From NCBI GenBank assembly GCA_017456005.1, contig JAFTLJ010000014.1, positions 17,310 through 81,309 of the forward strand: a DNA stretch of 64,000 nt, read 5' to 3'. A program made the position numbers and the translations under genes. This DNA is from Clostridia bacterium. GTDB taxonomy: Bacteria; Bacillota; Clostridia; Oscillospirales; CAG-272. The notes below the pieces were generated by a model. The model did not search any database, was not told the origin of the DNA, and worked only from the letters and a program-made list of their open reading frames with translations. Below are positions 1 to 64,000 of the stretch, piece by piece (the first letter of the stretch is position 1; the number at the start of each line of letters is the position of its first letter).

Positions 1-14
1 CATTTCGTCGCTTC

Positions 15-1064
<1,050 letters not shown>

Positions 1065-1086
1065 TTAGAATATAAATGTGCGTATT

Positions 1087-1314
1087 TTAATCTATGGAAA
1101 TAACGTCGTGAAGCTTGCCGAGCTGGCGGAGCATCTGCGTGTGCGCGTAATCGTCGCCGTACGCCACGATGGTCATTTCGGAAACCATGGGGTCTGCCGT
1201 TTCGTGAACCTCCAGCGAGCTTATGTTAAAGCCGCGGCGCGCGAAAAGCTCGGAAATGCGAACCAGAACGCCGAAACGGTTTACAACGGAGAGGTGAAGC
1301 TGAATTTTATCCAT
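1087..1314 (-). CDS. ilvN: acetolactate synthase small (regulatory) subunit, short ACT-domain-only form
   Basis: 75-aa ORF (LSVVNRFGVLVRISELFARRGFNISSL) matches the ACT domain of IlvN/IlvH. It sits between ilvB and ilvC. Confidence 0.8.
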   Translation of the reverse strand: MDKIQLHLSVVNRFGVLVRISELFARRGFNISSLEVHETADPMVSEMTIVAYGDDYAHTQMLRQLGKLHDVISID

Positions 1315-1325
1315 TTTGTGCCTCC

Positions 1326-2987
1326 TTAGGAAAGAATCATATTTTCTATAGCGCCGCCGGGAGGTATCATCGGGAGCACACGCTCGTCCATATCGATAGC
1401 GCAGTCTATTATCACGGGGCCTGCGTTCTTAACAGCCATTTTCATAGCCATGTTAAGCTCGTCTACCGTGGAAACAGAGAAGCCGGAAGCACCGAACGCT
1501 CTTGCGAGCGCGGGGAAATCTGTTTTTCTTTCGAGTGTTGTTTCAGAGAAGTGGTGGTTGTAGAAAGCCGCCTGCCACTGGCGCACCATGCCGAGCACGC
1601 CGTTGTTGAGCACTACCACTATAAGCGGAAGCTTCTGGGAAACAGCAGTCGCCATTTCGTTGAGGTTCATGCCGAAGGAGCCGTCGCCTGTGAAGAGCAC
1701 GGTGCGTTTGCCCGTTGCTATGCACGCGCCGATAGCCGCGCCCATGCCGTAGCCCATTGTGCCCAGACCGCCGCTTGTCATAAACGTGCGGGGCTTTTCG
1801 AAGCAGTATTTCTGCGCTGTCCACATCTGGTGCTGGCCAACGTCTGTGGCAACGGGGGTGTCGTCGGGAAGATAGGAATTTACTGTTTCTATAACCTGGT
1901 AGGGGGTGAGCGTGCCTATCTGCGCCGCGGCGTTTTCTTTTTCAAACGCTTTGATAGTGTTTATTTCTTCCCACCAAGCGGGGTTTTTCTTTTCTGCAAC
2001 TTTTGCTATAATGCGTGCGAGCGCATCTTTTACGTCGCCGCGGATGCCGAGGTCTACTTTTACGTTTTTGTCGAGCTCTGCCGCGTCTACGTCTATGTGG
2101 ATTATCTTTGCGCTCTTGCAGAATTTTGCAACGTTACCTGTCGCTCTGTCAGAGAAGCGCGCGCCGAGCGTTATAACGAGGTCGGCATCGTTTTTTGCTT
2201 TGGATGCGGTGAAGCAGCCGTGCATGCCCGTCATACCGAGCTTTTTCGGGTGGGAATCGGGAATAGCCGTAATACCCATTATGCTGCAACCCACAGGGGC
2301 ATCTATTTTTTCGGAAAGCTCGCAAAGCTCTGCTTCCGCACCTGCGGAAATAATGCCGCCGCCGCAGTAGATATAGGGCTTTTTGCTTTCGGCGATGAGT
2401 TCTGCCGCTTTTTCTATAAGCTCTTCCTCTGCCTTGGGCATATCGAATGGGGCTACCACGGGCACGGGCTCATATTCCGCTGTGCTTATCTGCACGTTTT
2501 TGGGAATGTCTACGAGCACGGGGCCGGGTCTGCCGGATTTTGCTATTTTGAAGGCTTCTCTTACAGTGTCTGCAAGCTCTTCCGTTTTCGTTACCATAAA
2601 GTTGTGCTTCGTAACGGGGATCGTTATGCCGACAATGTCAACCTCCTGGAAGCTGTCGCGGCCGAGAAGGCTGCAGGGTACGTTACCCGTGATAGCAACC
2701 ATGGGAACGGAATCAAGCATGGCTGTGGCAAGACCTGTAACAAGGTTTGTGGCTCCGGGGCCGGAAGTGGCGATAACCACGCCGACCTTGCCCGTAGCTC
2801 TCGCATAGCCGTCTGCCGCGTGTGCTGCGCCCTGCTCGTGAGCTGTGATTACGTGCTTGATTCTGTCGGATTTGAGGTAGAGAGAATCGTAGATGTTGAG
2901 TACCTGACCGCCCGGGTAGCCGAAAACTACGTCTGCGCCCTGCTCTATCAGAGTTTCAACAAGTATGTCTGAACCTGTGATTTTCAT
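1326..2987 (-). CDS. ilvB: acetolactate synthase large subunit (ThDP-dependent)
   Basis: 553-aa ORF with ThDP motifs (GYPGG; GDGSFGMNLNE). GGAGG RBS upstream. Confidence 0.95.
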   Translation of the reverse strand: MKITGSDILVETLIEQGADVVFGYPGGQVLNIYDSLYLKSDRIKHVITAHEQGAAHAADGYARATGKVGVVIATSGPGATNLVTGLATAMLDSVPMVAITGNVPCSLLGRDSFQEVDIVGITIPVTKHNFMVTKTEELADTVREAFKIAKSGRPGPVLVDIPKNVQISTAEYEPVPVVAPFDMPKAEEELIEKAAELIAESKKPYIYCGGGIISAGAEAELCELSEKIDAPVGCSIMGITAIPDSHPKKLGMTGMHGCFTASKAKNDADLVITLGARFSDRATGNVAKFCKSAKIIHIDVDAAELDKNVKVDLGIRGDVKDALARIIAKVAEKKNPAWWEEINTIKAFEKENAAAQIGTLTPYQVIETVNSYLPDDTPVATDVGQHQMWTAQKYCFEKPRTFMTSGGLGTMGYGMGAAIGACIATGKRTVLFTGDGSFGMNLNEMATAVSQKLPLIVVVLNNGVLGMVRQWQAAFYNHHFSETTLERKTDFPALARAFGASGFSVSTVDELNMAMKMAVKNAGPVIIDCAIDMDERVLPMIPPGGAIENMILS

Positions 2988-3017
2988 AGTTCCTCCTGAA
3001 TGGTACTGAGTTTGGTT

Positions 3018-3061
3018 TAGGAAAAAATAACAAAGACCTATGGTTAAAAGCTAACCATAGG
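3018..3061 (-). terminator. leader terminator (attenuator) upstream of ilvB
   Basis: Perfect 10-bp stem CCTATGGTTA/TAACCATAGG (3037-3061). On the minus strand it is followed by TCTTTGTTATTTTTTCC, about 30 nt before the ilvB start. Confidence 0.6.
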
Positions 3062-3136
3062 CCGAAAGATTCTAAAAATCCATATTTACGGAAAGCGTCT
3101 AACGGTGAAAATTCCCACTCCGTAAAAAACAAACGT

Positions 3137-3244
3137 TCACTCTTTGCAAACCACAGCACAACTTTTAACGCTATTCTGAACCATACCGATAGATAGGACG
3201 ATAGCGCAAATAATTATGCAGTTGATCGCATATGCGTAGAACAT
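3137..3244 (-). CDS. candidate ilv leader peptide (35 aa, Ile/Val-rich)
   Basis: AGGAGA lies 7 nt before the ATG. Hand translation is MFYAYAINCIIICAIVLSIGMVQNSVKSCAVVCKE (6 Ile, 5 Val, 1 Leu). It lies between the promoter and the leader terminator. Confidence 0.35.
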   Translation of the reverse strand: MFYAYAINCIIICAIVLSIGMVQNSVKSCAVVCKE

Positions 3245-3295
3245 TTTATTTCTCCTGTGAAATACCTGAAAATTCAATATTTTTGATTACCATTT

Positions 3296-3324
3296 AATAT
3301 ATCAAAAGTGACGCTAAAAGTCAA
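3296..3324 (-). promoter_or_regulatory. sigma-A-type promoter of the ilv leader
   Basis: Minus strand reads TTGACT-N17-TATATT. Confidence 0.5.
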
Positions 3325-3389
3325 TAGCTTTGCGGCGTTTTTTTGTAAATTTTTTTATGATTTTTGATGTTTTTCTGAAATAATATGTA

Positions 3390-3424
3390 AAAAAGGTAAA
3401 AAGTGGGCGGCTTTTTACCTTTTG
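3390..3424. terminator. hairpin terminator downstream of degV
   Basis: AAAGGTAAAAAG / CTTTTTACCTTT stem flanked by A/T runs. Confidence 0.55.
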
Positions 3425-3433
3425 AAAAAGTGT

Positions 3434-4273
3434 TTACTTTTCAAATCCTACGAGCATACCGCCCTCTTCGGCGTAGAAGCTGCAGAGCCCGCGGCACGTA
3501 TCCGTTTCGACGAAGGCAGAGGAGTATTCGTTTTTTATGAGCTCGCAGAGCGTGATTGCGGCGCTTTCGTTGTTGCAGTGAGCTATCTTAACTCTGCCGC
3601 CAGCAAAGCCTTCTTTTTTCATATGCTCTAAAACTGCGGCAACACCTTTTTTTGCGCCGCGGTATTTGCCGAGCTGCTCCAGCGTGCCTTCTGCGCTTGC
3701 TTTGCCTACTACGCGTATGCCGAGAACGGAAGCGACTTTAGCCACGATAGGGTTTACTCTGCCGTTGTTTGCAAGGTTTTTGAGCGATTCAAGCATAAAC
3801 ATAAGCCCCGTGCTTTTTGTGTATTCACAAACGCTTTCGCAAACTTGCTCAAAGCTTTTTCCCTCTATAATTCCTTCTTCTATTTTTTCTGCCGCCAAAA
3901 GTATTTCGGGGCCTGTGGAAAGGGAATTGAGCACGAAAACATTTCTGCCCGGGTACATTTCTTCGTATTTTTTCTTTGCCGCACAAGCGGAGTTGTAGGA
4001 GCCGGAAAGAGAACCTGTTATGGTGATGCAGAAAATATTTTCCGCATCTCCGAATGCTGCCAGAAATTCTTCGGGGTTGGGGCAGGAGGTGGAGGATCTG
4101 CCGGAATATGCGCGCAGATCTTCTATCATTCCTGCTACATCGAGCTGTTCGTTATCCGTATATTCTTTTTCGGAGGTTATTATTTTAAGAGGTACGAGCT
4201 CTGTGGGTATTTCACGAAGATGCGGAGTATCTGCGGAAGAATCGAGTACGATTTTTGTGTTGAGTGCGTTCAT
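3434..4273 (-). CDS. DegV family fatty-acid-binding protein
   Basis: Translation from MNALNTKIVLDSSADTP is typical of DegV. The start was moved to the ATG at 4273, which is preceded by AAGGAG. Confidence 0.85.
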   Translation of the reverse strand: MNALNTKIVLDSSADTPHLREIPTELVPLKIITSEKEYTDNEQLDVAGMIEDLRAYSGRSSTSCPNPEEFLAAFGDAENIFCITITGSLSGSYNSACAAKKKYEEMYPGRNVFVLNSLSTGPEILLAAEKIEEGIIEGKSFEQVCESVCEYTKSTGLMFMLESLKNLANNGRVNPIVAKVASVLGIRVVGKASAEGTLEQLGKYRGAKKGVAAVLEHMKKEGFAGGRVKIAHCNNESAAITLCELIKNEYSSAFVETDTCRGLCSFYAEEGGMLVGFEK

Positions 4274-4442
4274 GCAATTTATCTCCTTGCGTTTTTTTCT
4301 TACAGTAAAATTGTACCGCGCTTTTTCGCTAAAAGTCAATCTACGAAGTGCTTGCACGGCGTTTTTCTGCTCTATCCTCTGAAAACAGCGACTCTACGGA
4401 GAGTAGAATTTGCGGTAGAGTGCGATTTTTGCGCGCAAAGCG

Positions 4443-4471
4443 TTGCAAAACGGAGGAAAATATGCTACAAT
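4443..4471 (+). promoter_or_regulatory. sigma-A-type promoter
   Basis: TTGCAA-N17-TACAAT with TGn extended -10, about 20 nt before the 4493 start. Confidence 0.45.
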
Positions 4472-4492
4472 AAGCGCAAGAGGTGATATGTA

Positions 4493-5338
4493 ATGATAAC
4501 GATCGATAACGGTATACTTTCCCTTTCCGTAGAAGAAAAAGGTGCGCAAATGCGCTCGCTTTGCGATAATGCCACAGGCAGAGAATATCTTTGGCAGGCA
4601 GACCCCGATGTCTGGGCAAGGACCGCGCCCATACTTTTCCCCGCGGTGGGCAAGATGCATACGGACGGATATATTTACGGCGGCAAAAGATATGAAATGC
4701 CCAAGCACGGCTTTGCGCGCGATGCAAAGTTTGCCGTGGAAAAACTGCGTGAGGATTACCTGGAGCTCGTATTTGCTCCCGATGAAAAAATAAAGGCAAA
4801 ATACCCATTCGATTTTGAATTTGCGGCGAAATTTGCTCTGGACGGCAGGGCGCTCGTTTTTGCTTACGAGGTGGAAAACAAAGGCAAAGAAACGATGTAT
4901 TTCTCGCTCGGAGCGCACCCGGGCTTTAATATAAGCTTTGGCGATAAAATAGTTTTCGGTAAAAAAGAAAACCTCACCGCGCTTTACTATAACGAGGCAG
5001 ACAGGCCCAACCCCGACGCCGCGCCCGTTGTGATGAACGGAGAGGACACGCTTACGCTTGCAAAAGAGTTTTTTGCCCCCGGCTCGCTTTGCTTCCCACC
5101 CGTTGAATCTGAAAGCGTTTCGCTTAAAGATGCACAGGGCAAGGAATATTTGCATATGCAGTTTGGCAAAGTGCCGCATCTTTGGCTTTGGGCGAAGGCA
5201 GGTGCGCCTTACGTTTGCATAGAGCCGTGGCACGGTGCAGACGAAACCGTCCCCGTGGAAACGCTTTGCGATAAAAAGGGAATAGTGGCGCTTGAAGCAA
5301 GCAAAAAATTTGTTTTTGAAATAAAAATAGAGGTTTAA
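4493..5338 (+). CDS. aldose 1-epimerase family protein (LacX-like)
   Basis: 281-aa ORF. PILFPAVGK, MPKHGFAR and LGAHPGFN resemble galactose-mutarotase-like proteins. Confidence 0.75.
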   Translation: MITIDNGILSLSVEEKGAQMRSLCDNATGREYLWQADPDVWARTAPILFPAVGKMHTDGYIYGGKRYEMPKHGFARDAKFAVEKLREDYLELVFAPDEKIKAKYPFDFEFAAKFALDGRALVFAYEVENKGKETMYFSLGAHPGFNISFGDKIVFGKKENLTALYYNEADRPNPDAAPVVMNGEDTLTLAKEFFAPGSLCFPPVESESVSLKDAQGKEYLHMQFGKVPHLWLWAKAGAPYVCIEPWHGADETVPVETLCDKKGIVALEASKKFVFEIKIEV

Positions 5339-5340
5339 AA

Positions 5341-5490
5341 TAAAAAGCCGTCGCAAAGGTTGGTTCTCATAAGGAAGTTTGATTTCTACTTGTAGGGACC
5401 GGCGTCCTCGACGGTCCATTAAGCCATAATTGCATTGCAGAAGACAAAGATTAACCCCGACAGATTTTTGAACGCTCTGTCGGGGTTTGT
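5341..5490 (+). repeat. intergenic repeat family A, copy A1 (includes terminator hairpin 5455-5485)
   Basis: Shares TTCTCATAAGG, the hairpin GTAGGGACCGGCGTCCTCGACGGTCC, CATAATTGC and the hairpin CCCCGACAGA..TCTGTCGGGG with 6464-6541 (inverted), 43560-43660 and 63650-63745. Confidence 0.8.
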
Positions 5491-5511
5491 TATTCAATAA
5501 ATTGGAATTTG

Positions 5512-6114
5512 TCATTTTGTAACACACCAAATAGCTAATGGCACATAGCAGCTCACTAATACGAGTCTTTGCCAAAGACCGCCGTATCTCAAAATAGTAT
5601 TTGCGAATTTTTCTTTCTCCCCCATAATGAAGAAGCAGAAGAACAAGAACGTTGCAATAAAGCTAACAAGCGAGATCGCTCCCATAATTATATCTCCCGC
5701 TTGAAACTGCATTATTGCCAAGAGCAATGGTACAGCAATTAATGTCATAAATCCGATCGCAGAAGCACCGCCGTGAATTTTAGTCAGTGCATCCTCGTCT
5801 TGTCTGTTCTCGTTCAATGGACAAAAGCCCGAAATAATCTCACAGCCGATACCGTATATTGCAAGTAATATCCATATTGCGATTGCCAAGCCACCGATTT
5901 TTTCTTGATACAACGCATACGGAGCAATACAGAAAACGACACCCGAGAGTATGCACCACACATTGTAAATCCACTTCACAGGACTTTGCCGTGAGCCCAG
6001 TACCGAGAGTGCCATTTCTTTATGCTTATAGTTTGGATAAAAATGCGCAAGCAACAATGGTAGTAGATTATCTGCTACCAAAATAATAATCCATAATATT
6101 TTCATGTATTTCAC
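5512..6114 (-). CDS. hypothetical polytopic membrane protein
   Basis: 200-aa ORF with about 6 hydrophobic segments. GAGGTG RBS upstream. No motif I can name with confidence (possibly DUF998-like). Confidence 0.6.
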   Translation of the reverse strand: MKYMKILWIIILVADNLLPLLLAHFYPNYKHKEMALSVLGSRQSPVKWIYNVWCILSGVVFCIAPYALYQEKIGGLAIAIWILLAIYGIGCEIISGFCPLNENRQDEDALTKIHGGASAIGFMTLIAVPLLLAIMQFQAGDIIMGAISLVSFIATFLFFCFFIMGEKEKFANTILRYGGLWQRLVLVSCYVPLAIWCVTK

Positions 6115-6141
6115 CTCGCCAAATTCTTATTTATCCTTCTG

Positions 6142-6452
6142 TTTATCGCCAGTTTCGCCTTTGTATTACAAAGGCATAGGGCAAAGCCCATACCCCTATT
6201 GTTGTGCGTAACCTAAGGCTCCCTCCGGGAGGGAGCTGGCGCCGTAGGCGGCTGAGGGAGAGCGCGTTACAATGAAATTAGTACAAACCTAAAGTCACGC
6301 GGGCTCCTTCCGTCACGCTTCGCAGCGAACCCCCAAAGCTCATTTCATTCGCTTCGGGGAACCCCAGCCGCGTGCCACCTTCCTCCCGGAGGAAGGCTTT
6401 TTGCTTTCTCCCATTATAACACACATCGGCAGAGAAAACAACATCTCTGCCG
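6142..6452 (-). repeat. repeat family B, copy B1 (promoter-bearing structured leader element)
   Basis: About 310 bp, collinear with 44131-44461 in the same orientation. It ends at the RBS of the downstream minus-strand ORF. Confidence 0.85.
6413..6441 (-). promoter_or_regulatory. promoter inside repeat B1
   Basis: Minus strand reads TTGTTT-N17-TATAAT with TGT extended -10. The -35 lies in the loop of the CGGCAGAGA/TCTCTGCCG hairpin. Confidence 0.5.
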
Positions 6453-6463
6453 AAAATTATGTG

Positions 6464-6541
6464 TCGCAGACCGTCGAGGACGCCGGTCCCTACAATTTTG
6501 TAAACATCCTTATGAGAATAAACCTAAAGACGGCTTTTTAT
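6464..6541 (-). repeat. repeat family A, copy A2 (inverted partial copy)
   Basis: Its reverse complement aligns with 5341-5417 at roughly 80 percent identity by eye. The match includes an identical 26-nt hairpin segment. Confidence 0.8.
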
Positions 6542-6690
6542 ATATGAAAAATATCAAAATATTGTAATCAATTCAAGAGCGAGATATGGATATAATTCAC
6601 CAAAATGCATTAAAAAGATATTATCTGTTGACAAGCATAATAAATAAATTGTATAATAATTATAAAATATCTTGAATTTTGGAGGAAAAA

Positions 6691-7692
6691 ATGGAGTATC
6701 TTTGGCTCATCGCGGGATTTGTGCTTCTTATAGTGGGCGCCGACATATTTGTGGAAGGCAGCTCCGCTATTGCAAAGCTTTTCAAAATCCCCACAATCAT
6801 CATCGGTCTTACAATAGTAGCTCTCGGCACGAGTTTGCCGGAGGCATCTGTCAGCGTCAGCGCGGCACTTGCGGGAAGCAACGATATTGCCATAAGCAAC
6901 GTTATAGGCTCTAACATTTTCAATTTGCTCGTGGTGCTCGGTGCGAGCGCGCTTATCTGCCCTGTTAGAGTGCATTCTGCATCCATCAAAAAAGAAATTC
7001 CTTTTTCCATTTTTGTAACTGTTGCGCTCGGTGCTCTTCTTGCTATAGGCATCTCTTTTGATACCGAGGCGGATGTGCTTATGGGTATGGAAATATTCGA
7101 GCATGCGGCGTTTACCTTGGGGATTGCGGGCGGTGCGATACTCCTTGTTTTTCTTGCCCTTTATATGTATTGGCAGATAAGAGGTGCACTTAAAGCCAGA
7201 AAGAAAGGAAAAATTGTAGACGAGCCCGAGGACGAAAACAAAAAGATACCCACTATGATGGCTGTTGAAATGGTTATTCTCGGCATCGTAGGCATTATTA
7301 TGGGCGGTAATATCGTTGTTGAAAACGCTTCAGTAATAGCCGCAAACTTTGGTATGAGCCAGACTCTCATAGGTCTTACGATAGTTGCAATAGGTACTTC
7401 ATTGCCGGAGCTTGTAACGTCTATGGTTGCGGCAAAAAAGGGAGAAAGCGATATTGCGCTCGGCAATGTAATAGGTTCAAACGTATTCAACATCGTATTT
7501 ATACTTGGCTTCAGTGCGATTATTTCGCCTATGACGGTAGATGTGCTTGCTATATACGATACGCTCGTTCTGCTTGCGGTAAGCGTTCTTACACTTGTTT
7601 TTGCGAAAACAAATAAGCGTTTTTCACGTTCGGAAGGCGCTGTAATGCTTGCGATATATGCAATATACTTTGTTTACGCTATTTTGAGATAA
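6691..7692 (+). CDS. calcium/cation antiporter, CaCA (YrbG-like) family
   Basis: Two alpha-repeat motifs (GTSLPE..GSNIFNLL and GTSLPE..GSNVFNI). Start placed at the ATG 6 nt after GGAGG. Confidence 0.9.
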   Translation: MEYLWLIAGFVLLIVGADIFVEGSSAIAKLFKIPTIIIGLTIVALGTSLPEASVSVSAALAGSNDIAISNVIGSNIFNLLVVLGASALICPVRVHSASIKKEIPFSIFVTVALGALLAIGISFDTEADVLMGMEIFEHAAFTLGIAGGAILLVFLALYMYWQIRGALKARKKGKIVDEPEDENKKIPTMMAVEMVILGIVGIIMGGNIVVENASVIAANFGMSQTLIGLTIVAIGTSLPELVTSMVAAKKGESDIALGNVIGSNVFNIVFILGFSAIISPMTVDVLAIYDTLVLLAVSVLTLVFAKTNKRFSRSEGAVMLAIYAIYFVYAILR

Positions 7693-7696
7693 ACAA

Positions 7697-7740
7697 AAGA
7701 TCCCAAAGACCGATCAAAAGGTTTGTGGGATCTTTATTTA
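7697..7740 (+). terminator. terminator after antiporter gene
   Basis: GATCCCAAA...TTTGTGGGATC hairpin followed by a T-rich run. Confidence 0.6.
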
Positions 7741-7748
7741 TGTAATAG

Positions 7749-7900
7749 GCAATTGCGCGCAAATCGTGCGCAATTGCTTGTTCAAAAAAAGTTTTCCTTA
7801 TACAAAAATGCCCGATTTTCGGGCATTTTATAGTTGCCGAAGGCAACTTTTTTATATAGGCAGAAGAAAGAACAAAAAAGGCTCCCTCCAGGAGGGAGGC
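7749..7900. repeat. cluster of four independent hairpins
   Basis: GCAATTGCGC/GCGCAATTGC (7749-7777); ATGCCCG/CGGGCAT (7808-7826); GTTGCC/GGCAAC plus T6 (7833-7854); GGCTCCCTCC/GGAGGGAGGC (7880-7900, a motif shared with repeat B). Confidence 0.6.
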
Positions 7901-8096
7901 TATAACAATACACAGGGTACGCCCATACCATTATTTTGTTTCTTCGATAAGAACATCACGCTTTTGCCTGTGGGATTTTTATAGGAAGAAAAAGAAGGGG
8001 TAGATATCTATTTTGCGTTACTTTTATCATTATATATATAACGGGGCATCGCTATCGGGATTCAACTCGCGGTTGTGGAATACAACGTTGTCTCTA

Positions 8097-8125
8097 TTGT
8101 ATCAAACCTCGATTTGTGATACAAT
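8097..8125 (+). promoter_or_regulatory. sigma-A-type promoter of XRE regulator gene
   Basis: TTGTAT-N17-TACAAT with TGA extended -10. Confidence 0.45.
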
Positions 8126-8164
8126 GAATTCACAAAGGTGATGATGAATCGCAGGAGGTTTTTT

Positions 8165-9031
8165 ATGGAACTCAAAATCGGAGAAAAGATTGCAAAACAC
8201 AGAAAACTTAAAGGCTATACGCAAGAACAACTAGGAGAATTTTTGGGGGTCTCGGGACAAGCCGTATCGAAATGGGAAAACGGCGGCGTTCCGGATACGT
8301 ATTTGCTGCCGAATATCGCAAAAGTTTTGGGGGTGTCTGTTGATATATTGTTCGGAGTAGAGAAGAAGATATCCGATTATACTAAAGATGAGATACTTGA
8401 TGATCTGTTTAAGTTTTGCCTTCAAAAGACCAATTGCAAAGAAGATAAAATTGATTTTTTTGAATTTATGTTTGAAACTATATGGACTTTGCAAAGCGCA
8501 TATTTCGGGAACGAGAGCCGAACAATGTTAAAAGATATTATTGAAAAGAATAGCGGTAATCAGCAAATAACATCTCAAATCATCAACGACGAGGGAACGA
8601 CATATCTATCGCTTGTGGAAAACTTTCCGTTCTTTTGTGCGGTCGGTGATACGCCCGAAATATCCAAAAAACTGTTGTCCGAAAAGAACTTTGCGGAGTT
8701 CTTCTCTTTGCTTGCTTCGGAAGAGGGAATGAAAGCAATAATCTTCACGCAAACCGCAACGGAAACAAGCCAATACACAGCGGATATGATTGCTAAAAAA
8801 ATAGGGATCACACTTGAAAGCTTTCTTGAAGTTGAACCGTTGCTTGTTAAATACGGCCTATTGAATGAAGATAGCTTAACACTGGATGATAATGTGATCA
8901 AGGTATATCATAAATGGAGTAACCCCGAGCTTCGTCCACTGTTGATTATGGCATACCAATTTATCAATGCAAGACAGTGTTATTACGATTTCACTTGCAA
9001 CAGAACCAAACCTTATTTTGAATACGAATAA
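8165..9031 (+). CDS. XRE-family HTH transcriptional regulator with C-terminal domain of unknown function
   Basis: N-terminal HTH_3 motif (LKGYTQEQLGEFLGVSGQAVSKWENG). ATG preceded by AGGAGG. Confidence 0.85.
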   Translation: MELKIGEKIAKHRKLKGYTQEQLGEFLGVSGQAVSKWENGGVPDTYLLPNIAKVLGVSVDILFGVEKKISDYTKDEILDDLFKFCLQKTNCKEDKIDFFEFMFETIWTLQSAYFGNESRTMLKDIIEKNSGNQQITSQIINDEGTTYLSLVENFPFFCAVGDTPEISKKLLSEKNFAEFFSLLASEEGMKAIIFTQTATETSQYTADMIAKKIGITLESFLEVEPLLVKYGLLNEDSLTLDDNVIKVYHKWSNPELRPLLIMAYQFINARQCYYDFTCNRTKPYFEYE

Positions 9032-9036
9032 GATAT

Positions 9037-9074
9037 ACCGCCGAGAATAACCGTAATTGGTCGCTCTCGGCGGT
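9037..9074 (+). terminator. terminator after XRE gene
   Basis: ACCGCCGAGA...TCTCGGCGGT hairpin. Confidence 0.55.
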
Positions 9075-9173
9075 TGCTTGTTTAAATTATTTTTCGCCGC
9101 GAAGCATTGGGCGGCTGTTTTTATGGTTAAAACCGACCGTCAGAACACGGCAAATACGTGATTTTTCGCTTTT

Positions 9174-9626
9174 TCACGCTTCCAGCTGCTTGCCGAGAAA
9201 GGAAGCCGCTGTTTGAATAAGCTTTATTTCCGTTTCGCGGCCCGGGCATTCGCCTTTTGTTCCTTCGCCCGCAAGCGACATTACACAACCTATAACGTCA
9301 CCCTCTGTGAAAATGGGCATGGCGCAGGATATGTGGCAGCTATCGTTTTCTTCTGTAGGATGGACCTTCTCTGCCGAATTTTCGTCGGTGTAAAGCGAGC
9401 GTGCTTCTATAATTTTTTCCAGGCTATGAGAATTTTTCTTTTCCAAAAATTCTTTTTTGGGCACGCCCGCGCACGCTATGATACAGTCTTTGTCGCATAC
9501 GGCGACGGGCATGTTGCAGGTTTTATAGAGCGTTTCCGCATATTCTGCGGCGAAATCCATAAGCTCGCCTATGGGCGAATATTTTTTGAATATGACCTCG
9601 CCCTCTCTGTCTGTGTATATTTCCAG
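9174..9626 (-). pseudogene. spoVT: spoVT 3' segment (codons 34-183; GAF-like C-terminal domain) of a split gene
   Basis: LEIYTDREGEVIFKKYSPIGELMDFAAEYAETLY...AASFLGKQLEA is collinear with B. subtilis SpoVT residues 34-178 (recalled sequence). It has no start codon of its own and is read as the tail of the recombinase ORF. Confidence 0.9.
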
Positions 9627-11387
9627 CGGGTCGCCGCCGCTGATAACGTTGACACGGAAAACCTTATCGCGCCTTTTTTTGGCGGATTGGGCTGCCACGG
9701 TGGAAAGCTCCTCTGCGGCTTTTTCGATATTTTCCGTGCCGAGGTTAAAATTTACGGCTTGCTTTTCTTTTTCGAAGTGTTCTATTTTACCCGTGCGCAG
9801 AAGCTCGTCTACGTCTGCCTTCAGCTTTATTTCTATGACATCCTCGTAAACGATTATCCTGTCGATGATAAGGTGCAGGTCGCGCTTGTCGAGCTTTTCC
9901 TTTTCGAGTATGTCGCTGAATATGTCGATGACCGTTCTTGCCACGCGGTTCACCTTCGTGATGGTGTTGGTGGTGTTTGCCACCATAGCGAGCTGATTTT
10001 CAAGCCCGTCTATGCGGTTGTTTGCTTCTTCTATGAGCGCGTCGTAGGTTTCTTCTATTATGCGTGCATCGCCCGATGCACGCGCAACGTCGCGTATTTT
10101 TTGGCGCATCATAACCTTTAGCTCGGCGCGTTCTTCCTCAATTTGCTTGCGCAGCTCGTCTGCGGCTTGCATTCCGCTTTCCGTCGTGCGCTTTTCGAAG
10201 TTCAGGTTCTCCTGCAAAATGCGGAGCATTTCGGCGGAATTATCCCTTACCTTGCGGATATACTCTTTTAAGAGGCTATCGAGAAAATCCACGCGGATGT
10301 GGTGCGAGGTGCACCCGGCCGTGCCCCTTACGTGGTAAGTTCCGCAGGTGTATGCGGGCGCGAGATTTTTGCGGCTCATAGCAAACATTGGCGAACCGCA
10401 ATCGCCGCAGAAGAGGAAGCCGGAGTAGGTGTTGTCGTATTTTTTCACACCGCGATAGTTGCTTTTCGTGCGCTGTGCGAGCTGTTCCTGCGCTGTGGCA
10501 AACACTCTGTAATCCACTATTGCTTCGTGGTGGTTTTCAAATACGATATGCTCGCTTTTGTCCAGCTCCACATCGTTGCCGTTGATTTTCTTGCGGCGGT
10601 ATTTGTGCTCGCGCAGCGTACCTATATAGAAATCGTTGTTGATTATTTCGGAAACGGTGACTATGCTCCACTGCTCGCGCACCTTACCCTTGTATTCGTC
10701 TCCCTGCGCCTCCTTGCGTGCGCGTTCGCACATTCTCGGCGTGGGGATGTGCTTGTCTGTGAGGTGGTTGGCTATTTTTTGGTAGCCCCAGCCGTCGATA
10801 TAGAGGTCGAAAATAGTCCTCACCACCTCTGCGGCGGGCTTGTCCACCTCAAAGCTCATTTTTTTGGAGTTGGTCATAACGTACCCGTAGGGAACAGAGC
10901 ATATCCACTCGCCCTTTGCCTGCCTGCTGGCGATAACGTCGGAAACCTTGCGGCTGGCATCGGTAACGGGCATTTCGTTCACGAAGAAGTAGAGCTTTAT
11001 TTTCATCCAGTCGTCCGTGTGGTCCTGGTAATAGTCCACGCCGTCGCCTATGGCTATTATGCGTATATCGTGCTCGGCGATGTCCTCAAATTCTGCCAGC
11101 CCCTTGCCCGTGCGCCTCGAAAAACGGCTAAGGTCCTTTACGATTAGTATATCGTACTCGCCGCGCAGAAGCTTCGGGCGGAGCTTTAAATAATAATCTG
11201 GGCGTTGCTCAAAGGTATAGCCCGAATGGTCGCGGTCTTCATAGTAATCCACGTCGCTTGTGGGAAAATGGAGCTTACAGTAATCTCCGATAATAGCCTT
11301 CTGGTTTTCGATACTCGTGTTGTCCTTGTCGAGCTCAAGGTCAACTGAAATACGCGTATAGGCTGCTATTTTAAAACGCTCTAACAA
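9174..11387 (-). CDS. large serine recombinase (about 587 aa) fused in frame to the spoVT 3' segment
   Basis: The ORF carries a resolvase catalytic motif (AAYTRISV, VKDLSRFSRR), a recombinase domain, a zinc ribbon (CGDCGSPM...CGTYHVRGTAGC) and a coiled coil. TTG start after GGAG. The last 150 aa are SpoVT-derived. Confidence 0.9.
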   Translation of the reverse strand: MLERFKIAAYTRISVDLELDKDNTSIENQKAIIGDYCKLHFPTSDVDYYEDRDHSGYTFEQRPDYYLKLRPKLLRGEYDILIVKDLSRFSRRTGKGLAEFEDIAEHDIRIIAIGDGVDYYQDHTDDWMKIKLYFFVNEMPVTDASRKVSDVIASRQAKGEWICSVPYGYVMTNSKKMSFEVDKPAAEVVRTIFDLYIDGWGYQKIANHLTDKHIPTPRMCERARKEAQGDEYKGKVREQWSIVTVSEIINNDFYIGTLREHKYRRKKINGNDVELDKSEHIVFENHHEAIVDYRVFATAQEQLAQRTKSNYRGVKKYDNTYSGFLFCGDCGSPMFAMSRKNLAPAYTCGTYHVRGTAGCTSHHIRVDFLDSLLKEYIRKVRDNSAEMLRILQENLNFEKRTTESGMQAADELRKQIEEERAELKVMMRQKIRDVARASGDARIIEETYDALIEEANNRIDGLENQLAMVANTTNTITKVNRVARTVIDIFSDILEKEKLDKRDLHLIIDRIIVYEDVIEIKLKADVDELLRTGKIEHFEKEKQAVNFNLGTENIEKAAEELSTVAAQSAKKRRDKVFRVNVISGGDPLEIYTDREGEVIFKKYSPIGELMDFAAEYAETLYKTCNMPVAVCDKDCIIACAGVPKKEFLEKKNSHSLEKIIEARSLYTDENSAEKVHPTEENDSCHISCAMPIFTEGDVIGCVMSLAGEGTKGECPGRETEIKLIQTAASFLGKQLEA
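9606..9655. other. left junction of element (att site half: core CGGGTCGCC 9627-9635)
   Basis: The 9-bp core is identical to 43253-43261. The element-side arm ACGTTGACAC (9646-9655) is the inverted complement of 43234-43243. Confidence 0.8.
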
Positions 11388-11412
11388 TATTGTATTCTCC
11401 TTTCAAAGGTTA

Positions 11413-12801
11413 TTATGAACGGACATACTTTTGATTTTTACTGCTTGGCTTGTCCGGGATAGTTCTGAGCAGCTTTTTTGTTTCGAGTAAGGGGTTCAAG
11501 TATGTGCGTGTAAAATAAGTTAGATTGTTAAAGCCGAGATGTTCACAAATTTCACGCTTGCTTCTTGGTTTTGTGCAAAATTCCAAAATCATCTTAGTCA
11601 CATCTTGGTCACTATCCTGGTCACTATCTCGGTTGCTGAGTGACTGAGATGAATAATTTATATTCTTTAAAATAACGAAGAATGATGAATTGGTAGAATG
11701 GAATGTGGGCTTGAATTCATCAGTATATCCGGGTAATCTTGCGGTTCCTTCTAGAATTTTCCTGAATCCGCTGCCTTGGCGTTCCATATATCCCAAGCGA
11801 CCAAAAATGTCAGCGAGAATAGGGTTGCGACGTGTGGATGATACGTTAGATATATCTCTTTCTTGTATCAGTGTTCCGTCTGCCATACCGCCGGGGGAAT
11901 AAATCGTTAGGCGGTCATCGTAAATATCAATATGGATCTCGCTTCCAAGCACTGTATAGTCGCGGTGAATAAGAGCGTTTACGAGTGCTTCAAAAACGCT
12001 TCGTTCACAGTAATCGGGCATTTCGATGCGAGAATTTGATGTTTTCTTCCAACGTGTTTTCATATTTCGCTTTACAAAGCCAATACCTTCATTAAGCAAG
12101 ATTATCAAACTGCCGGAATATTCTGCGCTGTCCAGAGCGTCAATAACGCCTCCGCTTTTGTCAAGACCGTTCCAGCGTGTGCAGAACAATCGCGAATGGC
12201 GAATAGGAGAACTGTCTGCCAACAGTGCACCTGCATTTGTGAGTTTTCCGTTTTTATCACGCATTTCAAAGGAATCGAACAGCTTATCTTCCATACTGTT
12301 ACCTGTCCAAGCTTTATATTGCTCGCGCATTTTAGAAAAAGCGTAATCCTTGAAATCATATTCTGAAATGAGTGCATCGTAGGTGAGATTCATTCCTTTT
12401 AAAAGCAACTGGTTTAACACGTAGTCGGGCGCAATTACGCTTTCATTGCCTATTCGGATATAGGCTTCTGTTATTCCGTCTGCTTTATAGTAATATGGCG
12501 TTGAGCGTCCTGGATAAACTGTAAGCACCAACAAGTCTTTTCCGTTTTCTTTTTCGGGGGTAAGAACAAAATTCGGAAAAGGCGTGATACGCTCTTTTAT
12601 CAATCGGCTGATATTTTCTGCATCGCTTTGAATATTGTTGAGTCCAATAATGTTTTTATCATTATCAATTCCGAAAAACAGTGTGCCACCGATACCATTT
12701 GCAAAGGCACTGACGCTTTTGAGCCAACTCTTGGGCTTTTTTGTTTCCAATGCAACTTTAAAATCACATTCGGTTGCTTCTGCAATCCATTTGCCTATCA
12801 T
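11413..12801 (-). CDS. AlbA_2 (Schlafen-like) plus HATPase_c_4 domain protein, COG2865-type putative regulator/ATPase
   Basis: 462-aa ORF. It has an N-terminal AlbA_2-like region (SVSAFANGIGGTLFFGID), a central ALVNALIHRDY motif and a C-terminal wHTH-like tail. Confidence 0.65.
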   Translation of the reverse strand: MIGKWIAEATECDFKVALETKKPKSWLKSVSAFANGIGGTLFFGIDNDKNIIGLNNIQSDAENISRLIKERITPFPNFVLTPEKENGKDLLVLTVYPGRSTPYYYKADGITEAYIRIGNESVIAPDYVLNQLLLKGMNLTYDALISEYDFKDYAFSKMREQYKAWTGNSMEDKLFDSFEMRDKNGKLTNAGALLADSSPIRHSRLFCTRWNGLDKSGGVIDALDSAEYSGSLIILLNEGIGFVKRNMKTRWKKTSNSRIEMPDYCERSVFEALVNALIHRDYTVLGSEIHIDIYDDRLTIYSPGGMADGTLIQERDISNVSSTRRNPILADIFGRLGYMERQGSGFRKILEGTARLPGYTDEFKPTFHSTNSSFFVILKNINYSSQSLSNRDSDQDSDQDVTKMILEFCTKPRSKREICEHLGFNNLTYFTRTYLNPLLETKKLLRTIPDKPSSKNQKYVRS

Positions 12802-12867
12802 AAATTTTCGTCCTTTCTAATTGCTTGTGACAATATTGAATTAACTTTACAATTATCTTTCGATAAC

Positions 12868-12896
12868 ATTGTACCATATAAACCGCAGAAAGTCAA
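12868..12896 (-). promoter_or_regulatory. sigma-A-type promoter driving the 12801-9174 transcription unit
   Basis: Minus strand reads TTGACT-N17-TACAAT with TGG extended -10. Confidence 0.55.
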
Positions 12897-12954
12897 CGGT
12901 TTTGTGTATGGAAGAATAATTTGTAAAATTATACGCTTTCGGCTTTTGGTAATG

Positions 12955-13007
12955 AAAAATAGTGAAAAAATAGTGAAAATTAGTGTAAAAATAGTGTAAA
13001 AATAGTG
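12955..13007 (+). repeat. five phased 10-11-bp direct repeats (AAAATAGTG core)
   Basis: aaaaatagtg / aaaaaatagtg / aaaattagtg / taaaaatagtg / taaaaatagtg, immediately upstream of the fic promoter region. Confidence 0.85.
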
Positions 13008-13069
13008 GAATTTTTTGAAGCTATGGTGTATAATAATTTATAGACAATATATTGTAAGGGAATGGTGTT

Positions 13070-14167
13070 ATGGTAAAAGTAATATTGACAAATGAAGCGC
13101 TAAAACGGATTTCTGCCATTGAGGAGAGCCGATTTTCGCTGAAAACGATAGATTTGCCGCAAATTACAAAAAACAGACTTCGTAAAAATTCAAAAAAGAA
13201 AAGCTCGTATGCTTCCAATAAAATAGAGGGCAACCCGCTTACCGAGGCACAGGCGAACGAAGCGATGGAAAGAGATGTTCACAAGCATTTTCTCAAACCC
13301 GAGCAAGAAGTTCGAAATTACTTTTTGGCTTTGAATTTGCTTGAAGAAAAGCTTAAAGCAAAAACACCTTTTTCGAAAGAATTGCTTCTTGAGGTGCAGG
13401 CAATGGTGGAAAAAGGTGCGCCGAAGGAAAAAATCGGGCTCAGAGGCGAAATGCCGCCCGGTGTGCTGTTTGCTGTTTATGATTCGGAAAGCGGATTGCC
13501 GGAATATATCCCTCCGGAATATACGGATATTCCGCAGCTTCTTGATGAGCTTGTTGAATACGTTAATTCCACAGACGACCATCCGCTCATTATTGCGGCT
13601 GTCGTGCATTATCAACTTGTCACAATACATCCATTCGAAGATGGCAACGGGAGAACTGCGAGATTGATGTCGGGGTACATTTTGGATATGTACGGTTACG
13701 GATTTAACGGTATAGGCTCTTTGGAAGAATACTTTGCATATGACCCCGATGAATATTATTCCTCGCTTCAGATGGGTTTGCCCGCACTGTATTATTCAGG
13801 CAGGGACAATCCTCCGCATTTTGAAATTTGGCTGAATTATTTTTTGCGTATGATGGAATTGTATTCTAAAAAAGTATGCGAAATATCGAAAGAAGCGAGC
13901 GAAGACGAGCTTGCGGGAAGTTTATCGTATTTGAATATAAAAGAAAAAGAACTGCTATCATTTCTTCTTCAACATCGCATATATGAATTTACACCTATTG
14001 AAATCAGCAAGCAGCTCGGGGTGACGAACAAGACTGTAATCAATCGGTGCGCCAAACTTACTACAAGTGGGTTTTTGGTGCCGAATATTGTAAAAGAGAG
14101 AGTGCGTTCATACTCGCTTACGGATTTTGCAAAAAGCAATGCAAAACAAATCGTTTCGTTGTATTGA
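13070..14167 (+). CDS. Fic family protein (class II, N-terminal inhibitory motif) with C-terminal wHTH
   Basis: Fic motif HPFEDGNGRTARL. Inhibitory-helix motif SNKIEG matches [ST]xxxE[GN]. Confidence 0.9.
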   Translation: MVKVILTNEALKRISAIEESRFSLKTIDLPQITKNRLRKNSKKKSSYASNKIEGNPLTEAQANEAMERDVHKHFLKPEQEVRNYFLALNLLEEKLKAKTPFSKELLLEVQAMVEKGAPKEKIGLRGEMPPGVLFAVYDSESGLPEYIPPEYTDIPQLLDELVEYVNSTDDHPLIIAAVVHYQLVTIHPFEDGNGRTARLMSGYILDMYGYGFNGIGSLEEYFAYDPDEYYSSLQMGLPALYYSGRDNPPHFEIWLNYFLRMMELYSKKVCEISKEASEDELAGSLSYLNIKEKELLSFLLQHRIYEFTPIEISKQLGVTNKTVINRCAKLTTSGFLVPNIVKERVRSYSLTDFAKSNAKQIVSLY

Positions 14168-14227
14168 AAACCTCTGTAAATCACGCAAAATCAAATTCCT
14201 CGTAATTCGGAGAATTTTTTCGGAAAA

Positions 14228-14375
14228 GTCGATTTTATTCGAATTTTATTCGACAAAAATGTGATTTTATTAGAAAAATAATAAAATTATTCGACAAAAT
14301 ACGATTTTATAAGAAAATTACGAGAAATTTATAAGAAAAATTCGAATAAAATTCTTATAATTTTCGCATAAATTT
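14228..14375. repeat. AT-rich iteron-like array (ATTTTATTCGA / TTCGAATAAAAT / TTATAAGAAAA units)
   Basis: Several direct and inverted copies of 11-12-bp units are visible in a 150-bp non-coding stretch. Confidence 0.7.
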
Positions 14376-14400
14376 CAAATAAAATACATCCTGTTAAGCA

Positions 14401-14430
14401 AAAAGGCTTTGGCGTGCGCCAAAGCCTTTT
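14401..14430. terminator. bidirectional hairpin terminator
   Basis: AAAAGGCTTTGGCG/CGCCAAAGCCTTTT. Confidence 0.65.
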
Positions 14431-14446
14431 CTGCTGTTTACCCGTT

Positions 14447-14712
14447 TCAGCAAAGCTCCTGTTGCGGCTCTTTCCTTGCCATCACTTCCGCGTTATGCTT
14501 CAAAAGCTCGCCCGTGAGCATCGTAAGGTCGCACGTGCCCGATTCAAACAGAACTATGCGGTACTTCTTTTGCCTGTATTCGTCGTATAAAGGCTTCAGC
14601 CTTTCGCGCAAGGCTTCACTTGCCGACTCCGCTTTGGTAAGCCATACCGAAACGTATTTTTTGTCGTCGTGTACGTTTATCTCTATATAGCTCGCCCCCT
14701 TTGTTCTATCAT
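14447..14712 (-). pseudogene. small element-borne ORF disrupted by a frameshift in a G5 run
   Basis: ATG at 14712 gives MIEQRGRAI-stop. The adjacent frame reads ASYIEINVHDDKKYVSVWLTKAESASEALRERLKPLYDEYRQKKYRIVLFESG... to a TGA at 14447. One extra G in the run at 14695-14699 would join the two frames. Confidence 0.5.
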
Positions 14713-14779
14713 TTTTGCCGATATTTTGACAAAATATTCAGTTTTAAGTGTGCTGTATAATTTCACTTTGCCTCCGTAA

Positions 14780-16912
14780 TTATAAGGTTTGTTCAAGTTG
14801 TTTTCGCTTTTTCTGCGTTTTAGGCATGGTGGTGCAATCTTCCGGCACACGGTAGCTTTCTATATTTGCAAGCCCTGCGACGATGTCTAAAATATCCGTG
14901 GCAACGGCGAGTGCTGCGTTCTGCGCCATTCGCGCAAGAGCCACGGCGGCTGGCTCGCACCCTGCCTGCGCCGAGCGGTTGAGGCATTCTATGGCCTTTT
15001 CTATATCAAATATATCCGCCTCGAAAAGATAAGCTTGCGCCAGGCGGTAGTCGGCATACATATTTCCGCGTGCCGAAGCAAGCTCCAAGTGTTCTATGGC
15101 TTTGGCTATATTCTTCTTTACGAGCTTGCCTTCCATATAATATTTGCCGAGGGTGTATGCCGCAAACTCGCTCCCTGCGCTCTCGGCGCGGAAAAGGTGG
15201 CGGAATCCTTTGCTGTGGCTTTCGCCGAACAGGTCGCTTTCCACATAGAGCTTGCCGAGCAGGGCATCGGCAGAAGTGCTTCCGTTTTGCGCGGCTTCCG
15301 AGAGCCATTTTTCCGCTTCAAGCTCGTCCTCCCTATAAACAATGCCGTAAAGAAACATCTTGCCCGTGCGGTACTGCGCCACAGAATAGCCCTTTTCTGC
15401 GGCTTTTGTGAGGTAAATTTCGCCGAGCGCTTCGTTGTAATGCCCGCTGTTTTTATCGAAATAAACGCGCGAAAGGCGATACATAGCGTATACGTTTCCG
15501 AGTCGTGCTTGCTCCTTAAGACGATATATCGAGGTGCCGTTCTCTTGCTCGTCCCCGTCGAAAGGCATATCATCATATAAAGTAGCCTCATCGGGGAAGA
15601 AGCCGCTTATTTCATCAGCAGAGAGATTAGTGCCGCCGTGAGCGCCGAAAGCGCTGCCGAGCCTGCTATCGCCCCAATTATCCAGCGCTTCATCTCGGAG
15701 ATCAGAGCCGAGAATGCCTCCGTATAGCTCTCCGTCGCGGCGTTCAGCTTCGAGAAAAATTGCTCGCGCTTCCTCCCATCCTGTAAAAGCGTTTCCTTGT
15801 TCTCTGCAAGCAGATCCTGCACTTTCGGTACTATACTGCCCGCCGAGGTCTTCACGTCGCGGCTCAGCCTGCCCGACCATTCCTCGATTATCGCCCACAT
15901 CTGCGAAAGGTCCTCCTGCGTTGCCACTTTCCCCTCCAGCGCCGCGAATTTCTCGTACATATTCGGCTGGAATTCCGCCGAGGCTTTCATATATTTGAAG
16001 AAATCCTCCCATATCCTCTCCGGAATCGCATACACTATCGGGCGGTAGGGCGTTTCCTCCACCGTCTTTATCGCTGTTTCCGTGCATTGCTTCAGCTTCG
16101 AAAGCGCTGTGTTTGCCGTGGGTTTGTTCTCTGATTGTAAATTCATATTCCATATTCTCCTTTAAAAATTTAGTTTCGTGCAGGCTCTTGTCACGCACCT
16201 TCATTCCGTTCGGGCAGGTGTAGGTTATGTGCTTTCGGCTGTCCGTCCACGTAACGCCATAGCCTACCGACTCCATAAGCGCGATAAAATCCTGTTTTGT
16301 GCCTGCCATTGTCATCGCTTTTTCGATGTTGTTTATACATTTGAATTTCCAGCTCTCGCCCCTCAGCGCGGAGCGATATTCTCTTGTGTTTATAGCTTTT
16401 GTGCCGAAGCTCTGCTTGTATTCGGGCAGGACGGAAAGGTTGTGCGCGCGGCATATTTCGTCGCTGATTTTTCGCATTTGCTCAAGCGAATGTGTGCCGA
16501 GCTGCAGCTTTTTGCCGTTTTCGAAGCTTACGCTGTTTATAACGAAATGGTTGTGCACACGCTCGGCACCGTCGCTTTCCGCATCGAGATGCGTGCCCAC
16601 GAGAACCTCATAGCCCGCGAACATCCGCGCGGCAAGCTCCGTGCCGATTAGGTGCGCCTCATCGTAGGAGGCGATCTCACCCGGGCGGAAGGATTGCTCG
16701 TAGTGGTAGAAATACGTTCCCTTGCATTTGCCGAAAAGGTTTTTTGTCGCCATAAACTCTTCGAAAGCCGCCTCGCCCATACAGTTTACGCCCGAAAGGT
16801 AACGCCTGCCGTTTTTATCGACCGTCTTTGTGTCCTGTGAAACGTAGCGGATCACCGCGCGCATAGAGCTTTCGTTTTGCTTTGTTTCTCTTATAAAGTT
16901 ACACGTTGCCAC
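14780..16912 (-). CDS. relaxase/mobilization nuclease (MobA/VirD2-type) with C-terminal Sel1-like repeats
   Basis: Histidine triad region THLDAESDGAERVHNHFVINSV. The C-terminus carries at least 5 Sel1/TPR-like repeats (YRLSRVYF, AQYRTGKMFLYG, LGKLYVE, LGKYYMEG, YRLAQAYLF). GTG start at 16912 overlaps the mobC stop. Confidence 0.8.
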   Translation of the reverse strand: MATCNFIRETKQNESSMRAVIRYVSQDTKTVDKNGRRYLSGVNCMGEAAFEEFMATKNLFGKCKGTYFYHYEQSFRPGEIASYDEAHLIGTELAARMFAGYEVLVGTHLDAESDGAERVHNHFVINSVSFENGKKLQLGTHSLEQMRKISDEICRAHNLSVLPEYKQSFGTKAINTREYRSALRGESWKFKCINNIEKAMTMAGTKQDFIALMESVGYGVTWTDSRKHITYTCPNGMKVRDKSLHETKFLKENMEYEFTIREQTHGKHSAFEAEAMHGNSDKDGGGNALPPDSVCDSGEDMGGFLQIYESLGGIPAEYVREIRGAGGESGNAGGPFADVGDNRGMVGQAEPRREDLGGQYSTESAGSACREQGNAFTGWEEARAIFLEAERRDGELYGGILGSDLRDEALDNWGDSRLGSAFGAHGGTNLSADEISGFFPDEATLYDDMPFDGDEQENGTSIYRLKEQARLGNVYAMYRLSRVYFDKNSGHYNEALGEIYLTKAAEKGYSVAQYRTGKMFLYGIVYREDELEAEKWLSEAAQNGSTSADALLGKLYVESDLFGESHSKGFRHLFRAESAGSEFAAYTLGKYYMEGKLVKKNIAKAIEHLELASARGNMYADYRLAQAYLFEADIFDIEKAIECLNRSAQAGCEPAAVALARMAQNAALAVATDILDIVAGLANIESYRVPEDCTTMPKTQKKRKQLEQTL
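15607..16146 (-). CDS. internal alternative-frame ORF (179 aa, helical, C-terminal hydrophobic helix)
   Basis: ATG lies 10 nt after AAGGAG. Its codon third positions resemble the flanking genes, and the amino-acid composition is realistic. It overlaps the low-complexity middle of the relaxase ORF. Confidence 0.5.
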   Translation of the reverse strand: MNLQSENKPTANTALSKLKQCTETAIKTVEETPYRPIVYAIPERIWEDFFKYMKASAEFQPNMYEKFAALEGKVATQEDLSQMWAIIEEWSGRLSRDVKTSAGSIVPKVQDLLAENKETLLQDGRKREQFFSKLNAATESYTEAFSALISEMKRWIIGAIAGSAALSALTAALISLLMK

Positions 16913-17264
16913 TACTCTCGCCTTCCGTTTCCGTGGGCATATTTCCGCTGGCAATAGCGCCGTTTGCTTCTTCGAAGAGGCAGTTTATCGCCGTATAATT
17001 TCTGCAAAGTGCATCTTTGGCGGCGGTCAGGTTTACCGTGTCCACTTGCCCCAGGTGCGAGAGCATAGTGAGCTGATTTAAGTTCCTGCCGATGGCTTTC
17101 AGCTCGCGGAGCGTGGGCTTAAGCTCTTCTATCTGGTAAATATTTTTGCCCAGAGCCGCCGCCAGCAGGTATTCACGCTGTGTCATACCCGAGCGCGCTA
17201 CAGCTTTTGAAATTTTGTTTTTCTCGGCCTCGCTTGCCCAAAAAGATATTTTCTTGTCGCGCAA
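16899..17264 (-). CDS. mobC: MobC-family relaxosome accessory protein
   Basis: RHH-like N-terminus and the motif ELKAIGRNLNQLTMLSH, typical of the bacterial mobilisation protein MobC. It lies directly upstream of the relaxase. Confidence 0.8.
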   Translation of the reverse strand: MRDKKISFWASEAEKNKISKAVARSGMTQREYLLAAALGKNIYQIEELKPTLRELKAIGRNLNQLTMLSHLGQVDTVNLTAAKDALCRNYTAINCLFEEANGAIASGNMPTETEGESSGNV

Positions 17265-17446
17265 GCGGCCTTTTGTTTTGCTTTTTTCTGTGTTGTCTAT
17301 AATGTTTCCTCGCTTTCGTAAAGATAAAAATGTGTTGCAATTTTTTGTTGAATTTCAGATAAAAAAGTGGATTTGCTCCTTGGGTGAAGTCTTTCTTTTG
17401 GGGAGCGAAAACAAGTGGGGTAGGGGGCTTCCGCCCCTTTTTAAAG

Positions 17447-17488
17447 GTGTTTGGGCGAAACGCCGCGGCGCGGTGGGAGCCCAAACAC
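17447..17488. promoter_or_regulatory. candidate oriT inverted repeat
   Basis: Perfect 10-bp inverted repeat GTGTTTGGGC...GCCCAAACAC in the non-coding region upstream of mobC. Confidence 0.35.
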
Positions 17489-17651
17489 TCTGCTTGCCCC
17501 GCTTTCGCGGGAGCTTTTTGGTATATCCGAAAAATAAATTTTGAATTTTAACGGCATTATAGGCGGAAAAGGCGTAACATCCGAAACATATATTTTCTCT
17601 CTTCGGCTTTGAAGCATGTGCTTCGCCTGTCACGCCAAAACGCCTTTTTCC

Positions 17652-19439
17652 TTATATACCTGCGATTTTTTCAGCTTTGCCCTTGTATAGAAGCAGAACG
17701 CGTTTCGTCTTACTTCCGAACCTCATAGAGCGTGTGTTTTTGCCCGTGCCGCTGTTTATAAGCCCTTCATCCGAGAGTGCTTTGGCGAGCGCCTTTGAAG
17801 TGATCGCAAAGCCTTCGCCCTGGTCCTCGCAGAATTTTTTTACTGCCTTGTGTGTCGCTTCAAAGAAGAGATAATAATACTCGTCGTCCTCGTAGCCGAG
17901 GCAACCCGAGGGCAGTGTGACACTTCCGCTGCAGGCAGGAACTACGCAAGCCTGACCGCACTCCACCATAGCGATAAATTTGCGAATGAATATGTGGGTA
18001 GGTCTGTCTTGCTCTACCGCTTCGGATTGATGCGCGGCGTGGGCGAGCATAATGGCTTCGTAATTTGCCTTTGCCTTTTCTGCTTCGTTCTGTGCCAGCA
18101 CGCCGCTGTGAAGCAGAAAAGAGAGCAGATGGGAAAAACCGAGCGCAAGGCACGCCAGCGTATCCGGTATACGGTCGTGGAATTTTACGCCGTTTTCGCG
18201 GAGCTTTTCGCGCCAATATGCGCGCGTGTTTTTGTATTCCTCGCCGAGCGCTTCGAGGAAAGCTTCGCTTTGCTCGTCGCTCGAAAGCCTCGTTTCCCTT
18301 AGCCACTCGGTGTAGGCATACATCGTGTGCGTAAGCTTTCCCTTGGAGGCGCGCTCCTGGAGCTCCGTAAGGTAGGGAAGGTCTATTTGTCCGGGCTTCA
18401 TTTCAATGCAGAAAAGGCGCGCTGTGCCGCTTTCACCTATGTCGGGCGCGAACTCCGCCGTTACTATGACGTTGCCCTGAGGAGGTCTTGCTTCACGCAG
18501 AGTAATATCCGGGGTGAGGCGGTTGCGTGCGGCGCGGTCGCCGTATCCTCGCGCCACCGTTTGCATAATAGCCTTCATATTTTCGCTTTCTCTTTTGCCC
18601 GTGGGGTGGTAATCGTCCACGCACGTAAGCACATCTTTGAGCGAGTAGGCGCTGTGAGCGATGCTGTTCGCCGTGTCGCGAAAACTCATAGGCAGGTCGG
18701 TTGCCGAAAAACTGCCGAAGAATGAGGTCATAAGCGCGGCAACGGTGCTTTTCATGCTACCCGTTCTGCCGAGCAAGGTGAGAATGAATTTAGGCTCGTG
18801 CCCCGTTTGCCTCAAAAATTCGTTCAGCGGAGAGAGAAATACCAGCGCAAGGCAGGGAAGTGCGATCTCCCTGGGTATGAGGTCGAGGCAGAGAAACCCG
18901 ATAATCTCTTCAAAGTCGGTATCTTCCGCTATTGGTTCTAAAAAATAGCCGCGCTGTTTCCCTTGGAGCTGTACGTCGAAATCTCCGTTTCCGGGCATAA
19001 GATATTCCCATTTGCCGCCAATCTTTTTCCAGCCTGTGCGAGTGTAGATGAATTTCTTTTCGGCGAACCTCGCCGTACCTTTCATCGCGTGGCGAACGTG
19101 CTTTTCTACCTGCGGTATAATTTCAAGGTCGAGGCAGGCATCGAGGCTGTTGTGAAGCCAATCCATCTTTTCAAGCTCCGTGGCGGCTATTTCCACTGGC
19201 GGAAGCTCGCGCCCGTTTTCATCTGTGCCGCCGATTAGGTATTTGCAGGTTTGCTCCGTGCCGTTGTCGATGGTTAGAACGCTCATAATGCGCGGCGCGA
19301 AATTACAAAGGCGCGTATAGCTTTCTCCGTGTCGCGTGTATGACACCTTGCAAAGGCACCCGTCAACTGCTTCATACGGGCTTGGGTAGATGTTTTCTTC
19401 TGTTTGTTCGCGTGTGAGTTGTCTTGTTTTTTCGTTCAA
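17652..19439 (-). CDS. P-loop NTPase, plasmid/phage replication-type (SF3 helicase / DUF927-like)
   Basis: 595-aa ORF with Walker A GRTGSMKST and a Walker B-like VLTCVDDY. Its context is next to the mobilization genes. The family assignment is tentative. Confidence 0.45.
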   Translation of the reverse strand: MNEKTRQLTREQTEENIYPSPYEAVDGCLCKVSYTRHGESYTRLCNFAPRIMSVLTIDNGTEQTCKYLIGGTDENGRELPPVEIAATELEKMDWLHNSLDACLDLEIIPQVEKHVRHAMKGTARFAEKKFIYTRTGWKKIGGKWEYLMPGNGDFDVQLQGKQRGYFLEPIAEDTDFEEIIGFLCLDLIPREIALPCLALVFLSPLNEFLRQTGHEPKFILTLLGRTGSMKSTVAALMTSFFGSFSATDLPMSFRDTANSIAHSAYSLKDVLTCVDDYHPTGKRESENMKAIMQTVARGYGDRAARNRLTPDITLREARPPQGNVIVTAEFAPDIGESGTARLFCIEMKPGQIDLPYLTELQERASKGKLTHTMYAYTEWLRETRLSSDEQSEAFLEALGEEYKNTRAYWREKLRENGVKFHDRIPDTLACLALGFSHLLSFLLHSGVLAQNEAEKAKANYEAIMLAHAAHQSEAVEQDRPTHIFIRKFIAMVECGQACVVPACSGSVTLPSGCLGYEDDEYYYLFFEATHKAVKKFCEDQGEGFAITSKALAKALSDEGLINSGTGKNTRSMRFGSKTKRVLLLYKGKAEKIAGI

Positions 19440-19502
19440 TTAAAAATTTTCCTTTCTTCGCGGTAGATTTTTCAGTGACCGCGATTATGTAACCGGGCAC
19501 GG

Positions 19503-19588
19503 AAAAACAAAAAAGCCGTTGCATAACGGTACGACGAAACGGAGGTAGCGGCTACCCCTTATTTCGTACTCGCTATGTAACGGCTTTT
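19503..19588 (-). other. long imperfect hairpin followed by a U-run in the 5' leader of the 19439 gene
   Basis: AAAAGCCGTT.CATA..GTACGA... pairs with ...TCGTAC..TATG.AACGGCTTTT. On the minus strand it is followed by TTTTTTGTTTTTCC. Confidence 0.5.
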
Positions 19589-19958
19589 AGCCAAAAAGTG
19601 CTTTCCTAAAAAATAATATTATGTTGTATATGTTTAATCCCATTTGGGAATAATAAAAATGGGAAAATGTGCGTTTTTAGCACTATGTAAATTGTAAGCA
19701 TATTATACCATTTTTGCGGCATTTTTTCAAGAGATTTTTGAAAAAAGCCCTGTTTTCTCTCTTTTTGCCAAAGGAAGCGGGTGTTATGAGCGAAATAAAA
19801 ACAAACATTTGTGCGTTTTAAACATAAATATATTCGGAAAGGCTAAGAAAATACTTGGTTTGGGCATAAAAAAACAGATGGATTTTGAAATGTTTATTTG
19901 AAAATCTTTCTGTTTTGCCTCTTTTGAGCGAAAGATTTTGGAAAGCAGAGGGTAAACC

Positions 19959-19987
19959 TTGACATAATCGACAGTTTGTGCTATACT
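19959..19987 (+). promoter_or_regulatory. strong sigma-A-type promoter of the polysaccharide locus
   Basis: TTGACA-N17-TATACT with TGC extended -10, about 160 nt upstream of the first ORF. Confidence 0.6.
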
Positions 19988-20145
19988 ATAGAAGTAAAAT
20001 AAGGCGAAGTTATGCATTGATTTTGAAAAAATATGCAACTTTGCTCAGTTGCTACGCATAAAAACAGTATTGGTCACTCCAATGATGGAATTGCAAAAAT
20101 ACAATTCGGTATTCGGGGAGATGACGGGCGGAGGAGGTAAATTAA

Positions 20146-20736
20146 GTGAACAATTTGCTTATACTCGGCGCGGGTCAGTTTGGCCTGATGGTAAAAGAAA
20201 TAGCCGAGAGTATGAATTGCTTCGATAAAATAGATTTTTTAGACGATAAAAATGAGCTTGCCGTCGGCAAACTCTGAGATTATGCGAATTTTTCGCGCGA
20301 ATACCGCTATGCGGTGGTGGCAATCGGTAACCCGGAGATACGCCTCTCATACATTCAAAAGCTTGAGGAGGCTTGCTTTATTGTGGCAGTTATCGCAAGC
20401 CCGAGGGCGTATATTGCACCTTCTGCACAGATAATGAAAGGCTCTATAATCGAGCCTATGGCGGTTGTACAGGCAAACTCCGTTGTGGCAATAGGCTCGA
20501 TAATCTCGTCGGGGGCGGTGGTTCGCCATAACGCCTTCGTCGGCGACGTGTGCCACGTAGACTGCAACGCCGTAGTAATATCGGGCGGCATGGTGAGAGC
20601 AAAAACAAAGGTCGAGGCTTGCACTGTGTATAGGGATTACCCTGCGGAAGCAAAAAAGACGATTACGGTAACAATCCCGTCGGGCGGTCTCGAATCGGTA
20701 GACGGGCTTGAATATAAATTTGAAGACGGAATGTGA
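20146..20736 (+). pseudogene. NeuD/PglD-type sugar N-acetyltransferase interrupted by an in-frame TGA
   Basis: GTG start after GGAGG. The N-terminus LILGAGQFG is Rossmann-like. An in-frame TGA lies at 20275-20277. The hexapeptide-repeat part continues in the same frame to 20736. Confidence 0.7.
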
Positions 20737-20747
20737 GGTTTCTTCCT

Positions 20748-21383
20748 ATGTACAAACATTTTTTCAAAAGATTTATTGACATTGTTTTGTCGTTCATTGG
20801 CGGAATCGTGCTTTTGCCCGTGTTCCTTATCATCGCTATAGCGATAGTGATAGACGACCCCGGCCCCGTATTCTTCAGACAGAAGCGCGTGGGCAAAAAC
20901 AAAAAGCTTTTCTGGCTCCACAAGTTCAGAAGCATGAAGGTTAAAACACCCGATATTCCCACTCACTTGCTCGAAAATCCTGAACAGTACATAACGCGCG
21001 TTGGTAAATTCCTGCGCAAAACCAGCCTTGACGAGCTTCCCCAGGTTTATGACATTTTGTTCGGCAAAATGTCAATCATCGGTCCCCGTCCCGCACTTTG
21101 GAACCAGGATGACCTTATCGCAGAGCGCGACAAATACGGCGCGAACGATATAAAACCGGGTCTTACTGGTTGGGCGCAGATAAACGGCAGAGACGAGCTT
21201 GAAATTCCCGTTAAGGCAAAGCTTGACGGCGAATACGTTGAAAAAATGAGCTTCGGCTTCGACTGTAAATGCTTCTTCGGCACTATCACGAGCGTGCTTA
21301 AGCACGACGGTGTTGTTGAAGGCGGTACGGGAGAAATGAAGCGCGAAGCGGAAGAGAAAGAAAAAGAGGCAGCCGGAAAATGA
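20748..21383 (+). CDS. initiating phosphoglycosyl transferase (small bacterial sugar transferase, PglC/WbaP-C type)
   Basis: One N-terminal membrane helix, plus motifs PGPVFFRQKRVG, DELPQ and IIGPRP. Confidence 0.9.
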   Translation: MYKHFFKRFIDIVLSFIGGIVLLPVFLIIAIAIVIDDPGPVFFRQKRVGKNKKLFWLHKFRSMKVKTPDIPTHLLENPEQYITRVGKFLRKTSLDELPQVYDILFGKMSIIGPRPALWNQDDLIAERDKYGANDIKPGLTGWAQINGRDELEIPVKAKLDGEYVEKMSFGFDCKCFFGTITSVLKHDGVVEGGTGEMKREAEEKEKEAAGK

Positions 21384-22255
21384 AAAAGATTCTGATTACA
21401 GGCGCAAATAGCTACATAGGGGTTTCGTTTGAAAACTATATGAAGCAGTGGGCTGACGAATACTCCGTTGACACTGTCGATATGATAGACGGCACGTGGC
21501 GAGATAAGGACTTCGGCGGCTATGACGCGGTATTCCATGTTGCGGGAATAGCGCACTCCGATAACGGAAAGATAAGCGCGGAAAAAGAGAAGCTTTACTA
21601 CGCCGTAAATACGGATCTTACGGTAGAAACAGCGAAAAAGGCAAAGGCTGACGGCGCAAAGCAGTTCATTTTTATGAGTTCCGCTATCGTTTACGGAGAG
21701 AGTGCGCCTATCGGCAAAACGAAAGTAATCACAAAAGACACACCCACGTCCCCTGCGAATTGCTACGGTGACAGCAAGGTTCAGGCTGAGAAGGGAATAC
21801 TTCCTTTGAATGATGATAATTTCAAGGTTGTGGTTCTCCGTCCTCCTATGATATACGGCAAGGGAAGCAAGGGTAATTACCCGACACTTGCTAAAATGGC
21901 GCTGAAAATGCCTGTTTTTCCCTATGTGAAAAACGAGCGTTCGATGCTCTATATAGGAAATCTCTGCGAATTTATCAGACTCATGATAGTTAACGGCGAG
22001 CAGGGGATATTTTGGCCACAGAACGGCGAGTACAGCAATACCGCCGAGCTTGTCCGTATGATAGCGGCGGCGCACGGCAAAAAAGTCGGTCTTGTAAAGG
22101 GCTTCGTTTGGGCGCTGAAGGCTATGAGCCCGTTCACGGGGCTTGTGAACAAGGCGTTTGGTAGCTTGAGCTACGATATGAGCTTGAGCGAGTATAAGGA
22201 AAATTACAGAGTGACGACTTTGGAAGAGTCTATAAAAATGACGGAGGCTATATGA
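21380..22255 (+). CDS. NAD-dependent sugar epimerase/dehydratase (SDR)
   Basis: Rossmann motif GANSYIG and catalytic YGDSK. Confidence 0.8.
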   Translation: MKKILITGANSYIGVSFENYMKQWADEYSVDTVDMIDGTWRDKDFGGYDAVFHVAGIAHSDNGKISAEKEKLYYAVNTDLTVETAKKAKADGAKQFIFMSSAIVYGESAPIGKTKVITKDTPTSPANCYGDSKVQAEKGILPLNDDNFKVVVLRPPMIYGKGSKGNYPTLAKMALKMPVFPYVKNERSMLYIGNLCEFIRLMIVNGEQGIFWPQNGEYSNTAELVRMIAAAHGKKVGLVKGFVWALKAMSPFTGLVNKAFGSLSYDMSLSEYKENYRVTTLEESIKMTEAI

Positions 22256-23334
22256 GCAAGATTTTATTTCTGGTCAATCACGATGTCGTAATTTACAATT
22301 TCCGTTTGGAACTGGTCGAAAGACTGCTTGTTGACGGTCATACCGTTGTAATTTCTTCTCCTTACGGTGAAAGAATAGAAGATCTGAAAAAACTTGGTTG
22401 TGAATACAAAGAAATTGAAATATCACGCCATGGAATGAATCCGGTAAAAGAAATGGCGTTGATTTCCGCATACAAGAAATTGCTTAAAGAAGTAAAACCC
22501 GACATTGTTTTTGCATATACCATAAAGCCAAATATTTACGGTGCGATCGCTTGCAGATCAATGAAAATTCCTTGCGTTGCCAATATAACGGGATTGGGTA
22601 CTGCTGTGGAGAGCGGTGGAGTTGTGCAGAAAATAACCGTTTTGCTCTATAAATACGCATTTACACAGATTCAAAAAGTGTATTTTCAGAATACAGAAAA
22701 TATGCAGTTTTTCATAGACCATAAAATAGCAACTGATAAGCACGATCTCTTGCCCGGTTCGGGGGTAAATCTCCAAAGATTCGTTCCGCTGGATTATCCG
22801 TCCGATGAAAAGGTAGAGTTTGCATTTATCTCCCGTATCATGAAGGAAAAAGGCGTGGATCAGTATCTTGAGGCTGCGGAATATATTCGCGAAAAGTACC
22901 CGAACACCGTATTTCACGTTTGCGGATTCTGCGAGCAGGCTTATGAAGAAAAGCTGAGGGACTTGAACGATCGCGGTATTGTTGTATATCATGGTATGGT
23001 CCGCGACATTAAAACAGTTTTGAAGGATATTCATTGTACAATACATCCTACGTATTATCCCGAGGGCATATCAAACGTATTGCTGGAAAGCTCCGCGTGC
23101 GCGCGCCCTATCATAACCACCAACCGTTCCGGTTGCCGCGAGGTTATTGACGATGGTATAAACGGATTTATCGTAAATCAAAAGGATAGCAAGGATCTGA
23201 TCGAGAAAATAGAAAAATTCTTATCGCTTTCTTGGGAGGAACGCAGGAATATGGGTCTTGCGGGAAGAGCAAAGGTGGAGAAGGAATTTGATAGACAGAT
23301 TGTTGTAGAGAAGTATGTGAATGAACTGAATTGA
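22252..23334 (+). CDS. glycosyltransferase, GT4 (GT-B fold)
   Basis: 360-aa ORF. The C-terminal half has the EGISNVLLESSACARPII motif typical of GT4. Confidence 0.8.
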   Translation: MSKILFLVNHDVVIYNFRLELVERLLVDGHTVVISSPYGERIEDLKKLGCEYKEIEISRHGMNPVKEMALISAYKKLLKEVKPDIVFAYTIKPNIYGAIACRSMKIPCVANITGLGTAVESGGVVQKITVLLYKYAFTQIQKVYFQNTENMQFFIDHKIATDKHDLLPGSGVNLQRFVPLDYPSDEKVEFAFISRIMKEKGVDQYLEAAEYIREKYPNTVFHVCGFCEQAYEEKLRDLNDRGIVVYHGMVRDIKTVLKDIHCTIHPTYYPEGISNVLLESSACARPIITTNRSGCREVIDDGINGFIVNQKDSKDLIEKIEKFLSLSWEERRNMGLAGRAKVEKEFDRQIVVEKYVNELN

Positions 23335-23347
23335 GGAGATATAGCAT

Positions 23348-23908
23348 ATGAATAAATATATCAGAACAATGTTTTGTTTGCCTTTTGGTATGTTGAAAAT
23401 GGCATTTACCAAAGTTTTTCATATAAGAACATTTAAAGGATCTTTATACAGTGTAGTATCTCCTTTTACGGAAATATCCCTTGAATATGGGGCTAAATTA
23501 AATATTGGCAGAAAATTCAGAATGCGCGATGGAGCTAAGATAAGAGTTCGTAAAGGTGCTGAATGTAAGATAGGCAAGAATGTTTCAGTTAATAGCAATA
23601 ACATGATTGCGTGTCATGAAAGTATATTTATTGGTGACAACATTCAATTTGGACCGAATGTTCAGATTTATGATCATGACCACGATTTTCGTGCTGAAGG
23701 TGGAGTATCGGCAATGAAATATAAAACAGCCCCTGTTGAAATAGGCAACAATGTGTGGGTCGGTGCAAATGTGGTGATATTACGAGGAACAAAAATTGGT
23801 GATAACTGCGTTGTTGGCGCAGGTGCGGTCATAAAAGGAAATTACCCTGATAACAGTATCATTGTCCAAAAGAGGGTAGAGGATGTTCGCGCAATATCAA
23901 AAAATTGA
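23348..23908 (+). CDS. hexapeptide-repeat O-acetyltransferase
   Basis: LbH repeats (IGNNVWVGANVVILRGTKIGDNCVVGAGAVI). Confidence 0.8.
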   Translation: MNKYIRTMFCLPFGMLKMAFTKVFHIRTFKGSLYSVVSPFTEISLEYGAKLNIGRKFRMRDGAKIRVRKGAECKIGKNVSVNSNNMIACHESIFIGDNIQFGPNVQIYDHDHDFRAEGGVSAMKYKTAPVEIGNNVWVGANVVILRGTKIGDNCVVGAGAVIKGNYPDNSIIVQKRVEDVRAISKN

Positions 23909-23984
23909 TTTTAATTTTCTGTAATCAGAAAATACGATTCAAAAACGTGTTTTGCGTAACTTTTATAAGGAGAAAACAAAGACG

Positions 23985-25157
23985 ATGAGAATTTTTATTT
24001 GCGCAGATATTCATTTTCCGCGAGGTGACGCAGGTGCTAACCGTATTCAATATGTAGCCAAAGCTATTATGGCCGCAGGACAAGATGTAGTGATTATTTC
24101 TTGCGGAAGAAAAGACGGTGAACTTAACAAAGACGGTTTCTTCTATTATGACGGGATAAAATACAAAAATATTACCGTTGGCAATAATAAGATATTAAAA
24201 ATATTAAATAAAAAAATATTCAGCGGAAAATCTGTGCTGAATATCCTTAAACAATTTAATCCGTCTGAAAAAGATATTATTTATATCTACGGCTCAAACA
24301 GTCTTTTTGTATATCCGATAATGAAATATGCAGAAAGAAAAAATATTTGTTCATATATCGAGGTTGTTGAGTGGCATCAGCCGTATCAATATAAGTACGG
24401 CAGTGTGAATCCCGGATATATCTCGTCAAATAAAACTTTTGAATCGTTAGCTCCTCGTATAGGAAATGTATTAGCTATATCTGAGAAAATTGCTGATTAT
24501 TACAAAGAAAAAAAATGTAACGTAGATGTTTTTCCGGTTTTTATAGATACTGATTCTCAATTTATAAATTCTGATTTCCTTGATGAAAAATATGTTCACT
24601 TGGTATATCCCGGTAAGCCCCAAACCAAGGATAATATTGCTACTATGATTAAAGCAATGCTACTTTTGCCCAGAGAGGAACTTGATAGATGTGTTTTCCA
24701 TATAACTGGAACTACTGAATCTGCTATTTGTGAAGCTTTAGGCAATGAGCGTGATCTGCTGGATGCGCTGGGAGAACATATTATTTTCCACGGATGGATG
24801 GAATATGACGAGTTGGTTGATCTTTATCAAAAAATGGATTTTCTATATATGTGCAGATTTAATAACGAAGTATCGCAAGCAAATTTCCCGAGTAAGCTCC
24901 CCGAGCTGATGGCATGGGGCATTGCTCCTATATGCAACAAGGTTGGTGATTACTACCGTTATTTAGAAGACGGCAAGAATGCCTTTATATTTGATAACGA
25001 TTCTGTTGATGATTGTGTTTCGGCGTTAAAACGGGCTTTGAAGCTAAGTGAAGAAGAAAAAATGATAATGAAAAGAAATGCGCGTCAGTGCGCGATAGAC
25101 CATTTCGATTACCGTTCATGGCAAAAGAAATTAACGGATTTTTTGAGGTTGAGTTGA
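23985..25157 (+). CDS. glycosyltransferase, GT4-like
   Basis: The start was moved to the ATG after AAGGAG. GT-B architecture, set in a polysaccharide locus. Confidence 0.7.
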   Translation: MRIFICADIHFPRGDAGANRIQYVAKAIMAAGQDVVIISCGRKDGELNKDGFFYYDGIKYKNITVGNNKILKILNKKIFSGKSVLNILKQFNPSEKDIIYIYGSNSLFVYPIMKYAERKNICSYIEVVEWHQPYQYKYGSVNPGYISSNKTFESLAPRIGNVLAISEKIADYYKEKKCNVDVFPVFIDTDSQFINSDFLDEKYVHLVYPGKPQTKDNIATMIKAMLLLPREELDRCVFHITGTTESAICEALGNERDLLDALGEHIIFHGWMEYDELVDLYQKMDFLYMCRFNNEVSQANFPSKLPELMAWGIAPICNKVGDYYRYLEDGKNAFIFDNDSVDDCVSALKRALKLSEEEKMIMKRNARQCAIDHFDYRSWQKKLTDFLRLS

Positions 25158-25158
25158 A

Positions 25159-25755
25159 ATGAATAAAGTTGTGAAAAGAATACTGAGATACCTATACTAT
25201 TTCCCGTCTACTTTCTGTAATAAAATAAATTACTTTTTCAAGAAAGTTACCGTGGGAAAGGGGCATGAAACAAAGGGATTACTATGCATAAAGAATAATG
25301 GGAAAATACACATTGGTAACAATGTTCGCATAAATTCATCGGGAAAAGCCAATCCAATTGGTTTTGGAGATAAAACATATTTTCAAGTGTTCAAAAATGG
25401 TGAAATTATCATTGCGGATAATGTAAGAATGTCGAATTGTGCGATTACTTCCCAAACCGCTGTTAAGATAGGCGAGTATGCCAGAATTGGTGCGGGGGTG
25501 AAAATTTATGATACGGATTTTCATTCTATTGATCCGTATTTGAGAACTTCGGTTCCTGAAGGTAAACCTGTCAGTAAACCTGTTGAAATCGGCGAATATG
25601 CTTTCATAGGAGCGGGAAGTATCATTTTAAAAGGTGTTTCTATAGGTAAATACAGTGTGATCGGTGCAGGTTCGGTAGTAACTAAAAATGTTCCTGACGG
25701 TGAAATATGGGGAGGAAATCCTGCAAAACGAATAGGAATTATCAATTCTGATTAA
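25159..25755 (+). CDS. hexapeptide-repeat O-acetyltransferase
   Basis: LbH repeats (IGEYAFIGAGSIILKGVSIGKYSVIGAGSVV). Confidence 0.8.
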   Translation: MNKVVKRILRYLYYFPSTFCNKINYFFKKVTVGKGHETKGLLCIKNNGKIHIGNNVRINSSGKANPIGFGDKTYFQVFKNGEIIIADNVRMSNCAITSQTAVKIGEYARIGAGVKIYDTDFHSIDPYLRTSVPEGKPVSKPVEIGEYAFIGAGSIILKGVSIGKYSVIGAGSVVTKNVPDGEIWGGNPAKRIGIINSD

Positions 25756-25775
25756 ATATTATCTAAGAGGATTTT

Positions 25776-27014
25776 ATGAAAGTTTTAGTTATAAATAATT
25801 TGCTTATAGGAGAAGAAAATGCCACGGGAGCGACGTTAAAAAACATTTTTAGCGGATTTTCTGATATTGATATATTGGAATATACTTTTGTTCCTGATTC
25901 ATCTAGAGAATATTCTTTTAATGGTACACATATAGAAACTATTTGCAATCAAAAAACAAATTATTTGAATAAGTTTATACATAATTATCATCAGAAAAGT
26001 TTGAAAAGCAACACAGGGTTTTCTGATGAGACAAATGTTTCGTGGAAATCAAAGTTAAAGCTGAAATTAAAAAAAGATGCTCTGATGTGGAACGAGCTGA
26101 TTCCAATTAAAATCGAGAAAGAGTGTATGCAACAAATTATCAATTTTAGTCCGGAACTGATTTACACATTAGGTGCAGATATCAATGTGTTGCGAAATGT
26201 CATCAAATTGTCCGAACTTTTGAATATTCCCATTGTTCTTCATAATATGGATGATCTATATCATACGAAGTTTAATGGACATTCTTTTTTTCAGAAATTG
26301 GCAAAAAGAAAATTACAAAAATTATATAAAAAGGCATATGAACACAGCAAAAAAAGTTTGGCAATCGGTCCTAAAATGGCAAAGGAATACGAGGAACTGT
26401 TTGGTCTGCCGTTTGATTGGGCAATGAATTGTGTAGGCGATATACAGAGTGAGGTTGCTCCGGAAGAAAATTTGGCGATTTTTTCGGGAGGGTTACATGG
26501 TGGACGAGCTACCACATTGGCAAGCTTGGCACAAGCTTTGGAAGGTACGGCAATCAAACTGGAGATTTACACGGATGATAGAAATTTCGTCTCGTATGAA
26601 TCTTTGTTTGCGGGTTTAAAAAACACAAGGCTTTGCCATTACGTTCCAAATGAAAAGATGTTTGATAATTTGTCGCGCGCATCGATTTTGGTTCATGTGG
26701 AGTCTTTTGAAGAAGAATACATAAAGTATTTTCGTTTGTCTATGTCTACAAAAATTCCAGAATATCTCGTTGCTAAAAGACCTGTTTTTTGTATTGGCCC
26801 AAAGGAGATCGCTACATCCTCGTATATTGAAAATTCAGGAGTAGGTGTGGTAGCCGAAAGCTATGAGGATATATCCGATAAATTAACCCAATTAACATCA
26901 GCCGATAAAAAGGAAGAGATTTTATGTTGCATAGAGACCAGAATAAATGAGGATTTCAGACGCGCGGATGTTCAGAAAAAGATTTGCGCGGTTTTTGAAT
27001 ACAACGTAATGTAA
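25776..27014 (+). CDS. putative GT-B-fold glycosyltransferase-like protein
   Basis: 412-aa ORF. The C-terminal segment ESFEEEYIKYFRLSMSTKIPEYL resembles the ExxxxxxE region of GT4 enzymes. The assignment is weak. Confidence 0.45.
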   Translation: MKVLVINNLLIGEENATGATLKNIFSGFSDIDILEYTFVPDSSREYSFNGTHIETICNQKTNYLNKFIHNYHQKSLKSNTGFSDETNVSWKSKLKLKLKKDALMWNELIPIKIEKECMQQIINFSPELIYTLGADINVLRNVIKLSELLNIPIVLHNMDDLYHTKFNGHSFFQKLAKRKLQKLYKKAYEHSKKSLAIGPKMAKEYEELFGLPFDWAMNCVGDIQSEVAPEENLAIFSGGLHGGRATTLASLAQALEGTAIKLEIYTDDRNFVSYESLFAGLKNTRLCHYVPNEKMFDNLSRASILVHVESFEEEYIKYFRLSMSTKIPEYLVAKRPVFCIGPKEIATSSYIENSGVGVVAESYEDISDKLTQLTSADKKEEILCCIETRINEDFRRADVQKKICAVFEYNVM

Positions 27015-27031
27015 AGCGGAGACGATAAAAT

Positions 27032-27835
27032 ATGAAAAAAATATCTATTGTAACCCCGTCGTTTAATGGAGCAAATTTTTTAGAAAGATGTATAAAGTCC
27101 ATAATGGGCCAGACCTATCAGAATTTTGAGCATATTATTGTGGATGGCGGCTCAACCGACGAAACGTTATCGATATTAAAGCGATACGAAGGACAGTACA
27201 ATATGCGTTGGATATCCGAAAAGGATGAGGGGATGTATGATGCTATTTGCAAGGGATTTTCTATAGCGGATGGAGAAATATTTGCCTGGCTTAATACAGA
27301 CGATATTTATATGCCATGGACCTTGCAGATTATCGCTGAAGTTTTTGAAAATGACAAATATCAATGGTGTACGGCAAGTCAGAGTTCTTATATAACAGGA
27401 GACGGAAAATTCTATTTCAGAACACGCACAGTAGGGCCTAAGTCCTATTCGCGAAAAAATATTGCGCGCGGCTATCACGACGGCAGAATATTGCCTTTTA
27501 TTCAGCAGGAATCCACTTTCTGGACCAGAAAACTGTGGGAAAAGAGTGGAGGTGTTGATAAATCCTACCGTTTGGCAGGAGACTTTTATTTGTGGAAAAC
27601 ATTTGCTGAATACGAGCCTCTGTATACGCTAAATACTGTTTTGGCGGCATTTTGCGTTCACAAAGGACAGTTATCGTCAAATGCTGATGCGTATATGCTT
27701 GAATTACCCAAACTTTCTTTAAATGGTAAGATTCTTCATAAAACCAGATTATTGTTTTTATATTTAAATATTTTTCACCCGTATCACGGTAATTTGATAC
27801 AAATAGAGGAAATTATCAATGGAAATTATGAATGA
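27032..27835 (+). CDS. glycosyltransferase family 2
   Basis: ISIVTPSFNGANFLERCIKSI...VDGGSTD...NTDD, a typical GT2 N-terminal domain. Confidence 0.85.
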   Translation: MKKISIVTPSFNGANFLERCIKSIMGQTYQNFEHIIVDGGSTDETLSILKRYEGQYNMRWISEKDEGMYDAICKGFSIADGEIFAWLNTDDIYMPWTLQIIAEVFENDKYQWCTASQSSYITGDGKFYFRTRTVGPKSYSRKNIARGYHDGRILPFIQQESTFWTRKLWEKSGGVDKSYRLAGDFYLWKTFAEYEPLYTLNTVLAAFCVHKGQLSSNADAYMLELPKLSLNGKILHKTRLLFLYLNIFHPYHGNLIQIEEIINGNYE

Positions 27836-29039
27836 TGCTAAAAAGAGCTACATACTCTATTTTTGGATGTTTTTGTGCTTTTTTATTACGGATTCGCCGT
27901 TTGCCAATTATGCTGCAAACGGGTATGTTTTTAAAGTAACTGCACCCATGATTTTGGGTATACTTTATCCTGCCTATTGCATGATATTTAAAAAATACAC
28001 TTTAAGCAGGAGTTATACGCTGGTTACTCTGTTTATTTTCTCTATGGTTGCATTATCAAGTGCTTTGGGTGGCGGCGGACTGCGTATGACTGTGGCGTAT
28101 TTGGGAATGTGGCTGTTCGGATTATTTTTTAGCAAAACATATTCCTTTGAGGATTTTAGACGTGCGTTTATGAACTCTGTGATTTTCATAGCAATATTTT
28201 CTATTATTATATATCTTGTTTTACTTTTATTTCCTGTAAGTAAATATATGTTTCCTACAGTGTTATACAGTAACGGTATGACGGTCGACCTTTTCTTTAC
28301 TACGTTCAGATTGATGTCTGGCCCTGTGCGCCGCAATTACGGTATGTTTTGGGAACCCGGTACTTATCAAGCATATTTAAATTTAGCGTTGTTGTTTTTA
28401 TTCAAGGAAAAGAAGTGTGACTTTTTTTTACCGAAAGTTATAGTGTTAGTGTTAGCCATCATAACCACTTTTTCAACAACGGGATTCATAGTTATGGCCC
28501 TTATTCTTTGCTACAGTATGCTGACGAAAAGCGATGCTTTGCAAAAAAGCGCATTTAAAAAAATTTCATTTGTTGTTTTTATGATTGGAGTATCTATTAT
28601 TGCTCTTGCTAATGCAGATATGATAGCCAGACTTGTTTTTGATAAAATGGAGGCTGGCAATAACTCATATGATAGCAGAATGCTATCCATATTAGGCAAT
28701 TTGATAGTTACTCTGAAATATCCATTTTTGGGCGCTGGTTACGGAAATAGTGCGCAGGTTTTAAATCAGTTGGTTGAGTCGACCTCCGGTTTTATCCATC
28801 AAACTAATACGTTTACAAATTATTTTGCAACATTCGGTATTTTTATAGGCGGTCTTTTTATTTTCTTTTGGATGAAAATTTCAAGCGCGCTTTCAAAAAA
28901 TTTGATGGAGAATATTTTTACAATAGTTATTTTGACTTTGATTACATCTGGAGAAAATTTTTTGAGTTCATTTGCTTTTATCCTGTTTTTAATATATGGG
29001 TTTAGGTTATCCAAATTGGACAATTGGTTTAAATTATAA
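27819..29039 (+). CDS. wzy: O-antigen/repeat-unit polymerase (Wzy-like) membrane protein
   Basis: 406-aa ORF with about 10-11 hydrophobic segments, in a Wzx-containing locus. No sequence motif was verified. Confidence 0.55.
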   Translation: MEIMNDAKKSYILYFWMFLCFFITDSPFANYAANGYVFKVTAPMILGILYPAYCMIFKKYTLSRSYTLVTLFIFSMVALSSALGGGGLRMTVAYLGMWLFGLFFSKTYSFEDFRRAFMNSVIFIAIFSIIIYLVLLLFPVSKYMFPTVLYSNGMTVDLFFTTFRLMSGPVRRNYGMFWEPGTYQAYLNLALLFLFKEKKCDFFLPKVIVLVLAIITTFSTTGFIVMALILCYSMLTKSDALQKSAFKKISFVVFMIGVSIIALANADMIARLVFDKMEAGNNSYDSRMLSILGNLIVTLKYPFLGAGYGNSAQVLNQLVESTSGFIHQTNTFTNYFATFGIFIGGLFIFFWMKISSALSKNLMENIFTIVILTLITSGENFLSSFAFILFLIYGFRLSKLDNWFKL

Positions 29040-29069
29040 TTGTGATATGAGAATTAGGAGATGACATGT

Positions 29070-30335
29070 ATGAATGTATTGATGTTTACAAATTATGCTC
29101 CTGCTGATATACAAAAAAAGCAGGGGAGCGTTATGGTAAACGAGGGTTGGGTTTATGGATTGCAACAAAATTTGCTCAGGATAAAAGGTATAAAACTTCA
29201 TGTTATGTATCCTCAGAATATTGACAAAGAGCCTATTTTTGAGTCTATAAGCGATAATTTTGTTGCAAATGGTTATTATCATAACTCAAATAACTTTTCG
29301 GACGAAGAAAATATAAAGCTTCAGATCAAAAATTACCGTTATATCAGTGATATCGATGTGATTCATATAATGGGAACAGAGTTTTTTCACTCGCTGGCGG
29401 CCTTTCATGCGATGAATGAATTGGGACTGAATGGTAGAACAGTAATTTCCATTCAAGGGCTGGTTTCATTTTGTGCAAAACACTATGATTATGGTGTTCC
29501 TAAAAAATATTGTTATGGATTTTCTATTCAAGAAATATATAATGGATTTTCTTCAATAAATAAACGCAAGGAAGAGTTTGAGGCGAGAGGAGTTTTTGAA
29601 ACTCGTCTGCTCAGCGAGTGCAAAAATGTTATTGGCAGAACAAATTGGGATAAACGATGCACAAGATTAATTAACCCCGATATCCAATATTATCATAATG
29701 GTGAGAATTTAAGATCAAGTTTCTATAGTGAGGAGCGCTGGAATATAGAAAATTGCGAAAAATATTCTATTTTTGTATCTCAAGCGACTTATCCTTTGAA
29801 GGGATTGCATCATGTATTGAGTATATTACCCGATATAGTGAAAAAGTATCCCGAAACAAAATTATATGTTGGAGGAAAATCTCCGATAAATACAAGTCAT
29901 TGGAAATGTAATTCCTATGCTAATTATCTTAATGCTTTAATAAAACGTGGGAATTTAGAGGATCATGTGTGTTTCTGCGGATCTTTGTCTGAAGAAGATA
30001 TAAAAAAGCGCTATTTAAAATCACACGTGTTCCTTTCTCCTTCCAATATTGAGAATTCCTCGAATTCAATCGGTGAAGCAATGATGCTGGGTGTTCCCGT
30101 TGTTGCCTCAAATGTTGGTGGAACAGATTCTGTTTTAGAAAACGGCAAGAGTGGTTTTTTGTATCCTTTGACAGAATCGTATATTATGGTTCAAGAAATT
30201 TTTGATATTTTCGGAAGTAATGATTTGGCAAATTATGTATCGAAAAATGCTATTGAATATTCGTCTCATTTGTATGATTCTAATGAAAATATTAGAACTT
30301 TGCTTGAAATTTACAGGCGATTAAGTAATAGCTAA
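29070..30335 (+). CDS. glycosyltransferase, GT4
   Basis: ENSSNSIGEAMMLGVPVVASNVGG motif. ATG lies 9 nt after AGGAG. Confidence 0.8.
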   Translation: MNVLMFTNYAPADIQKKQGSVMVNEGWVYGLQQNLLRIKGIKLHVMYPQNIDKEPIFESISDNFVANGYYHNSNNFSDEENIKLQIKNYRYISDIDVIHIMGTEFFHSLAAFHAMNELGLNGRTVISIQGLVSFCAKHYDYGVPKKYCYGFSIQEIYNGFSSINKRKEEFEARGVFETRLLSECKNVIGRTNWDKRCTRLINPDIQYYHNGENLRSSFYSEERWNIENCEKYSIFVSQATYPLKGLHHVLSILPDIVKKYPETKLYVGGKSPINTSHWKCNSYANYLNALIKRGNLEDHVCFCGSLSEEDIKKRYLKSHVFLSPSNIENSSNSIGEAMMLGVPVVASNVGGTDSVLENGKSGFLYPLTESYIMVQEIFDIFGSNDLANYVSKNAIEYSSHLYDSNENIRTLLEIYRRLSNS

Positions 30336-30398
30336 TATACCTTATTATAAACATTATAAACTCGACGGTCATGGTCTTCAAAAAAGGAGAGACGATTT

Positions 30399-31325
30399 AT
30401 GATACAAGATAAAGTGTCAGTAATAATCACGACATATAAAGCCACAGATCGATTAAGAGATGCGATCAAATCGGTATTGAATCAAACATATGAACATTTT
30501 GAGGTTTGTGTTGTAGATGACAATAATCCCGATACGGAATCGAGAGCGTATACGGAAAGAATCATACAGGAGTTCGCAGATCATCCAAAATTGAAATATA
30601 TAAAACATGAACGAAACAAAAATGGTTCGGCGGCAAGAAATACGGGAATTTGTGCTACAGATGGAGAATTTATTGCTTTTTTGGATGATGATGATATATA
30701 TTACAGCGATAGATTGGCGAAATGTGTGGGGGCGCTGAAAAAAGATGTCTTATTGGGCGGCGTATATACTCATGTAGATATATATGAAGATGAAATTCCG
30801 ATCGGCGTAAGACATGCGGAATTCTCCGGGAAAATCTGGAAGGACTTTCTCCTTAACGAGGGTGTAATGGGTACCGGAAGCAATATGTTTTTACGAAGAA
30901 CATGTATGACGGAAATTGGCTTTTTCAATGAAGCATTTCTTCGCTATCAGGATGTTGAATACATGCTGAGATTTACGGAAAAATATGCTCTTTTGGCGTT
31001 ACCTCAAGTTTTGGTCAGAAAAAATATTCAAGTTACCAATATTCCGGAATACAAAAAATATAAGGCAAATAAACTTTTGATTTTTAATACGTTTGGCTAT
31101 TTGATCAATCGATTGAGTGAAGAAGAACGGAACCATTTTTATTATCAGCATTATATGGCTTTGTACAGAACGGCGATTGCTTCGTGTAATAGAAAAAATA
31201 TTGCCGAAGCGATGATTGATTGCGAAAAAATGAATCCCAAGTTGACTAAAAAGGAAAAACTGAGAGGATATTTTCCGCGTGTGTTTAAAGTATACGCTAA
31301 AATCAGAAAGAAACTAAATCGATAA
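30399..31325 (+). CDS. glycosyltransferase family 2
   Basis: VSVIITTYKATDRLRDAIKSV...VDDNNPD...LDDDD, a GT2 signature. Confidence 0.85.
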   Translation: MIQDKVSVIITTYKATDRLRDAIKSVLNQTYEHFEVCVVDDNNPDTESRAYTERIIQEFADHPKLKYIKHERNKNGSAARNTGICATDGEFIAFLDDDDIYYSDRLAKCVGALKKDVLLGGVYTHVDIYEDEIPIGVRHAEFSGKIWKDFLLNEGVMGTGSNMFLRRTCMTEIGFFNEAFLRYQDVEYMLRFTEKYALLALPQVLVRKNIQVTNIPEYKKYKANKLLIFNTFGYLINRLSEEERNHFYYQHYMALYRTAIASCNRKNIAEAMIDCEKMNPKLTKKEKLRGYFPRVFKVYAKIRKKLNR

Positions 31326-31360
31326 ATTTTATATAACTTGTGATTTGGAGAGGGGTAAAT

Positions 31361-32569
31361 ATGAATGTTTTGATTGTAGGTGCTAATTTTTCTAACAAAG
31401 GCGCACAGTCTATGCTGTTCATTGCTGTTGATGAATTGAAAAAACGTTTTCCGGAAAGTAAAGTATATTTTGGACGTGTGGAGCCTTTTGACAATCAGTT
31501 GTATCAATTTGATGAAATTTATTATTCGAAAGAATCCAAAGAAACCGCCTTGAACCGCATTAAAAGTTTTTCAACGGTTTCAACGGTTGCCAAAGATTGC
31601 GTCAAAACCCTTTTGGGACGACGCAATAACACGTGGAGAATTTTGGCGTTAAAAAAACGGATCAAGGATATAGACCTGATCATTGATATCAGCGGTTTTA
31701 ATCTTGGAGAAAAATGGGATATATATACACATGAGGAGTATTTGAGAAATATCAGGCTTGCCAAAAAGTATAATATTCCGATGATTTTGATGCCGCAGTC
31801 TTTTGGACCGTTTAACTACACAAAGGAAAAAGCTTATTTGCTTGAGCAGATGCGTGAACTTCTGAAATATCCTAAACTAATTTTTGCCAGAGAGCAGGAA
31901 GGATATGATTATTTGATTCAGACGTTTGATTTGAAAAATGTCAGATTGTCGACAGATTTGGTTTTGCAAAATGCCGGCGTCGATTTGAAAAATATATATC
32001 GCGCTATTCCCGAGAAAAAAGTGCCCTGCTTGAATACTGAGAATAATGTGGGCATCGTTCCCAATTTCCAATGCATCCGACACGGTAATAAAGAGATGAT
32101 GTTGGATGTATATATTTCTCTTATCAACAAGCTGATCGAAAAGGGCAAGCACGTGTATATTTTCAGACATTCCCGCGAGGATCTGGATGTTTGCAAAATG
32201 ATAAAGAACGAGTTCGTAAACACAGAATCCGTTATCCTTTTGGAGCAGGATTTTAACTGTTTTGAATATGATGATTTTGTAAAACAATTTCAGTATATCA
32301 TTTGTTCGAGATATCACGGCATCGTTCATGCATATCGCAATTACGTCCCGGCTATTTTGTTGGGCTGGGCGATTAAATATGAAGAATTGGCCCGTAATGT
32401 CGGACAGGGAGAATACGCGTTTGATATTACGGATAAAGCGTTCAATAAGAATTTGGTACTGAAGGCAATCGATTCCATGGATGCAAACATTGAAGCAAAT
32501 GTTGCGACCATTTCTGATAATGTCCAAAGAATCCAAAAAGATAATTGCTTTGATTATATTACTGAATAA
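31361..32569 (+). CDS. polysaccharide pyruvyl transferase family protein
   Basis: NKGAQSML N-terminus and SRYHGIVHA motif, typical of CsaB/WcaK-like pyruvyl transferases. Confidence 0.7.
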   Translation: MNVLIVGANFSNKGAQSMLFIAVDELKKRFPESKVYFGRVEPFDNQLYQFDEIYYSKESKETALNRIKSFSTVSTVAKDCVKTLLGRRNNTWRILALKKRIKDIDLIIDISGFNLGEKWDIYTHEEYLRNIRLAKKYNIPMILMPQSFGPFNYTKEKAYLLEQMRELLKYPKLIFAREQEGYDYLIQTFDLKNVRLSTDLVLQNAGVDLKNIYRAIPEKKVPCLNTENNVGIVPNFQCIRHGNKEMMLDVYISLINKLIEKGKHVYIFRHSREDLDVCKMIKNEFVNTESVILLEQDFNCFEYDDFVKQFQYIICSRYHGIVHAYRNYVPAILLGWAIKYEELARNVGQGEYAFDITDKAFNKNLVLKAIDSMDANIEANVATISDNVQRIQKDNCFDYITE

Positions 32570-32626
32570 TATGCTCTATAGTATCGAATATGGATTTTAT
32601 TATTTACGGTAATCAAAAGGGGTTAT

Positions 32627-34165
32627 ATGATGGAAAGCAGATTTAAAAATTCGATTCGTAATTTGTCTTGGGGCGTTGTTAATAAAATGGTGACGCTCCT
32701 CCTTCCGTTTGTCACGAGGACAATTGTTTTATACTTATTGGGTGCAAAGTTTCTTGGCATAGGCACGCTGTTTTCGTCGGTGCTTAATTTTCTCAGCTTG
32801 GCGGAATTGGGATTGAATTCGGCGATTGTTTATATTATGTATAAACCAATCGCAGAGAATGACTACGAAACCATTTCGGCGTTGCTGAATTATTACAGAA
32901 AATTATACCGGGTGATCGGAACTGTAATTTTGGTGATCGGCACTGCCATTTTGCCTTTCATTCCATATTTGATCAAAGGCGATGTTCCGGAAGGACTGAA
33001 TGTCTATTCCGTATACTATTTGTTTTTGTTGAATTCGGTTATCAGTTATTTTTTTGCGGGATATAAGCAGAGCTTGCTGACGGCATACCAGAGACAGGAT
33101 ATTATCACAAATATTGCTACGTTAAGCAATGTCGCTTTACAGGTGTTTCAGATTTTGTTGCTGTATCTTACAGAAAGTTATTACGTATATGCAATCGTTC
33201 CGATACCGATCACAATTTGCGTAAACATTTTAAACGCCATAATAACAAAGCGTAAATTCCCGGAAATCAAACCCTGCGGTATGATTTCGCAAGAATTGAA
33301 AAAGAATATCCATAAACGGTTGAGTGGACTTTTCGGAACAAAATTGAATAGCATCGTTGTACATTCGGCAGATACCGTCGTTATTTCCGCATTTTTGGGA
33401 TTAACGTTGACTGCTCAGTACGGAAATTATTATATGTTATTTAATGCAGTTCATGGCTTTGTGATCGTAATATATACCTCATTGGCGGCAAGCATCGGTA
33501 ATAAGCTGGCTGTGGATTCCATAGAAAAAAATTATCATTTGTTTAAACATTTAAGCTTTTTAAACGCATGGATCGTTTGCTTTTGCTGCACCTGCTTCTT
33601 GTGTTTGTATGAACCCTTTATGAAGATATGGGTGGGCGAAGAACTTTGTCTGGGAATTATTTTTGTCATTTTGTTTTGCTTGTATTTCTTTGTTTTTGAT
33701 ATACAAAGAACAATTTTGGTCTTCAAGGACGCAGCGGGACTTTGGCATATTGACAAAATAAGACCTTATATTTCAATGCTCGTTAATCTTGTGAGCAATT
33801 TGATCTTGGTGCAATTTATAGGAATTTACGGCATTGTCGTCTCATCGATTCTTTCGTTTTTGATCTCTGTTCCGTGGGTGAATAAAGTTCTTTTCGATCA
33901 TTTGTTTCACAAAAAACCGGGAAAAAACCTGCTTAGTATTTTAATTTATTTTGCAGCGACGGTGTTGATTGGAGCGAGCACGTATGCTATTTGCTCTCTT
34001 TGTCATGACGGGTTCCTTGGCTTGGTCGAACGGTTGATCGTGTGCGTATTTTGTTCCAATGCATTTTTCGTCCTTTTGTTTATTCGATCGGATAGTTTCA
34101 AATATTGGAAAAAAGTGTTGCTTGATTTTGTAAATAGAAAGTTGAGGAAATCTCATGGGAATTAA
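32627..34165 (+). CDS. wzx: Wzx-type oligosaccharide flippase (MOP superfamily)
   Basis: 512-aa ORF with 12-14 hydrophobic segments. The N-terminus SIRNLSWGVVNKMVTLLLPFVTRTIVLYLLG is typical of polysaccharide biosynthesis proteins. Confidence 0.8.
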   Translation: MMESRFKNSIRNLSWGVVNKMVTLLLPFVTRTIVLYLLGAKFLGIGTLFSSVLNFLSLAELGLNSAIVYIMYKPIAENDYETISALLNYYRKLYRVIGTVILVIGTAILPFIPYLIKGDVPEGLNVYSVYYLFLLNSVISYFFAGYKQSLLTAYQRQDIITNIATLSNVALQVFQILLLYLTESYYVYAIVPIPITICVNILNAIITKRKFPEIKPCGMISQELKKNIHKRLSGLFGTKLNSIVVHSADTVVISAFLGLTLTAQYGNYYMLFNAVHGFVIVIYTSLAASIGNKLAVDSIEKNYHLFKHLSFLNAWIVCFCCTCFLCLYEPFMKIWVGEELCLGIIFVILFCLYFFVFDIQRTILVFKDAAGLWHIDKIRPYISMLVNLVSNLILVQFIGIYGIVVSSILSFLISVPWVNKVLFDHLFHKKPGKNLLSILIYFAATVLIGASTYAICSLCHDGFLGLVERLIVCVFCSNAFFVLLFIRSDSFKYWKKVLLDFVNRKLRKSHGN

Positions 34166-35123
34166 ATCTGTGATTAAAAAAATTATTATTCAGAGAAACG
34201 GATCGAAGAAAAAATTAAATTCTGAGTATTTGAAAAAATACGATAAATATTCTTTCAGAGGAACGAATTGTACGAATGTTCAGCAATATGAAGCGGTAAT
34301 AACGCGGCTTTATCATTCTATTGAAAAGGGTCTTTCGTATCAGAATTATAGGGTTGGCTTCGGAAAGGCGAATATCGAAGCTTTGCTATCAACTCTGGAA
34401 AAATACAGCTCTGAAATGAAAGATTATGATGTCTTCTTTTATCGAACAGCACTTTCAACATTGTTTGAATATATTAAAAAGAACAAAGAACATGGACATT
34501 TTGATGAGAATTTGGAACAAAGAGTAAAAGCTTTGCCTGGAAATCCCAATATTTTGGGTGGGATTATTAAATTTGAACCATTAACGGAAGAGAATGTCCA
34601 AAAATTGAATTTTAACGATTTTCTGAAGGATAGACATAGTATCAGACATTTTTCGGGTGTCCCTGTAGATGTTGAAAAATTGAAGGCGGCAGTGCGCTTG
34701 GCTCAGTATACTCCTTCTGCGTGTAACAGACAAGGGTGGCGAACCCGTATTATTGCAAATAAAGATTTACTGAACAAAGTGTTGAGCAATCAAAATGGAA
34801 ATACAGGCTTTGGTCAGGAAATTGATAAACTTCTTATTGTTACAACGGATATCCGATATTTTAACAGAGACAGAGAAACCTACCAAGCGTTCATTGATGG
34901 AGGTATGTACGCAGAAAATCTAATCAATGCGTTGCATTTTTACCATATTGGCTCCATTCCACTTAGCGCTTCTTTGACAAAGGAACAGGAAACCAACGTG
35001 AGAGACTTCATCGGAATGGATGATGCGGAAGTGCTGATTTTGTTTATTGGCGTAGGATCATATCCGGAACAGTGTCAGACAACCAGATCTGAAAGACGTG
35101 ATGCGGAAATCACAGTGCTTTAA
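34155..35123 (+). CDS. nitroreductase family protein
   Basis: RHSIRHF...PSACNRQGWR, nitroreductase-fold motifs in the C-terminal half. Confidence 0.75.
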   Translation: MGIKSVIKKIIIQRNGSKKKLNSEYLKKYDKYSFRGTNCTNVQQYEAVITRLYHSIEKGLSYQNYRVGFGKANIEALLSTLEKYSSEMKDYDVFFYRTALSTLFEYIKKNKEHGHFDENLEQRVKALPGNPNILGGIIKFEPLTEENVQKLNFNDFLKDRHSIRHFSGVPVDVEKLKAAVRLAQYTPSACNRQGWRTRIIANKDLLNKVLSNQNGNTGFGQEIDKLLIVTTDIRYFNRDRETYQAFIDGGMYAENLINALHFYHIGSIPLSASLTKEQETNVRDFIGMDDAEVLILFIGVGSYPEQCQTTRSERRDAEITVL

Positions 35124-35424
35124 TTGTTGGGATAGAATTCTTCGAACGCATAATTTTTGAAGAATATTGCTATTTTATTGAAATTGCGTGATTGCTAATT
35201 AACGATAGAAATAAAATTTGAAGCAACATATAAAGCAACATATACTGACTTCGTCCCTCCACGTTTACAGCGTCACATAGCATTTGCTCATTCTAAAAAG
35301 TAGACGTACTTAATTGCTAAGTCAGAAAAAGAAAGCTTTGTCGAAAACCTTAGGAACAGATACTTTTACCAAAGTTTTTTGCCAAGATTTTTTCAAAAAA
35401 AGCGGAAATATGAGAAAAAATCAA

Positions 35425-35940
35425 ACGAAATGTCTTCTACTTGCGCTGGGATATGCGACTCGCCTTTAGCCCTTGATCGAAAATTCCCGAAGCATTTGCT
35501 TGAGGTAAAAGGGAAGAGCGTATTTGATTGTATGATTGACGATATTGACACGCTTATTATCACGTGAGACTATCTGCTTGACTGCAGACTCACTGAATTT
35601 ATAAATACACAAAAGCCCAAAACAGCTTATGCGTTATGCGATGCTATTGGACGAATGAGCAGAAGCTTCTCAAATGTGACATCGTAACTATCGATGAAAA
35701 CGACAAGATACTCGAAAGGGCAGAGAAATCGTTGCACTCGTGACGCGTTAATACGTACCTCCTTTCTACTTTTATGCAAAAGGAGGATATAAATCCTATT
35801 TGAACATGCATCTATGCCGGTTTTAGTGTTGATACTCCCTGAAAATGTGATTCTGCAAACAGACGGGTGTTTATGCGATGCAAATGCCGGGTGGGTATCA
35901 TAATATAGTAAAAATCGAAAGCTACGAAAAGTACAGACCA
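35425..35940 (+). pseudogene. decayed, internally deleted copy of the sugar-1-P nucleotidyltransferase gene at 40752-41486
   Basis: Nucleotide collinearity with 40752-41470 is visible by eye (KCLLLALGYATRL-stop). The ATG is lost, stop codons are present, and a central block of about 230 bp is missing. The upstream leader 35335-35424 is also duplicated (compare 40655-40751). Confidence 0.8.
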
Positions 35941-35974
35941 AATATATGGACCAAATATATGGACCAAATATATG
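35936..35974 (+). repeat. perfect 3 x 13-bp tandem repeat (GACCAAATATATG)
   Basis: Read directly from the sequence, about 35 nt upstream of the fkp start. Confidence 0.95.
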
Positions 35975-36009
35975 GGAATAAGCAAATAAATATTAGGAGA
36001 TGACTAACA

Positions 36010-38973
36010 ATGACCCACACATCACTATTCCTCTCCCAATCCTATTTGGACACATGGGACGACTACAAACGCTCACTCACGCGCGATAACTTCGCGCGCT
36101 GGGATTACGTAATACTCACCGCCTCGAACCCCCAGCAGGCGCAGGGCTTTGAGGCTCAGATAGCGGAGCGCAAAAAGGCAGGTTTTTTGCCCCGCAACAC
36201 GCATTTTGCCGTTATCCCCGACAGGGACGGCAAGCGCATCGGAAGCGGCGGTGCGACGCTCGGCGTTATCAAATATATAGCGGAGCACACCGGAAAGAGC
36301 GATTTCTCGGGACTTCGCATACTCGTTATACACTCGGGCGGCGACTCTAAAAGAGTACCGCAGTATTCGGCTCTCGGCAAGCTCTTTTCGCCTGTCCCAC
36401 ATGAGCTTCCCAACGGCAGAGCCGCAACGCTTTTCGATGAATTCATGATCGCCATGTCGAGCGTTCCCTCCAGAATCCGCGAGGGTATGCTCCTGCTCTC
36501 CGGTGACGTGCTCTTGCTTTTCAATCCCTTGCAGATTGACTACAGCGGCAACGGTGCTGCGGCTATATCCTTCAAAGAAGACGTTGAAACGGGCAAGAAC
36601 CACGGCGTGTTCTTGAACGGCGAAAACGGCAAGGTCGCAAAGTTCCTGCATAAGCAGACGGTAGAATCCTTGCGCGCATACGGCGCCGTAAACGAGCGCG
36701 GTGCGGTCGATATCGACACTGGCGCCGTAATATTCTCCACGGATATGCTCGCCTCTCTCTACTCGCTCATTTCGACGGATGCTGACTACGATAAATATGT
36801 GAACGATACTGTTCGCCTTTCTCTCTACGGCGACTTCCTTTATCCGCTCGCTACGGAATCCACTCTCGAACAGTTCTATCTTGAAAAACCCGAGGGCGAA
36901 TTCTGCGACGAGCTTCACGAGGCTCGCACAGCAGTGTGGGAAGCTCTGCGTCCCTATAGACTCAAGCTCTTGCGCCTCGCGCCTGCGAAGTTTATCCATT
37001 TCGGCACGACGAATGAGATACTCAAGCTCATGTCGGGCGGTATCGACCAGTACAAGGAGCTCGGCTGGAGCAAGCATGTAAACAGCAGCATCACAAGAGC
37101 TACAGCGGGCTACAACAGCGTTCTGTCGAGCAGAGCCAAGGTCGGCAAGGATTGCTACCTTGAGGTCTCTTACGTTCACAGAAACGCTAAAATTGGCGAT
37201 AACGTAGTTCTTTCCTACATAGACATACACGATGAAGAAGTGCCTTCCGACGTAGTCCTCCACGGACTCAAGCAGAAGGACGGCAAGTTCGTAGCGAGAA
37301 TCTACGGCGTCAAGGATAACCCGAAGGAAGACAAGCTCTTCGGTATGCCCATCTCCGAATTCCTTGCTAAAAACGGCATAGATGTTTCCGAGCTCGGTGC
37401 CGACTACAACGGCACTCTCTGGACGGCGGATATGTATCCCGCTTGCGACACGATAGTTGAAGCGGTAGCGGCGGCGCTCAATATCTACGATATGGCGCAT
37501 GACGGCGGCGATGTTGATGCGTGGAAAAACTCTGTTCGTAAATCCCTCTGCTCGGGCTTCAATGCTGCAGACCCCGAAGCGATAATCGCTTGGGACAACC
37601 GCATGCAGGAGCTTGTACGCATGGACGGTATTGCAAAGCTCATCATCTCGGGCAGACCCGCAAGGGAAGCGAAGGACGTTCTGCGCTCGAACAAGCTCAC
37701 TCCCGTGCAGGAGCAGTGGCTTGAAAAAAGACTTGAAGCCGCTGACTTTGCGGAAACGATAAGACTTTACTACTACATAGGAACGGCGCTCGGCGGCATT
37801 GAGGGCGAGAAGCTTCTCGGCAAATGCTTCGACACCATTTCCGAAACTATACTCAAAGGAACAATAGACAATCTTCAGTATAACGAAAACTGCAAGATAA
37901 CAACAGATAAACACACCGTAAAACTTCCTCTGCGTGTAAACTGGGGCGGCGGTTGGTCCGATACCCCCCCGTATTGCAACGAAAAAGGTGGCACTGTACT
38001 TAACGCGGCGATACTCTTAAACGGCGAAAAGCCCGTTGAAGTAACGCTCGAAATAATAGATGAACACAAAATCGTATTCGACAGCCGCGATATGGACGTA
38101 CACGGCGAATTTGACAGCATCGAGCCTTTGCAGGCTACGGGCGACCCGTACGACTCATTCGCACTTCAGAAGGCGGCGCTTCTCGCGTGCGGAATACTCC
38201 CGAAAGAGGGCGGCGACCTTGACGAGATTCTCACTCGCCTTGGCGGCGGCTTCGTGATGCATTCCGAGGTAACTAACGTACCGAAGGGAAGCGGTCTTGG
38301 CACGAGCTCCATTCTCTCCGCGGCTTGCGTAAAAGCGATATTCGAGTTTATGGGTATCGAGCATACGGAGGACGACCTCTACCAGCACGTTCTCGTTATG
38401 GAGCAGATTATGTCCACGGGCGGCGGTTGGCAGGACCAGGTAGGCGGTGTTACACCGGGAATCAAGTATATCACGACGATGCCTGGTATCGCGCAGAAGA
38501 TAAAGGTTTCCCACGTAGAGATACCCGAAGAAACCAAGAAGGAGCTCAACGAGCGCTTCGTGCTTATCTACACGGGTCAGCGCAGACTTGCGAGAAACCT
38601 GCTTCGCGACGTTGTGGGCAGATACGTAGGCAACGAGCCCGACTCGCTCTTCGCTCTCAACGAGATACAGAAAACGGCGGCTCTTATGAAGTTTGAGCTT
38701 GAGAGAGGTAATGTGGAAGAATTCGCAAACCTTCTCAACTACCACTGGGAGCTTTCTCAGAAGGTGGATAAAGGCTCTACGAATACACTTATCGACCAGA
38801 TATTTGCAAGCGTTGACGAATTTGCGGCAGGCAAACTCGTTTGCGGCGCGGGCGGCGGCGGCTTCCTCCAGATGCTCCTTAAGAAGGGCGTGGACAAAGC
38901 TGACGTGCGCGCGAGACTCAAGGAAGTATTCCAAGATTCCGCAGTCGATGTCTGGGATTGCACTCTCGTGTAA
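36010..38973 (+). CDS. fkp: bifunctional L-fucokinase / fucose-1-phosphate guanylyltransferase
   Basis: 987-aa ORF. It combines an N-terminal fucose-pyrophosphorylase-like domain with a C-terminal GHMP kinase (PKGSGLGTSSILSAA). This is the same architecture as Bacteroides Fkp. Confidence 0.8.
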   Translation: MTHTSLFLSQSYLDTWDDYKRSLTRDNFARWDYVILTASNPQQAQGFEAQIAERKKAGFLPRNTHFAVIPDRDGKRIGSGGATLGVIKYIAEHTGKSDFSGLRILVIHSGGDSKRVPQYSALGKLFSPVPHELPNGRAATLFDEFMIAMSSVPSRIREGMLLLSGDVLLLFNPLQIDYSGNGAAAISFKEDVETGKNHGVFLNGENGKVAKFLHKQTVESLRAYGAVNERGAVDIDTGAVIFSTDMLASLYSLISTDADYDKYVNDTVRLSLYGDFLYPLATESTLEQFYLEKPEGEFCDELHEARTAVWEALRPYRLKLLRLAPAKFIHFGTTNEILKLMSGGIDQYKELGWSKHVNSSITRATAGYNSVLSSRAKVGKDCYLEVSYVHRNAKIGDNVVLSYIDIHDEEVPSDVVLHGLKQKDGKFVARIYGVKDNPKEDKLFGMPISEFLAKNGIDVSELGADYNGTLWTADMYPACDTIVEAVAAALNIYDMAHDGGDVDAWKNSVRKSLCSGFNAADPEAIIAWDNRMQELVRMDGIAKLIISGRPAREAKDVLRSNKLTPVQEQWLEKRLEAADFAETIRLYYYIGTALGGIEGEKLLGKCFDTISETILKGTIDNLQYNENCKITTDKHTVKLPLRVNWGGGWSDTPPYCNEKGGTVLNAAILLNGEKPVEVTLEIIDEHKIVFDSRDMDVHGEFDSIEPLQATGDPYDSFALQKAALLACGILPKEGGDLDEILTRLGGGFVMHSEVTNVPKGSGLGTSSILSAACVKAIFEFMGIEHTEDDLYQHVLVMEQIMSTGGGWQDQVGGVTPGIKYITTMPGIAQKIKVSHVEIPEETKKELNERFVLIYTGQRRLARNLLRDVVGRYVGNEPDSLFALNEIQKTAALMKFELERGNVEEFANLLNYHWELSQKVDKGSTNTLIDQIFASVDEFAAGKLVCGAGGGGFLQMLLKKGVDKADVRARLKEVFQDSAVDVWDCTLV

Positions 38974-38985
38974 GGGGGTGGGGAT

Positions 38986-39411
38986 ATGCTGAAGAATATT
39001 TCCCCCATCATCTCCCCGATGCTCCTCAAGGTCCTGTGCGAAATGGGACACGGCGACGAGATAGTTCTTGCAGACGCGAACTTCCCCTCGGAGAGCATCG
39101 CTCATAACAATCAGATAATACGCGCGGACGGCATCGGCGTTCTGGACCTCCTTAACGCCATCCTCCCGCTTTTCCCGCTCGACCAGTATGACAGTGAAAA
39201 CTTCATCGTCATGCAGGTCGTGGACGGCGACCCCATCCCGACGATATGGGATGAATTCAAGAAGATCATCGACAAATACGAACCCGAATGCAGTATGACG
39301 TTTATTGACAGATTCGACTATTACGAAAGGTCAAAAAAAGCTTACGCGGTAATCGCCACCGGCGAAAAAGCGCAGTATGCGAATGTGGTGCTGAAAAAAG
39401 GGGTTATTTAA
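38986..39411 (+). CDS. fucU: RbsD/FucU family sugar mutarotase
   Basis: 141-aa ORF with the motif GHGDEIVLADANFP. Confidence 0.85.
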   Translation: MLKNISPIISPMLLKVLCEMGHGDEIVLADANFPSESIAHNNQIIRADGIGVLDLLNAILPLFPLDQYDSENFIVMQVVDGDPIPTIWDEFKKIIDKYEPECSMTFIDRFDYYERSKKAYAVIATGEKAQYANVVLKKGVI

Positions 39412-39437
39412 AACATTATGTCGGAGGAAGTTTTTCT

Positions 39438-40613
39438 ATGACCGCATACGAAACATTTGAACAAACCTACCGTAAGCCACCTGAATACACCACATTTACC
39501 CCATACCGTATCTGCCCGCTCGGTGCTCATTCCGACCATCAGCTCGGCAAGATAACGGGCTTTGCCATTGACAAAGGCATACATATCGCGTACGGACCGA
39601 AGCAGAACGGTATTATTGAGATACAGTCCGTGCAGTTCCCGAAGCGAGCGCAGTGGCACGTAGCGTCCACCCCTTCCGAGAAGCAGGGAGACTGGGCCGA
39701 CCACCTTCGCGGTGCTACAATAGCTCTTAACAGCCGCTATCCTCTGCGCACAGGCCTTTGCGCGGTGCTCGACGGCGAGCTTCCGATAGGCGGTCTTTCC
39801 TCGTCTGCGGCGGTGATTATCACTTTTCTATCGGCCCTCTGCCAGATGAATGGTATTCACTTGACAGAATCAGAGCTTGTGCAGATATCGCTCGAAGCAG
39901 AGAATAAATACGTCGGCGTTTCCTGCGGCAAGCTCGACCAGAGCTGTGAGGTATATTCCAGAAAGGACAACCTCCTTTATATGGACCTCAAGGATGACAG
40001 CTACGAGCTTATCCCTCAGCATCCCGACATGAAGCCGTATAAGATAGCGATATTCTTCAGCGGCTTGGAGCGCAGTTTGGCAAGCTCGAAATTCAATATG
40101 CGCGTTGACGAATGCCGTTCCGCTGCATATGCCCTTATGGCATATGCGGGAATGGACTACGGCAAATTTAATGAAACAAACTTGCGTGACGTTCCCAGAG
40201 AAGTATACGAGCAGTATAAGGACAAGCTTCCCGAAAACTGGCGCAAACGTGCCGAGCATTGGTACACTGAATTTGACCGTGTGCAGAGAGGCGCCGAAGC
40301 ATGGCGCAGAGGCGATATAGAAGAATTCGGCAGACTTTCGTTCGAAAGCGGACACTCGTCTATCTACAACTGGGAAACAGGCTCTCCCGAGCTTATCAAG
40401 CTCTATGAGATTATGACCAAGACTCAAGGCATCTACGGCGGACGCTTCTCGGGCGCAGGCTTCAAGGGCTGTTGCATGGCGCTTATCGATCCTGCTTACG
40501 AAGAAAGCATCGTAGAAAAAGTAACACGCGAATATCTCGCGGCGTTCCCCGAGCTTGAGGGAAAATATTCCGCACATATCTGCGAAAGTGCAGACGGAGT
40601 AAAACTCCCATAA
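39438..40613 (+). CDS. galactokinase-family (GHMP) sugar-1-kinase, substrate unknown
   Basis: Motifs PLGAHSDHQ, PIGGLSSSAAV, NMRVDEC and GGRFSGAGFKGC. Confidence 0.8.
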   Translation: MTAYETFEQTYRKPPEYTTFTPYRICPLGAHSDHQLGKITGFAIDKGIHIAYGPKQNGIIEIQSVQFPKRAQWHVASTPSEKQGDWADHLRGATIALNSRYPLRTGLCAVLDGELPIGGLSSSAAVIITFLSALCQMNGIHLTESELVQISLEAENKYVGVSCGKLDQSCEVYSRKDNLLYMDLKDDSYELIPQHPDMKPYKIAIFFSGLERSLASSKFNMRVDECRSAAYALMAYAGMDYGKFNETNLRDVPREVYEQYKDKLPENWRKRAEHWYTEFDRVQRGAEAWRRGDIEEFGRLSFESGHSSIYNWETGSPELIKLYEIMTKTQGIYGGRFSGAGFKGCCMALIDPAYEESIVEKVTREYLAAFPELEGKYSAHICESADGVKLP

Positions 40614-40751
40614 GGAAGTTTTACAAAAAAACTTAATACATAAAACCAAAAGCTTTGGCGAGAACCTTAGGAACGAACACGTTTGACTAAAGTTTTTTTG
40701 CCAAGCTTTTTTTCAAAAAAGCGAAAAAAACAGCGGAGGAATGAACTAAAC

Positions 40752-41486
40752 ATGAAATGTCTTATACTTGCGGCGGGATATGCAACTCGCCTTTACCCAC
40801 TCACGGAAAACTTCCCGAAACCTTTGCTTGAAGTAAAAGGGAAGACCATACTTGACTGGCTGATTGACGACATCGACACGCTCGGCGCGGTTGACGAATA
40901 CATTGTTATCTCAAACCATAAATTTGCTCACCATTTCGATAAATGGGCTGCTGAAAAAACGCAGAAAGTAACCGTTGTTGACGACGGCACAAGCACGAAC
41001 GAAACCAGGCTCGGTGCTGTTAAAGATATACAATATGCTATTGATAAGCTTGGGCTCGATGATGATATACTCGTAATTGCAGGTGATAATTTGCTCGACT
41101 TCAGCCTCACTGAGTTTATCAAATATGCGAAAGCTAAAAATAGCTCCTGCATCATGCGTTACTATGAAGCAAACGAGCAGAAGCTTCTCAAATGCGGCGT
41201 CGTAACGATCGATGAAAACGATAAGATACTCGAAATGACAGAGAAATCTCCTACACCTGCAACGCATTGGTGCACGCCTCCTTTCTATTTTTACACGAAA
41301 GAAGATGCAAAACTTGTTCAGGCAGGAATAGATTCAGGATGCGGCGTTGACGCTCCCGGGAGCTACATCGCATGGCTCTGCAAGCAGACGAACGTTTATG
41401 CTATGGAAATGCCCGGCAAACGCTATGACATAGGCAACCTTGAAAGCTACGAAAAAGTGCAGAAGGAGTATAACGGAATATGCTGA
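40752..41486 (+). CDS. sugar-1-phosphate nucleotidyltransferase
   Basis: MKCLILAAGYATRLYPLTENFPKPLL, an NTP-transferase signature. ATG after GGAGG. Confidence 0.85.
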   Translation: MKCLILAAGYATRLYPLTENFPKPLLEVKGKTILDWLIDDIDTLGAVDEYIVISNHKFAHHFDKWAAEKTQKVTVVDDGTSTNETRLGAVKDIQYAIDKLGLDDDILVIAGDNLLDFSLTEFIKYAKAKNSSCIMRYYEANEQKLLKCGVVTIDENDKILEMTEKSPTPATHWCTPPFYFYTKEDAKLVQAGIDSGCGVDAPGSYIAWLCKQTNVYAMEMPGKRYDIGNLESYEKVQKEYNGIC

Positions 41487-42562
41487 CACCTAACGTAAAT
41501 CTCACAGGAAAAACGGTTCTCGTTACGGGTGCGGCTGGCTTTGTAGGCGCTAACCTCGTAAAAGAACTTCTTAACACAGTAGAAAAGATACACATCGTCG
41601 GTATCGACAATATGAACGATTACTACGACGTGTCCATCAAAGATTACCGCCTCGCTGAAATAGAAAAACTCGCGGCGGAAAAGACTGGTTGCAAATGGAC
41701 TTTCGTGAAGGGCAATATCGCCGATAGAGCGCTTATCGACAGACTTTTCGCCGAATACGGATTTGCGGTAGTCGTAAACCTTGCGGCTCAGGCGGGCGTA
41801 AGATATTCCATCACAAACCCCGACGTGTACATAGAATCCAATATCATCGGCTTCTATAACATACTAGAAGCATGCCGCGCAAATCCCGTTGAGCATCTTG
41901 TTTACGCGTCAAGCTCCTCGGTATACGGTTCAAACAAGAAGATACCTTATTCCACCGACGATAAGGTTGACAATCCCGTGTCCCTCTACGCGGCTACGAA
42001 GAAAAGCAACGAGCTTATGGCTCACGCTTACTCGAAGCTTTACAATATCCCGTCCACGGGACTTCGCTTCTTCACGGTATACGGTCCTGCAGGCCGTCCC
42101 GATATGGCTTACTTCGGATTTACGAACAAGCTTCGTGAGGGTAAGACTATTGAAATATTTAACTTCGGTAACTGCAAACGCGACTTTACATACGTTGACG
42201 ATATAGTTACAGGCGTTAAGCACATTATGCAGAACGCTCCCGAAAAAGTAACGGGTGAAGACGGACTTCCCGTACCTCCTTACAGAGTTTACAATATCGG
42301 TAACAACAGCCCCGAAAATCTGCTTGACTTCGTTGATATCCTTCAGCAGGAGCTTATTTGTGCTAAAGTTCTTCCCGAAGACTATGACTTCGAAGCTCAT
42401 AAAAAGCTCGTTCCAATGCAGGCGGGTGACGTTCCGATAACGTATGCTGATACAAGTGCGCTTGAAAGAGATTTCGGCTTCAAGCCGAACACGAGCTTGA
42501 GAGAGGGCTTGAGGAAGTTTGCTGAGTGGTACTATGAGTTCTATCTCGAAAAAGGTGAATAA
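41480..42562 (+). CDS. NAD-dependent epimerase, UDP-glucuronate 4-epimerase-like
   Basis: GAAGFVG, SSSSVYG, YAATKKSNE (YxxxK) and RFFTVYGPAGRPDMA. Confidence 0.7.
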   Translation: MLTPNVNLTGKTVLVTGAAGFVGANLVKELLNTVEKIHIVGIDNMNDYYDVSIKDYRLAEIEKLAAEKTGCKWTFVKGNIADRALIDRLFAEYGFAVVVNLAAQAGVRYSITNPDVYIESNIIGFYNILEACRANPVEHLVYASSSSVYGSNKKIPYSTDDKVDNPVSLYAATKKSNELMAHAYSKLYNIPSTGLRFFTVYGPAGRPDMAYFGFTNKLREGKTIEIFNFGNCKRDFTYVDDIVTGVKHIMQNAPEKVTGEDGLPVPPYRVYNIGNNSPENLLDFVDILQQELICAKVLPEDYDFEAHKKLVPMQAGDVPITYADTSALERDFGFKPNTSLREGLRKFAEWYYEFYLEKGE

Positions 42563-42576
42563 ATATATAGATTACC

Positions 42577-42606
42577 AAGGACATCTGCATGCAGATGTCC
42601 TTTTTG
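42577..42606 (+). terminator. terminator at the end of the polysaccharide operon
   Basis: AAGGACATCTGCATGCAGATGTCCTT followed by TTTT. Confidence 0.75.
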
Positions 42607-42695
42607 CCAATTGTCAATGGCTCACCGATACATTGACAATATGGTGCTTTCGTGGTATCATAAATATACATTCAGCTACAAACTTGCGAGGATTT

Positions 42696-43136
42696 ATGTA
42701 TATGGATGATATTAAGCAAAAATTATGCCCTAATTGCCGGGCGAATGTGGAAGGCTTGGTGCACAGGTGCAATTGTTGCGGTGCAACTCTTGATAAAAAG
42801 CCGTCGTTTTTCATTTGGCATACTTATATGACACAGGAAAGCGGAGATTTACAAGCTTTAACCAAAAAAATCTTTGATGAGAAAGCTGTGCCCGAAAACC
42901 CGGATCATCTTGAGCATGTGAAGAAAATCATTTTCGATATATATTGCTATCCGCAAGATATGCTTGGGGATATGACAAACAAGGTGATCTGCTATAGAAC
43001 GAAAAAAGAATGCCGTATCAGAATTGTTTTAGATTATGAGAAGTATATATCTTCAAATTCTTTTGAAAAAACAGAGATGATTACCGATGGTATTATTGCA
43101 GGGATAGAACTGTTTGAAAGTAGATTTAAAAAATAA
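42696..43136 (+). CDS. hypothetical protein with N-terminal CxxC...CxxC zinc-ribbon
   Basis: 146-aa ORF (MYMDDIKQKLCPNCRANVEGLVHRCNCCGATL...). It is the last gene of the element before the right junction. Confidence 0.55.
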   Translation: MYMDDIKQKLCPNCRANVEGLVHRCNCCGATLDKKPSFFIWHTYMTQESGDLQALTKKIFDEKAVPENPDHLEHVKKIIFDIYCYPQDMLGDMTNKVICYRTKKECRIRIVLDYEKYISSNSFEKTEMITDGIIAGIELFESRFKK

Positions 43137-43146
43137 TAAATCATGC

Positions 43147-43175
43147 AAAAAAGCCTTATGTATCAAGGCTTTTTG
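43147..43175. terminator. bidirectional hairpin terminator at element right end
   Basis: AAAAAGCCTT/AAGGCTTTTT. It contains the stop codon of the truncated spoVT' ORF. Confidence 0.6.
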
Positions 43176-43351
43176 CTGTTTAAACCCGCTCTATCGCCAA
43201 AATCGATCATCGCTATGCAGAACCTTTCTGTCTGTGTCAACGTCATCTGCGACGGGTCGCCCTCGCGAATACGCATGGTTCTTCTTATTTCTTTAGGTAT
43301 AACGACTCTTCCGAGGTCGTCGATACGTCTTACAATACCGGTAGCTTTCAT
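43163..43351 (-). CDS. truncated SpoVT' (33 native codons plus a 29-codon element-encoded tail)
   Basis: 62-aa ORF MKATGIVRRIDDLGRVVIPKEIRRTMRIREGDP + SQMTLTQTERFCIAMIDFGDRAGLNSKKP. Confidence 0.6.
   Translation of the reverse strand: MKATGIVRRIDDLGRVVIPKEIRRTMRIREGDPSQMTLTQTERFCIAMIDFGDRAGLNSKKP
43227..43270. other. right junction of element (core CGGGTCGCC 43253-43261)
   Basis: The core is identical to 9627-9635. The element-side arm is GTGTCAACGT (43234-43243). The 11-mer TCTGTCTGTGT (43227-43237) also occurs at 9606-9616. Confidence 0.8.
43253..43351 (-). pseudogene. spoVT: spoVT 5' segment (codons 1-33, AbrB-type swapped-hairpin N-terminus)
   Basis: MKATGIVRRIDDLGRVVIPKEIRRTMRIREGDP is nearly identical to the B. 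subtilis SpoVT N-terminus. GGAGG RBS upstream. Confidence 0.9.
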
Positions 43352-43421
43352 ATATATAAATCCTCCGTAAAAATCTTTTTAATTTTTGCAAAATTTGTCT
43401 GTTCAAGCGGTGGTATTATCA

Positions 43422-43450
43422 AGTATACCCTGTATTTTGCAAAATATGCG
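43422..43450 (-). promoter_or_regulatory. candidate spoVT promoter (forespore sigma-F/G-like -35)
   Basis: Minus strand reads GCATA-N17-TATACTT, a partial match to GHATR/CATnnTA-type consensus. Confidence 0.25.
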
Positions 43451-43559
43451 TTTTTTTGCGGATGGATTTATATTAAAAAAGCCGCCACAATGGCGTGGTG
43501 TTCTGATCGGAGAAATTGTGTAGCGCACGGTAGGGGCGAACATCCGAGCAAACTTGGCG

Positions 43560-43660
43560 GTTCGCCCGCGGGAGACCACAGGTCTCCACTACGGATAGGG
43601 CATAATTGCTATGAAGGAAAAATAGCAAGCCCCGACAGACCTTCAAATCTGTCGGGGCTC
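43560..43660 (+). repeat. repeat family A-related segment with terminator hairpin (43629-43658)
   Basis: GGAGACCACAGGTCTCC hairpin, then CATAATTGC, then GCCCCGACAGA..TCTGTCGGGGC. Confidence 0.65.
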
Positions 43661-43663
43661 GTT

Positions 43664-44116
43664 TTACGTATTATTTTGATTGGAGAGCAGTGCAGTAAAA
43701 GACAATTCCAAGATAGGACTGGGGAAGTTTTCTTCTATCCACCCCATCCTTTTACTGTCGTTATCAAACCAAACTAAAAAATCCACATTTTTATCGGGGG
43801 CAAATGCATTTGAACGGTCAAAGCATGGTCCGCTTATCTTGCCGTTTAATAATGTGCCAACAATATGATACCATCCGCCGTAATTATCCTTTTCGTTGGT
43901 TGTACCGAATACTTCTCCCGGCTTTCGGGGATCAATCCCTAAGCTGTTTAGAAAATCTACAACAGCAGCCGAGCAAGACATAATTGCATTAGGAAAACGT
44001 TGACAACGTTCGCAAGAGCATACTTCACTTGTTGTGAAGGAGAAATTACTTGTATAATAAGCTCTTGTTTTTTCAACATCTACATCAACCGTATATCTAC
44101 CGAATTGAAATATCAC
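43664..44116 (-). CDS. hypothetical protein
   Basis: 150-aa ORF with a GTG start 8 nt after GGAGG. The composition is realistic. No family was recognised. Confidence 0.6.
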   Translation of the reverse strand: MIFQFGRYTVDVDVEKTRAYYTSNFSFTTSEVCSCERCQRFPNAIMSCSAAVVDFLNSLGIDPRKPGEVFGTTNEKDNYGGWYHIVGTLLNGKISGPCFDRSNAFAPDKNVDFLVWFDNDSKRMGWIEENFPSPILELSFTALLSNQNNT

Positions 44117-44130
44117 CTGTATATCCTCCT

Positions 44131-44461
44131 TTTATCGCCAGTTTCGCCTTTGTATTACAGCGTTGCAAGCGGCGCATGCTTCGGGCAAAGCCCATACCCC
44201 TAAAGATGCACGAACGCGTCCAAAGGCTCCCTCCGGGAGGGAGCTCCCGACGAAGTCGGGTGAGGGAGAATGCGTGACAATAAAACATATCAAAACTTCA
44301 AAGTTACGCGGGCTCCTTCCGTCACGCTTCGCAGCGAACCCCCAAAGCTCATTTCATTCGCTTCGGGGAACCCCTGCCGCGTGCCACCTTCCTCCCGGAG
44401 GAAGGCTTTTTTGCTAACCCCATTATACCACAAATCGGCAGAGAAAACAAGTTCTCTGCCG
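44131..44461 (-). repeat. repeat family B, copy B2
   Basis: Collinear with 6142-6452. The core 44307-44415 differs from 6298-6405 by one substitution and one T indel. Confidence 0.85.
44422..44450 (-). promoter_or_regulatory. promoter inside repeat B2
   Basis: Minus strand reads TTGTTT-N17-TATAAT with TGG extended -10. Confidence 0.5.
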
Positions 44462-44520
44462 ATATTTTGTACCCTCTATTTCTCCGCTAAGAATGCAGAG
44501 AGAATGGCGGCTTTTCGGCT

Positions 44521-44760
44521 TTATGCAATATCATCATACATTTTTTCGTAGAATTTAAGCATCTTTTCGATGTTTTCTTCGTGCATCATAAAAGCTGTGC
44601 AAAGCTCGGAAACGTTGTTTTCTTCCGTTTCCTCGCATGCCGAGGCAACGGTGTCGTTGAGCGCGGCAAGGGTAGCGGCGGTGCTTTCTGTAAGCTCTTT
44701 TTGCAAAATTTTTATCTGTTCAAAAATTTCTCTTTTCGTAGGTGCGTTATTTTCTGTCAT
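44521..44760 (-). CDS. small acidic helical protein, co-transcribed with sigma factor
   Basis: 79-aa ORF. A strong AAGGAGG RBS overlaps the end of the upstream gene. Confidence 0.6.
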   Translation of the reverse strand: MTENNAPTKREIFEQIKILQKELTESTAATLAALNDTVASACEETEENNVSELCTAFMMHEENIEKMLKFYEKMYDDIA

Positions 44761-44776
44761 TTTCTTTCCCTCCTTG

Positions 44777-46399
44777 TCAGGGTCTTTCCCAAATGATAGT
44801 GCATATGCTTTTTGCTTCCTCTGCCGAGGGCTTTTTAAGCTTGCCTGCGGAAAAGAGCAAATATCCTATGGCGTTGGGTTTATAGATGTTTTGTTTTACG
44901 AAAGTGCGTTCTTCCTCGGAAACGGGCGCGTTTATCTGCTTGTCTGTAAATTCCGCATACTCTGCGGCGAAATCACTGCCGTATGATGCGATGGCCTTTT
45001 TTACGATGCTTTCGTTTACGATGCTTTCAAGCTTTTCGTGCTCTGCGGAAGTGAAATAGGGTATTGTAAGCCTCGGCTTGCCGTTTTCAACAGACACAAA
45101 GCCTTTTTCTGCCCACAGAGCGATAAGCTCTTTATCGTATTCGCTTGGTTCTGTGTTCTGCGTGATGATCGTGTGTATACGCCCGAGGTCGCTTATTTCC
45201 CTTGACGTTAAAGGCTTTCTGTCGGGCGTTATACAGTTTGGGTCGAACTGCTGCATACAAAGCTGGTTGTTTGACGTGTACTTGCCTGCTGCGCCGCCGG
45301 CATATTTTATATAATCCGCGATCTGCGAGGGAAGATTGGGCAGGGCTTTCAGTACCTCGTTTTTTTCAACGCTTGCCAAAATCCAATGCTTGCTGCCGTC
45401 GCCGCGAAGCGGACAGAATTTAGATACTTTGTTTTCAAACGAGCATATGAGCTTGTTTCCATAGTTGTGCGCCGCAATTTCACAAACAGCCCACATAAGT
45501 ACGTTTTCGGGTAGGTCACAGCCCATAAAGCCTATTTTTCGGATTTCTGGCAAAGCCGCTTTTGCTTCATTATAAATAATAGCGGCAACGGGGGTAAACT
45601 TCCCGAATTCGTAGCTGCTTTTTGCCGCTATGAAGTCTTCGTCCTGCACGAAGAACGTGGTGCGGTATTTTGCCGCGCCAACCTTTTCTATATATCCCAT
45701 ATAGAGTAGGTTTTCCAGCTTGTTTTCTATAAACAGGGCAGACATACAAAGTTTCTGCGCTATTTCCTCTACAGTAAGCGCTTTGCCTGCGCAAGCTATG
45801 CAAATGTTTTGCGTGAGCAGGTCGTTTCTGAGCTCGGCAATCTTTGCAATGTCGTTTAAGGTTCCGCTGAAGTATATATCGAGTTTTTTGGGTCTGTAAA
45901 TCGTATCTTTCATATCAATTCGCTCCTTTAAAGTTTTTTTTGCTTCGCCCAAATACCAGCGTACGGTGGCGGCAGGTATGCCGAAATACGCGGCTATATC
46001 CTTGCCGCTTTTGCCGTCGTAATAGAACATTATGGTTATTTCGCGCTTCATACGGCTGAGGTACATAAGCTCACGTCGGAGCTTGATATACGTTTCGCTT
46101 TTTATGAGCTCTTCCTCGAGGTTTTCTTCCGAAGCGGAATTTTCGAGCTCGTCTGCGTAGCTTGCGCTGTTCCACACGGGCTTATTTTTGCGCAGGAAAT
46201 TAGACCACGTGTAGTTGCATACGCGCCAGATATAGCCATCCATATCGGCTATATCCTTGCCCTCAAAGTCTATTTTGCAAAGTGTGAGCAAAATGCTTTG
46301 GGAAAGGTCCTCGGCGTCGTGCGTGTTGCCCGTTTTGCCGTATGCGAAACCGTATATTTTTTTAGCGTACTGTTCTGTCAGCTTTTCGGTAAAATCCAT
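44777..46399 (-). CDS. sigma-70 family (ECF-like) sigma factor with a C-terminal extension of about 370 aa
   Basis: Region 2 (DAEDLSQSILLTL) and region 4 HTH (GKDIAAYFGIPAATVRWYLGEAKKTLKE) lie in the first roughly 170 aa. Start at the ATG after GGAGG. Confidence 0.8.
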   Translation of the reverse strand: MDFTEKLTEQYAKKIYGFAYGKTGNTHDAEDLSQSILLTLCKIDFEGKDIADMDGYIWRVCNYTWSNFLRKNKPVWNSASYADELENSASEENLEEELIKSETYIKLRRELMYLSRMKREITIMFYYDGKSGKDIAAYFGIPAATVRWYLGEAKKTLKERIDMKDTIYRPKKLDIYFSGTLNDIAKIAELRNDLLTQNICIACAGKALTVEEIAQKLCMSALFIENKLENLLYMGYIEKVGAAKYRTTFFVQDEDFIAAKSSYEFGKFTPVAAIIYNEAKAALPEIRKIGFMGCDLPENVLMWAVCEIAAHNYGNKLICSFENKVSKFCPLRGDGSKHWILASVEKNEVLKALPNLPSQIADYIKYAGGAAGKYTSNNQLCMQQFDPNCITPDRKPLTSREISDLGRIHTIITQNTEPSEYDKELIALWAEKGFVSVENGKPRLTIPYFTSAEHEKLESIVNESIVKKAIASYGSDFAAEYAEFTDKQINAPVSEEERTFVKQNIYKPNAIGYLLFSAGKLKKPSAEEAKSICTIIWERP

Positions 46400-46531
46400 T
46401 TTGTGCCTCCGCTGTTTTGTGCTTTCACTATACAAGTAGCGCGAAAAGGGGAAATGTTGGAGCGTTTTTGAAAATTTTTTTGTTTTTATAAAATTATATC
46501 ACGTTTTAGGCAAAAAGGAAAGATAGAATGG

Positions 46532-47077
46532 CTATTTCTCTTTTTCAAATCTCGTTTCGCGCACGTAATCGCAAAGGCGCGTGCGCTTGCCATCGCCGCC
46601 AACCGCCGTGGGAAATAGGTTTTCTATAAGCACCGCGCCGCTATCGAAGTAAAATTCGTTCTTTTCGGCGGTTTTCCACATTTTATGTGGGAAAAAACGC
46701 TTGGCGGGCAGCAAAATTTCGCGCTCGGTACACCATATTTCGCCCGATTTGCGGTAGCAGAGCACACGTTTGCCATCGCAAAACACGTATTCGCGCGTAA
46801 GGCTGATTATTTCTTCGTCTGCGTGCGTTACGTTGAAGAACATATTCATACGCAGAGGGGCAAAGTTTCTTTTTTCGCGGCGTGGGAGCGATTTGTATTC
46901 CTCTGCCTTTTTCTCTGCTTCCTCACGGAAAAAATCGATCAGATTTTCGGCAAGCTCTGCGTAAAAGGAGTTTATTTTCTCTTTCCCCTCGAAAACGGGG
47001 TATAGCACACGGCAGGCGGCGCAGGACACGCCCAGCACGCACAGCGCGTGCTTTTTTTCTTCTGTTGTTATCTTCAT
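46532..47077 (-). CDS. hypothetical protein
   Basis: 181-aa ORF from the ATG after GGAGG (MKITTEEKKH...). The upstream extension in the ORF track is Arg/Cys-rich and implausible. Confidence 0.55.
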   Translation of the reverse strand: MKITTEEKKHALCVLGVSCAACRVLYPVFEGKEKINSFYAELAENLIDFFREEAEKKAEEYKSLPRREKRNFAPLRMNMFFNVTHADEEIISLTREYVFCDGKRVLCYRKSGEIWCTEREILLPAKRFFPHKMWKTAEKNEFYFDSGAVLIENLFPTAVGGDGKRTRLCDYVRETRFEKEK

Positions 47078-47144
47078 AGCGTACCTCCGATGTTTTTGCC
47101 TTATTATAATTATTATAAATATTCCGTGTGTTGCACAAAAATGC

Positions 47145-47501
47145 TCATTTTTTCTTTTTAAAAAGAGCGAGCGCCCCCGAGGCGAGCAAAAGCCAGCCAA
47201 ATGCCTTGCGCAGAAGCACGGGCGTGGCGAGCGAAAGCAGGTATGCGCCCAAAAACGTACCGAACACACCAGAAAGACCGAATAGCAGCGCTATCGGCAG
47301 TCGTATTTTGCGCTTTGCGAAATGTACGGCGAGGCTCGGCACGCACAGGGCAAGAAAAAAGCAGAGGTTTATGCCCTGCGCGGCAAGCTGCTCCGCCCCG
47401 CGCACGAGCGTAAGGTATATTACGAAAAGCCCTCCGCCGCCCACGCCCATCCCCGCGAGCGCGGCGGCAAAAATAGCCGCCAAAAAATCGAGAAGTGCCA
47501 T
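47145..47501 (-). CDS. TSUP (TauE/SafE) transporter, C-terminal half-size subunit
   Basis: 118-aa ORF with 4 hydrophobic segments and the motif AGMGVGGG. Confidence 0.7.
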   Translation of the reverse strand: MALLDFLAAIFAAALAGMGVGGGGLFVIYLTLVRGAEQLAAQGINLCFFLALCVPSLAVHFAKRKIRLPIALLFGLSGVFGTFLGAYLLSLATPVLLRKAFGWLLLASGALALFKKKK

Positions 47502-47502
47502 G

Positions 47503-47895
47503 TTACCTCCAAATAAGCATCGCGCCGGCGTACAGCACGAGCAGGGCGAAAATTTTTTTGAGCGCCCCTGTTTTCACCTTGTCGAGCAGCAAAGCGCCCA
47601 CATACCCACCGGCGAGCGCGGGCGGCAAATGCGGAATAGCGGCAGAAAAATCTGCCCCGCCTGCGCGCGCATATATAAAAACGGAGGAAAGCGACATGAT
47701 GAACGCCGCGCAGAGCGTTGTGGCGAATATTTCTTTCGGCGAAAGCAGATTTTTGAAAAACGGCACGTTTGCGAGGGCAAAAACGGCTATAATGCCGCCG
47801 CCCGTGCCGAAAAGCCCGTTTACCGTGCCTGCGGCAAAGCCGCAAAGCAACAGAAAAGCAATGGCGAGAAAGGGTTTTGCGGTTTTTATCCTCAT
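47503..47895 (-). CDS. TSUP (TauE/SafE) transporter, N-terminal half-size subunit
   Basis: 130-aa ORF with the motif NGLFGTGGG. Its stop lies 1 nt before the next ATG, and a GGAGG sits inside its 3' end. Confidence 0.7.
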   Translation of the reverse strand: MRIKTAKPFLAIAFLLLCGFAAGTVNGLFGTGGGIIAVFALANVPFFKNLLSPKEIFATTLCAAFIMSLSSVFIYARAGGADFSAAIPHLPPALAGGYVGALLLDKVKTGALKKIFALLVLYAGAMLIWR

Positions 47896-48038
47896 TTTGT
47901 TGCTCCGTTAAAAAATAAAATTAAATATTTGTTGTGTTTTCTGTTATTTTGTGCTATAATTAATTTGTTATACTTTGCACATTTGTGGCGCGGCGTAGGC
48001 GTGCCGCGCAAATGACCACGCAGAAAGGAAGATGAGAA

Positions 48039-51000
48039 ATGGCAAAAAACGAAAAAGATGCAAAAAACGCATCTGCAAATAAAAGCAAAAAGAAAAAAGT
48101 AGACGTCCCCTATGAAACGCTTGACGGCTACGATACAAAGCAAGGCAAAAAAGGTGCAGACCTTTCTTCCTCCGTATATTTTATGGTTTCCGCCGTGCTC
48201 GTGGCGGTGGCGCTGTTCATACTTATTTGCTACGGTTTCCCCGAAACCTGCGGCTTTATAGGTGAATGGACAAAGAGGATAATGTTCGGTATGTTCGCAG
48301 GCGGCGCGATACTCGTGCCCATACTTATGCTGGCGCAGGCATTTTACCTTAAGCGCGATGCGGCAAAGGGGAAAATTTTCTACCGCCCGCTTTTCTCGCT
48401 CGTGGCGGTGCTCACAATATCTGCGCTGCTGCACGCGATATTTGCCGGCTTTACAGAGGCAATAAAAATAAATATAACGCAGATGACTCTTGTTAAAATA
48501 GCAGACTTTTTCGAGCACGGTACGCGCCTCGTGGGCGGCGGCGTGTTCGGCGGCGTGCTGGGCACGCTCATAATGTCTGCCGTAGGCATAACGGGCACGA
48601 TAATTTTGGCTGTTTTGCTTATACTTTTCTCCTGTATATTCCTTTTCGGCTTTACGCCGCGCACGTTTATAAAGAGCGTGAGATATAAATATTTCAAATT
48701 CTGCGAAAACAGAGCCATAAAGAAGCAGCAGAAGGAAGAAGCCGCGGCAAAGGCGCTGGAAGAGCGCAAAAAGGCAGAGGCGGCGGCGCGTGTGCGCGAG
48801 GAACGCAAACGTGCGGAAGCGGCGGCGCGTGAACGCGAGCTGCGCGCAAAGGAAGAGGAGGAAAACCGCGAAATAGAGCGTATGCGCAAGGATACGCAGG
48901 CTCACCGCCAGCGTGCGGAGGAGCTGCGCCGCGCTAATACTGCGGCAAAATCCGTCGGCAAAAAAAGCCATGGCGATATAGACGAGATATTCGCAGAGGA
49001 TTTTGCGGAGGCAAAGCCCAAAAAGGCACGCGCGGAAGCGCCCAAAGCGCCTGCGGTAAAAGAAGAAAAAGAAGAAAATGACGACGACATAGAGTTTTAT
49101 GGTGAATCTGTAGCTGAATTCTGGCGCAAAAACGACCCCGACACAGAAACAACTTTCGAAGCTGAACCCGAAGAGGGCGAAGGCGAAGAGCCTGAGGTGC
49201 ACGTTTTCGCGGAAGAGGACATCATAGCAGAGCAGGGCTTCAAAGCGGAGGATACATACGCAGAGGAGTATGAAGAGGAGGAAGACCTTTTCGAGCTGCC
49301 CGAGTATGAGGAAGAAATACCTGAGCCCACCCCCGTACCTGCAGAAGAGCCGGAGGACCTGCCCGAAGATACCATACCGTGGGAAGAGATCGTAGGCGAG
49401 GAAGAAAAGCCCACGCCCGTTCAAGCGAAGAGGGAAGAACCGCTGGAAGATAAACTGCGCAAAACGCTGGACGGCGCGCGCAGAAATATGGGCACGCCCA
49501 ACCCCACAAGAACACAGGCCGCCCCCGTACAGGAAAAAGCACCGGTTGCCCCCGCCGTTATCGCGGCAGAGCCTGCGCCCGAGCCCGAGCCCAAAGTGCC
49601 TGAATACGTTTTCCCGCCAATAGAACTGCTTAAGCAGGACCCCGGCAAGGTGGGTGATGACAGCGACGAGCTCCATATGAACGCAGAAAAGCTCGTGGCT
49701 ACACTTCGCAGCTTCAACGTTCGCGCAAAGATAGTGGACGTTTCTCGCGGACCTACGATAACACGATATGAAATAGGCCTCGAAGCGGGCACGCGCGTGC
49801 GCACCATAATGAACCTTGTAGACGATATTTCCTATGCTCTCGCCACAAACGGTGTGCGTATAGAGGGTGTTATACCCGGCAAGAGCGCTATAGGCATAGA
49901 GGTGCCGAACGGCTCTGCAGAAACCGTTTATTTGCGCAGCCTTTTGGAGGATACGAAGTTTACGGAAGCCAAAAGCAAGCTCACCACGGCGCTCGGCAAG
50001 AGCGTTTCGGGCGACAATATTTACCTCGATATTTCCAAAATGCCCCATTTGCTTATCGCAGGTACAACGGGTTCGGGTAAATCCGTATGTATAAACACTA
50101 TTCTCGTAAGCCTTCTTTACAAGGCAACGCCCGAGGAAGTCAAGCTCGTGCTCGTAGACCCGAAGAAGGTAGAGCTTAACGTATACAATGGTATACCCCA
50201 CCTTCTCGTGCCCGTTGTTTTCGACCCGAAAAAGGCGGCGGGTGCGCTCCACTGGTGCGTGACTGAAATGGAACGCCGCTTTGACCTTATCGAATCTATG
50301 AACGTGCGCAACCTCGACGGCTACAACAAAGCAATAGAGGGCGACCCCACAAAGGAAAAGCTGCCTAGAATCGTTATAGTTATAGACGAGCTTGCCGACC
50401 TTATGATGACAGCCTCCAACGAGGTAGAAACGTCTATTTGCCGTATCGCGCAGAAGGCGCGTGCCGCAGGCATGCACCTTATTATAGGTACACAGCGCCC
50501 GTCTGTCGACGTTATCACGGGTCTTATAAAGGCAAACGTGCCCTCGCGTATAGCGTTTACGGTTATGTCGCAGGTAGACAGCCGTACTATCATAGATACC
50601 ACAGGCGCGGAAAAGCTCATAGGCCGCGGCGATATGCTCTTTGCCCCCGTTGGCTGTACAAAGCCCATGCGTGCGCAGGGCGCGTTCGTTTCCGACGCGG
50701 AGCTTGAAAGCATTATAGACTTTATAAAAGAAAACGCTAAAAAAGCGGAATATTCCGATGAGATTATTGCCCGTATAGAAAAAGAAGCGGCGCTTTGCGG
50801 CAAAAAGGGCAAGGCTCGCGAAGAAGCCGAGGATATGGACGACGGCGAGGAAGAGGTGGACCCCAAGCTCGACAGCGCGATAAAGCTTGCTGTGGAGGAG
50901 GGCAAGATCTCCACTTCGCTTATCCAGCGCAGACTTTCGCTTGGCTATGGCAGAGCCGCGAAGCTCATAGACGTTATGGAGCGCCGCGGCATAGTGGGCG

Positions 51001-51158
51001 CACCGGACGGTCAGCGCCCTCGCGAGGTGCTCATAACCAAGGAACAGTACCTTGAAATGCAGATGCGCAGCGACGGCGCTGTGGGCGCTACCGCTATGAG
51101 CGAGGCAGAGGAAGAGGTCGCGCTTTCGCGCGAGGACTTCCCCGAGGACGAAATTTAA
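48039..51158 (+). CDS. ftsK: DNA translocase FtsK/SpoIIIE
   Basis: 1039-aa ORF. It has N-terminal TM helices, a charged low-complexity linker, a motor domain (GTTGSGKSVCIN, VVIDELADL) and a gamma wHTH domain. Confidence 0.95.
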   Translation: MAKNEKDAKNASANKSKKKKVDVPYETLDGYDTKQGKKGADLSSSVYFMVSAVLVAVALFILICYGFPETCGFIGEWTKRIMFGMFAGGAILVPILMLAQAFYLKRDAAKGKIFYRPLFSLVAVLTISALLHAIFAGFTEAIKINITQMTLVKIADFFEHGTRLVGGGVFGGVLGTLIMSAVGITGTIILAVLLILFSCIFLFGFTPRTFIKSVRYKYFKFCENRAIKKQQKEEAAAKALEERKKAEAAARVREERKRAEAAARERELRAKEEEENREIERMRKDTQAHRQRAEELRRANTAAKSVGKKSHGDIDEIFAEDFAEAKPKKARAEAPKAPAVKEEKEENDDDIEFYGESVAEFWRKNDPDTETTFEAEPEEGEGEEPEVHVFAEEDIIAEQGFKAEDTYAEEYEEEEDLFELPEYEEEIPEPTPVPAEEPEDLPEDTIPWEEIVGEEEKPTPVQAKREEPLEDKLRKTLDGARRNMGTPNPTRTQAAPVQEKAPVAPAVIAAEPAPEPEPKVPEYVFPPIELLKQDPGKVGDDSDELHMNAEKLVATLRSFNVRAKIVDVSRGPTITRYEIGLEAGTRVRTIMNLVDDISYALATNGVRIEGVIPGKSAIGIEVPNGSAETVYLRSLLEDTKFTEAKSKLTTALGKSVSGDNIYLDISKMPHLLIAGTTGSGKSVCINTILVSLLYKATPEEVKLVLVDPKKVELNVYNGIPHLLVPVVFDPKKAAGALHWCVTEMERRFDLIESMNVRNLDGYNKAIEGDPTKEKLPRIVIVIDELADLMMTASNEVETSICRIAQKARAAGMHLIIGTQRPSVDVITGLIKANVPSRIAFTVMSQVDSRTIIDTTGAEKLIGRGDMLFAPVGCTKPMRAQGAFVSDAELESIIDFIKENAKKAEYSDEIIARIEKEAALCGKKGKAREEAEDMDDGEEEVDPKLDSAIKLAVEEGKISTSLIQRRLSLGYGRAAKLIDVMERRGIVGAPDGQRPREVLITKEQYLEMQMRSDGAVGATAMSEAEEEVALSREDFPEDEI

Positions 51159-51221
51159 AGAAGGAAATTCGGTGCTTTATGCGCCGAATTTCCCAAAGTT
51201 TACGGAAGAAAGGTGTTAGAA

Positions 51222-51902
51222 ATGAGCAAACTTATTGCTGTGGAGGGCCTCGACGGCTCGGGAAAGGGAACGCAATCGGAGCTGCTTTACAAAACGCTTA
51301 CGGAAAGATATGAAAAAGTAAAGCTTCTTTCCTTCCCCGATTACGATAACCCCTCCTCCACGCTCGTAAAGATGTACCTTGACGGCGAATTCGGCAGAAA
51401 GCCGAGCGACGTTAATGCATACGCCGCCACGATGTTCTTTGCGGCAGACCGCTATGCCTCCTACAAAAAATTCTGGCAGACGGATTATGAAAAAGAGGAT
51501 ACGGTTATTCTGGCGAACAGATATACCACCTCAAACGCGATACATCAGCTTTGCAAGCTGCCAAAAGAGCAGTGGGGCGAATTTTTGCCTTGGCTTTGCG
51601 ATTTTGAGTTCACAAAGCTCGGCTTGCCCGCGCCGGGGCTCGTTATTTACCTGGAGGTCACTCCCGAGGTAACGCTTGAATACGTGCGCAAGCGCAGCGC
51701 GGAAACGGGCAGAAAAATGGACATTCACGAGCTTGACCCCGAGTATATGGCGCACTGCTACGAAGCGGCGCTCTATGCGGCGGAAAAAATGGGCTGGGTG
51801 CGCATACGTTGCTGTGATGCCACGGGCAAAAAGCTTTTGCCTATAGAAGAGATACACGCTATGGTGCTTTCTGCCGCGGAAAAATACCTTGAAAGAGGCT
51901 GA
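51222..51902 (+). CDS. thymidylate kinase family protein
   Basis: P-loop VEGLDGSGKGTQ and a dTMP-kinase-like layout. Confidence 0.7.
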   Translation: MSKLIAVEGLDGSGKGTQSELLYKTLTERYEKVKLLSFPDYDNPSSTLVKMYLDGEFGRKPSDVNAYAATMFFAADRYASYKKFWQTDYEKEDTVILANRYTTSNAIHQLCKLPKEQWGEFLPWLCDFEFTKLGLPAPGLVIYLEVTPEVTLEYVRKRSAETGRKMDIHELDPEYMAHCYEAALYAAEKMGWVRIRCCDATGKKLLPIEEIHAMVLSAAEKYLERG

Positions 51903-51904
51903 AG

Positions 51905-52690
51905 ATGGAAAATATAAAAGAAAAACTTGCCATTCGCTTCCCCGAAACGGAGGCAGAATGGGCGCAAATTATAAAAAATCAATGCGAAATATTTGGCGAC
52001 AGCACAGCCTTCTACGATGACCTTTATATCTGGGCAGGCAAAAAATGCACGCTCGCCGCTTTCTGCGGCGAAAAGCCCGTGGGCGCGGTAAGCTTCCCCG
52101 AAATAACGTATCCCGAAAAAGACAAAATTTACACAGGCGGCTATATTTTTGCCGCTTGGGTAGCGCCCGAATACCGCGGAAACGGCATTTTTGCCGAGCT
52201 TATGGCGGCGGCCGAGGGCGTTATGCGCGAGCGCGGATATGAGTTTGCTTTTGTTGTGCCTGCAGAGGAAAGGCTTTTTTCCCTGTACGAAAAAATTGGC
52301 TACACGGCAAAGGTAAAAAACGGCTTCCCCTACAAAGCACCGCGCGAAATCTTGCGCGAATATAACCCAACGGACGATATTTATATGCTTTGGAAGGTAT
52401 ATTCCCGTGTGCACGATATGTTCGCAAAGGATATGGAATTTTTCAACCACACCTTGCAGGTTATGGAGGCAGAGGGCAAATGCTTTGCCATTTCCAAGCG
52501 CGGTTACATTGTTTATGCTCCTTGCTACGATAACACCGTCACCGTATACGACCGCATGGAAAACGGCAGTCTTGTGGGCGGCAAAGGCGCCGTTCGCGGC
52601 CTTTGCAAAGCCTTTGGCACGGAAAAAACGTTTGAAAACAGCGTTTTCAATATGTTTTTTGAGCCTGCATACGAAATATTAAAAAAATAA
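51905..52690 (+). CDS. GNAT family N-acetyltransferase
   Basis: Acetyl-CoA motif region VAPEYRGNGIFAELM. Confidence 0.65.
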   Translation: MENIKEKLAIRFPETEAEWAQIIKNQCEIFGDSTAFYDDLYIWAGKKCTLAAFCGEKPVGAVSFPEITYPEKDKIYTGGYIFAAWVAPEYRGNGIFAELMAAAEGVMRERGYEFAFVVPAEERLFSLYEKIGYTAKVKNGFPYKAPREILREYNPTDDIYMLWKVYSRVHDMFAKDMEFFNHTLQVMEAEGKCFAISKRGYIVYAPCYDNTVTVYDRMENGSLVGGKGAVRGLCKAFGTEKTFENSVFNMFFEPAYEILKK

Positions 52691-52702
52691 AGGAGCTGTT
52701 TT

Positions 52703-53245
52703 ATGAAAAAAGTTATTGTTTTTCTTGCCGACGGTACGGAAGAAGTAGAGGTGCTCACACCTGTTGATATGCTTAGGCGCGCAGGGGCGGAGGTAACGCT
52801 TGCCGGCGTGCCCGAAATGGTATGCACCTGCTCCCATAATGTGAAAATAACGGCAGACGCGCAGGCGTGCGACTGCGTTTACAGCGAATACGATATGGTC
52901 GTGCTCCCCGGCGGTATGCCCGGCACGCTGAACCTCGGCGCGAGTGAGGACGTAAAGAAAATTACGGCAAAAGCATATGCGGGCGGCAAATTCGTGGCGG
53001 CTATATGCGCCGCACCCTCTGTGCTCGGCGAAATGGGCTTGCTCGCGGGCAAGCGTGCCACATGCTACCCCGGGTTTGAAGAAAAGCTTACCGGCGCTTG
53101 CGTAGTGCGCGAAAAAGCCGTGCGCGACGGCAATATTATAACGTCCTGCGGCGCAGGCGCGGCTATGGAATTTTCCCTTTTGCTCGTAGAGGCGCTTTAC
53201 GGCAGTGAAACGAGCGAAAATTTAAGAAAGGCGGTTTTTGCTTGA
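52703..53245 (+). CDS. DJ-1/PfpI family protein
   Basis: Nucleophile-elbow motif AAICAAP, 180 aa. Confidence 0.85.
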   Translation: MKKVIVFLADGTEEVEVLTPVDMLRRAGAEVTLAGVPEMVCTCSHNVKITADAQACDCVYSEYDMVVLPGGMPGTLNLGASEDVKKITAKAYAGGKFVAAICAAPSVLGEMGLLAGKRATCYPGFEEKLTGACVVREKAVRDGNIITSCGAGAAMEFSLLLVEALYGSETSENLRKAVFA

Positions 53246-53246
53246 A

Positions 53247-53834
53247 ATGTACGAAATAAGAAAACACAAAACCGAAATAAGAGAATATTATCTTGAAAAA
53301 AGACGTGCGCTCACGGCAGAGGAGCGCGCGGAAAAGAGCGAAAAGGTTTGCCGCAATATGCTCGGCTCCGCAACATACAGATATGCCGACGTGCTCCTTA
53401 TGTACTACCCCAAGGAAGATGAGATAGATATACGCCCCATAGCGGAAGCGGCGCTTGCCGCAGGCAAGAAAGTGGCTTTTCCGCGCTGTAACCCTGCGGA
53501 CCACACTATGGTATTCCATTTTGTAAGCTCGCTTGCCGAACTTTTGCCCGGTTCATACAACATTATGGAGCCATCTGCAGAGCTTCCCGCGTTTGACCTT
53601 GCAGATGCGGAAACGTGTAACGTGGCGTGCGTTGTGCCCGCTGTCGTATTCGATAAAAAGGGCTTTCGCATAGGATATGGCGGCGGATACTACGACCGCT
53701 ATCTCGCGGGCTTCCGCGGTACGAAGCTGGGGCTTGTTTACCGCGATTTTATAGTTAACTCCGTTCCGCACGGCAGATACGACCTTACTGTGGACGTTAT
53801 GATAACGGAAAGAGGGCTCTATGCGAAGAATTAA
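53247..53834 (+). CDS. 5-formyltetrahydrofolate cyclo-ligase
   Basis: GYGGGYYDRYL motif and typical length. Confidence 0.85.
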   Translation: MYEIRKHKTEIREYYLEKRRALTAEERAEKSEKVCRNMLGSATYRYADVLLMYYPKEDEIDIRPIAEAALAAGKKVAFPRCNPADHTMVFHFVSSLAELLPGSYNIMEPSAELPAFDLADAETCNVACVVPAVVFDKKGFRIGYGGGYYDRYLAGFRGTKLGLVYRDFIVNSVPHGRYDLTVDVMITERGLYAKN

Positions 53835-54750
53835 GGCTTCGCACCCCTTCTTCGCCGCGCCCGCGCTCGTTTTCGTTATATCCGTTTTTATGGTGTTTTT
53901 GCAGTTTGCAAACCTCGATACGGATAACGAGGCTGTCATATACGGCGTAATGCTTATTTTGCAGTTGGTGGTGTTCGCTATACCTGCCGGGGCTTTCTGC
54001 TTCCTTCGCGGCGGCGAATACGTGCTGAAAATGGATATATACGCGCCGCGCAAGCATTCGCTCGGCGTGCTGCTCACAGGCTCGCTTTTCATTGTGCTCA
54101 CTTCGGGCGTGCTGAAATTCGTGTTTTTCCATTTTGCATACGACTATTCCGTATATTCGCTTTACGGCAGCAGTATAACGCTGGAGGTCGGCTCCTTCGG
54201 CACAGGGCTGCTTATGGTGCTTTCGCTGGCGATTTTTCCCGCGCTTACGGAAGAATTTGTGTTCCGAGGCATAATTTTCCGCGAATACAGGGCGTGCGGC
54301 ACGGTGTTTGCCATGCTCGTTTCTTCGCTTCTCTTTGCGTTCGTCCATTTCGACCTCAAGCTGTTCCCCATATATTTTATTTTGGGTATGTTGCTTGTAT
54401 GGATAGCTTTTATAACACATTCGCTTTGGGCGGCGGTTCTGGCACATATGGCATATAACCTTTACGTAATATTTTTTGAAAAATATATTTGGCTGTTTTC
54501 TTCCAACCCCGACAGCGATATACTTTTCTGGCTTATACTTTTGGTACTGTGGTTCATTTGCGCATTTTTCTTCCTCGCCGCGGCAGAGCGCGTTATGCGC
54601 GCCTGCGTGGAAAACGGCGAAAGCGCGCCGAAAGCAGTGCCGAAGGGCAAAAGAAAAGCTCTTTATTTAGAGGCGCTTGTTTCCCGACCGTTGCTTTTGG
54701 ATGCCGCGGTGTTCATTATAATGGGTATTATAGGGCTTTTCGTTTCGTAA
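53821..54750 (+). CDS. CPBP family intramembrane glutamic endopeptidase
   Basis: EEFVFRG and FAFVHF motifs; multi-TM protein. Confidence 0.8.
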   Translation: MRRIKASHPFFAAPALVFVISVFMVFLQFANLDTDNEAVIYGVMLILQLVVFAIPAGAFCFLRGGEYVLKMDIYAPRKHSLGVLLTGSLFIVLTSGVLKFVFFHFAYDYSVYSLYGSSITLEVGSFGTGLLMVLSLAIFPALTEEFVFRGIIFREYRACGTVFAMLVSSLLFAFVHFDLKLFPIYFILGMLLVWIAFITHSLWAAVLAHMAYNLYVIFFEKYIWLFSSNPDSDILFWLILLVLWFICAFFFLAAAERVMRACVENGESAPKAVPKGKRKALYLEALVSRPLLLDAAVFIIMGIIGLFVS

Positions 54751-54804
54751 TAAAATTTTTAAAACCGCGCAGAATAAGTGCAAAACTTATTTTGGCGGTT
54801 TAAA

Positions 54805-55785
54805 ATGAAAAAAGGCAGTAAAATTTTAATATATATACTTTCCGTTGTGCTTGTGAGTGCGGCACTTTGGGCGTGCGCCGTGTGCGCGGCAAACGATGCC
54901 TTTGCGCTTTGCAAAAAGGGCGAGGCAAGCGATTTTACGCTGGAGAGCGACACACCGCTTGCGGAAACGGCGAAAAAGCTTAAAAACGCGGGTATTATAA
55001 AATATCCGCTTGTTTTCCGTGTGTATTTTATGCTGAAAAGTGGGGGCGACGTTTTCCCTGCGGGAAGCTACGTGCTTTCGCCCGATATGAGCTACGACGA
55101 AATACGCTATGAGATATTCGGCATAGGCAAAGCGCGCAAAGAGGTGCGCATAACCTTCCCGGAGGGCTCTACTACAGACGAGGTTATAGAGCTTTTTCTG
55201 AAAAACGGCATAGGCACGCGCGAAGGCTTTGAAAAAGCCATACAAACGCACGAATTCAGCTTTGCGTTTATGCCGAAAACGGTAAACACGGCGCGCAAAT
55301 ACCGCTTGGATGGCTACCTTTTCCCCGACACTTATAATTTTTATTCCGATACTTCCGAAGAGGAGGCTGTAGCGAAGATGCTCGAAAATTTCGAGCGCAA
55401 GTTTACCTCCGTTATGGTTGCGGATGCGGCGCGTGCGGGCTACACGGCAGACGAGGCGGTAACGCTCGCTTCCATGGTGCAGGGCGAGGCATACTATCTT
55501 TCCGATATGGCAGGGATAGCCTCTGTTTTCCGCAACAGACTGCGCGGCGGAATGAAATATCTGCAGAGCGATGCCACGGGGCTATACGGCGAGGCTTATG
55601 ATACGTACGAGCACGCGGGGTTGCCCCCGGGGCCTATATGCAACCCTGGCGCGGCGGCGCTGGAGGCGGCTGTTTATCCTGCCAACACGAAATATTACTA
55701 TTTCCTGACCGGGCGCGATAAAAAAGCCGTGTTTTCGCGGACTTATGCCGAGCATAAGAAAGCGATAAATAGAATGAAGAATTAA
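54805..55785 (+). CDS. mltG: endolytic murein transglycosylase MltG (YceG-like)
   Basis: N-terminal TM helix plus motifs DGYLFPDTY and ASMVQGEA. Confidence 0.85.
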   Translation: MKKGSKILIYILSVVLVSAALWACAVCAANDAFALCKKGEASDFTLESDTPLAETAKKLKNAGIIKYPLVFRVYFMLKSGGDVFPAGSYVLSPDMSYDEIRYEIFGIGKARKEVRITFPEGSTTDEVIELFLKNGIGTREGFEKAIQTHEFSFAFMPKTVNTARKYRLDGYLFPDTYNFYSDTSEEEAVAKMLENFERKFTSVMVADAARAGYTADEAVTLASMVQGEAYYLSDMAGIASVFRNRLRGGMKYLQSDATGLYGEAYDTYEHAGLPPGPICNPGAAALEAAVYPANTKYYYFLTGRDKKAVFSRTYAEHKKAINRMKN

Positions 55786-55828
55786 GAGTGCAGAATGCAG
55801 AGTGAAAATGCAAGAAAGAGAGAGAATT

Positions 55829-57052
55829 ATGACAGAACTTCTTTCCCCTGCGGGAAATTTCGAGAAAATGAAAGCCGCGTTCCTCTATGGTGCGGATGCG
55901 GTATACCTTGCGGCAAAGCGCTTCGGTATGCGCGCCGCGGCAGATAACTTTACTATGGAAGAGCTTTCCGAGGCGGCAAAATACGCCCACGAACGCGGCA
56001 AAAAGATATATCTTACCATGAATACGCTTCCTCGCGAATACGAATACGAAGACCTTGCGGATTTTATACGCGAGCTTGCCGCGCTTCCGCACAAGGTGGA
56101 TGCGGCGATAGTTGCCGACGTAGGCGTTTTTGCGCTTCTTCGCAAGCTTTACCCTGAGCTGGAGCTGCATATTTCCACCCAGGCGGGCATTGTAAGCTCT
56201 GCAGACTGCCGCTTCTGGTACGAGCAGGGCGCAAAGCGCGTGGTGCTCGCACGCGAGGTTTCGCTGGAGGAAATAAAGCAGATACGCAAAAATATACCCG
56301 ATGATATGGAGATAGAGGCGTTTGTGCACGGTTCCATGTGCGTTTCCTTCAGCGGCAGATGCTTGCTTTCCAACAACCTTGTGGGCAGAGATGCCAACCG
56401 CGGCGCGTGCGCTCAGCCCTGCCGCTGGAACTACACTATACGCGAAGAAAAGCGCCCCGATATGCCCCTTACGCTCGAAGAGGAGCGCGAGGGCACGTAC
56501 ATAATGAGCTCCAAGGATATGTGTATGGTAGAGCATATGAACGAGCTTATAGAAGCTGGCATAACTTCCTTTAAAATAGAGGGCAGAATGAAGAGCGCAT
56601 ATTACACGGCGGTCGTGACAAACGCATACCGCGCGGCTATAGACGGCTATATGGAAAAGGGCGCGGAATTTGCGCTTGACCCCGCGTGGCTAACCGAGCT
56701 GGACAGCGTGAGCCACCGCGAATATTGCACGGGCTACTTTTTCGACGACCCTATGAAAAATGCGCAGACCTGCACGGTTCAGGGCTATTTGCGCGAAAAG
56801 GCGTACCTTGCCGTTGTTAAGGAATACGATGCAGAAAAGGGAATGGCGAAGTGTATACAGCGCAATAAATTCTGTGCGCACGACGCCGTAGAGCTTATCA
56901 CCCCCGGGAAAACGGGCAGACGCTTTGAAGCGAAAGAAATTTATAGCACAGAAGGCGAGGCTATACCCTCCGTTCCCCATCCGTTTATGGAGTTTTACCT
57001 CAAAGTGCCTTTCGAGGTGAAGGCCGGCGATATTATAAGAGGCGCGAACTGA
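55829..57052 (+). CDS. peptidase U32 family protein
   Basis: ELLSPAGNFEKMKAAFLYGADAVY and the E..HGSMC.S.SGRC motif. Confidence 0.85.
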   Translation: MTELLSPAGNFEKMKAAFLYGADAVYLAAKRFGMRAAADNFTMEELSEAAKYAHERGKKIYLTMNTLPREYEYEDLADFIRELAALPHKVDAAIVADVGVFALLRKLYPELELHISTQAGIVSSADCRFWYEQGAKRVVLAREVSLEEIKQIRKNIPDDMEIEAFVHGSMCVSFSGRCLLSNNLVGRDANRGACAQPCRWNYTIREEKRPDMPLTLEEEREGTYIMSSKDMCMVEHMNELIEAGITSFKIEGRMKSAYYTAVVTNAYRAAIDGYMEKGAEFALDPAWLTELDSVSHREYCTGYFFDDPMKNAQTCTVQGYLREKAYLAVVKEYDAEKGMAKCIQRNKFCAHDAVELITPGKTGRRFEAKEIYSTEGEAIPSVPHPFMEFYLKVPFEVKAGDIIRGAN

Positions 57053-57143
57053 TAAAAAGTGCCGTTTCTCCCTACGTGATAACGGTTATGCCGAAAAATA
57101 TAAATCCACATTGTGTTTTTTGCTGAATTGACTTCAAAGGAGC

Positions 57144-57416
57144 GTGGTTTGCGTGAAAAAGAAAGCGATCATAGCGGCAGCTGTCTTAATTTTAATACTG
57201 TTTTTTCCGATTTTTCGCGGAGGTTATAACGACGGCGGAACTTCTGAATACTGTGCGCTGACTTATAGAATAGTTAAGTGGAAAAGGCTGGTGACGGTAT
57301 ATGAAGAAGACGGTACGATAAACCACGAAACATACAAGAAAACACGGGTTTATTGGTTTCCCGATAATTTTAAATCCATCGGCGAACTATGGGAAATGGA
57401 ATATACGAAGGAATGA
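57144..57416 (+). CDS. small membrane-anchored hypothetical protein
   Basis: 90-aa ORF with one N-terminal hydrophobic helix. Confidence 0.45.
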   Translation: MVCVKKKAIIAAAVLILILFFPIFRGGYNDGGTSEYCALTYRIVKWKRLVTVYEEDGTINHETYKKTRVYWFPDNFKSIGELWEMEYTKE

Positions 57417-57586
57417 TAATTAAAATCCTCGAAAGAGCAGAACGCCTTTCGGGGATTTTGGCACAAATACACATTTTTGCGCACTTTTTTTGCCGTATGT
57501 TTCATTTTTAATTAAAAACTATTGAAAATATTATTATAATATGCTAAAATAATCTTGTTAAAAAATTTTTTCGGAGGTTGAAAGAA

Positions 57587-58900
57587 ATGACTTACAACAA
57601 GAAAACAATTGAAGACATTGATGTCAAAGGCAAAAAAGTCCTTGTAAGATGCGACTTTAACGTTCCCGTTAAAGACGGCGTTATCACAAGCGACAAAAGA
57701 ATCGTAGAAGCTCTTCCCACAATCAAATATCTCGTGGCACAGGGCGCAAAAGTAGTTCTTTGCTCTCATATGGGCAAACCCCACGCTATTTTTGAAAAGA
57801 GCTTCAAGCTCACAAAGAAAGAACTTGCTAAGATCGCAGAGCTTCCCGCAGAAGAACAGGAAGCTGCAACAGCAAAAGCTTTCGAAAAAGCTCAGGGCGA
57901 TATTACGAAATATTCTCTTGCAATCGTTGCGGACAGACTCAATGAGCTTCTCGGCGGTATCGTAACTTTCGCAAAAGACACAGTTGGCGAAGATGCACAG
58001 GCTAAAGTTGCCGCTCTCGAAGAAGGCAAAATCGTTCTTCTCGAAAACACACGCTTCAACGCAGGCGAAACAAAGAATGACGAAGCTTTCTCCAAAAAGC
58101 TCGCTGCTTTCGGCGACGTATTCGTAAACGACGCATTCGGTTCTGCACACAGAGCACACGCTTCTACAGCAGGTGTTACACAGTTCGGCGGCCTTCCCGC
58201 AGTTTGCGGCTACCTCATTCAGAAAGAAATTTCTATTATGGGTAAAGCTCTTGAAGATCCCAAACGCCCCTTCGTTGCTATCCTCGGCGGCGCTAAAGTT
58301 TCCGATAAGCTCAACGTTATCAAAAACCTCCTCACAAAGGTTGATACACTTATCATCGGCGGCGGTATGGCATACACATTCCTCGCAACAAAAGGCTATG
58401 AGATCGGCACATCTCTCTTCGATGAAGAAAAAGTTGATTACTGCCGCGAAATGCTCGAGCTCGCTGAAAAGAACGACGTAAAACTCCTTCTCCCCATCGA
58501 TACAGTTGTTGCGAAAGATTTCCCCAACCCCATCGATGCTGAAATCGAAGTTACAACAGTTGATTCCGATGCTATCCCCGCAGATATGCAGGGTCTCGAC
58601 ATCGGCGAAAAGACAAGAGAACTCTTTGCAGATGCTGTTAAGAACGCGCAGACAGTTGTTTGGAACGGTCCTATGGGCGTATTTGAAAACCCCACACTCG
58701 CAAAAGGTACGATTGCTGTAGCACAGGCTCTGGCTGATTCCGATGCTATCACGATCGTTGGCGGCGGCGACAGCGCTGCAGCTTGCGAACAGCTCGGCTT
58801 CGCTTCCCAGATCACACACATTTCCACAGGCGGCGGCGCATCCCTCGAACTTCTCGAAGGTCTTGAACTTCCCGGTATCGCTTGCCTCGAAAACAAATAA
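57587..58900 (+). CDS. pgk: phosphoglycerate kinase
   Basis: Collinear with Pgk ([25 protein letters not shown]). It carries an extra segment of about 35 aa after SHMGKP. Confidence 0.95.
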
Positions 58901-58924
58901 TTTCCCGAAAGAGAGAATTTGAAA

Positions 58925-59692
58925 ATGAATAAAGCTAAAAGAAACGTTGTTATTGCCGGCAACTGGAAAATGAATATGACACCCGCACAGACAACAGAAT
59001 TTATCACAGCACTTGCACCCATGGTTGCAGGTATGGACGGCTGCAAGGTTGTTCTCTGCGTTCCTTACGTAGACATCGCTGCTGCTGTTGCTGCTGCAGA
59101 AGGCACAAACATCGAAATCGGCGCAGAAAACGTTCATATGGAAGCTAAAGGCGCTTACACAGGCGAAATTTCCGGCGAAATGCTCGCTGCTTGCGGCGTT
59201 AAATACGTTATCGTTGGCCACAGCGAACGCAGACAGTACTTCGGCGAAACAGATGTTACTGTAAACGGCAGACTCAAAGCAGGTCTTGCAAACGGCCTTA
59301 AGGTTATCCTTTGCGTTGGCGAAACACTCACAGAACGCGAACAGGGCATCACATTTGAAACTGTTGCAAAGCAGACAAAGATCGCTCTTCTCGGCGTATC
59401 TGCTGAAGAACTCAAAAACGTTGTTATCGCATACGAACCCGTTTGGGCTATCGGCACGGGCAAAACAGCTACTTCCGCGCAGGCAGAAGAAGTTTGTGCA
59501 GACATCCGCGGCGTAGTTGCAGGCCTTTACGGTGCAGAAGCTGCAGAAGCTGTTACTATCCAGTACGGCGGCTCTATGAACGCAGGCAACGCTGCAGAGC
59601 TCCTTTCTATGGAAAATATCGACGGCGGCCTTATCGGCGGCGCGTCCCTCAAAACAGCAGACTTTACAACAATCGTAAAAGCTGCTCAGTAA
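58925..59692 (+). CDS. tpiA: triosephosphate isomerase
   Basis: Motifs AGNWKMN, VGHSERR, AYEPVWAIGTG and GGASL. Confidence 0.95.
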   Translation: MNKAKRNVVIAGNWKMNMTPAQTTEFITALAPMVAGMDGCKVVLCVPYVDIAAAVAAAEGTNIEIGAENVHMEAKGAYTGEISGEMLAACGVKYVIVGHSERRQYFGETDVTVNGRLKAGLANGLKVILCVGETLTEREQGITFETVAKQTKIALLGVSAEELKNVVIAYEPVWAIGTGKTATSAQAEEVCADIRGVVAGLYGAEAAEAVTIQYGGSMNAGNAAELLSMENIDGGLIGGASLKTADFTTIVKAAQ

Positions 59693-59764
59693 CCTACTTT
59701 TCTTTCGGAGAAAAGCAGGCAAAAGAACTTTGTCAGGATAAGCTAAGTATTTTGCTTTAAACAG

Positions 59765-59797
59765 AAAATCGCTCCTTGAAAAAGGAGCGATTTTTTC
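59765..59797 (+). terminator. terminator after pgk-tpiA
   Basis: AAAATCGCTCCTT/AAGGAGCGATTTT followed by a T run. Confidence 0.75.
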
Positions 59798-59888
59798 TTT
59801 GAAAAAACTTATTGCCGCATCTATTGAAAACGCGGTGCTCCTGTGCTATAATTTATATACCGATATTTTCCGGGAAGGAGAAATTTTT

Positions 59889-60662
59889 ATGAAAATCGTT
59901 ACTTTTAATTTGCGTTGTGTGTGGGATAAAGATGGAATAAACTCATTTATTCACCGTGTGGGAATGATTTACGATAAAATAAAAGAAGAAATGCCCGATA
60001 TTATAGCTTTTCAAGAATGTACGCCGAGAAGTATGGAGCTTATGGAGAAAATGTTCCCCGAATACTCTTTTTCTGGAATGTTCAGGAGCGAAAATTATTG
60101 GGGAGAGGGGCTTTTCACAGCGGTGAGAAAAGAAGATTTTCGCATAGCTTCTGCCGAGAGCTTTTGGATAAGCCCCACACCGTACGTGCCCGGTTCGCGC
60201 TTCCCGGAGCAGAGCGATTGCCCGAGAATTTGCAATGCCGTTGTGGTGCGCAACAGGAAGACCGACAAAATGATACGGCTTTTCAACATTCACCTCGACC
60301 ATATTTCCGAGGCGGCGCGCGTAAAGGGAATGGATTTTATGCTCGGTAAAATGGCGGAATATAACAAGCAGCTGCCTTTGCCCTCCGTTATTTTGGGCGA
60401 TTTCAATTGCACGCCGGAAAGCGAGCCTATAAAGATGTGCGTTGCGTGCGAAAACCCCGTGCTTTTCGACGTTACAGCGGGAATAGAGTGTACAAACCAC
60501 GATTTCGGGCGTTTTGACGGATGCTCCGCAAAAAAGATAGACTATATTTTTGTAACGCAGGAGCTTAATAAGTCTTTCCGTAGCGTAACGGTTTGGGATA
60601 CCTGCCACGATGGCATTTACCTTTCGGATCATTACCCCGTTTGCGCGGAATTTGAATATTGA
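59889..60662 (+). CDS. endonuclease/exonuclease/phosphatase (EEP) family protein
   Basis: MKIVTFNLR start, FQE, GDFN and SDHYPV motifs. Confidence 0.8.
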   Translation: MKIVTFNLRCVWDKDGINSFIHRVGMIYDKIKEEMPDIIAFQECTPRSMELMEKMFPEYSFSGMFRSENYWGEGLFTAVRKEDFRIASAESFWISPTPYVPGSRFPEQSDCPRICNAVVVRNRKTDKMIRLFNIHLDHISEAARVKGMDFMLGKMAEYNKQLPLPSVILGDFNCTPESEPIKMCVACENPVLFDVTAGIECTNHDFGRFDGCSAKKIDYIFVTQELNKSFRSVTVWDTCHDGIYLSDHYPVCAEFEY

Positions 60663-60672
60663 GAAGAATTTG

Positions 60673-60706
60673 AAAAACGCACCCTTAAGGGTGCGTTTTT
60701 TTATTT
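60673..60706. terminator. bidirectional terminator between convergent genes
   Basis: AAAAACGCACCC/GGGTGCGTTTTT. Confidence 0.7.
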
Positions 60707-62308
60707 TCTTTCCCATTTGTCGCAAAGCGATTCTATTTGGCTTGTGAACTTGGCAAGGTCTTTATTAGCTCCGCCGCGGTTCTGTTCTATAACGGAAATA
60801 AGGCGCTTGCCGGCGAGCAAAAGTCGCTCGAAAACGGCGTTTGCACGTCTGCGCGCCGCATTGGATTTGCGCGGTATGCGCACAACGGGCGCTTTTTCCA
60901 CACATTCGCCCGTTTCAAGATCGAATATGTCGCCGCTGTACGGTGCGGCGGAAAAGTAGCCGAGTTCATCGTATACGGCGTTTGCAAATTTATCGCAAAC
61001 ATCGTCGGCGCCGTGGTTAACAAAAACCTTTTTCGGCGGCTTAGGCATGTTTGCGAGCCATTCCAGCAGCATATCTCTGTCGGCGTGGCCGCTTATGCCC
61101 TTTATCATTTGGATGTTGGCGTTCACGGTTATTTCTTCGCCGAAAAGGCGCACGCTTGTAACCCCGTCCAGCAGTTTTCTGCCTATAGTGCCCTCTGTCT
61201 GGTAGCCCACGAAAAGTATGGTGCTTTCTTCGCGCCACAGGTTGTGCTTCAGGTGGTGGCGTATTCTGCCTGCCTCGCACATACCGGAAGCGGAAATTAT
61301 TATTTTGGGTTCAAAATCGTCGTTTATCGCGCGGGAATCGGCGCTTGTGAGCGAAAGCTTTAGCCCCGGGAAGTGTATGGGGTCTATGCCGTTTTTCAGA
61401 AGCTCCAGTGTTTCATCGTCGTAATACTCCGTAAGGCCGCCGCCGTAAATATTCGTTGCTTCCACGGCAAGCGGGCTGTCTACGTAAACAGAAAAGCCAT
61501 CGTGGTATTTTATAAGCTTTTTCTCTTTTATAATGCGTATTAGGTAAAGCAGCTCTTGCGTTCTGCCAACGGCAAAGGAGGGGATCACCACGTTGCCGCC
61601 GCGGTCAAACGTAGCTTGTATGATCTCGGAAAGCTGAGCTATATAATCGGGGCGCTCTTCGTGAAGCCTGTCGCCGTAGGTGGATTCTATAACAACGTAA
61701 TCTGCCTTCGGCGGTGTCTGAGGGTCGCGTATCAGCGGACGCATCTTGTTGCCAAGGTCGCCCGAAAAAAGCACGGACGTGCGTTTTCCTTCTTCAAAAG
61801 CGGTTATCAGTATGCAAGAGGAGCCGAGAAGATGCCCTGCATCGAAAAATTCTATTTTTATGCCGTCGAAGATCTCAAGCTCCTTGCCGTAATGGCAGGT
61901 TTCGAAAAGCTCGAGCGTACGCTCCGCATCCTGCATTGTGTACATGGGCTCATACGGTTCTGCACCTGCGCGCTGTGCCTTGCGGTTGCGCCACTGTGCT
62001 TCAAATTCTTGAATATGTGCGGAATCGCGCAGCATTATGTCGCAAAGGCGGTGCGTTGCCACCGTGGAATAGATCGGCCCTTCATAACCCATGGAAACCA
62101 TGGCGGGCAGCTTACCGGAATGGTCTATGTGCGCGTGCGTAAGGCAAATTGCGTCTATATCGCCGGGGGCGATGGGCAGATCGCAGTTTTCGTATATATC
62201 CTCGCCCTGTTCCATGCCGCAATCGATAAGTATATGCTTGCCACAGGCATCGATAAGTGTGCAAGAACCAGTAACCTCGTGTGCCGCTCCCAAAAATGTC
62301 AATTTCAC
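60701..62308 (-). CDS. MBL-fold beta-CASP ribonuclease-like hydrolase
   Basis: HAHIDHSG motif, a beta-CASP insert and an RNA-specificity C-terminal domain; 535 aa. Confidence 0.85.
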   Translation of the reverse strand: MKLTFLGAAHEVTGSCTLIDACGKHILIDCGMEQGEDIYENCDLPIAPGDIDAICLTHAHIDHSGKLPAMVSMGYEGPIYSTVATHRLCDIMLRDSAHIQEFEAQWRNRKAQRAGAEPYEPMYTMQDAERTLELFETCHYGKELEIFDGIKIEFFDAGHLLGSSCILITAFEEGKRTSVLFSGDLGNKMRPLIRDPQTPPKADYVVIESTYGDRLHEERPDYIAQLSEIIQATFDRGGNVVIPSFAVGRTQELLYLIRIIKEKKLIKYHDGFSVYVDSPLAVEATNIYGGGLTEYYDDETLELLKNGIDPIHFPGLKLSLTSADSRAINDDFEPKIIISASGMCEAGRIRHHLKHNLWREESTILFVGYQTEGTIGRKLLDGVTSVRLFGEEITVNANIQMIKGISGHADRDMLLEWLANMPKPPKKVFVNHGADDVCDKFANAVYDELGYFSAAPYSGDIFDLETGECVEKAPVVRIPRKSNAARRRANAVFERLLLAGKRLISVIEQNRGGANKDLAKFTSQIESLCDKWERK

Positions 62309-62490
62309 TCAAAACACCTCCTGTTGAATTTTACTAATTTTACAAAAATATTTTACCATATTTCAGTCGAAATGTCTATAGATAAATTGTAAACACGAAA
62401 ATGAAATAAATATTTTTTTGAATTTACAAATTTTTTATCACTTATCCTGTATTTTATGGTAAAATATATTATAATATACATTTATTCAAG

Positions 62491-63621
62491 GTGGCAAAAT
62501 TGAATTTTTACAGAATTTACGCAAAAATAGACCTTTCGGCTATTTCATATAACATAAAGCTGATAAAAGAAAGAATAGGCAAAAGCAAGCTCATGCTTGT
62601 GGTAAAAGCCGATGCATATGGGCACGGTGCGCTCGCCGTGGCAAAAGCCTTTGAAAAGGATGCCGATTATTTTGCCGTGGCGGAAATGGGCGAGGCTATA
62701 GAGCTGCGTGCGGGCGGTGTACGCACGCCGATACTTATTTTGGGCTACACCTCGCCATCGCTCTACGAGCTGGCGATAGAGCACGATATAACGCTGACCA
62801 TATTTACTTTAAAAGCGGCGCAGGCGCTTTCGGAGCTGTGCGTGCGCACGGGCAAAACGGCGCGTGTTCACTTCGCCGTGGATACGGGCATGGGGCGCAT
62901 AGGCTGGCGTGTGTGCGAACATAGCGCAGACGAAGCGGCAGAGGCGGCGAGCCTGCCGGGGATCGCGGCAGAGGGCATTTTCAGCCATTTTGCAACGGCA
63001 GACCTTGCGGAAGACTCTTTTGCGGAGGAACAGCGAGAGCAGTTTGAACGCTTTGTAGAAATGCTTAAAACGCGCGGAGTGGCTGTACCCATAAAGCACA
63101 TGAACAACAGCGCGGGTATTTTTAAGTTCCGCGAGCAATACGATATGGTTCGCGCCGGGATAGTGATGTACGGGCTGTCCCCCTCTGAAAACGTAGCGGC
63201 GGCAGGTGGCTTTGCGGTGCGCCCGGCGATGGAGCTTATAACTCACATAGCACACGTAAAGGAGCTGGAAGAGGGCAAGCCGATAAGCTACGGCTCTACA
63301 TACGTTACAGAGCGCAAAACGCGCGTTGCCACACTTCCCGTGGGCTATGCAGACGGCTACCCACGCGCGCTTTCGGGCAAGGGAGAGGTGCTTGTGCGCG
63401 GTGTGCGCTGCCCGATACTCGGCAGGGTGTGTATGGACCAGATGATGGTCGACATAAGCGCCGTGCCGGAGGCAGAGGTAGAAGAGCCTGTCGTGCTTAT
63501 GGGGCGCGATGGGGCAGAGCATATTTCCGCAGACGAAATAGCCGCGCACGCGGACACGATAAACTACGAGATTGTATGCGGTATAGCAAAGCGTGTGCCT
63601 AGAATTTATTTTAAAAATTGA
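62491..63621 (+). CDS. alr: alanine racemase
   Basis: PLP motif VVKADAYGHG, collinear with Alr. Confidence 0.9.
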   Translation: MAKLNFYRIYAKIDLSAISYNIKLIKERIGKSKLMLVVKADAYGHGALAVAKAFEKDADYFAVAEMGEAIELRAGGVRTPILILGYTSPSLYELAIEHDITLTIFTLKAAQALSELCVRTGKTARVHFAVDTGMGRIGWRVCEHSADEAAEAASLPGIAAEGIFSHFATADLAEDSFAEEQREQFERFVEMLKTRGVAVPIKHMNNSAGIFKFREQYDMVRAGIVMYGLSPSENVAAAGGFAVRPAMELITHIAHVKELEEGKPISYGSTYVTERKTRVATLPVGYADGYPRALSGKGEVLVRGVRCPILGRVCMDQMMVDISAVPEAEVEEPVVLMGRDGAEHISADEIAAHADTINYEIVCGIAKRVPRIYFKN

Positions 63622-63649
63622 AAAATGAAGAAAAAACGAGCTCAAAAAG

Positions 63650-63745
63650 GCTCCTTCTCATAAGGCTGTTAAATTAAAATTGATTCGCAGTAGACAAAGA
63701 ATTAACCCCGACAGATTGCAAGGTCTGTCGGGGTTGGTTTTATTC
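63650..63745 (+). repeat. repeat family A, copy A3 (with terminator hairpin 63706-63733)
   Basis: TTCTCATAAGG...GCAGTAGACAAAGAATTAACCCCGACAGA..TCTGTCGGGGTT, collinear with 5367-5490 but lacking the central hairpin. Confidence 0.75.
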
Positions 63746-64000
63746 GGTTTTAAATTCTCTTGATACATTTATGGTAAACTCTGCGCTTTCTCCTGCTACG
63801 CGAATTTCAAATTCTTTTCCTTTTGCGTTATTTACGGTATAACTTGATTTTTCAGTCACACTGAAATCATGGATAATATCCAAATTTTCATCTAACAACA
63901 CAATCCTCACATTCCCTTTGGTGCGAGCACATTCAACAGTAAATGTAATGGTTTCCGCTGTTCCATATGTTAATTGCAGAAGAGAAACGCCCGAAAGCGG
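63740..64000 (-). CDS. 3' end of a hypothetical protein (5' part lies outside the window)
   Basis: Hand translation of the minus strand stays open to the window edge. It ends ...GKEFEIRVAGESAEFTINVSREFKTE-stop at 63740-63742. The ORF is not in the supplied track. Confidence 0.35.
   Translation of the reverse strand, partial: PLSGVSLLQLTYGTAETITFTVECARTKGNVRIVLLDENLDIIHDFSVTEKSSYTVNNAKGKEFEIRVAGESAEFTINVSREFKTE

Follow-up and report, generated by a model that had tools for sequence, protein, structure and literature searches.

The closest described counterpart of the fucose genes considered here is FKP of Bacteroides fragilis (PDB 5yys, 9iit), a two-domain fucokinase/pyrophosphorylase that also comes from a gut bacterium salvaging fucose for its surface glycans. 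The FKP family comprises clades A-C, and arabinokinase activity has also been seen in its bacterial members (PMC12732313). For hexuronic acids the described system is that of plants, in which galacturonokinase (GalAK), a GHMP enzyme of galactokinase derivation, and the UDP-sugar pyrophosphorylase USP/SLOPPY follow the same kinase-then-pyrophosphorylase logic beside a UDP-GlcA 4-epimerase. Plant GalAK is reportedly the product of Arabidopsis At3g10700 (EC 2.7.1.44), and is said to have been described by Yang et al. in 2009. A search of the open-access literature for a bacterial galacturonokinase, glucuronokinase or UDP-GalA salvage route gave only plant, animal or biocatalysis papers.

The window analysed here is a stretch of 64,000 nucleotides from a Clostridia bacterium (contig JAFTLJ010000014.1), and the five salvage genes called in an earlier, sequence-only reading of it were all recovered in place as open reading frames (Table 1). 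They make up a 6.5-kb block at the 3' end of a Wzx/Wzy locus, to which it would supply nucleotide sugars. We regard it as rather likely that this is a two-route salvage module, taking fucose to GDP-fucose and uronates to UDP-uronates, that feeds the polysaccharide of the element on which it lies. The second route is probably, as judged from gene content and the open-access literature, a bacterial version of a pathway whose descriptions have so far been confined to plants. The host genome is a 101-contig MAG, 94.65% complete, on which the absences reported here rest; neither canonical galactokinase (GalK), GalT (PF01087), UDP-glucose dehydrogenase (UGDH) and gmd nor a separate GFPP was found in it, and UxaC, 5-6 GH29 fucosidases, a GH28 protein and a FucI-like (fucose-isomerase-like) gene are present. 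With gmd, UGDH, GalT and canonical GalK absent, no source of GDP-fucose and UDP-uronates other than the salvage routes is predicted. Since the genome lacks gmd and UGDH and yet encodes the degradation of fucosylated glycans and hexuronates, we infer that the element feeds its glycosyltransferases from scavenged sugars, and the earlier suggestion that the polysaccharide is built partly in this way gains support.

Table 1. Features of the window, with positions counted from its first nucleotide
Feature	Position	Strand	Evidence
Inserted element (polysaccharide locus and salvage block)	9620..43280 (approximate ends)	.	G182 contig comparison
Wzx/Wzy-type polysaccharide locus	20733..35123	+	Pfam matches
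Decayed nucleotidyltransferase gene copy with leader	35335..35950	+	DNA alignment to 40655-41470
FKP-type bifunctional L-fucokinase/GDP-L-fucose pyrophosphorylase, 987 aa	36010..38973	+	PF07959 and GHMP N/C domains
L-fucose mutarotase FucU, 141 aa	38986..39411	+	RbsD_FucU, NCBIfam model
GalAK-clade sugar-1-kinase, 391 aa	39438..40613	+	Galactokinase signature and GHMP N/C domains
Intergenic leader	40614..40751	+	Alignment; common to decayed upstream copy
Small sugar-1-phosphate nucleotidyltransferase, 244 aa from ATG	40752..41486	+	PF00483, 92.3 bits
UDP-glucuronate/galacturonate 4-epimerase-type SDR, 360 aa	41480..42562	+	PDB matches, motifs

The kinase carries PLGAHSDHQ at residues 27-35, which had been taken for a divergent oddity; on wider comparison it proves to be a hallmark, the motif R.CPLGAH.DHQ being present in 77/81 family representatives, and from these alignments it is the signature of the GalAK clade, plant GalAK included, apart from the canonical galactokinases. 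Residues A30, H34 and Q35 are common to 74-76 of 76 clade members and to the plant enzyme, the canonical GalK residues being E, Y and N, and all 11 of the 11 clade-discriminating positions are identical to those of plant GalAK, which likewise has GAHxDHQ with Ala for the galactokinase Glu. The kinase is 35% identical to Camellia galacturonokinase (212 bits, E 6e-69), against 136 bits for the best solved galactokinase. In a quick IQ-TREE tree, the phylogenetic placement that the sequence-only reading had proposed as a check, it joins plant GalAK within a clade of 81 rows (SH-aLRT 99) that leaves out seven same-order canonical GalKs. In the plant enzyme the corresponding Ala-to-Glu variant (A41E; A30E in the window kinase) reportedly loses activity. 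The window kinase is unlike plant GalAK in lacking an insertion that the latter has close to its sugar motif, and in having Phe219 where the plant enzyme has Tyr (Tyr250; Y in 48 and F in 26 of 78 family members). This tyrosine is reportedly linked to the choice between GalA and GlcA (Y250F), and because of the Phe the substrate may perhaps be glucuronate as well as galacturonate. The product is probably a galacturonate/glucuronate 1-kinase, which would phosphorylate free hexuronic acid at C1.

Conversion of the sugar-1-phosphate to a UDP-sugar would fall to the co-inherited small nucleotidyltransferase. Its open reading frame (40683-41486) opens at TTG 40683, the true start being probably ATG 40752, and it matches PF00483, PF12804 and PF01128 only, reaching no equivalog model. 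We consider it a candidate UDP-uronate pyrophosphorylase, whose nucleotide and sugar can only be guessed at, as no characterised subfamily matched. Its length of 244 aa and its PF00483 match rule out membership of the USP/SLOPPY group (UDPGP family, PF01704, about 600 aa), of which it may instead be a functional analogue; the plant partner is a large UDPGP-family protein, whereas the partner in the window is a dedicated RmlA/GalU-type NTP_transferase encoded next door.

The third member of the trio, a Uge-like 4-epimerase, would interconvert UDP-GalA and UDP-GlcA. It matches PDB 5u4q (E 1.4e-108), which is deposited under a dehydratase name, and is 53.7% identical to a Klebsiella gene beside ugd; from this ugd neighbourhood, we provisionally take 5u4q to be Klebsiella Uge. 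Matches to 6zl6 (Bacillus cereus UGAepi, 1.2e-38) and 6kv9 (MoeE5, 5.5e-32) are weaker than this, and the UDP-HexNAc 4-epimerase WbgU (2.5e-39) scores as well as UGAepi. The motifs GAAGFVG, SSSSVYG and YAATK are present, and the protein has the S/T-Y-K triad and the Ser-Ser carboxylate-binding positions and lacks the decarboxylase Glu, features that it has in common with Klebsiella pneumoniae Uge/GlaKP, B. cereus UGAepi, MoeE5 and plant GAE and that, with the Rossmann motif, serve to recognise UDP-glucuronate 4-epimerases (PMC7984243). Unlike those enzymes, it is paired with a kinase and a nucleotidyltransferase in a genome with no UGDH found to supply its substrate. The source and Atlas cluster names offer no specific name for it, only the generic 'NAD-dependent epimerase'.

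Gene order points in the same direction. The kinase adjoins an NTP transferase in about 75/80 related loci, in keeping with the second kinase-then-pyrophosphorylase route, possibly for a uronic acid, that had been predicted; a Klebsiella-Uge-like epimerase is adjacent in about 39/80, UGDH often being the neighbour in other loci, and in related genomes the trio closes Wzy loci, with UGDH coming next. At least 592 species, mostly Oscillospirales of the gut, have close relatives of the kinase-NTP pair, and the pair is found in 30/200 species sampled in the host's family. We propose tentatively, with confidence falling a little below even, that the kinase and the small nucleotidyltransferase form a dedicated and widespread bacterial system of UDP-uronic-acid salvage, through which bacteria without UGDH would build acidic surface polymers from galacturonate and glucuronate of pectin or host origin; that the pair acts as a plug-in cassette on mobile polysaccharide loci; and that plant GalAK, nested in the bacterial clade, may be of bacterial origin. 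A bacterial origin has been proposed for plant FKP. The module is not a replacement for UGDH across genomes, an idea that we reject on the positive association between the two: UGDH is present in 11/30 kinase-positive and 25/170 other sampled genomes, and at least 8 of the 11 genomes with both genes have them within 3 kb. Salvage is therefore not always needed, some genomes having the pair together with UGDH.

That de novo route to UDP-GlcA in 11/30 kinase-positive genomes would also suit a pair that activates another sugar of the same polymers (L-arabinose, a 6-deoxy or amino sugar, or a rare hexose), perhaps with a nucleotide other than UDP, as would Phe219, the lack of an equivalog match for the NTP transferase, and the many genomes in which the pair stands alone, away from polysaccharide or uronate genes (in L009, between radical SAM and SpoVAD genes). 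Against it are the clade-specific positions held in common with plant galacturonokinase, 11 out of 11, and the close linkage, seen repeatedly, to genes for two UDP-uronate enzymes, and we judge it unlikely.

The uronate assignment has also to be weighed against galactose. The window kinase has the GHMP fold and the galactokinase signature domain of Leloir GalK and would, like it, phosphorylate at the anomeric position; we nevertheless reject an ordinary galactokinase on its TIGR00131 score (187.7 bits, below the cut-off of 226.65), the missing GEHTDY motif, its placement in the tree and the failure to find GalT or canonical GalK in this MAG, where the galT partner elsewhere, against which the earlier reading had warned, was thus looked for in vain. 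A non-Leloir version, in which the nucleotidyltransferase turns Gal-1-P into UDP-galactose and the SDR is a UDP-Gal/UDP-Glc 4-epimerase, would accommodate that absence, the still substantial TIGR00131 score and the retention of galactokinase R24, H31, D33 and the catalytic Asp. It is improbable in our view, since the score remains under the cut-off, Ala takes the place of the GEHTDY Glu here and across the GalAK clade, the tree sets the kinase beside plant galacturonokinase and apart from GalKs of the same order, and next to it lie genes for Uge-type epimerase and UDP-glucose dehydrogenase rather than galE and galT.

The first route is predicted to consist of an FKP-type enzyme and an L-fucose mutarotase, with the catalytic residues kept in both FKP domains wherever the alignment covers them: FucU would bring the two anomers of free L-fucose into equilibrium, beta-L-fucose-1-phosphate would be formed by the GHMP domain at the C-terminus of FKP, and GDP-L-fucose then by its N-terminal domain. 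The fusion and the mutarotase that the sequence-only reading had named are both there, PF07959 (Fucose_pyrophosphorylase) covering residues 99-480 of FKP (290.7 bits, E 2.5e-86) and the GHMP_N and GHMP_C domains residues 748-811 and 896-974, and FucU exceeding the NF011949 cut-off (157.1 against 141 bits; PF05025 150.5 bits) with just 42.4 bits to the D-ribose pyranase model. The Bacteroides architecture attributed to FKP holds for the two domains and the aligned catalytic residues and gives way in the N-terminal domain, which is strongly diverged: the protein matches BfFKP (5yys) with E 5e-68, this domain being only weakly similar to it in the pairwise search (21.6 and 16.3 bits), and the equivalog NF009948 aligns nearly full length (63-969) at 450.7 bits, below its cut-off of 721. 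Among residues with roles known from BfFKP (PMC11982464), the fucokinase and fucose-binding R592, W599, D601, T602, E751, Q761 and D762 are all identical in the HMMER alignment, and H73, S78, R80, K89, D136, V137, H168, G169, F270 and H272 are all matched; the pyrophosphorylase K187 lies beyond the alignment shown, K214 in FLHKQ being a candidate found by eye. Also unlike B. fragilis FKP, the window enzyme has fucU next to it on the 3' side and a further salvage cassette in linkage. The expectation that it would be uncommon fits the host's family, in which 5/200 sampled species have it; in Clostridia metagenomes, however, there are thousands of homologues, which NCBI already names FKP. The divergent N-terminal domain, the missed equivalog cut-off and the arabinokinase activity of bacterial FKPs (PMC12732313) would allow an enzyme whose main substrate is an analogue of fucose (L-galactose or D-arabinose), or a kinase alone with a dead N-terminal domain as in animal fucokinases, which we think very improbable given the conservation of the fucose-contacting residues and of the aligned pyrophosphorylase residues, the bona fide L-fucose mutarotase directly 3', the GT11 fucosyltransferase on a sister element and the failure to find a separate GFPP or gmd in the genome.

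Unlike the plant uronate system, the genes of the window are bacterial and lie within polysaccharide loci and a mobile element. The earlier placement of the block on an inserted element is borne out by comparison with a congener (G182, contig C65), in which window positions 9174-9620 and 43280-43382 lie only about 33 nt apart, the block falling inside an insertion of about 33.6 kb that the congener lacks. The element, which encodes a relaxase and a DUF927 protein at 14.8-19.4 kb, is integrative and bears a Wzx/Wzy locus containing genes for an initiating transferase, an SDR, four GT4 and two GT2 proteins, two acetyltransferases, Wzy, a pyruvyl transferase, a flippase and a nitroreductase-like protein; GC content is 0.40-0.47 at its 5' end and 0.34-0.40 from about 24 to 36 kb (genome 0.46). 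No fucosyltransferase family is recognisable in the window's own locus. The sister element (L113) has the same cassettes in permuted order at 89-92% DNA identity, with a different glycosyltransferase region that includes the GT11 gene. A tRNA scan of the window found none, and a promoter/terminator scan of 34.8-43.4 kb gave counts not above those of shuffled sequence, with no convincing internal terminator on the plus strand.

If the pair does make UDP-GalA or UDP-GlcA, this would be the first example of the plant route in a bacterium, built with a pyrophosphorylase of another family, and would explain how dietary pectin could feed the acidic capsules of many gut Clostridia without ugd. Glycobiologists would also gain a compact two-enzyme source of UDP-GalA, a reagent difficult to come by given the instability of the plant kinase (PMC7984243). 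The element also illustrates how, by bringing salvage genes with it, a mobile polysaccharide locus need not depend on the host's de novo sugar-nucleotide pathways, which is relevant to capsule switching and to adaptation to a gut niche of fucosylated and pectic glycans. The host is an animal-gut Clostridium relative and the genes form a mobile capsule/slime-sugar cluster; the sequencing runs that contain this DNA are metagenomes of animal guts, in most of which its share is small, and no RNA runs are listed among them.

The decayed copy of the nucleotidyltransferase gene has an internal deletion of about 200 bp, retains 52% identity over 83 aa (tblastn), and is collinear with an NTP-Fkp junction that is intact in another genome (G200); after the copy comes a 13-bp tandem repeat in three units.

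All five ORFs that the sequence-only reading assigned to the salvage block are present exactly where it placed them, as judged from ORF coordinates and domain matches, and they comprise a fucose route (route 1, FKP and FucU) followed by a kinase, nucleotidyltransferase and SDR epimerase trio (route 2). For the nucleotidyltransferase, the first codon of the ORF is a TTG, but the conserved N-terminus, MKCLILAAGYATRLYPLT, starts at the ATG at 40752.

ORFs of the salvage block and their positions in the window
Product	Position	Features
FKP-type	36010-38973	987 aa; N-terminal Fucose_pyrophosphorylase PF07959, 290.7 bits; C-terminal GHMP kinase domains
RbsD/FucU	38986-39411	Above NCBIfam equivalog cut-off for L-fucose mutarotase (157.1 vs 141)
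GHMP kinase, galactokinase family	39438-40613	TIGR00131, 187.7 vs cut-off 226.65 (below)
NTP_transferase	40683-41486	PF00483; no equivalog model reached
SDR epimerase, extended	41480-42562	

The motif PLGAHSDHQ of the route 2 kinase, previously described as divergent, does depart from galactokinases, but it is a family signature rather than an oddity: R.CPLGAH.DHQ, with Ala replacing the galactokinase Glu, is present in 77 of 81 full-length kinase representatives (down to ~33% identity), while canonical galactokinases of the same order carry RVNLIGEHTDYNGG. One representative is annotated as the galacturonokinase of Camellia sinensis (UniRef V9QNR1), with which the window kinase shares 35% identity in a full-length alignment (212 bits), compared with 136 bits for the best solved galactokinase. 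The phylogenetic placement that had been proposed as a check, here a quick maximum-likelihood tree, groups the window kinase with the plant enzyme in an 81-row clade, apart from the canonical galactokinases of the same order (SH-aLRT 97-99), and all 11 positions that discriminate this clade from GalK (P27, A30, H34, Q35, S64, L166, S208, S308, G315, F337 and P371) are common to the plant galacturonokinase. The window kinase has Phe219 where galactokinases and the plant enzyme have Tyr, and both residues are found in the family (Tyr in 48, Phe in 26). For the Arabidopsis galacturonokinase, Yang et al. are said to have found in 2009 that A41E kills activity and that Y250F lets in glucuronate. 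Some homologues are labelled 'galactokinase/galacturonokinase' in IMG. An ordinary Leloir galactokinase with a galT partner elsewhere, the alternative raised with the original proposal, fits neither the missed TIGR00131 cut-off nor the MAG carrying the window (2.12 Mb, 101 contigs, 94.65% complete), in which no canonical GalK or GalT was found.

The plant galacturonokinase nests within a large bacterial clade (P0233, P0230, P0196) in the quick, unrooted tree, a topology that hints at a bacterial origin of the plant gene; this would run parallel to the bacterial origin proposed for plant FKP (PMC12732313). A second galactokinase-family gene (G000:C55:34652-35761; loci L087 and L112) encodes a very divergent protein of 421 aa that shares 24% identity with the window kinase and has SGNHTDHNRG as its motif. 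It lies by itself between housekeeping genes (gidA, gidB, rlmH), and genes of a similar class, at ~140-155 bits, are common throughout the order.

The SDR epimerase matches PDB 5u4q (E 1.4e-108) and is 53.7% identical to a Klebsiella pneumoniae gene adjoining ugd, a position that we take to be that of uge/glaKP, a characterised UDP-GalA 4-epimerase. PDB scores on their own leave it unseparated from UDP-HexNAc epimerases. Like the Bacillus cereus UDP-glucuronate 4-epimerase BcUGAepi, this SDR has the triad and a Ser-Ser pair at the carboxylate-binding positions, and the Glu found in decarboxylases is absent (PMC7984243). Plasmid records of Lactococcus, Enterococcus faecalis and Bacteroides finegoldii carry homologues of it (73-75% identity), as does one of Parabacteroides distasonis (70.6%), so the epimerase is itself a polysaccharide-locus gene that has travelled widely.

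At least 592 species genomes hold a close relative of the kinase (77-87% identity); most of them are Acutalibacteraceae or Oscillospiraceae MAGs from animal guts. Among 80 loci examined, the kinase is adjoined by the nucleotidyltransferase in ~75, by the epimerase in ~39 and by FKP in only 2; elsewhere the trio ends Wzy/pyruvyl-transferase/flippase loci, with UDP-glucose dehydrogenase as the next gene, and the kinase-nucleotidyltransferase pair is also found solitary, flanked by unrelated genes (locus L009). In the 200 sampled species of the family, 30 have the kinase and 36 UDP-glucose dehydrogenase; the two occur together in 11 sampled genomes, no more than 3 kb apart in at least 8 of these. 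The earlier suggestion of a second kinase-then-pyrophosphorylase route, possibly for a uronic acid, is thus both supported and sharpened by the galacturonokinase clade and by linkage to nucleotidyltransferase, epimerase and UDP-glucose dehydrogenase genes, and we infer uronic acid substrates for it with moderate confidence. The reading that fits route 2 best is a bacterial version of plant GalAK/USP salvage that uses another pyrophosphorylase family; the open-access literature on bacterial galacturonokinase, glucuronokinase and UDP-GalA salvage gave only plant, animal and biocatalysis work.

Route 1 adds a new member to an already known family. In a pairwise search the window FKP matches that of Bacteroides fragilis (BfFKP, 5yys; E 5e-68), strongly in the kinase domain (191 bits) and weakly in the N-terminal domain, and it scores under the NCBIfam FKP cut-off (450.7 vs 721). 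The crystal study of BfFKP (PMC11982464) names R592, W599, D601, T602, E751, Q761 and D762 in fucose binding and catalysis, and pyrophosphorylase residues that include H73, S78, R80, K89, D136, H168 and H272; the aligned window protein has the identical residue at each of these positions, and the counterpart of K187 is probably K214, picked by eye. Domains, catalytic residues and the FucU score all favour the FKP-then-FucU salvage route as first proposed. FKP is indeed uncommon in the family (5 of 200 sampled species), but not more widely, as there are thousands of homologues in Clostridia assemblies, several already named FKP by NCBI. FKPs have been divided into clades A (plants and bacteria), B (Bacteroidota and trypanosomatids) and C (animals) (PMC12732313, 2025). 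The window FKP and that of a genome of another genus (G200:C59:68761-71721) are 94% identical in protein and only ~77% in DNA, which indicates strong purifying selection and not very recent transfer.

Besides one FKP, the genome carrying the window has a fucose-isomerase-like gene and genes for five to six GH29 fucosidases, for a GH28 enzyme and for the uronate isomerase UxaC, so that free hexuronates and fucose should be available. No UDP-glucose dehydrogenase, and no GDP-mannose 4,6-dehydratase above cut-off, was found in this genome, for which no source of UDP-uronates or GDP-fucose other than the salvage routes is predicted.

In G182, a congener without the ~33.6-kb element, window segments 9174-9620 and 43280-43382 lie ~33 nt apart on one contig; the entire segment between these flanks is an insertion. 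Its Wzx/Wzy polysaccharide locus (20.7-35.1 kb), 5' of the salvage block, encodes Wzy and a flippase along with an initiating transferase, a pyruvyl transferase, acetyltransferases and enzymes of families GT4 and GT2. The GC content is mosaic, at 0.34-0.40 over most of the glycosyltransferase block (~24-36 kb) and 0.53 in the fkp block, against a genome mean of 0.46. A 412-aa ORF within the glycosyltransferase block (25776-27014), without a Pfam match, may encode a novel transferase or a protein associated with the polymerase.

A decayed nucleotidyltransferase paralogue, which has the same leader and lacks ~200 bp, occupies 35335-35950 and is followed, directly 5' of fkp, by three tandem copies of a 13-bp repeat (GGACCAAATATAT); copy and repeat together are placed at 35335-35990. 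The order in G200 is kinase-nucleotidyltransferase-FKP-FucU, and its DNA is collinear with that of the window from the decayed copy to FucU; since the junction with FKP is intact in that other genus, we read the decayed copy as the scar of cassette joining. A sister element (L113:1-21173, ENA contig k141_78459) occupies the same chromosomal site, with flanks 94-98% identical to those of the window, and its cassettes, 89-92% identical in DNA, stand in the permuted order kinase-nucleotidyltransferase-epimerase-FKP-FucU; the glycosyltransferase region of this element, which includes a GT11 fucosyltransferase, is unrelated to that of the window. Compared in sequence, the two look like element variants that would bring about serotype-like switching. 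FKP is missing from a further variant, L114, which does carry the trio; the cassettes are thus shuffled modules joined to exchangeable glycosyltransferase regions. The sister element encodes an additional 296-aa NTP_transferase 3' of fucU. The ORF that directly precedes the right junction of the element (42519-43136), with a weak Imm44 match below cut-off (E 3e-4), is kept at the equivalent place in the sister element at 97.6% DNA identity.

Follow-up and report, generated by a model that had tools for sequence, protein, structure and literature searches.

Why should two copies of an intergenic repeat share a core of 108 nt that has hardly changed, when the sequence around it has diverged? This question is raised by repeat B, which is found in the window (by which we mean the whole 64-kb stretch of DNA analysed here), and the earlier note on this DNA answered it with a functional RNA: uneven conservation and alternative pairings would indicate a cis-regulatory switch, a processed sRNA or a protein-binding platform, and would not result from the neutral decay of a repeat. 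Judging from its sequence, we consider the element to be a non-autonomous repeat copy with a predicted promoter, and not a riboswitch or an sRNA.

The window holds two copies of repeat B: the 17-mer AAGCGTGACGGAAGGAG, searched with up to three mismatches, gave two matches against 0.12 expected. Global alignment of the two cores (6298-6405 versus 44307-44415) bears out their near-invariance, with 107 of 109 positions matching (98.2% identity), one mismatch (A/T in CCCCAGCCG versus CCCCTGCCG) and one gap column in a run of five T versus six. The remainder had been described as diverged, which is correct for the flanks as a whole, since they are 71% identical on the gene-proximal side (6135-6297 versus 44131-44306) and 80% identical on the promoter side (6406-6460 versus 44416-44470, both by global alignment), but the decay is not uniform: H5 (20 nt; 6217-6236 and 44225-44244) and two blocks of the 3' module M3 (20 nt, 6179-6198 and 44183-44202; 29 nt, 6142-6170 and 44131-44159) are identical in both copies.

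The core consists of two unrelated parts, a left arm (LA) of about 60 nt and a 48-nt hairpin located in the loop of H2. LA is made of H1, then TGG-CACGC-GAA-GCGTG-ACG (H2), then a GGAGG-like strand, and the right arm (RA) is its inverted and more variable counterpart. The 8-bp hairpin CCUUCCUC-CGG-GAGGAAGG is real and corresponds to H1 in both copies (Table 1). The long-range closing helix CACGCGG...CCGCGUG is complete in copy 1, but copy 2 reads CCGCGUA, and this helix competes with the CACGC/GCGUG pairing, which is present in all homologs. As for the "mutually exclusive pairings", they lie mostly within the 48-nt segment, which has no counterpart in other members of the family. A small ORF running across the core (6278-6424 and 44290-44433; 47-48 aa) was rejected as coding because its start codon falls within the -10 box or before it, and because conservation is at the nucleotide level, in non-coding contexts.

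The layout of the modules suggests that the copies of repeat B are probably composite non-autonomous intergenic repeats, formed by M1, an LA-spacer-RA palindrome (M2) and M3, with the core being LA plus the inserted 48-nt hairpin. The M1 hairpin is kept in four homologous loci (L031, L033, L157 and L169), and a related hairpin precedes the copies with a DUF559 ORF in L101 and L111. The motif TGTGnTATAATGGGG is kept in the leader subfamily and also upstream of the DUF559 ORFs of L101, L111 and L134; from the sequence, transcription of copy 2 would start about 12 nt before H1. H1 of copy 2 is terminator-like, because T6 comes after it on the plus strand, and the H4 stem of copy 2 differs from that of copy 1 by compensatory changes. 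M3 of copy 2 is followed by an RBS and the GTG start of a gene of 150 aa (43664-44116). Two further hairpins were noticed in the window, a separate one of GTAG type at 6466-6493 and a solo H5-like one, with T6 after it, at 7879-7902.

Table 1. Coordinates of the modules in the two copies of repeat B (modules are read on the minus strand)
Feature	Position	Strand	Remarks
M1 hairpin, copy 2	44436..44461	-	CGGCAGAGA...TCTCTGCCG, before the promoter; terminator-like in both directions
M1 hairpin, copy 1	6427..6452	-	
Extended -10 box, copy 2	44422..44430	-	TGGTATAAT (TGnTATAAT); predicted, sequence only
Extended -10 box, copy 1	6413..6421	-	TGTTATAAT
H1, outer hairpin of LA, copy 2	44387..44405		CCTTCCTC-CGG-GAGGAAGG; imperfect inverted repeat of H5
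H1 and 5' half of H2, copy 1	6369..6396		H1 6378-6396; H2 half 6369-6379
5' half of H2, copy 2	44378..44388	-	GGTGGCACGCG; reverse complement gives the CCA tail of a CGTC-type REP
48-nt hairpin insertion in H2 loop, copy 2	44330..44377	-	GCAGGGGTTCCCCGAAGCGAATGAAATGAGCTTTGGGGGTTCGCTGCG
48-nt insertion, copy 1	6321..6368	-	one substitution versus copy 2
3' half of H2 and G-rich strand, copy 2	44311..44329	-	AAGCGTGAC GGAAGGAGCC
3' half of H2 and Shine-Dalgarno relic, copy 1	6302..6320	-	
Variable spacer, copy 2	44270..44310		position of the DUF559 ORF in autonomous copies
Right arm (RA), copy 2	44225..44269		C-rich strand CTCCCTC, then H4, then H5
H4, copy 2	44246-44260		CCCGAC-TTC-GTCGGG
Spacer and RA, copy 1	6217..6301		spacer 6263-6301; CTCTCCCTCA 6253-6262; H4 6238-6252; H5 6217-6236
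M3, copy 2	44131..44202	-	TAGGGGTATGGGCTTTGCCC ... TGTAATACAAAGGCGAAACTGGCGATAAA; extra 17-nt piece 44161-44177
M3, copy 1	6135..6198	-	followed by the start of a DUF998 membrane-protein gene (5512-6114)

The two parts of the core are alike in both copies for different reasons. The 60 nt of LA are identical because they are nearly invariant across the whole family, and the 48 nt because the insertion is younger than the divergence of the strains. Among the family members examined, the 48-nt segment is specific to the source genome. At the locus of copy 2, strain L169 agrees with the window at 2112 of 2121 aligned bases (99.6%), with a single gap of 48 columns, and has the same downstream gene; this comparison concerns copy 2, the proteins flanking copy 1 not being on record. 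The insertion is also absent from three loci with copy-2-type flanks (L033, L116 and L156) and from L157, the ortholog of the copy 1 locus. The claim that uneven conservation reveals functional constraint can be kept for the roughly 60 nt that are invariant across phyla, but not for the 48 nt, which are a strain-level indel. Recent gene conversion, which had been named as the alternative to a functional core, would probably describe the 48-nt near-identity, with its recency and copying between repeats, but not LA, which is constrained family-wide.

How large is this family? The scan of metagenomes recovered 35 loci, of which about 30 are true, and all except the window's own locus (L001) have GGTGGCACGCG joined directly to AAGCGTGAC, without the 48 nt; a scan of species genomes gave at least 120 matches, among which six phyla or more are represented. 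Because the search pattern included part of H2 in either scan, the apparent invariance of H2 is partly a matter of ascertainment, yet the 5' half of H2, which was outside the pattern, is invariant in nearly all metagenome loci. LA is the same in roughly 150 copies among the matches listed, from Clostridia, Negativicutes, Bifidobacterium, Alpha- and Betaproteobacteria and Planctomycetota, and, the insertion left aside, its 60 nt or so do not vary in the copies of other genomes and phyla. In 61 elements, 94 to 521 nt long, a right arm matches the reverse complement of H1; the CGTC heads of these pairs face the spacer, whose ends pair as H3. The arm is absent from 5,426 E. coli genomes, and the 340-nt element has no BLAST match in collections of phages and plasmids. 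The AGCC...GGCT ends show no evident target-site duplication, and an empty site was not recovered; at one locus (L167) the cargo is replaced, not absent.

The spacer between the arms gave an interesting by-product. In nine fetched loci it holds an ORF of about 120 aa encoding a DUF559 (Vsr-like PD-(D/E)XK) nuclease, and the DUF559-like ORFs of the fetched loci abut LA in nine cases out of nine. These enclosed ORFs match Pfam PF04480 (E = 6e-30 to 5e-23) and have a relative in the PDB (3hrl). The G-rich strand that follows H2 is the counterpart of the Shine-Dalgarno sequence of the ORF-bearing copies, where it lies 6-8 nt before the DUF559 start codon, i.e. at Shine-Dalgarno distance, and the last codons of the ORF extend into RA. 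When plasmid DUF559 genes were sampled independently (by tblastn), they too turned out to be flanked by inverted arms; such arms surround DUF559 in Novosphingobium (66 nt, 89% complementary), Sphingobium and S. parapaucimobilis, as well as in Picosynechococcus and Pseudanabaena (35 nt, 97%). In three sphingomonad plasmids the ORF lies between the arms. In Sphingomonas soli the direction of the enclosed ORF is opposite to that of the conserved arm, and a Novosphingobium replicon has six arm places and one ORF. Copies without ORF and copies with DUF559 carry the same LA and RA. The 64-kb window contains no DUF559 gene, and no transposase was found associated with the LA-RA arms, the DUF559 ORF sitting between them instead. 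One DUF559 allele occupies a single conserved locus across ten samples, which shows stability, not mobility.

DUF559 is a very large family whose members are annotated only as "endonuclease domain-containing protein", and we know of no transposition chemistry for it. Our search of the literature found no description of an association of DUF559 with repeats, palindromes or mobile elements, nor, in the literature on the H2 sequence and in later work on CGTC REPs, an account of an association between a nuclease and these repeats. We tentatively put forward the idea that DUF559 nucleases may be dedicated partners of CGTC-type REP dimers in Firmicutes, Actinobacteria, Proteobacteria and Cyanobacteria, in a REPIN-RAYT-like but non-HUH system working by recognition of the folded arm and by copying or homing through break repair. 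The nuclease would recognise a mini-hairpin of GCGAAGC type with its CGTC/CCA tags, break repair would copy or home the ORF into ORF-less doublets, and the core of the window would represent one recognition arm.

This proposal has to be weighed against readings in which the element acts for the host. One of them, in line with the cis-regulatory switch of the earlier note, takes the core for a cis-regulatory RNA that the downstream genes carry in their 5' leader, be it a riboswitch, an attenuator or a thermosensor. A TGnTATAAT box indeed lies just upstream, and element and downstream gene point the same way in the window, as they do in every leader-type relative for which an ORF was called downstream. 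Both window copies also fold better, and with unusual stability, on the minus strand (the core has z = -3.4, the full leaders -2.4 and -5.1). These two points, orientation and folding, mean that there may be some role at the RNA level. However, the composite lies upstream of at least six different genes which are unrelated (DUF998, DUF2812, DUF6304 and three without Pfam family) and share no function, and LA-RA occurs in all four gene configurations and on both strands, for instance behind genes and between convergent ones, so that a constraint as RNA leader of two genes no longer fits a repeat so dispersed. In the collected homologs H1, H4 and H5 do appear to covary, keeping their pairing while the sequence varies, but the pairs in 40 elements are almost purely Watson-Crick (856, with 5 G·T, in a total of 861; pairing was taken from folding each sequence, as MAFFT-based consensus folding misaligned the right arm), and neither strand folds consistently better, the bottom one being better on average and the top one in 11 of the 40. 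H1 has a C-rich 5' arm which, instead of pairing with the 3' arm of the hairpin, can pair with the GGAAGG after H2; in 19 of the 27 distinct members this alternative helix is 5 bp or longer, but the evidence is weak because homopurine/homopyrimidine runs are involved. No terminator or RBS-sequestering partner was found downstream of H5 in the leader, and the segment with most of the alternative pairings is absent from L169, which is 99.6% identical and keeps the downstream gene. Neither the window and its two copies nor 38 homologous loci had a relevant match in Rfam 15, at the gathering score or at E up to 10. (Unrelated matches were Gut-1, adjoining the element in L003, and tRNA-Sec in L060.) We regard a cis-regulatory RNA as quite improbable; the "protein-binding platform" of the earlier note could yet be right, but more likely at the level of a DNA hairpin. 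We are equally sceptical of a host-level, REP-like role (bidirectional terminator or insulator, or 5'/3' mRNA-stabilising hairpin) with no dedicated nuclease, DUF559 genes being merely found among the repeats. Both the M1 hairpin and H1, which has T5-6 after it on the plus strand, are scored as terminators, a T run follows H5 in many copies, as T6 follows the solo hairpin mentioned above, and elements lie downstream of a co-directional gene in 62 cases versus 25. But a terminator requires no more than a GC hairpin and a U run, which leaves the 20-nt H2 block shared across phyla and the paired arms unexplained, and the DUF559 ORF is nested so precisely, with a Shine-Dalgarno-like strand in LA and its last codons in RA, that chance proximity is unlikely.

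The movement of the elements raises a different kind of alternative. L031, at the locus of copy 2, has H4 and M3 of copy-1 type, and L167 has, at the same locus and between the same M1 and M3, a gene for a Y1 transposase-like (RAYT-like) protein of 165 aa, which scores 30.5 bits with Pfam Y1_Tnp (cut-off 23) and 77.7 with NCBIfam REP_Tyr_transpos (cut-off 80). The mosaic of segments at orthologous loci and the replacement of LA-RA by a RAYT-like gene in another strain suggest, from sequence comparison, exchange between repeats, and gene conversion between repeats would have brought the 48-nt insertion into both copies. That this segment is instead a small mobile or templated insertion which entered both H2 loops independently seems unlikely to us. 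It does sit at one and the same place in the two copies and forms a hairpin of its own; as read from the sequence, its boundaries are GGGGTTC...GGGGGTTC, and part of it repeats the GCGAAGCG next to it. Yet the 48-mer is found nowhere else in the window or in 156 other loci with about 150 H2 hairpins, one scan of viral contigs for exact 20-mers gave no match, and the flanking LA, identical in the two copies, provides homology for conversion. One may also ask whether the composite M1 + LA-RA + M3 is a non-autonomous IS200/RAYT-type derivative moved by a Y1 transposase, with LA-RA as cargo. The left end of IS200 likewise has a terminator hairpin followed by the IS200 promoter, L167 has M1 and M3 around just such a gene, and a mobile composite would suit the diversity of the genes downstream of it. 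We find this origin rather doubtful, as it would explain the spread of the composite but not the conservation of LA across phyla; moreover, M1 also stands before DUF559 copies devoid of M3 (L101, L111 and L134), the NCBIfam score in L167 is below the cut-off, and the ends and target sites of the composite are undefined.

We return to the reading that we find likely, a non-autonomous repeat related to DUF559 elements. LA would be constrained as a folded-DNA substrate (hairpin or cruciform), or as the recognition site, of the DUF559 nuclease or of a host factor that would maintain or copy LA-RA elements, as RAYT does for REPINs, and it would also supply the translation signals of the DUF559 ORF. 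The window elements would be ORF-less relics, and transcription from their putative promoter would pass a very stable 5' structure before it enters unrelated genes; effects on these genes, such as mRNA stabilisation or insulation from antisense transcription, would be secondary. For the window itself, this removes a candidate riboswitch or sRNA, and explains mosaic conservation by the constraint on a repeat family, a very recent indel and exchange between copies. ORF-less copies with a putative promoter also suggest how accessory genes of gut Clostridia can acquire, from repeats of this kind, transcription signals and long structured 5' UTRs. More generally, Di Nocera et al. (2013; PMC3733652) left it undecided whether CGTC-tagged REPs are served by an enzyme, and by which one, and the consistent nesting of DUF559 between arms in several phyla makes both this enzyme and the role of DUF559 testable. 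Such nesting may also account for the presence of DUF559 among predicted invertible genes: Milman et al. (2023) list DUF559 proteins as enriched (odds ratio 14) among predicted inversion targets.

Among known systems, the closest described kind is the head-to-head dimer of CGTC-tagged REPs. As defined by Di Nocera, De Gregorio and Rocco (2013; PMC3733652), these REPs have an unpaired CGTC (or TGTC/CCTC) at one end of the palindrome, a 3-nt tail fitting CCA, a stem of 8-9 bp whose first two pairs are A-T and a loop of 4-5 nt; they occur mainly as head-to-head dimers with spacers of 20-100 bp whose ends are often complementary, without dedicated enzyme or associated transposase gene. The reverse complement of H2, CGTC-ACGC-TTC-GCGT-GCCA, has both the unpaired CGTC head and the CCA tail; on the LA strand, GACG follows H2 in all copies, including those of the window, and the TGG before H2 gives (G)CCA on the complement. 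The arms of LA-RA are also head to head, with a spacer of 20-100 nt and complementary ends (H3), and abound in Alphaproteobacteria. The differences are that canonical H2 has a 5-bp stem (CACGC/GCGTG) and a 3-nt loop (GAA/TTC, enlarged by 48 nt in the window), that each arm carries an additional outer hairpin (H1, H5), that Clostridia, Negativicutes and Bifidobacterium belong to phyla not listed by these authors, and that the arms enclose a DUF559 nuclease gene where no dedicated enzyme was reported. The Novosphingobium arm CGTC-ATTTGC-TGGC-GCAAAT-GCCA fits closely, being nearer to the described stem with its 6 bp starting with AT and its 4-nt loop.

LA-RA resembles REPIN-RAYT systems in its inverted doublets folding as one long hairpin, in its many ORF-less copies per enzyme-bearing copy, as on the Novosphingobium replicon, and in an enzyme gene flanked by repeats, with one DUF559 allele at a single vertically stable locus; it differs in that the enclosed enzyme is a PF04480 PD-(D/E)XK (Vsr-like) nuclease, and not a HUH/Y1 transposase, that the RAYT-like gene of L167 is flanked by M1 and M3, and not by LA and RA, and that the GTAG tag is absent from LA and RA. 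With IS200 the composite has in common M1, in which a promoter (putative here) follows a terminator-like hairpin, and a structured leader ahead of the gene for a small nuclease or transposase; a Y1 transposase-like gene takes the place of LA-RA in L167, but LA-RA itself has no counterpart in IS200 and the composite no defined ends. Two other comparisons were rejected: a T-box leader, because AAGGUGGCACGCG resembles the AGGGUGGNACCGCG box by eye (GGUGGCAC) but gives no Rfam T-box match at E up to 10 and is accompanied by neither Stem I/specifier nor terminator/antiterminator pair, and an integron attC site, as the ends are GCCTYCC...GGRAGCC, without GTTRRRY core, and the window has no cassette array. 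Correia elements and ERIC/IRU are promoter-bearing, MITE-like imperfect palindromes of 100-190 nt, intergenic and co-transcribed with their neighbours, to which they can supply promoters and long RNA hairpins. The LA-RA composite is likewise an intergenic imperfect palindrome with a putative promoter, although it has no sequence relation to them and neither a terminal TA duplication nor transposase-type terminal repeats were identified in it. As in MITEs, finally, the terminal inverted repeats of LA-RA are common to the ORF-less elements and to those that code for DUF559.

The ~330-nt repeat B of the window belongs to a dispersed family of palindromes, and in several members of this design a gene for a DUF559 protein is nested between the arms. 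The conservation of the repeat is indeed uneven, as the earlier note had remarked: the alignment gives 98.2% identity in the 108-nt core (6298-6405 versus 44307-44415; 107 matches, one substitution, one T-run indel), against 71% on the gene-proximal and 80% on the promoter side, with the caveat that these flanks are themselves mosaic and hold further identical blocks (a 20-nt hairpin and stretches of 20 and 29 nt). Within the window, a 17-mer from the core with up to three mismatches matches only at the two copies (0.12 matches expected by chance).

On the minus strand each copy opens with a hairpin, CGGCAGAGA...TCTCTGCCG, followed by an extended -10 box (see the table). A simple scan of both copies did not call this extended -10 promoter because its -35 hexamer is poor, and the putative promoter therefore rests on its sequence and its conservation in relatives. 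On the plus strand, the 8-bp hairpin with its T5-6 scores as a terminator, as does the outer hairpin, that of M1 (the hairpin and TGnTATAAT promoter module which, with a 3' module, M3, flanks the palindrome).

Coordinates and order of the features of the window repeats and of the palindromic element
Feature	Position	Strand	Remarks
Repeat copy 1	6135-6460	minus-strand reading	~330-nt repeat
Repeat copy 2	44131-44470	minus-strand reading	~330-nt repeat
Gene downstream of copy 1	5512-6114	minus	200-aa DUF998 membrane protein
Gene downstream of copy 2	43664-44116	minus	150-aa protein, no Pfam family
Extended -10 box, copy 1	6413-6421	minus	TGTTATAAT
Extended -10 box, copy 2	44422-44430	minus	TGGTATAAT
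H1	first on motif-bearing strand		sequence variable, pairing kept
H2	after H1		TGG-CACGC-GAA-GCGTG-ACG, includes GCGAAGC heptamer
G-rich strand	after H2		GGAGG-like
Spacer	after G-rich strand		10 to >400 nt
C-rich strand	after spacer		complementary to G-rich strand
H4	after C-rich strand		variable sequence, often closed by C-TTCG-G
H5	last		roughly reverse complement of H1

The surroundings of copy 2 (42500-44120, and the same locus as fetched) encode small accessory proteins (MazE/AbrB-like, 62 aa; Imm44-like, 144 aa) and a 540-552-aa protein with weak matches to sigma-70 regions 2 and 4; small orphan proteins also lie downstream of leader-type copies elsewhere. A GC-rich hairpin at 43619-43657, the bidirectional terminator after the 150-aa gene, has a relative in inverted orientation 20 kb away at 63706-63744 (CCCCGACAGA...TCTGTCGGGG). 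Direct-repeat series at 35332-35930 and 40649-41455 (families D2, D3, D5, D7 and D9; 5.3-5.5 kb apart, 72-88% identity) suggest a diverged gene-block duplication near nucleotide-sugar genes.

When metagenomes were scanned for a 19-mer belonging to the core's 3' part, 35 loci came up, about 30 of them true, and all except the window's own read GCCTTCCTCCGGGAGGAAGGTGGCACGCG joined to AAGCGTGACGGAAGGAGCC, without the 48 nt GCAGGGGTTCCCCGAAGCGAATGAAATGAGCTTTGGGGGTTCGCTGCG present in both window copies. Scanning one genome per species with the pattern GGTGGCRCGCG(N0-1)AAGCGTGAC gave at least 120 matches, and among those listed are Bacillota (Oscillospiraceae, other Clostridia, Lachnospiraceae, Selenomonas, Mitsuokella), Bifidobacterium vansinderenii, Sphingomonas, Mesorhizobium, Burkholderiales and one Planctomycetota MAG. 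The order of the hairpins H1 to H5 and the complementarity of its arms make the element a long imperfect palindrome, whose arms are called left (LA) and right (RA); minimum-free-energy folds usually pair H1 with H5 and leave H2, H3 and H4 in an inner junction, and in proteobacterial copies the pairing of the arms takes in almost their whole length. A solo hairpin like H1/H5, GGCTCCCTCCAGGAGGGAGGC, lies at 7879-7902, and is followed by T6 on the minus strand, so that it is terminator-like.

The pattern from which the earlier note argued for an RNA switch is real but was misattributed: the 108-nt core consists of LA, with its H1, the two halves of H2 and the G-rich strand, and of a 48-nt insertion in the loop of H2 that lengthens H2 in the fold. 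Leaving the insertion aside, the two window copies and three loci from other assemblies (L031, L033 and L035) share an identical LA, so that no local cause has to be sought for the agreement between the window copies. The insertion itself is a recent, strain-level indel: L169, a locus with the same neighbouring genes in a different sample, agrees with the window at 2112 of 2121 aligned bases and shows a single 48-column gap. It is missing from loci with the copy-2 type of spacer and RA (L033, L116, L156) and from the ortholog of the copy-1 locus (L157), and must therefore be younger than the divergence of the two copies; copying from one to the other best accounts for both of them having it. 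Outside the two copies it was found neither in the rest of the window, nor in the fetched loci, nor in viral contigs (one exact 20-mer).

Gathering homologs of the core, as had been proposed, brought out the properties of a DNA palindrome rather than those of a strand-specific RNA. Folding 40 distinct elements one by one gave 861 pairs in H1, H4 and H5, of which 856 are Watson-Crick and five are G·T; the complementary strand folds slightly better, by 2.5 kcal/mol on average (the motif strand in only 11 of 40); and crude gene calls place copies in all four arrangements of flanking genes, the downstream gene running with the element 54 times and against it 36 times, with corresponding counts of 62 and 25 for the upstream gene. 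Rfam 15 gave nothing in the whole window at the gathering score, chance-level matches only in either copy at E up to 10, and nothing relevant in 38 homologous loci. In copies that bear the ORF, the C-rich 5' arm of H1 has a choice of two partners in the G-rich copies flanking H2, one of which is the Shine-Dalgarno sequence, and this is a weak hint of RNA-level control. One fetched locus (L003) has at 1394-1463 a match to Gut-1 RNA that scores 51.6 bits (gathering score 50) and lies upstream of an LA-RA element at a distance of about 140 nt; the hairpins of this Gut-1 match, separated by UGAAAU, bear a faint likeness to the GAAUGAAAUGA loop of the insertion.

Exchange between repeats is suggested by two loci: L031 carries a copy-1-like H4 and 3' module at the copy-2 locus, and in L167, another strain, the M1 and M3 modules of that locus enclose, instead of LA-RA, a gene (2269-2766) for a 165-aa Y1 transposase-like protein (Pfam Y1_Tnp, 30.5 bits; NCBIfam REP-associated tyrosine transposase, 77.7 bits, below the cut-off of 80). 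Two palindromes of GTAG type, GTAGGGGCGATTCACGAATCGCCC and its inverse, lie within this coding sequence. Immediately upstream of copy 1 stands a GTAG-tagged REP-like hairpin (6466-6493; GTAGGGACCGGCGTCCTCGACGGTCTGC on the minus strand) that is missing from the orthologous locus in L157; similar palindromes occur in several related MAG loci (e.g. L070, L077, L115).

Six loci (L042, L076, L125, L134, L143, L144) contain a 122-aa ORF inside the spacer, whose start codon lies 6-8 nt past the G-rich strand, which is thus its Shine-Dalgarno sequence, and whose final codons extend into RA. A related ORF follows a hairpin and TGnTATAAT module like that of the window in L101 and L111, and in Sphingomonas soli the arms enclose the ORF in reverse orientation. 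These ORFs match Pfam DUF559 (PF04480; E = 6e-30 to 5e-23) and PDB 3hrl, and the NCBIfam "DUF559 domain-containing protein" below its cut-off; the LA motif adjoins 9 of 9 DUF559-like ORFs among the fetched loci. An independent test from the protein side (tblastn against plasmids; 14 records with DUF559 genes, eight examined) showed a DUF559 ORF between inverted arms of LA-RA design in plasmids of Novosphingobium (arms of 66 nt, 89% complementary), Sphingobium and S. parapaucimobilis, the inner hairpins of these sphingomonad plasmids being ATTTGC-GCCA-GCAAAT, CCATGC-GAA-GCATGG and CCGGC-GAA-GCCGG. Two cyanobacteria have such an ORF between inverted hairpin-CTAG-G-run arms (Pseudanabaena: 35 nt, 97% complementary); in Neisseria the gene is flanked by direct repeats, and in Azospirillum and Photobacterium such hairpins stand on one side only. 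[quoted passage not shown] 2023).

One DUF559 allele (P0085) was found in the same MgtC-MgtC-DUF559-GH36 locus in 10 samples, and such a gene can therefore be a stable single-locus resident. Among the homologs of the L125 ORF, thousands of proteins exceed 85% identity, in clusters with as many as 1270 members; most of them come from contigs of 0.5-1.5 kb, which suggests that metagenome assemblies often break at this ORF and its arms. Downstream of the conserved DUF559 locus, some strains have and others lack a different, MITE-like element, an insertion of ~167 nt (L173, 1975-2150, compared with L171) that is bounded by the terminal inverted repeats GGCATCACCGCGCAATTC...GAATTGCGCGGTGATACC.

We propose that LA would be under constraint in two ways: the DUF559 nuclease, or else a host factor, would recognise or cleave it as folded DNA, and it would supply the DUF559 ORF with its translation signal. 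Copies without the ORF would be non-autonomous relatives. Transcription of the window copies would start at their own promoter, cross a hairpin of about -90 kcal/mol and enter unrelated accessory genes; the copies may stabilise mRNA 5' ends or block antisense transcription.

The association of DUF559 genes with palindromes, as seen in the sequences of a limited sample, is of more interest than the RNA-switch reading; the literature covered revealed no link between DUF559 and such repeats, which is no proof of novelty. The nearest description is that of the CGTC-tagged REPs. In these, CGTC forms an unpaired head and CCA a tail, the repeats are arranged as head-to-head dimers around spacers whose ends are complementary, and Alphaproteobacteria are favoured; according to Di Nocera et al. 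(2013, PMC3733652) they "apparently lack a dedicated transposase". The reverse complement of H2, CGTC-ACGC-TTC-GCGT-GCCA, carries both CGTC and CCA, so that LA-RA shares the tags and dimer geometry of these REPs, but it differs from them in stem and loop lengths and in an extra outer hairpin on each arm. RAYT genes are stable single-locus residents, as a DUF559 gene such as P0085 can be, and the logic of LA-RA and DUF559 resembles that of REPIN-RAYT, with a different enzyme family.
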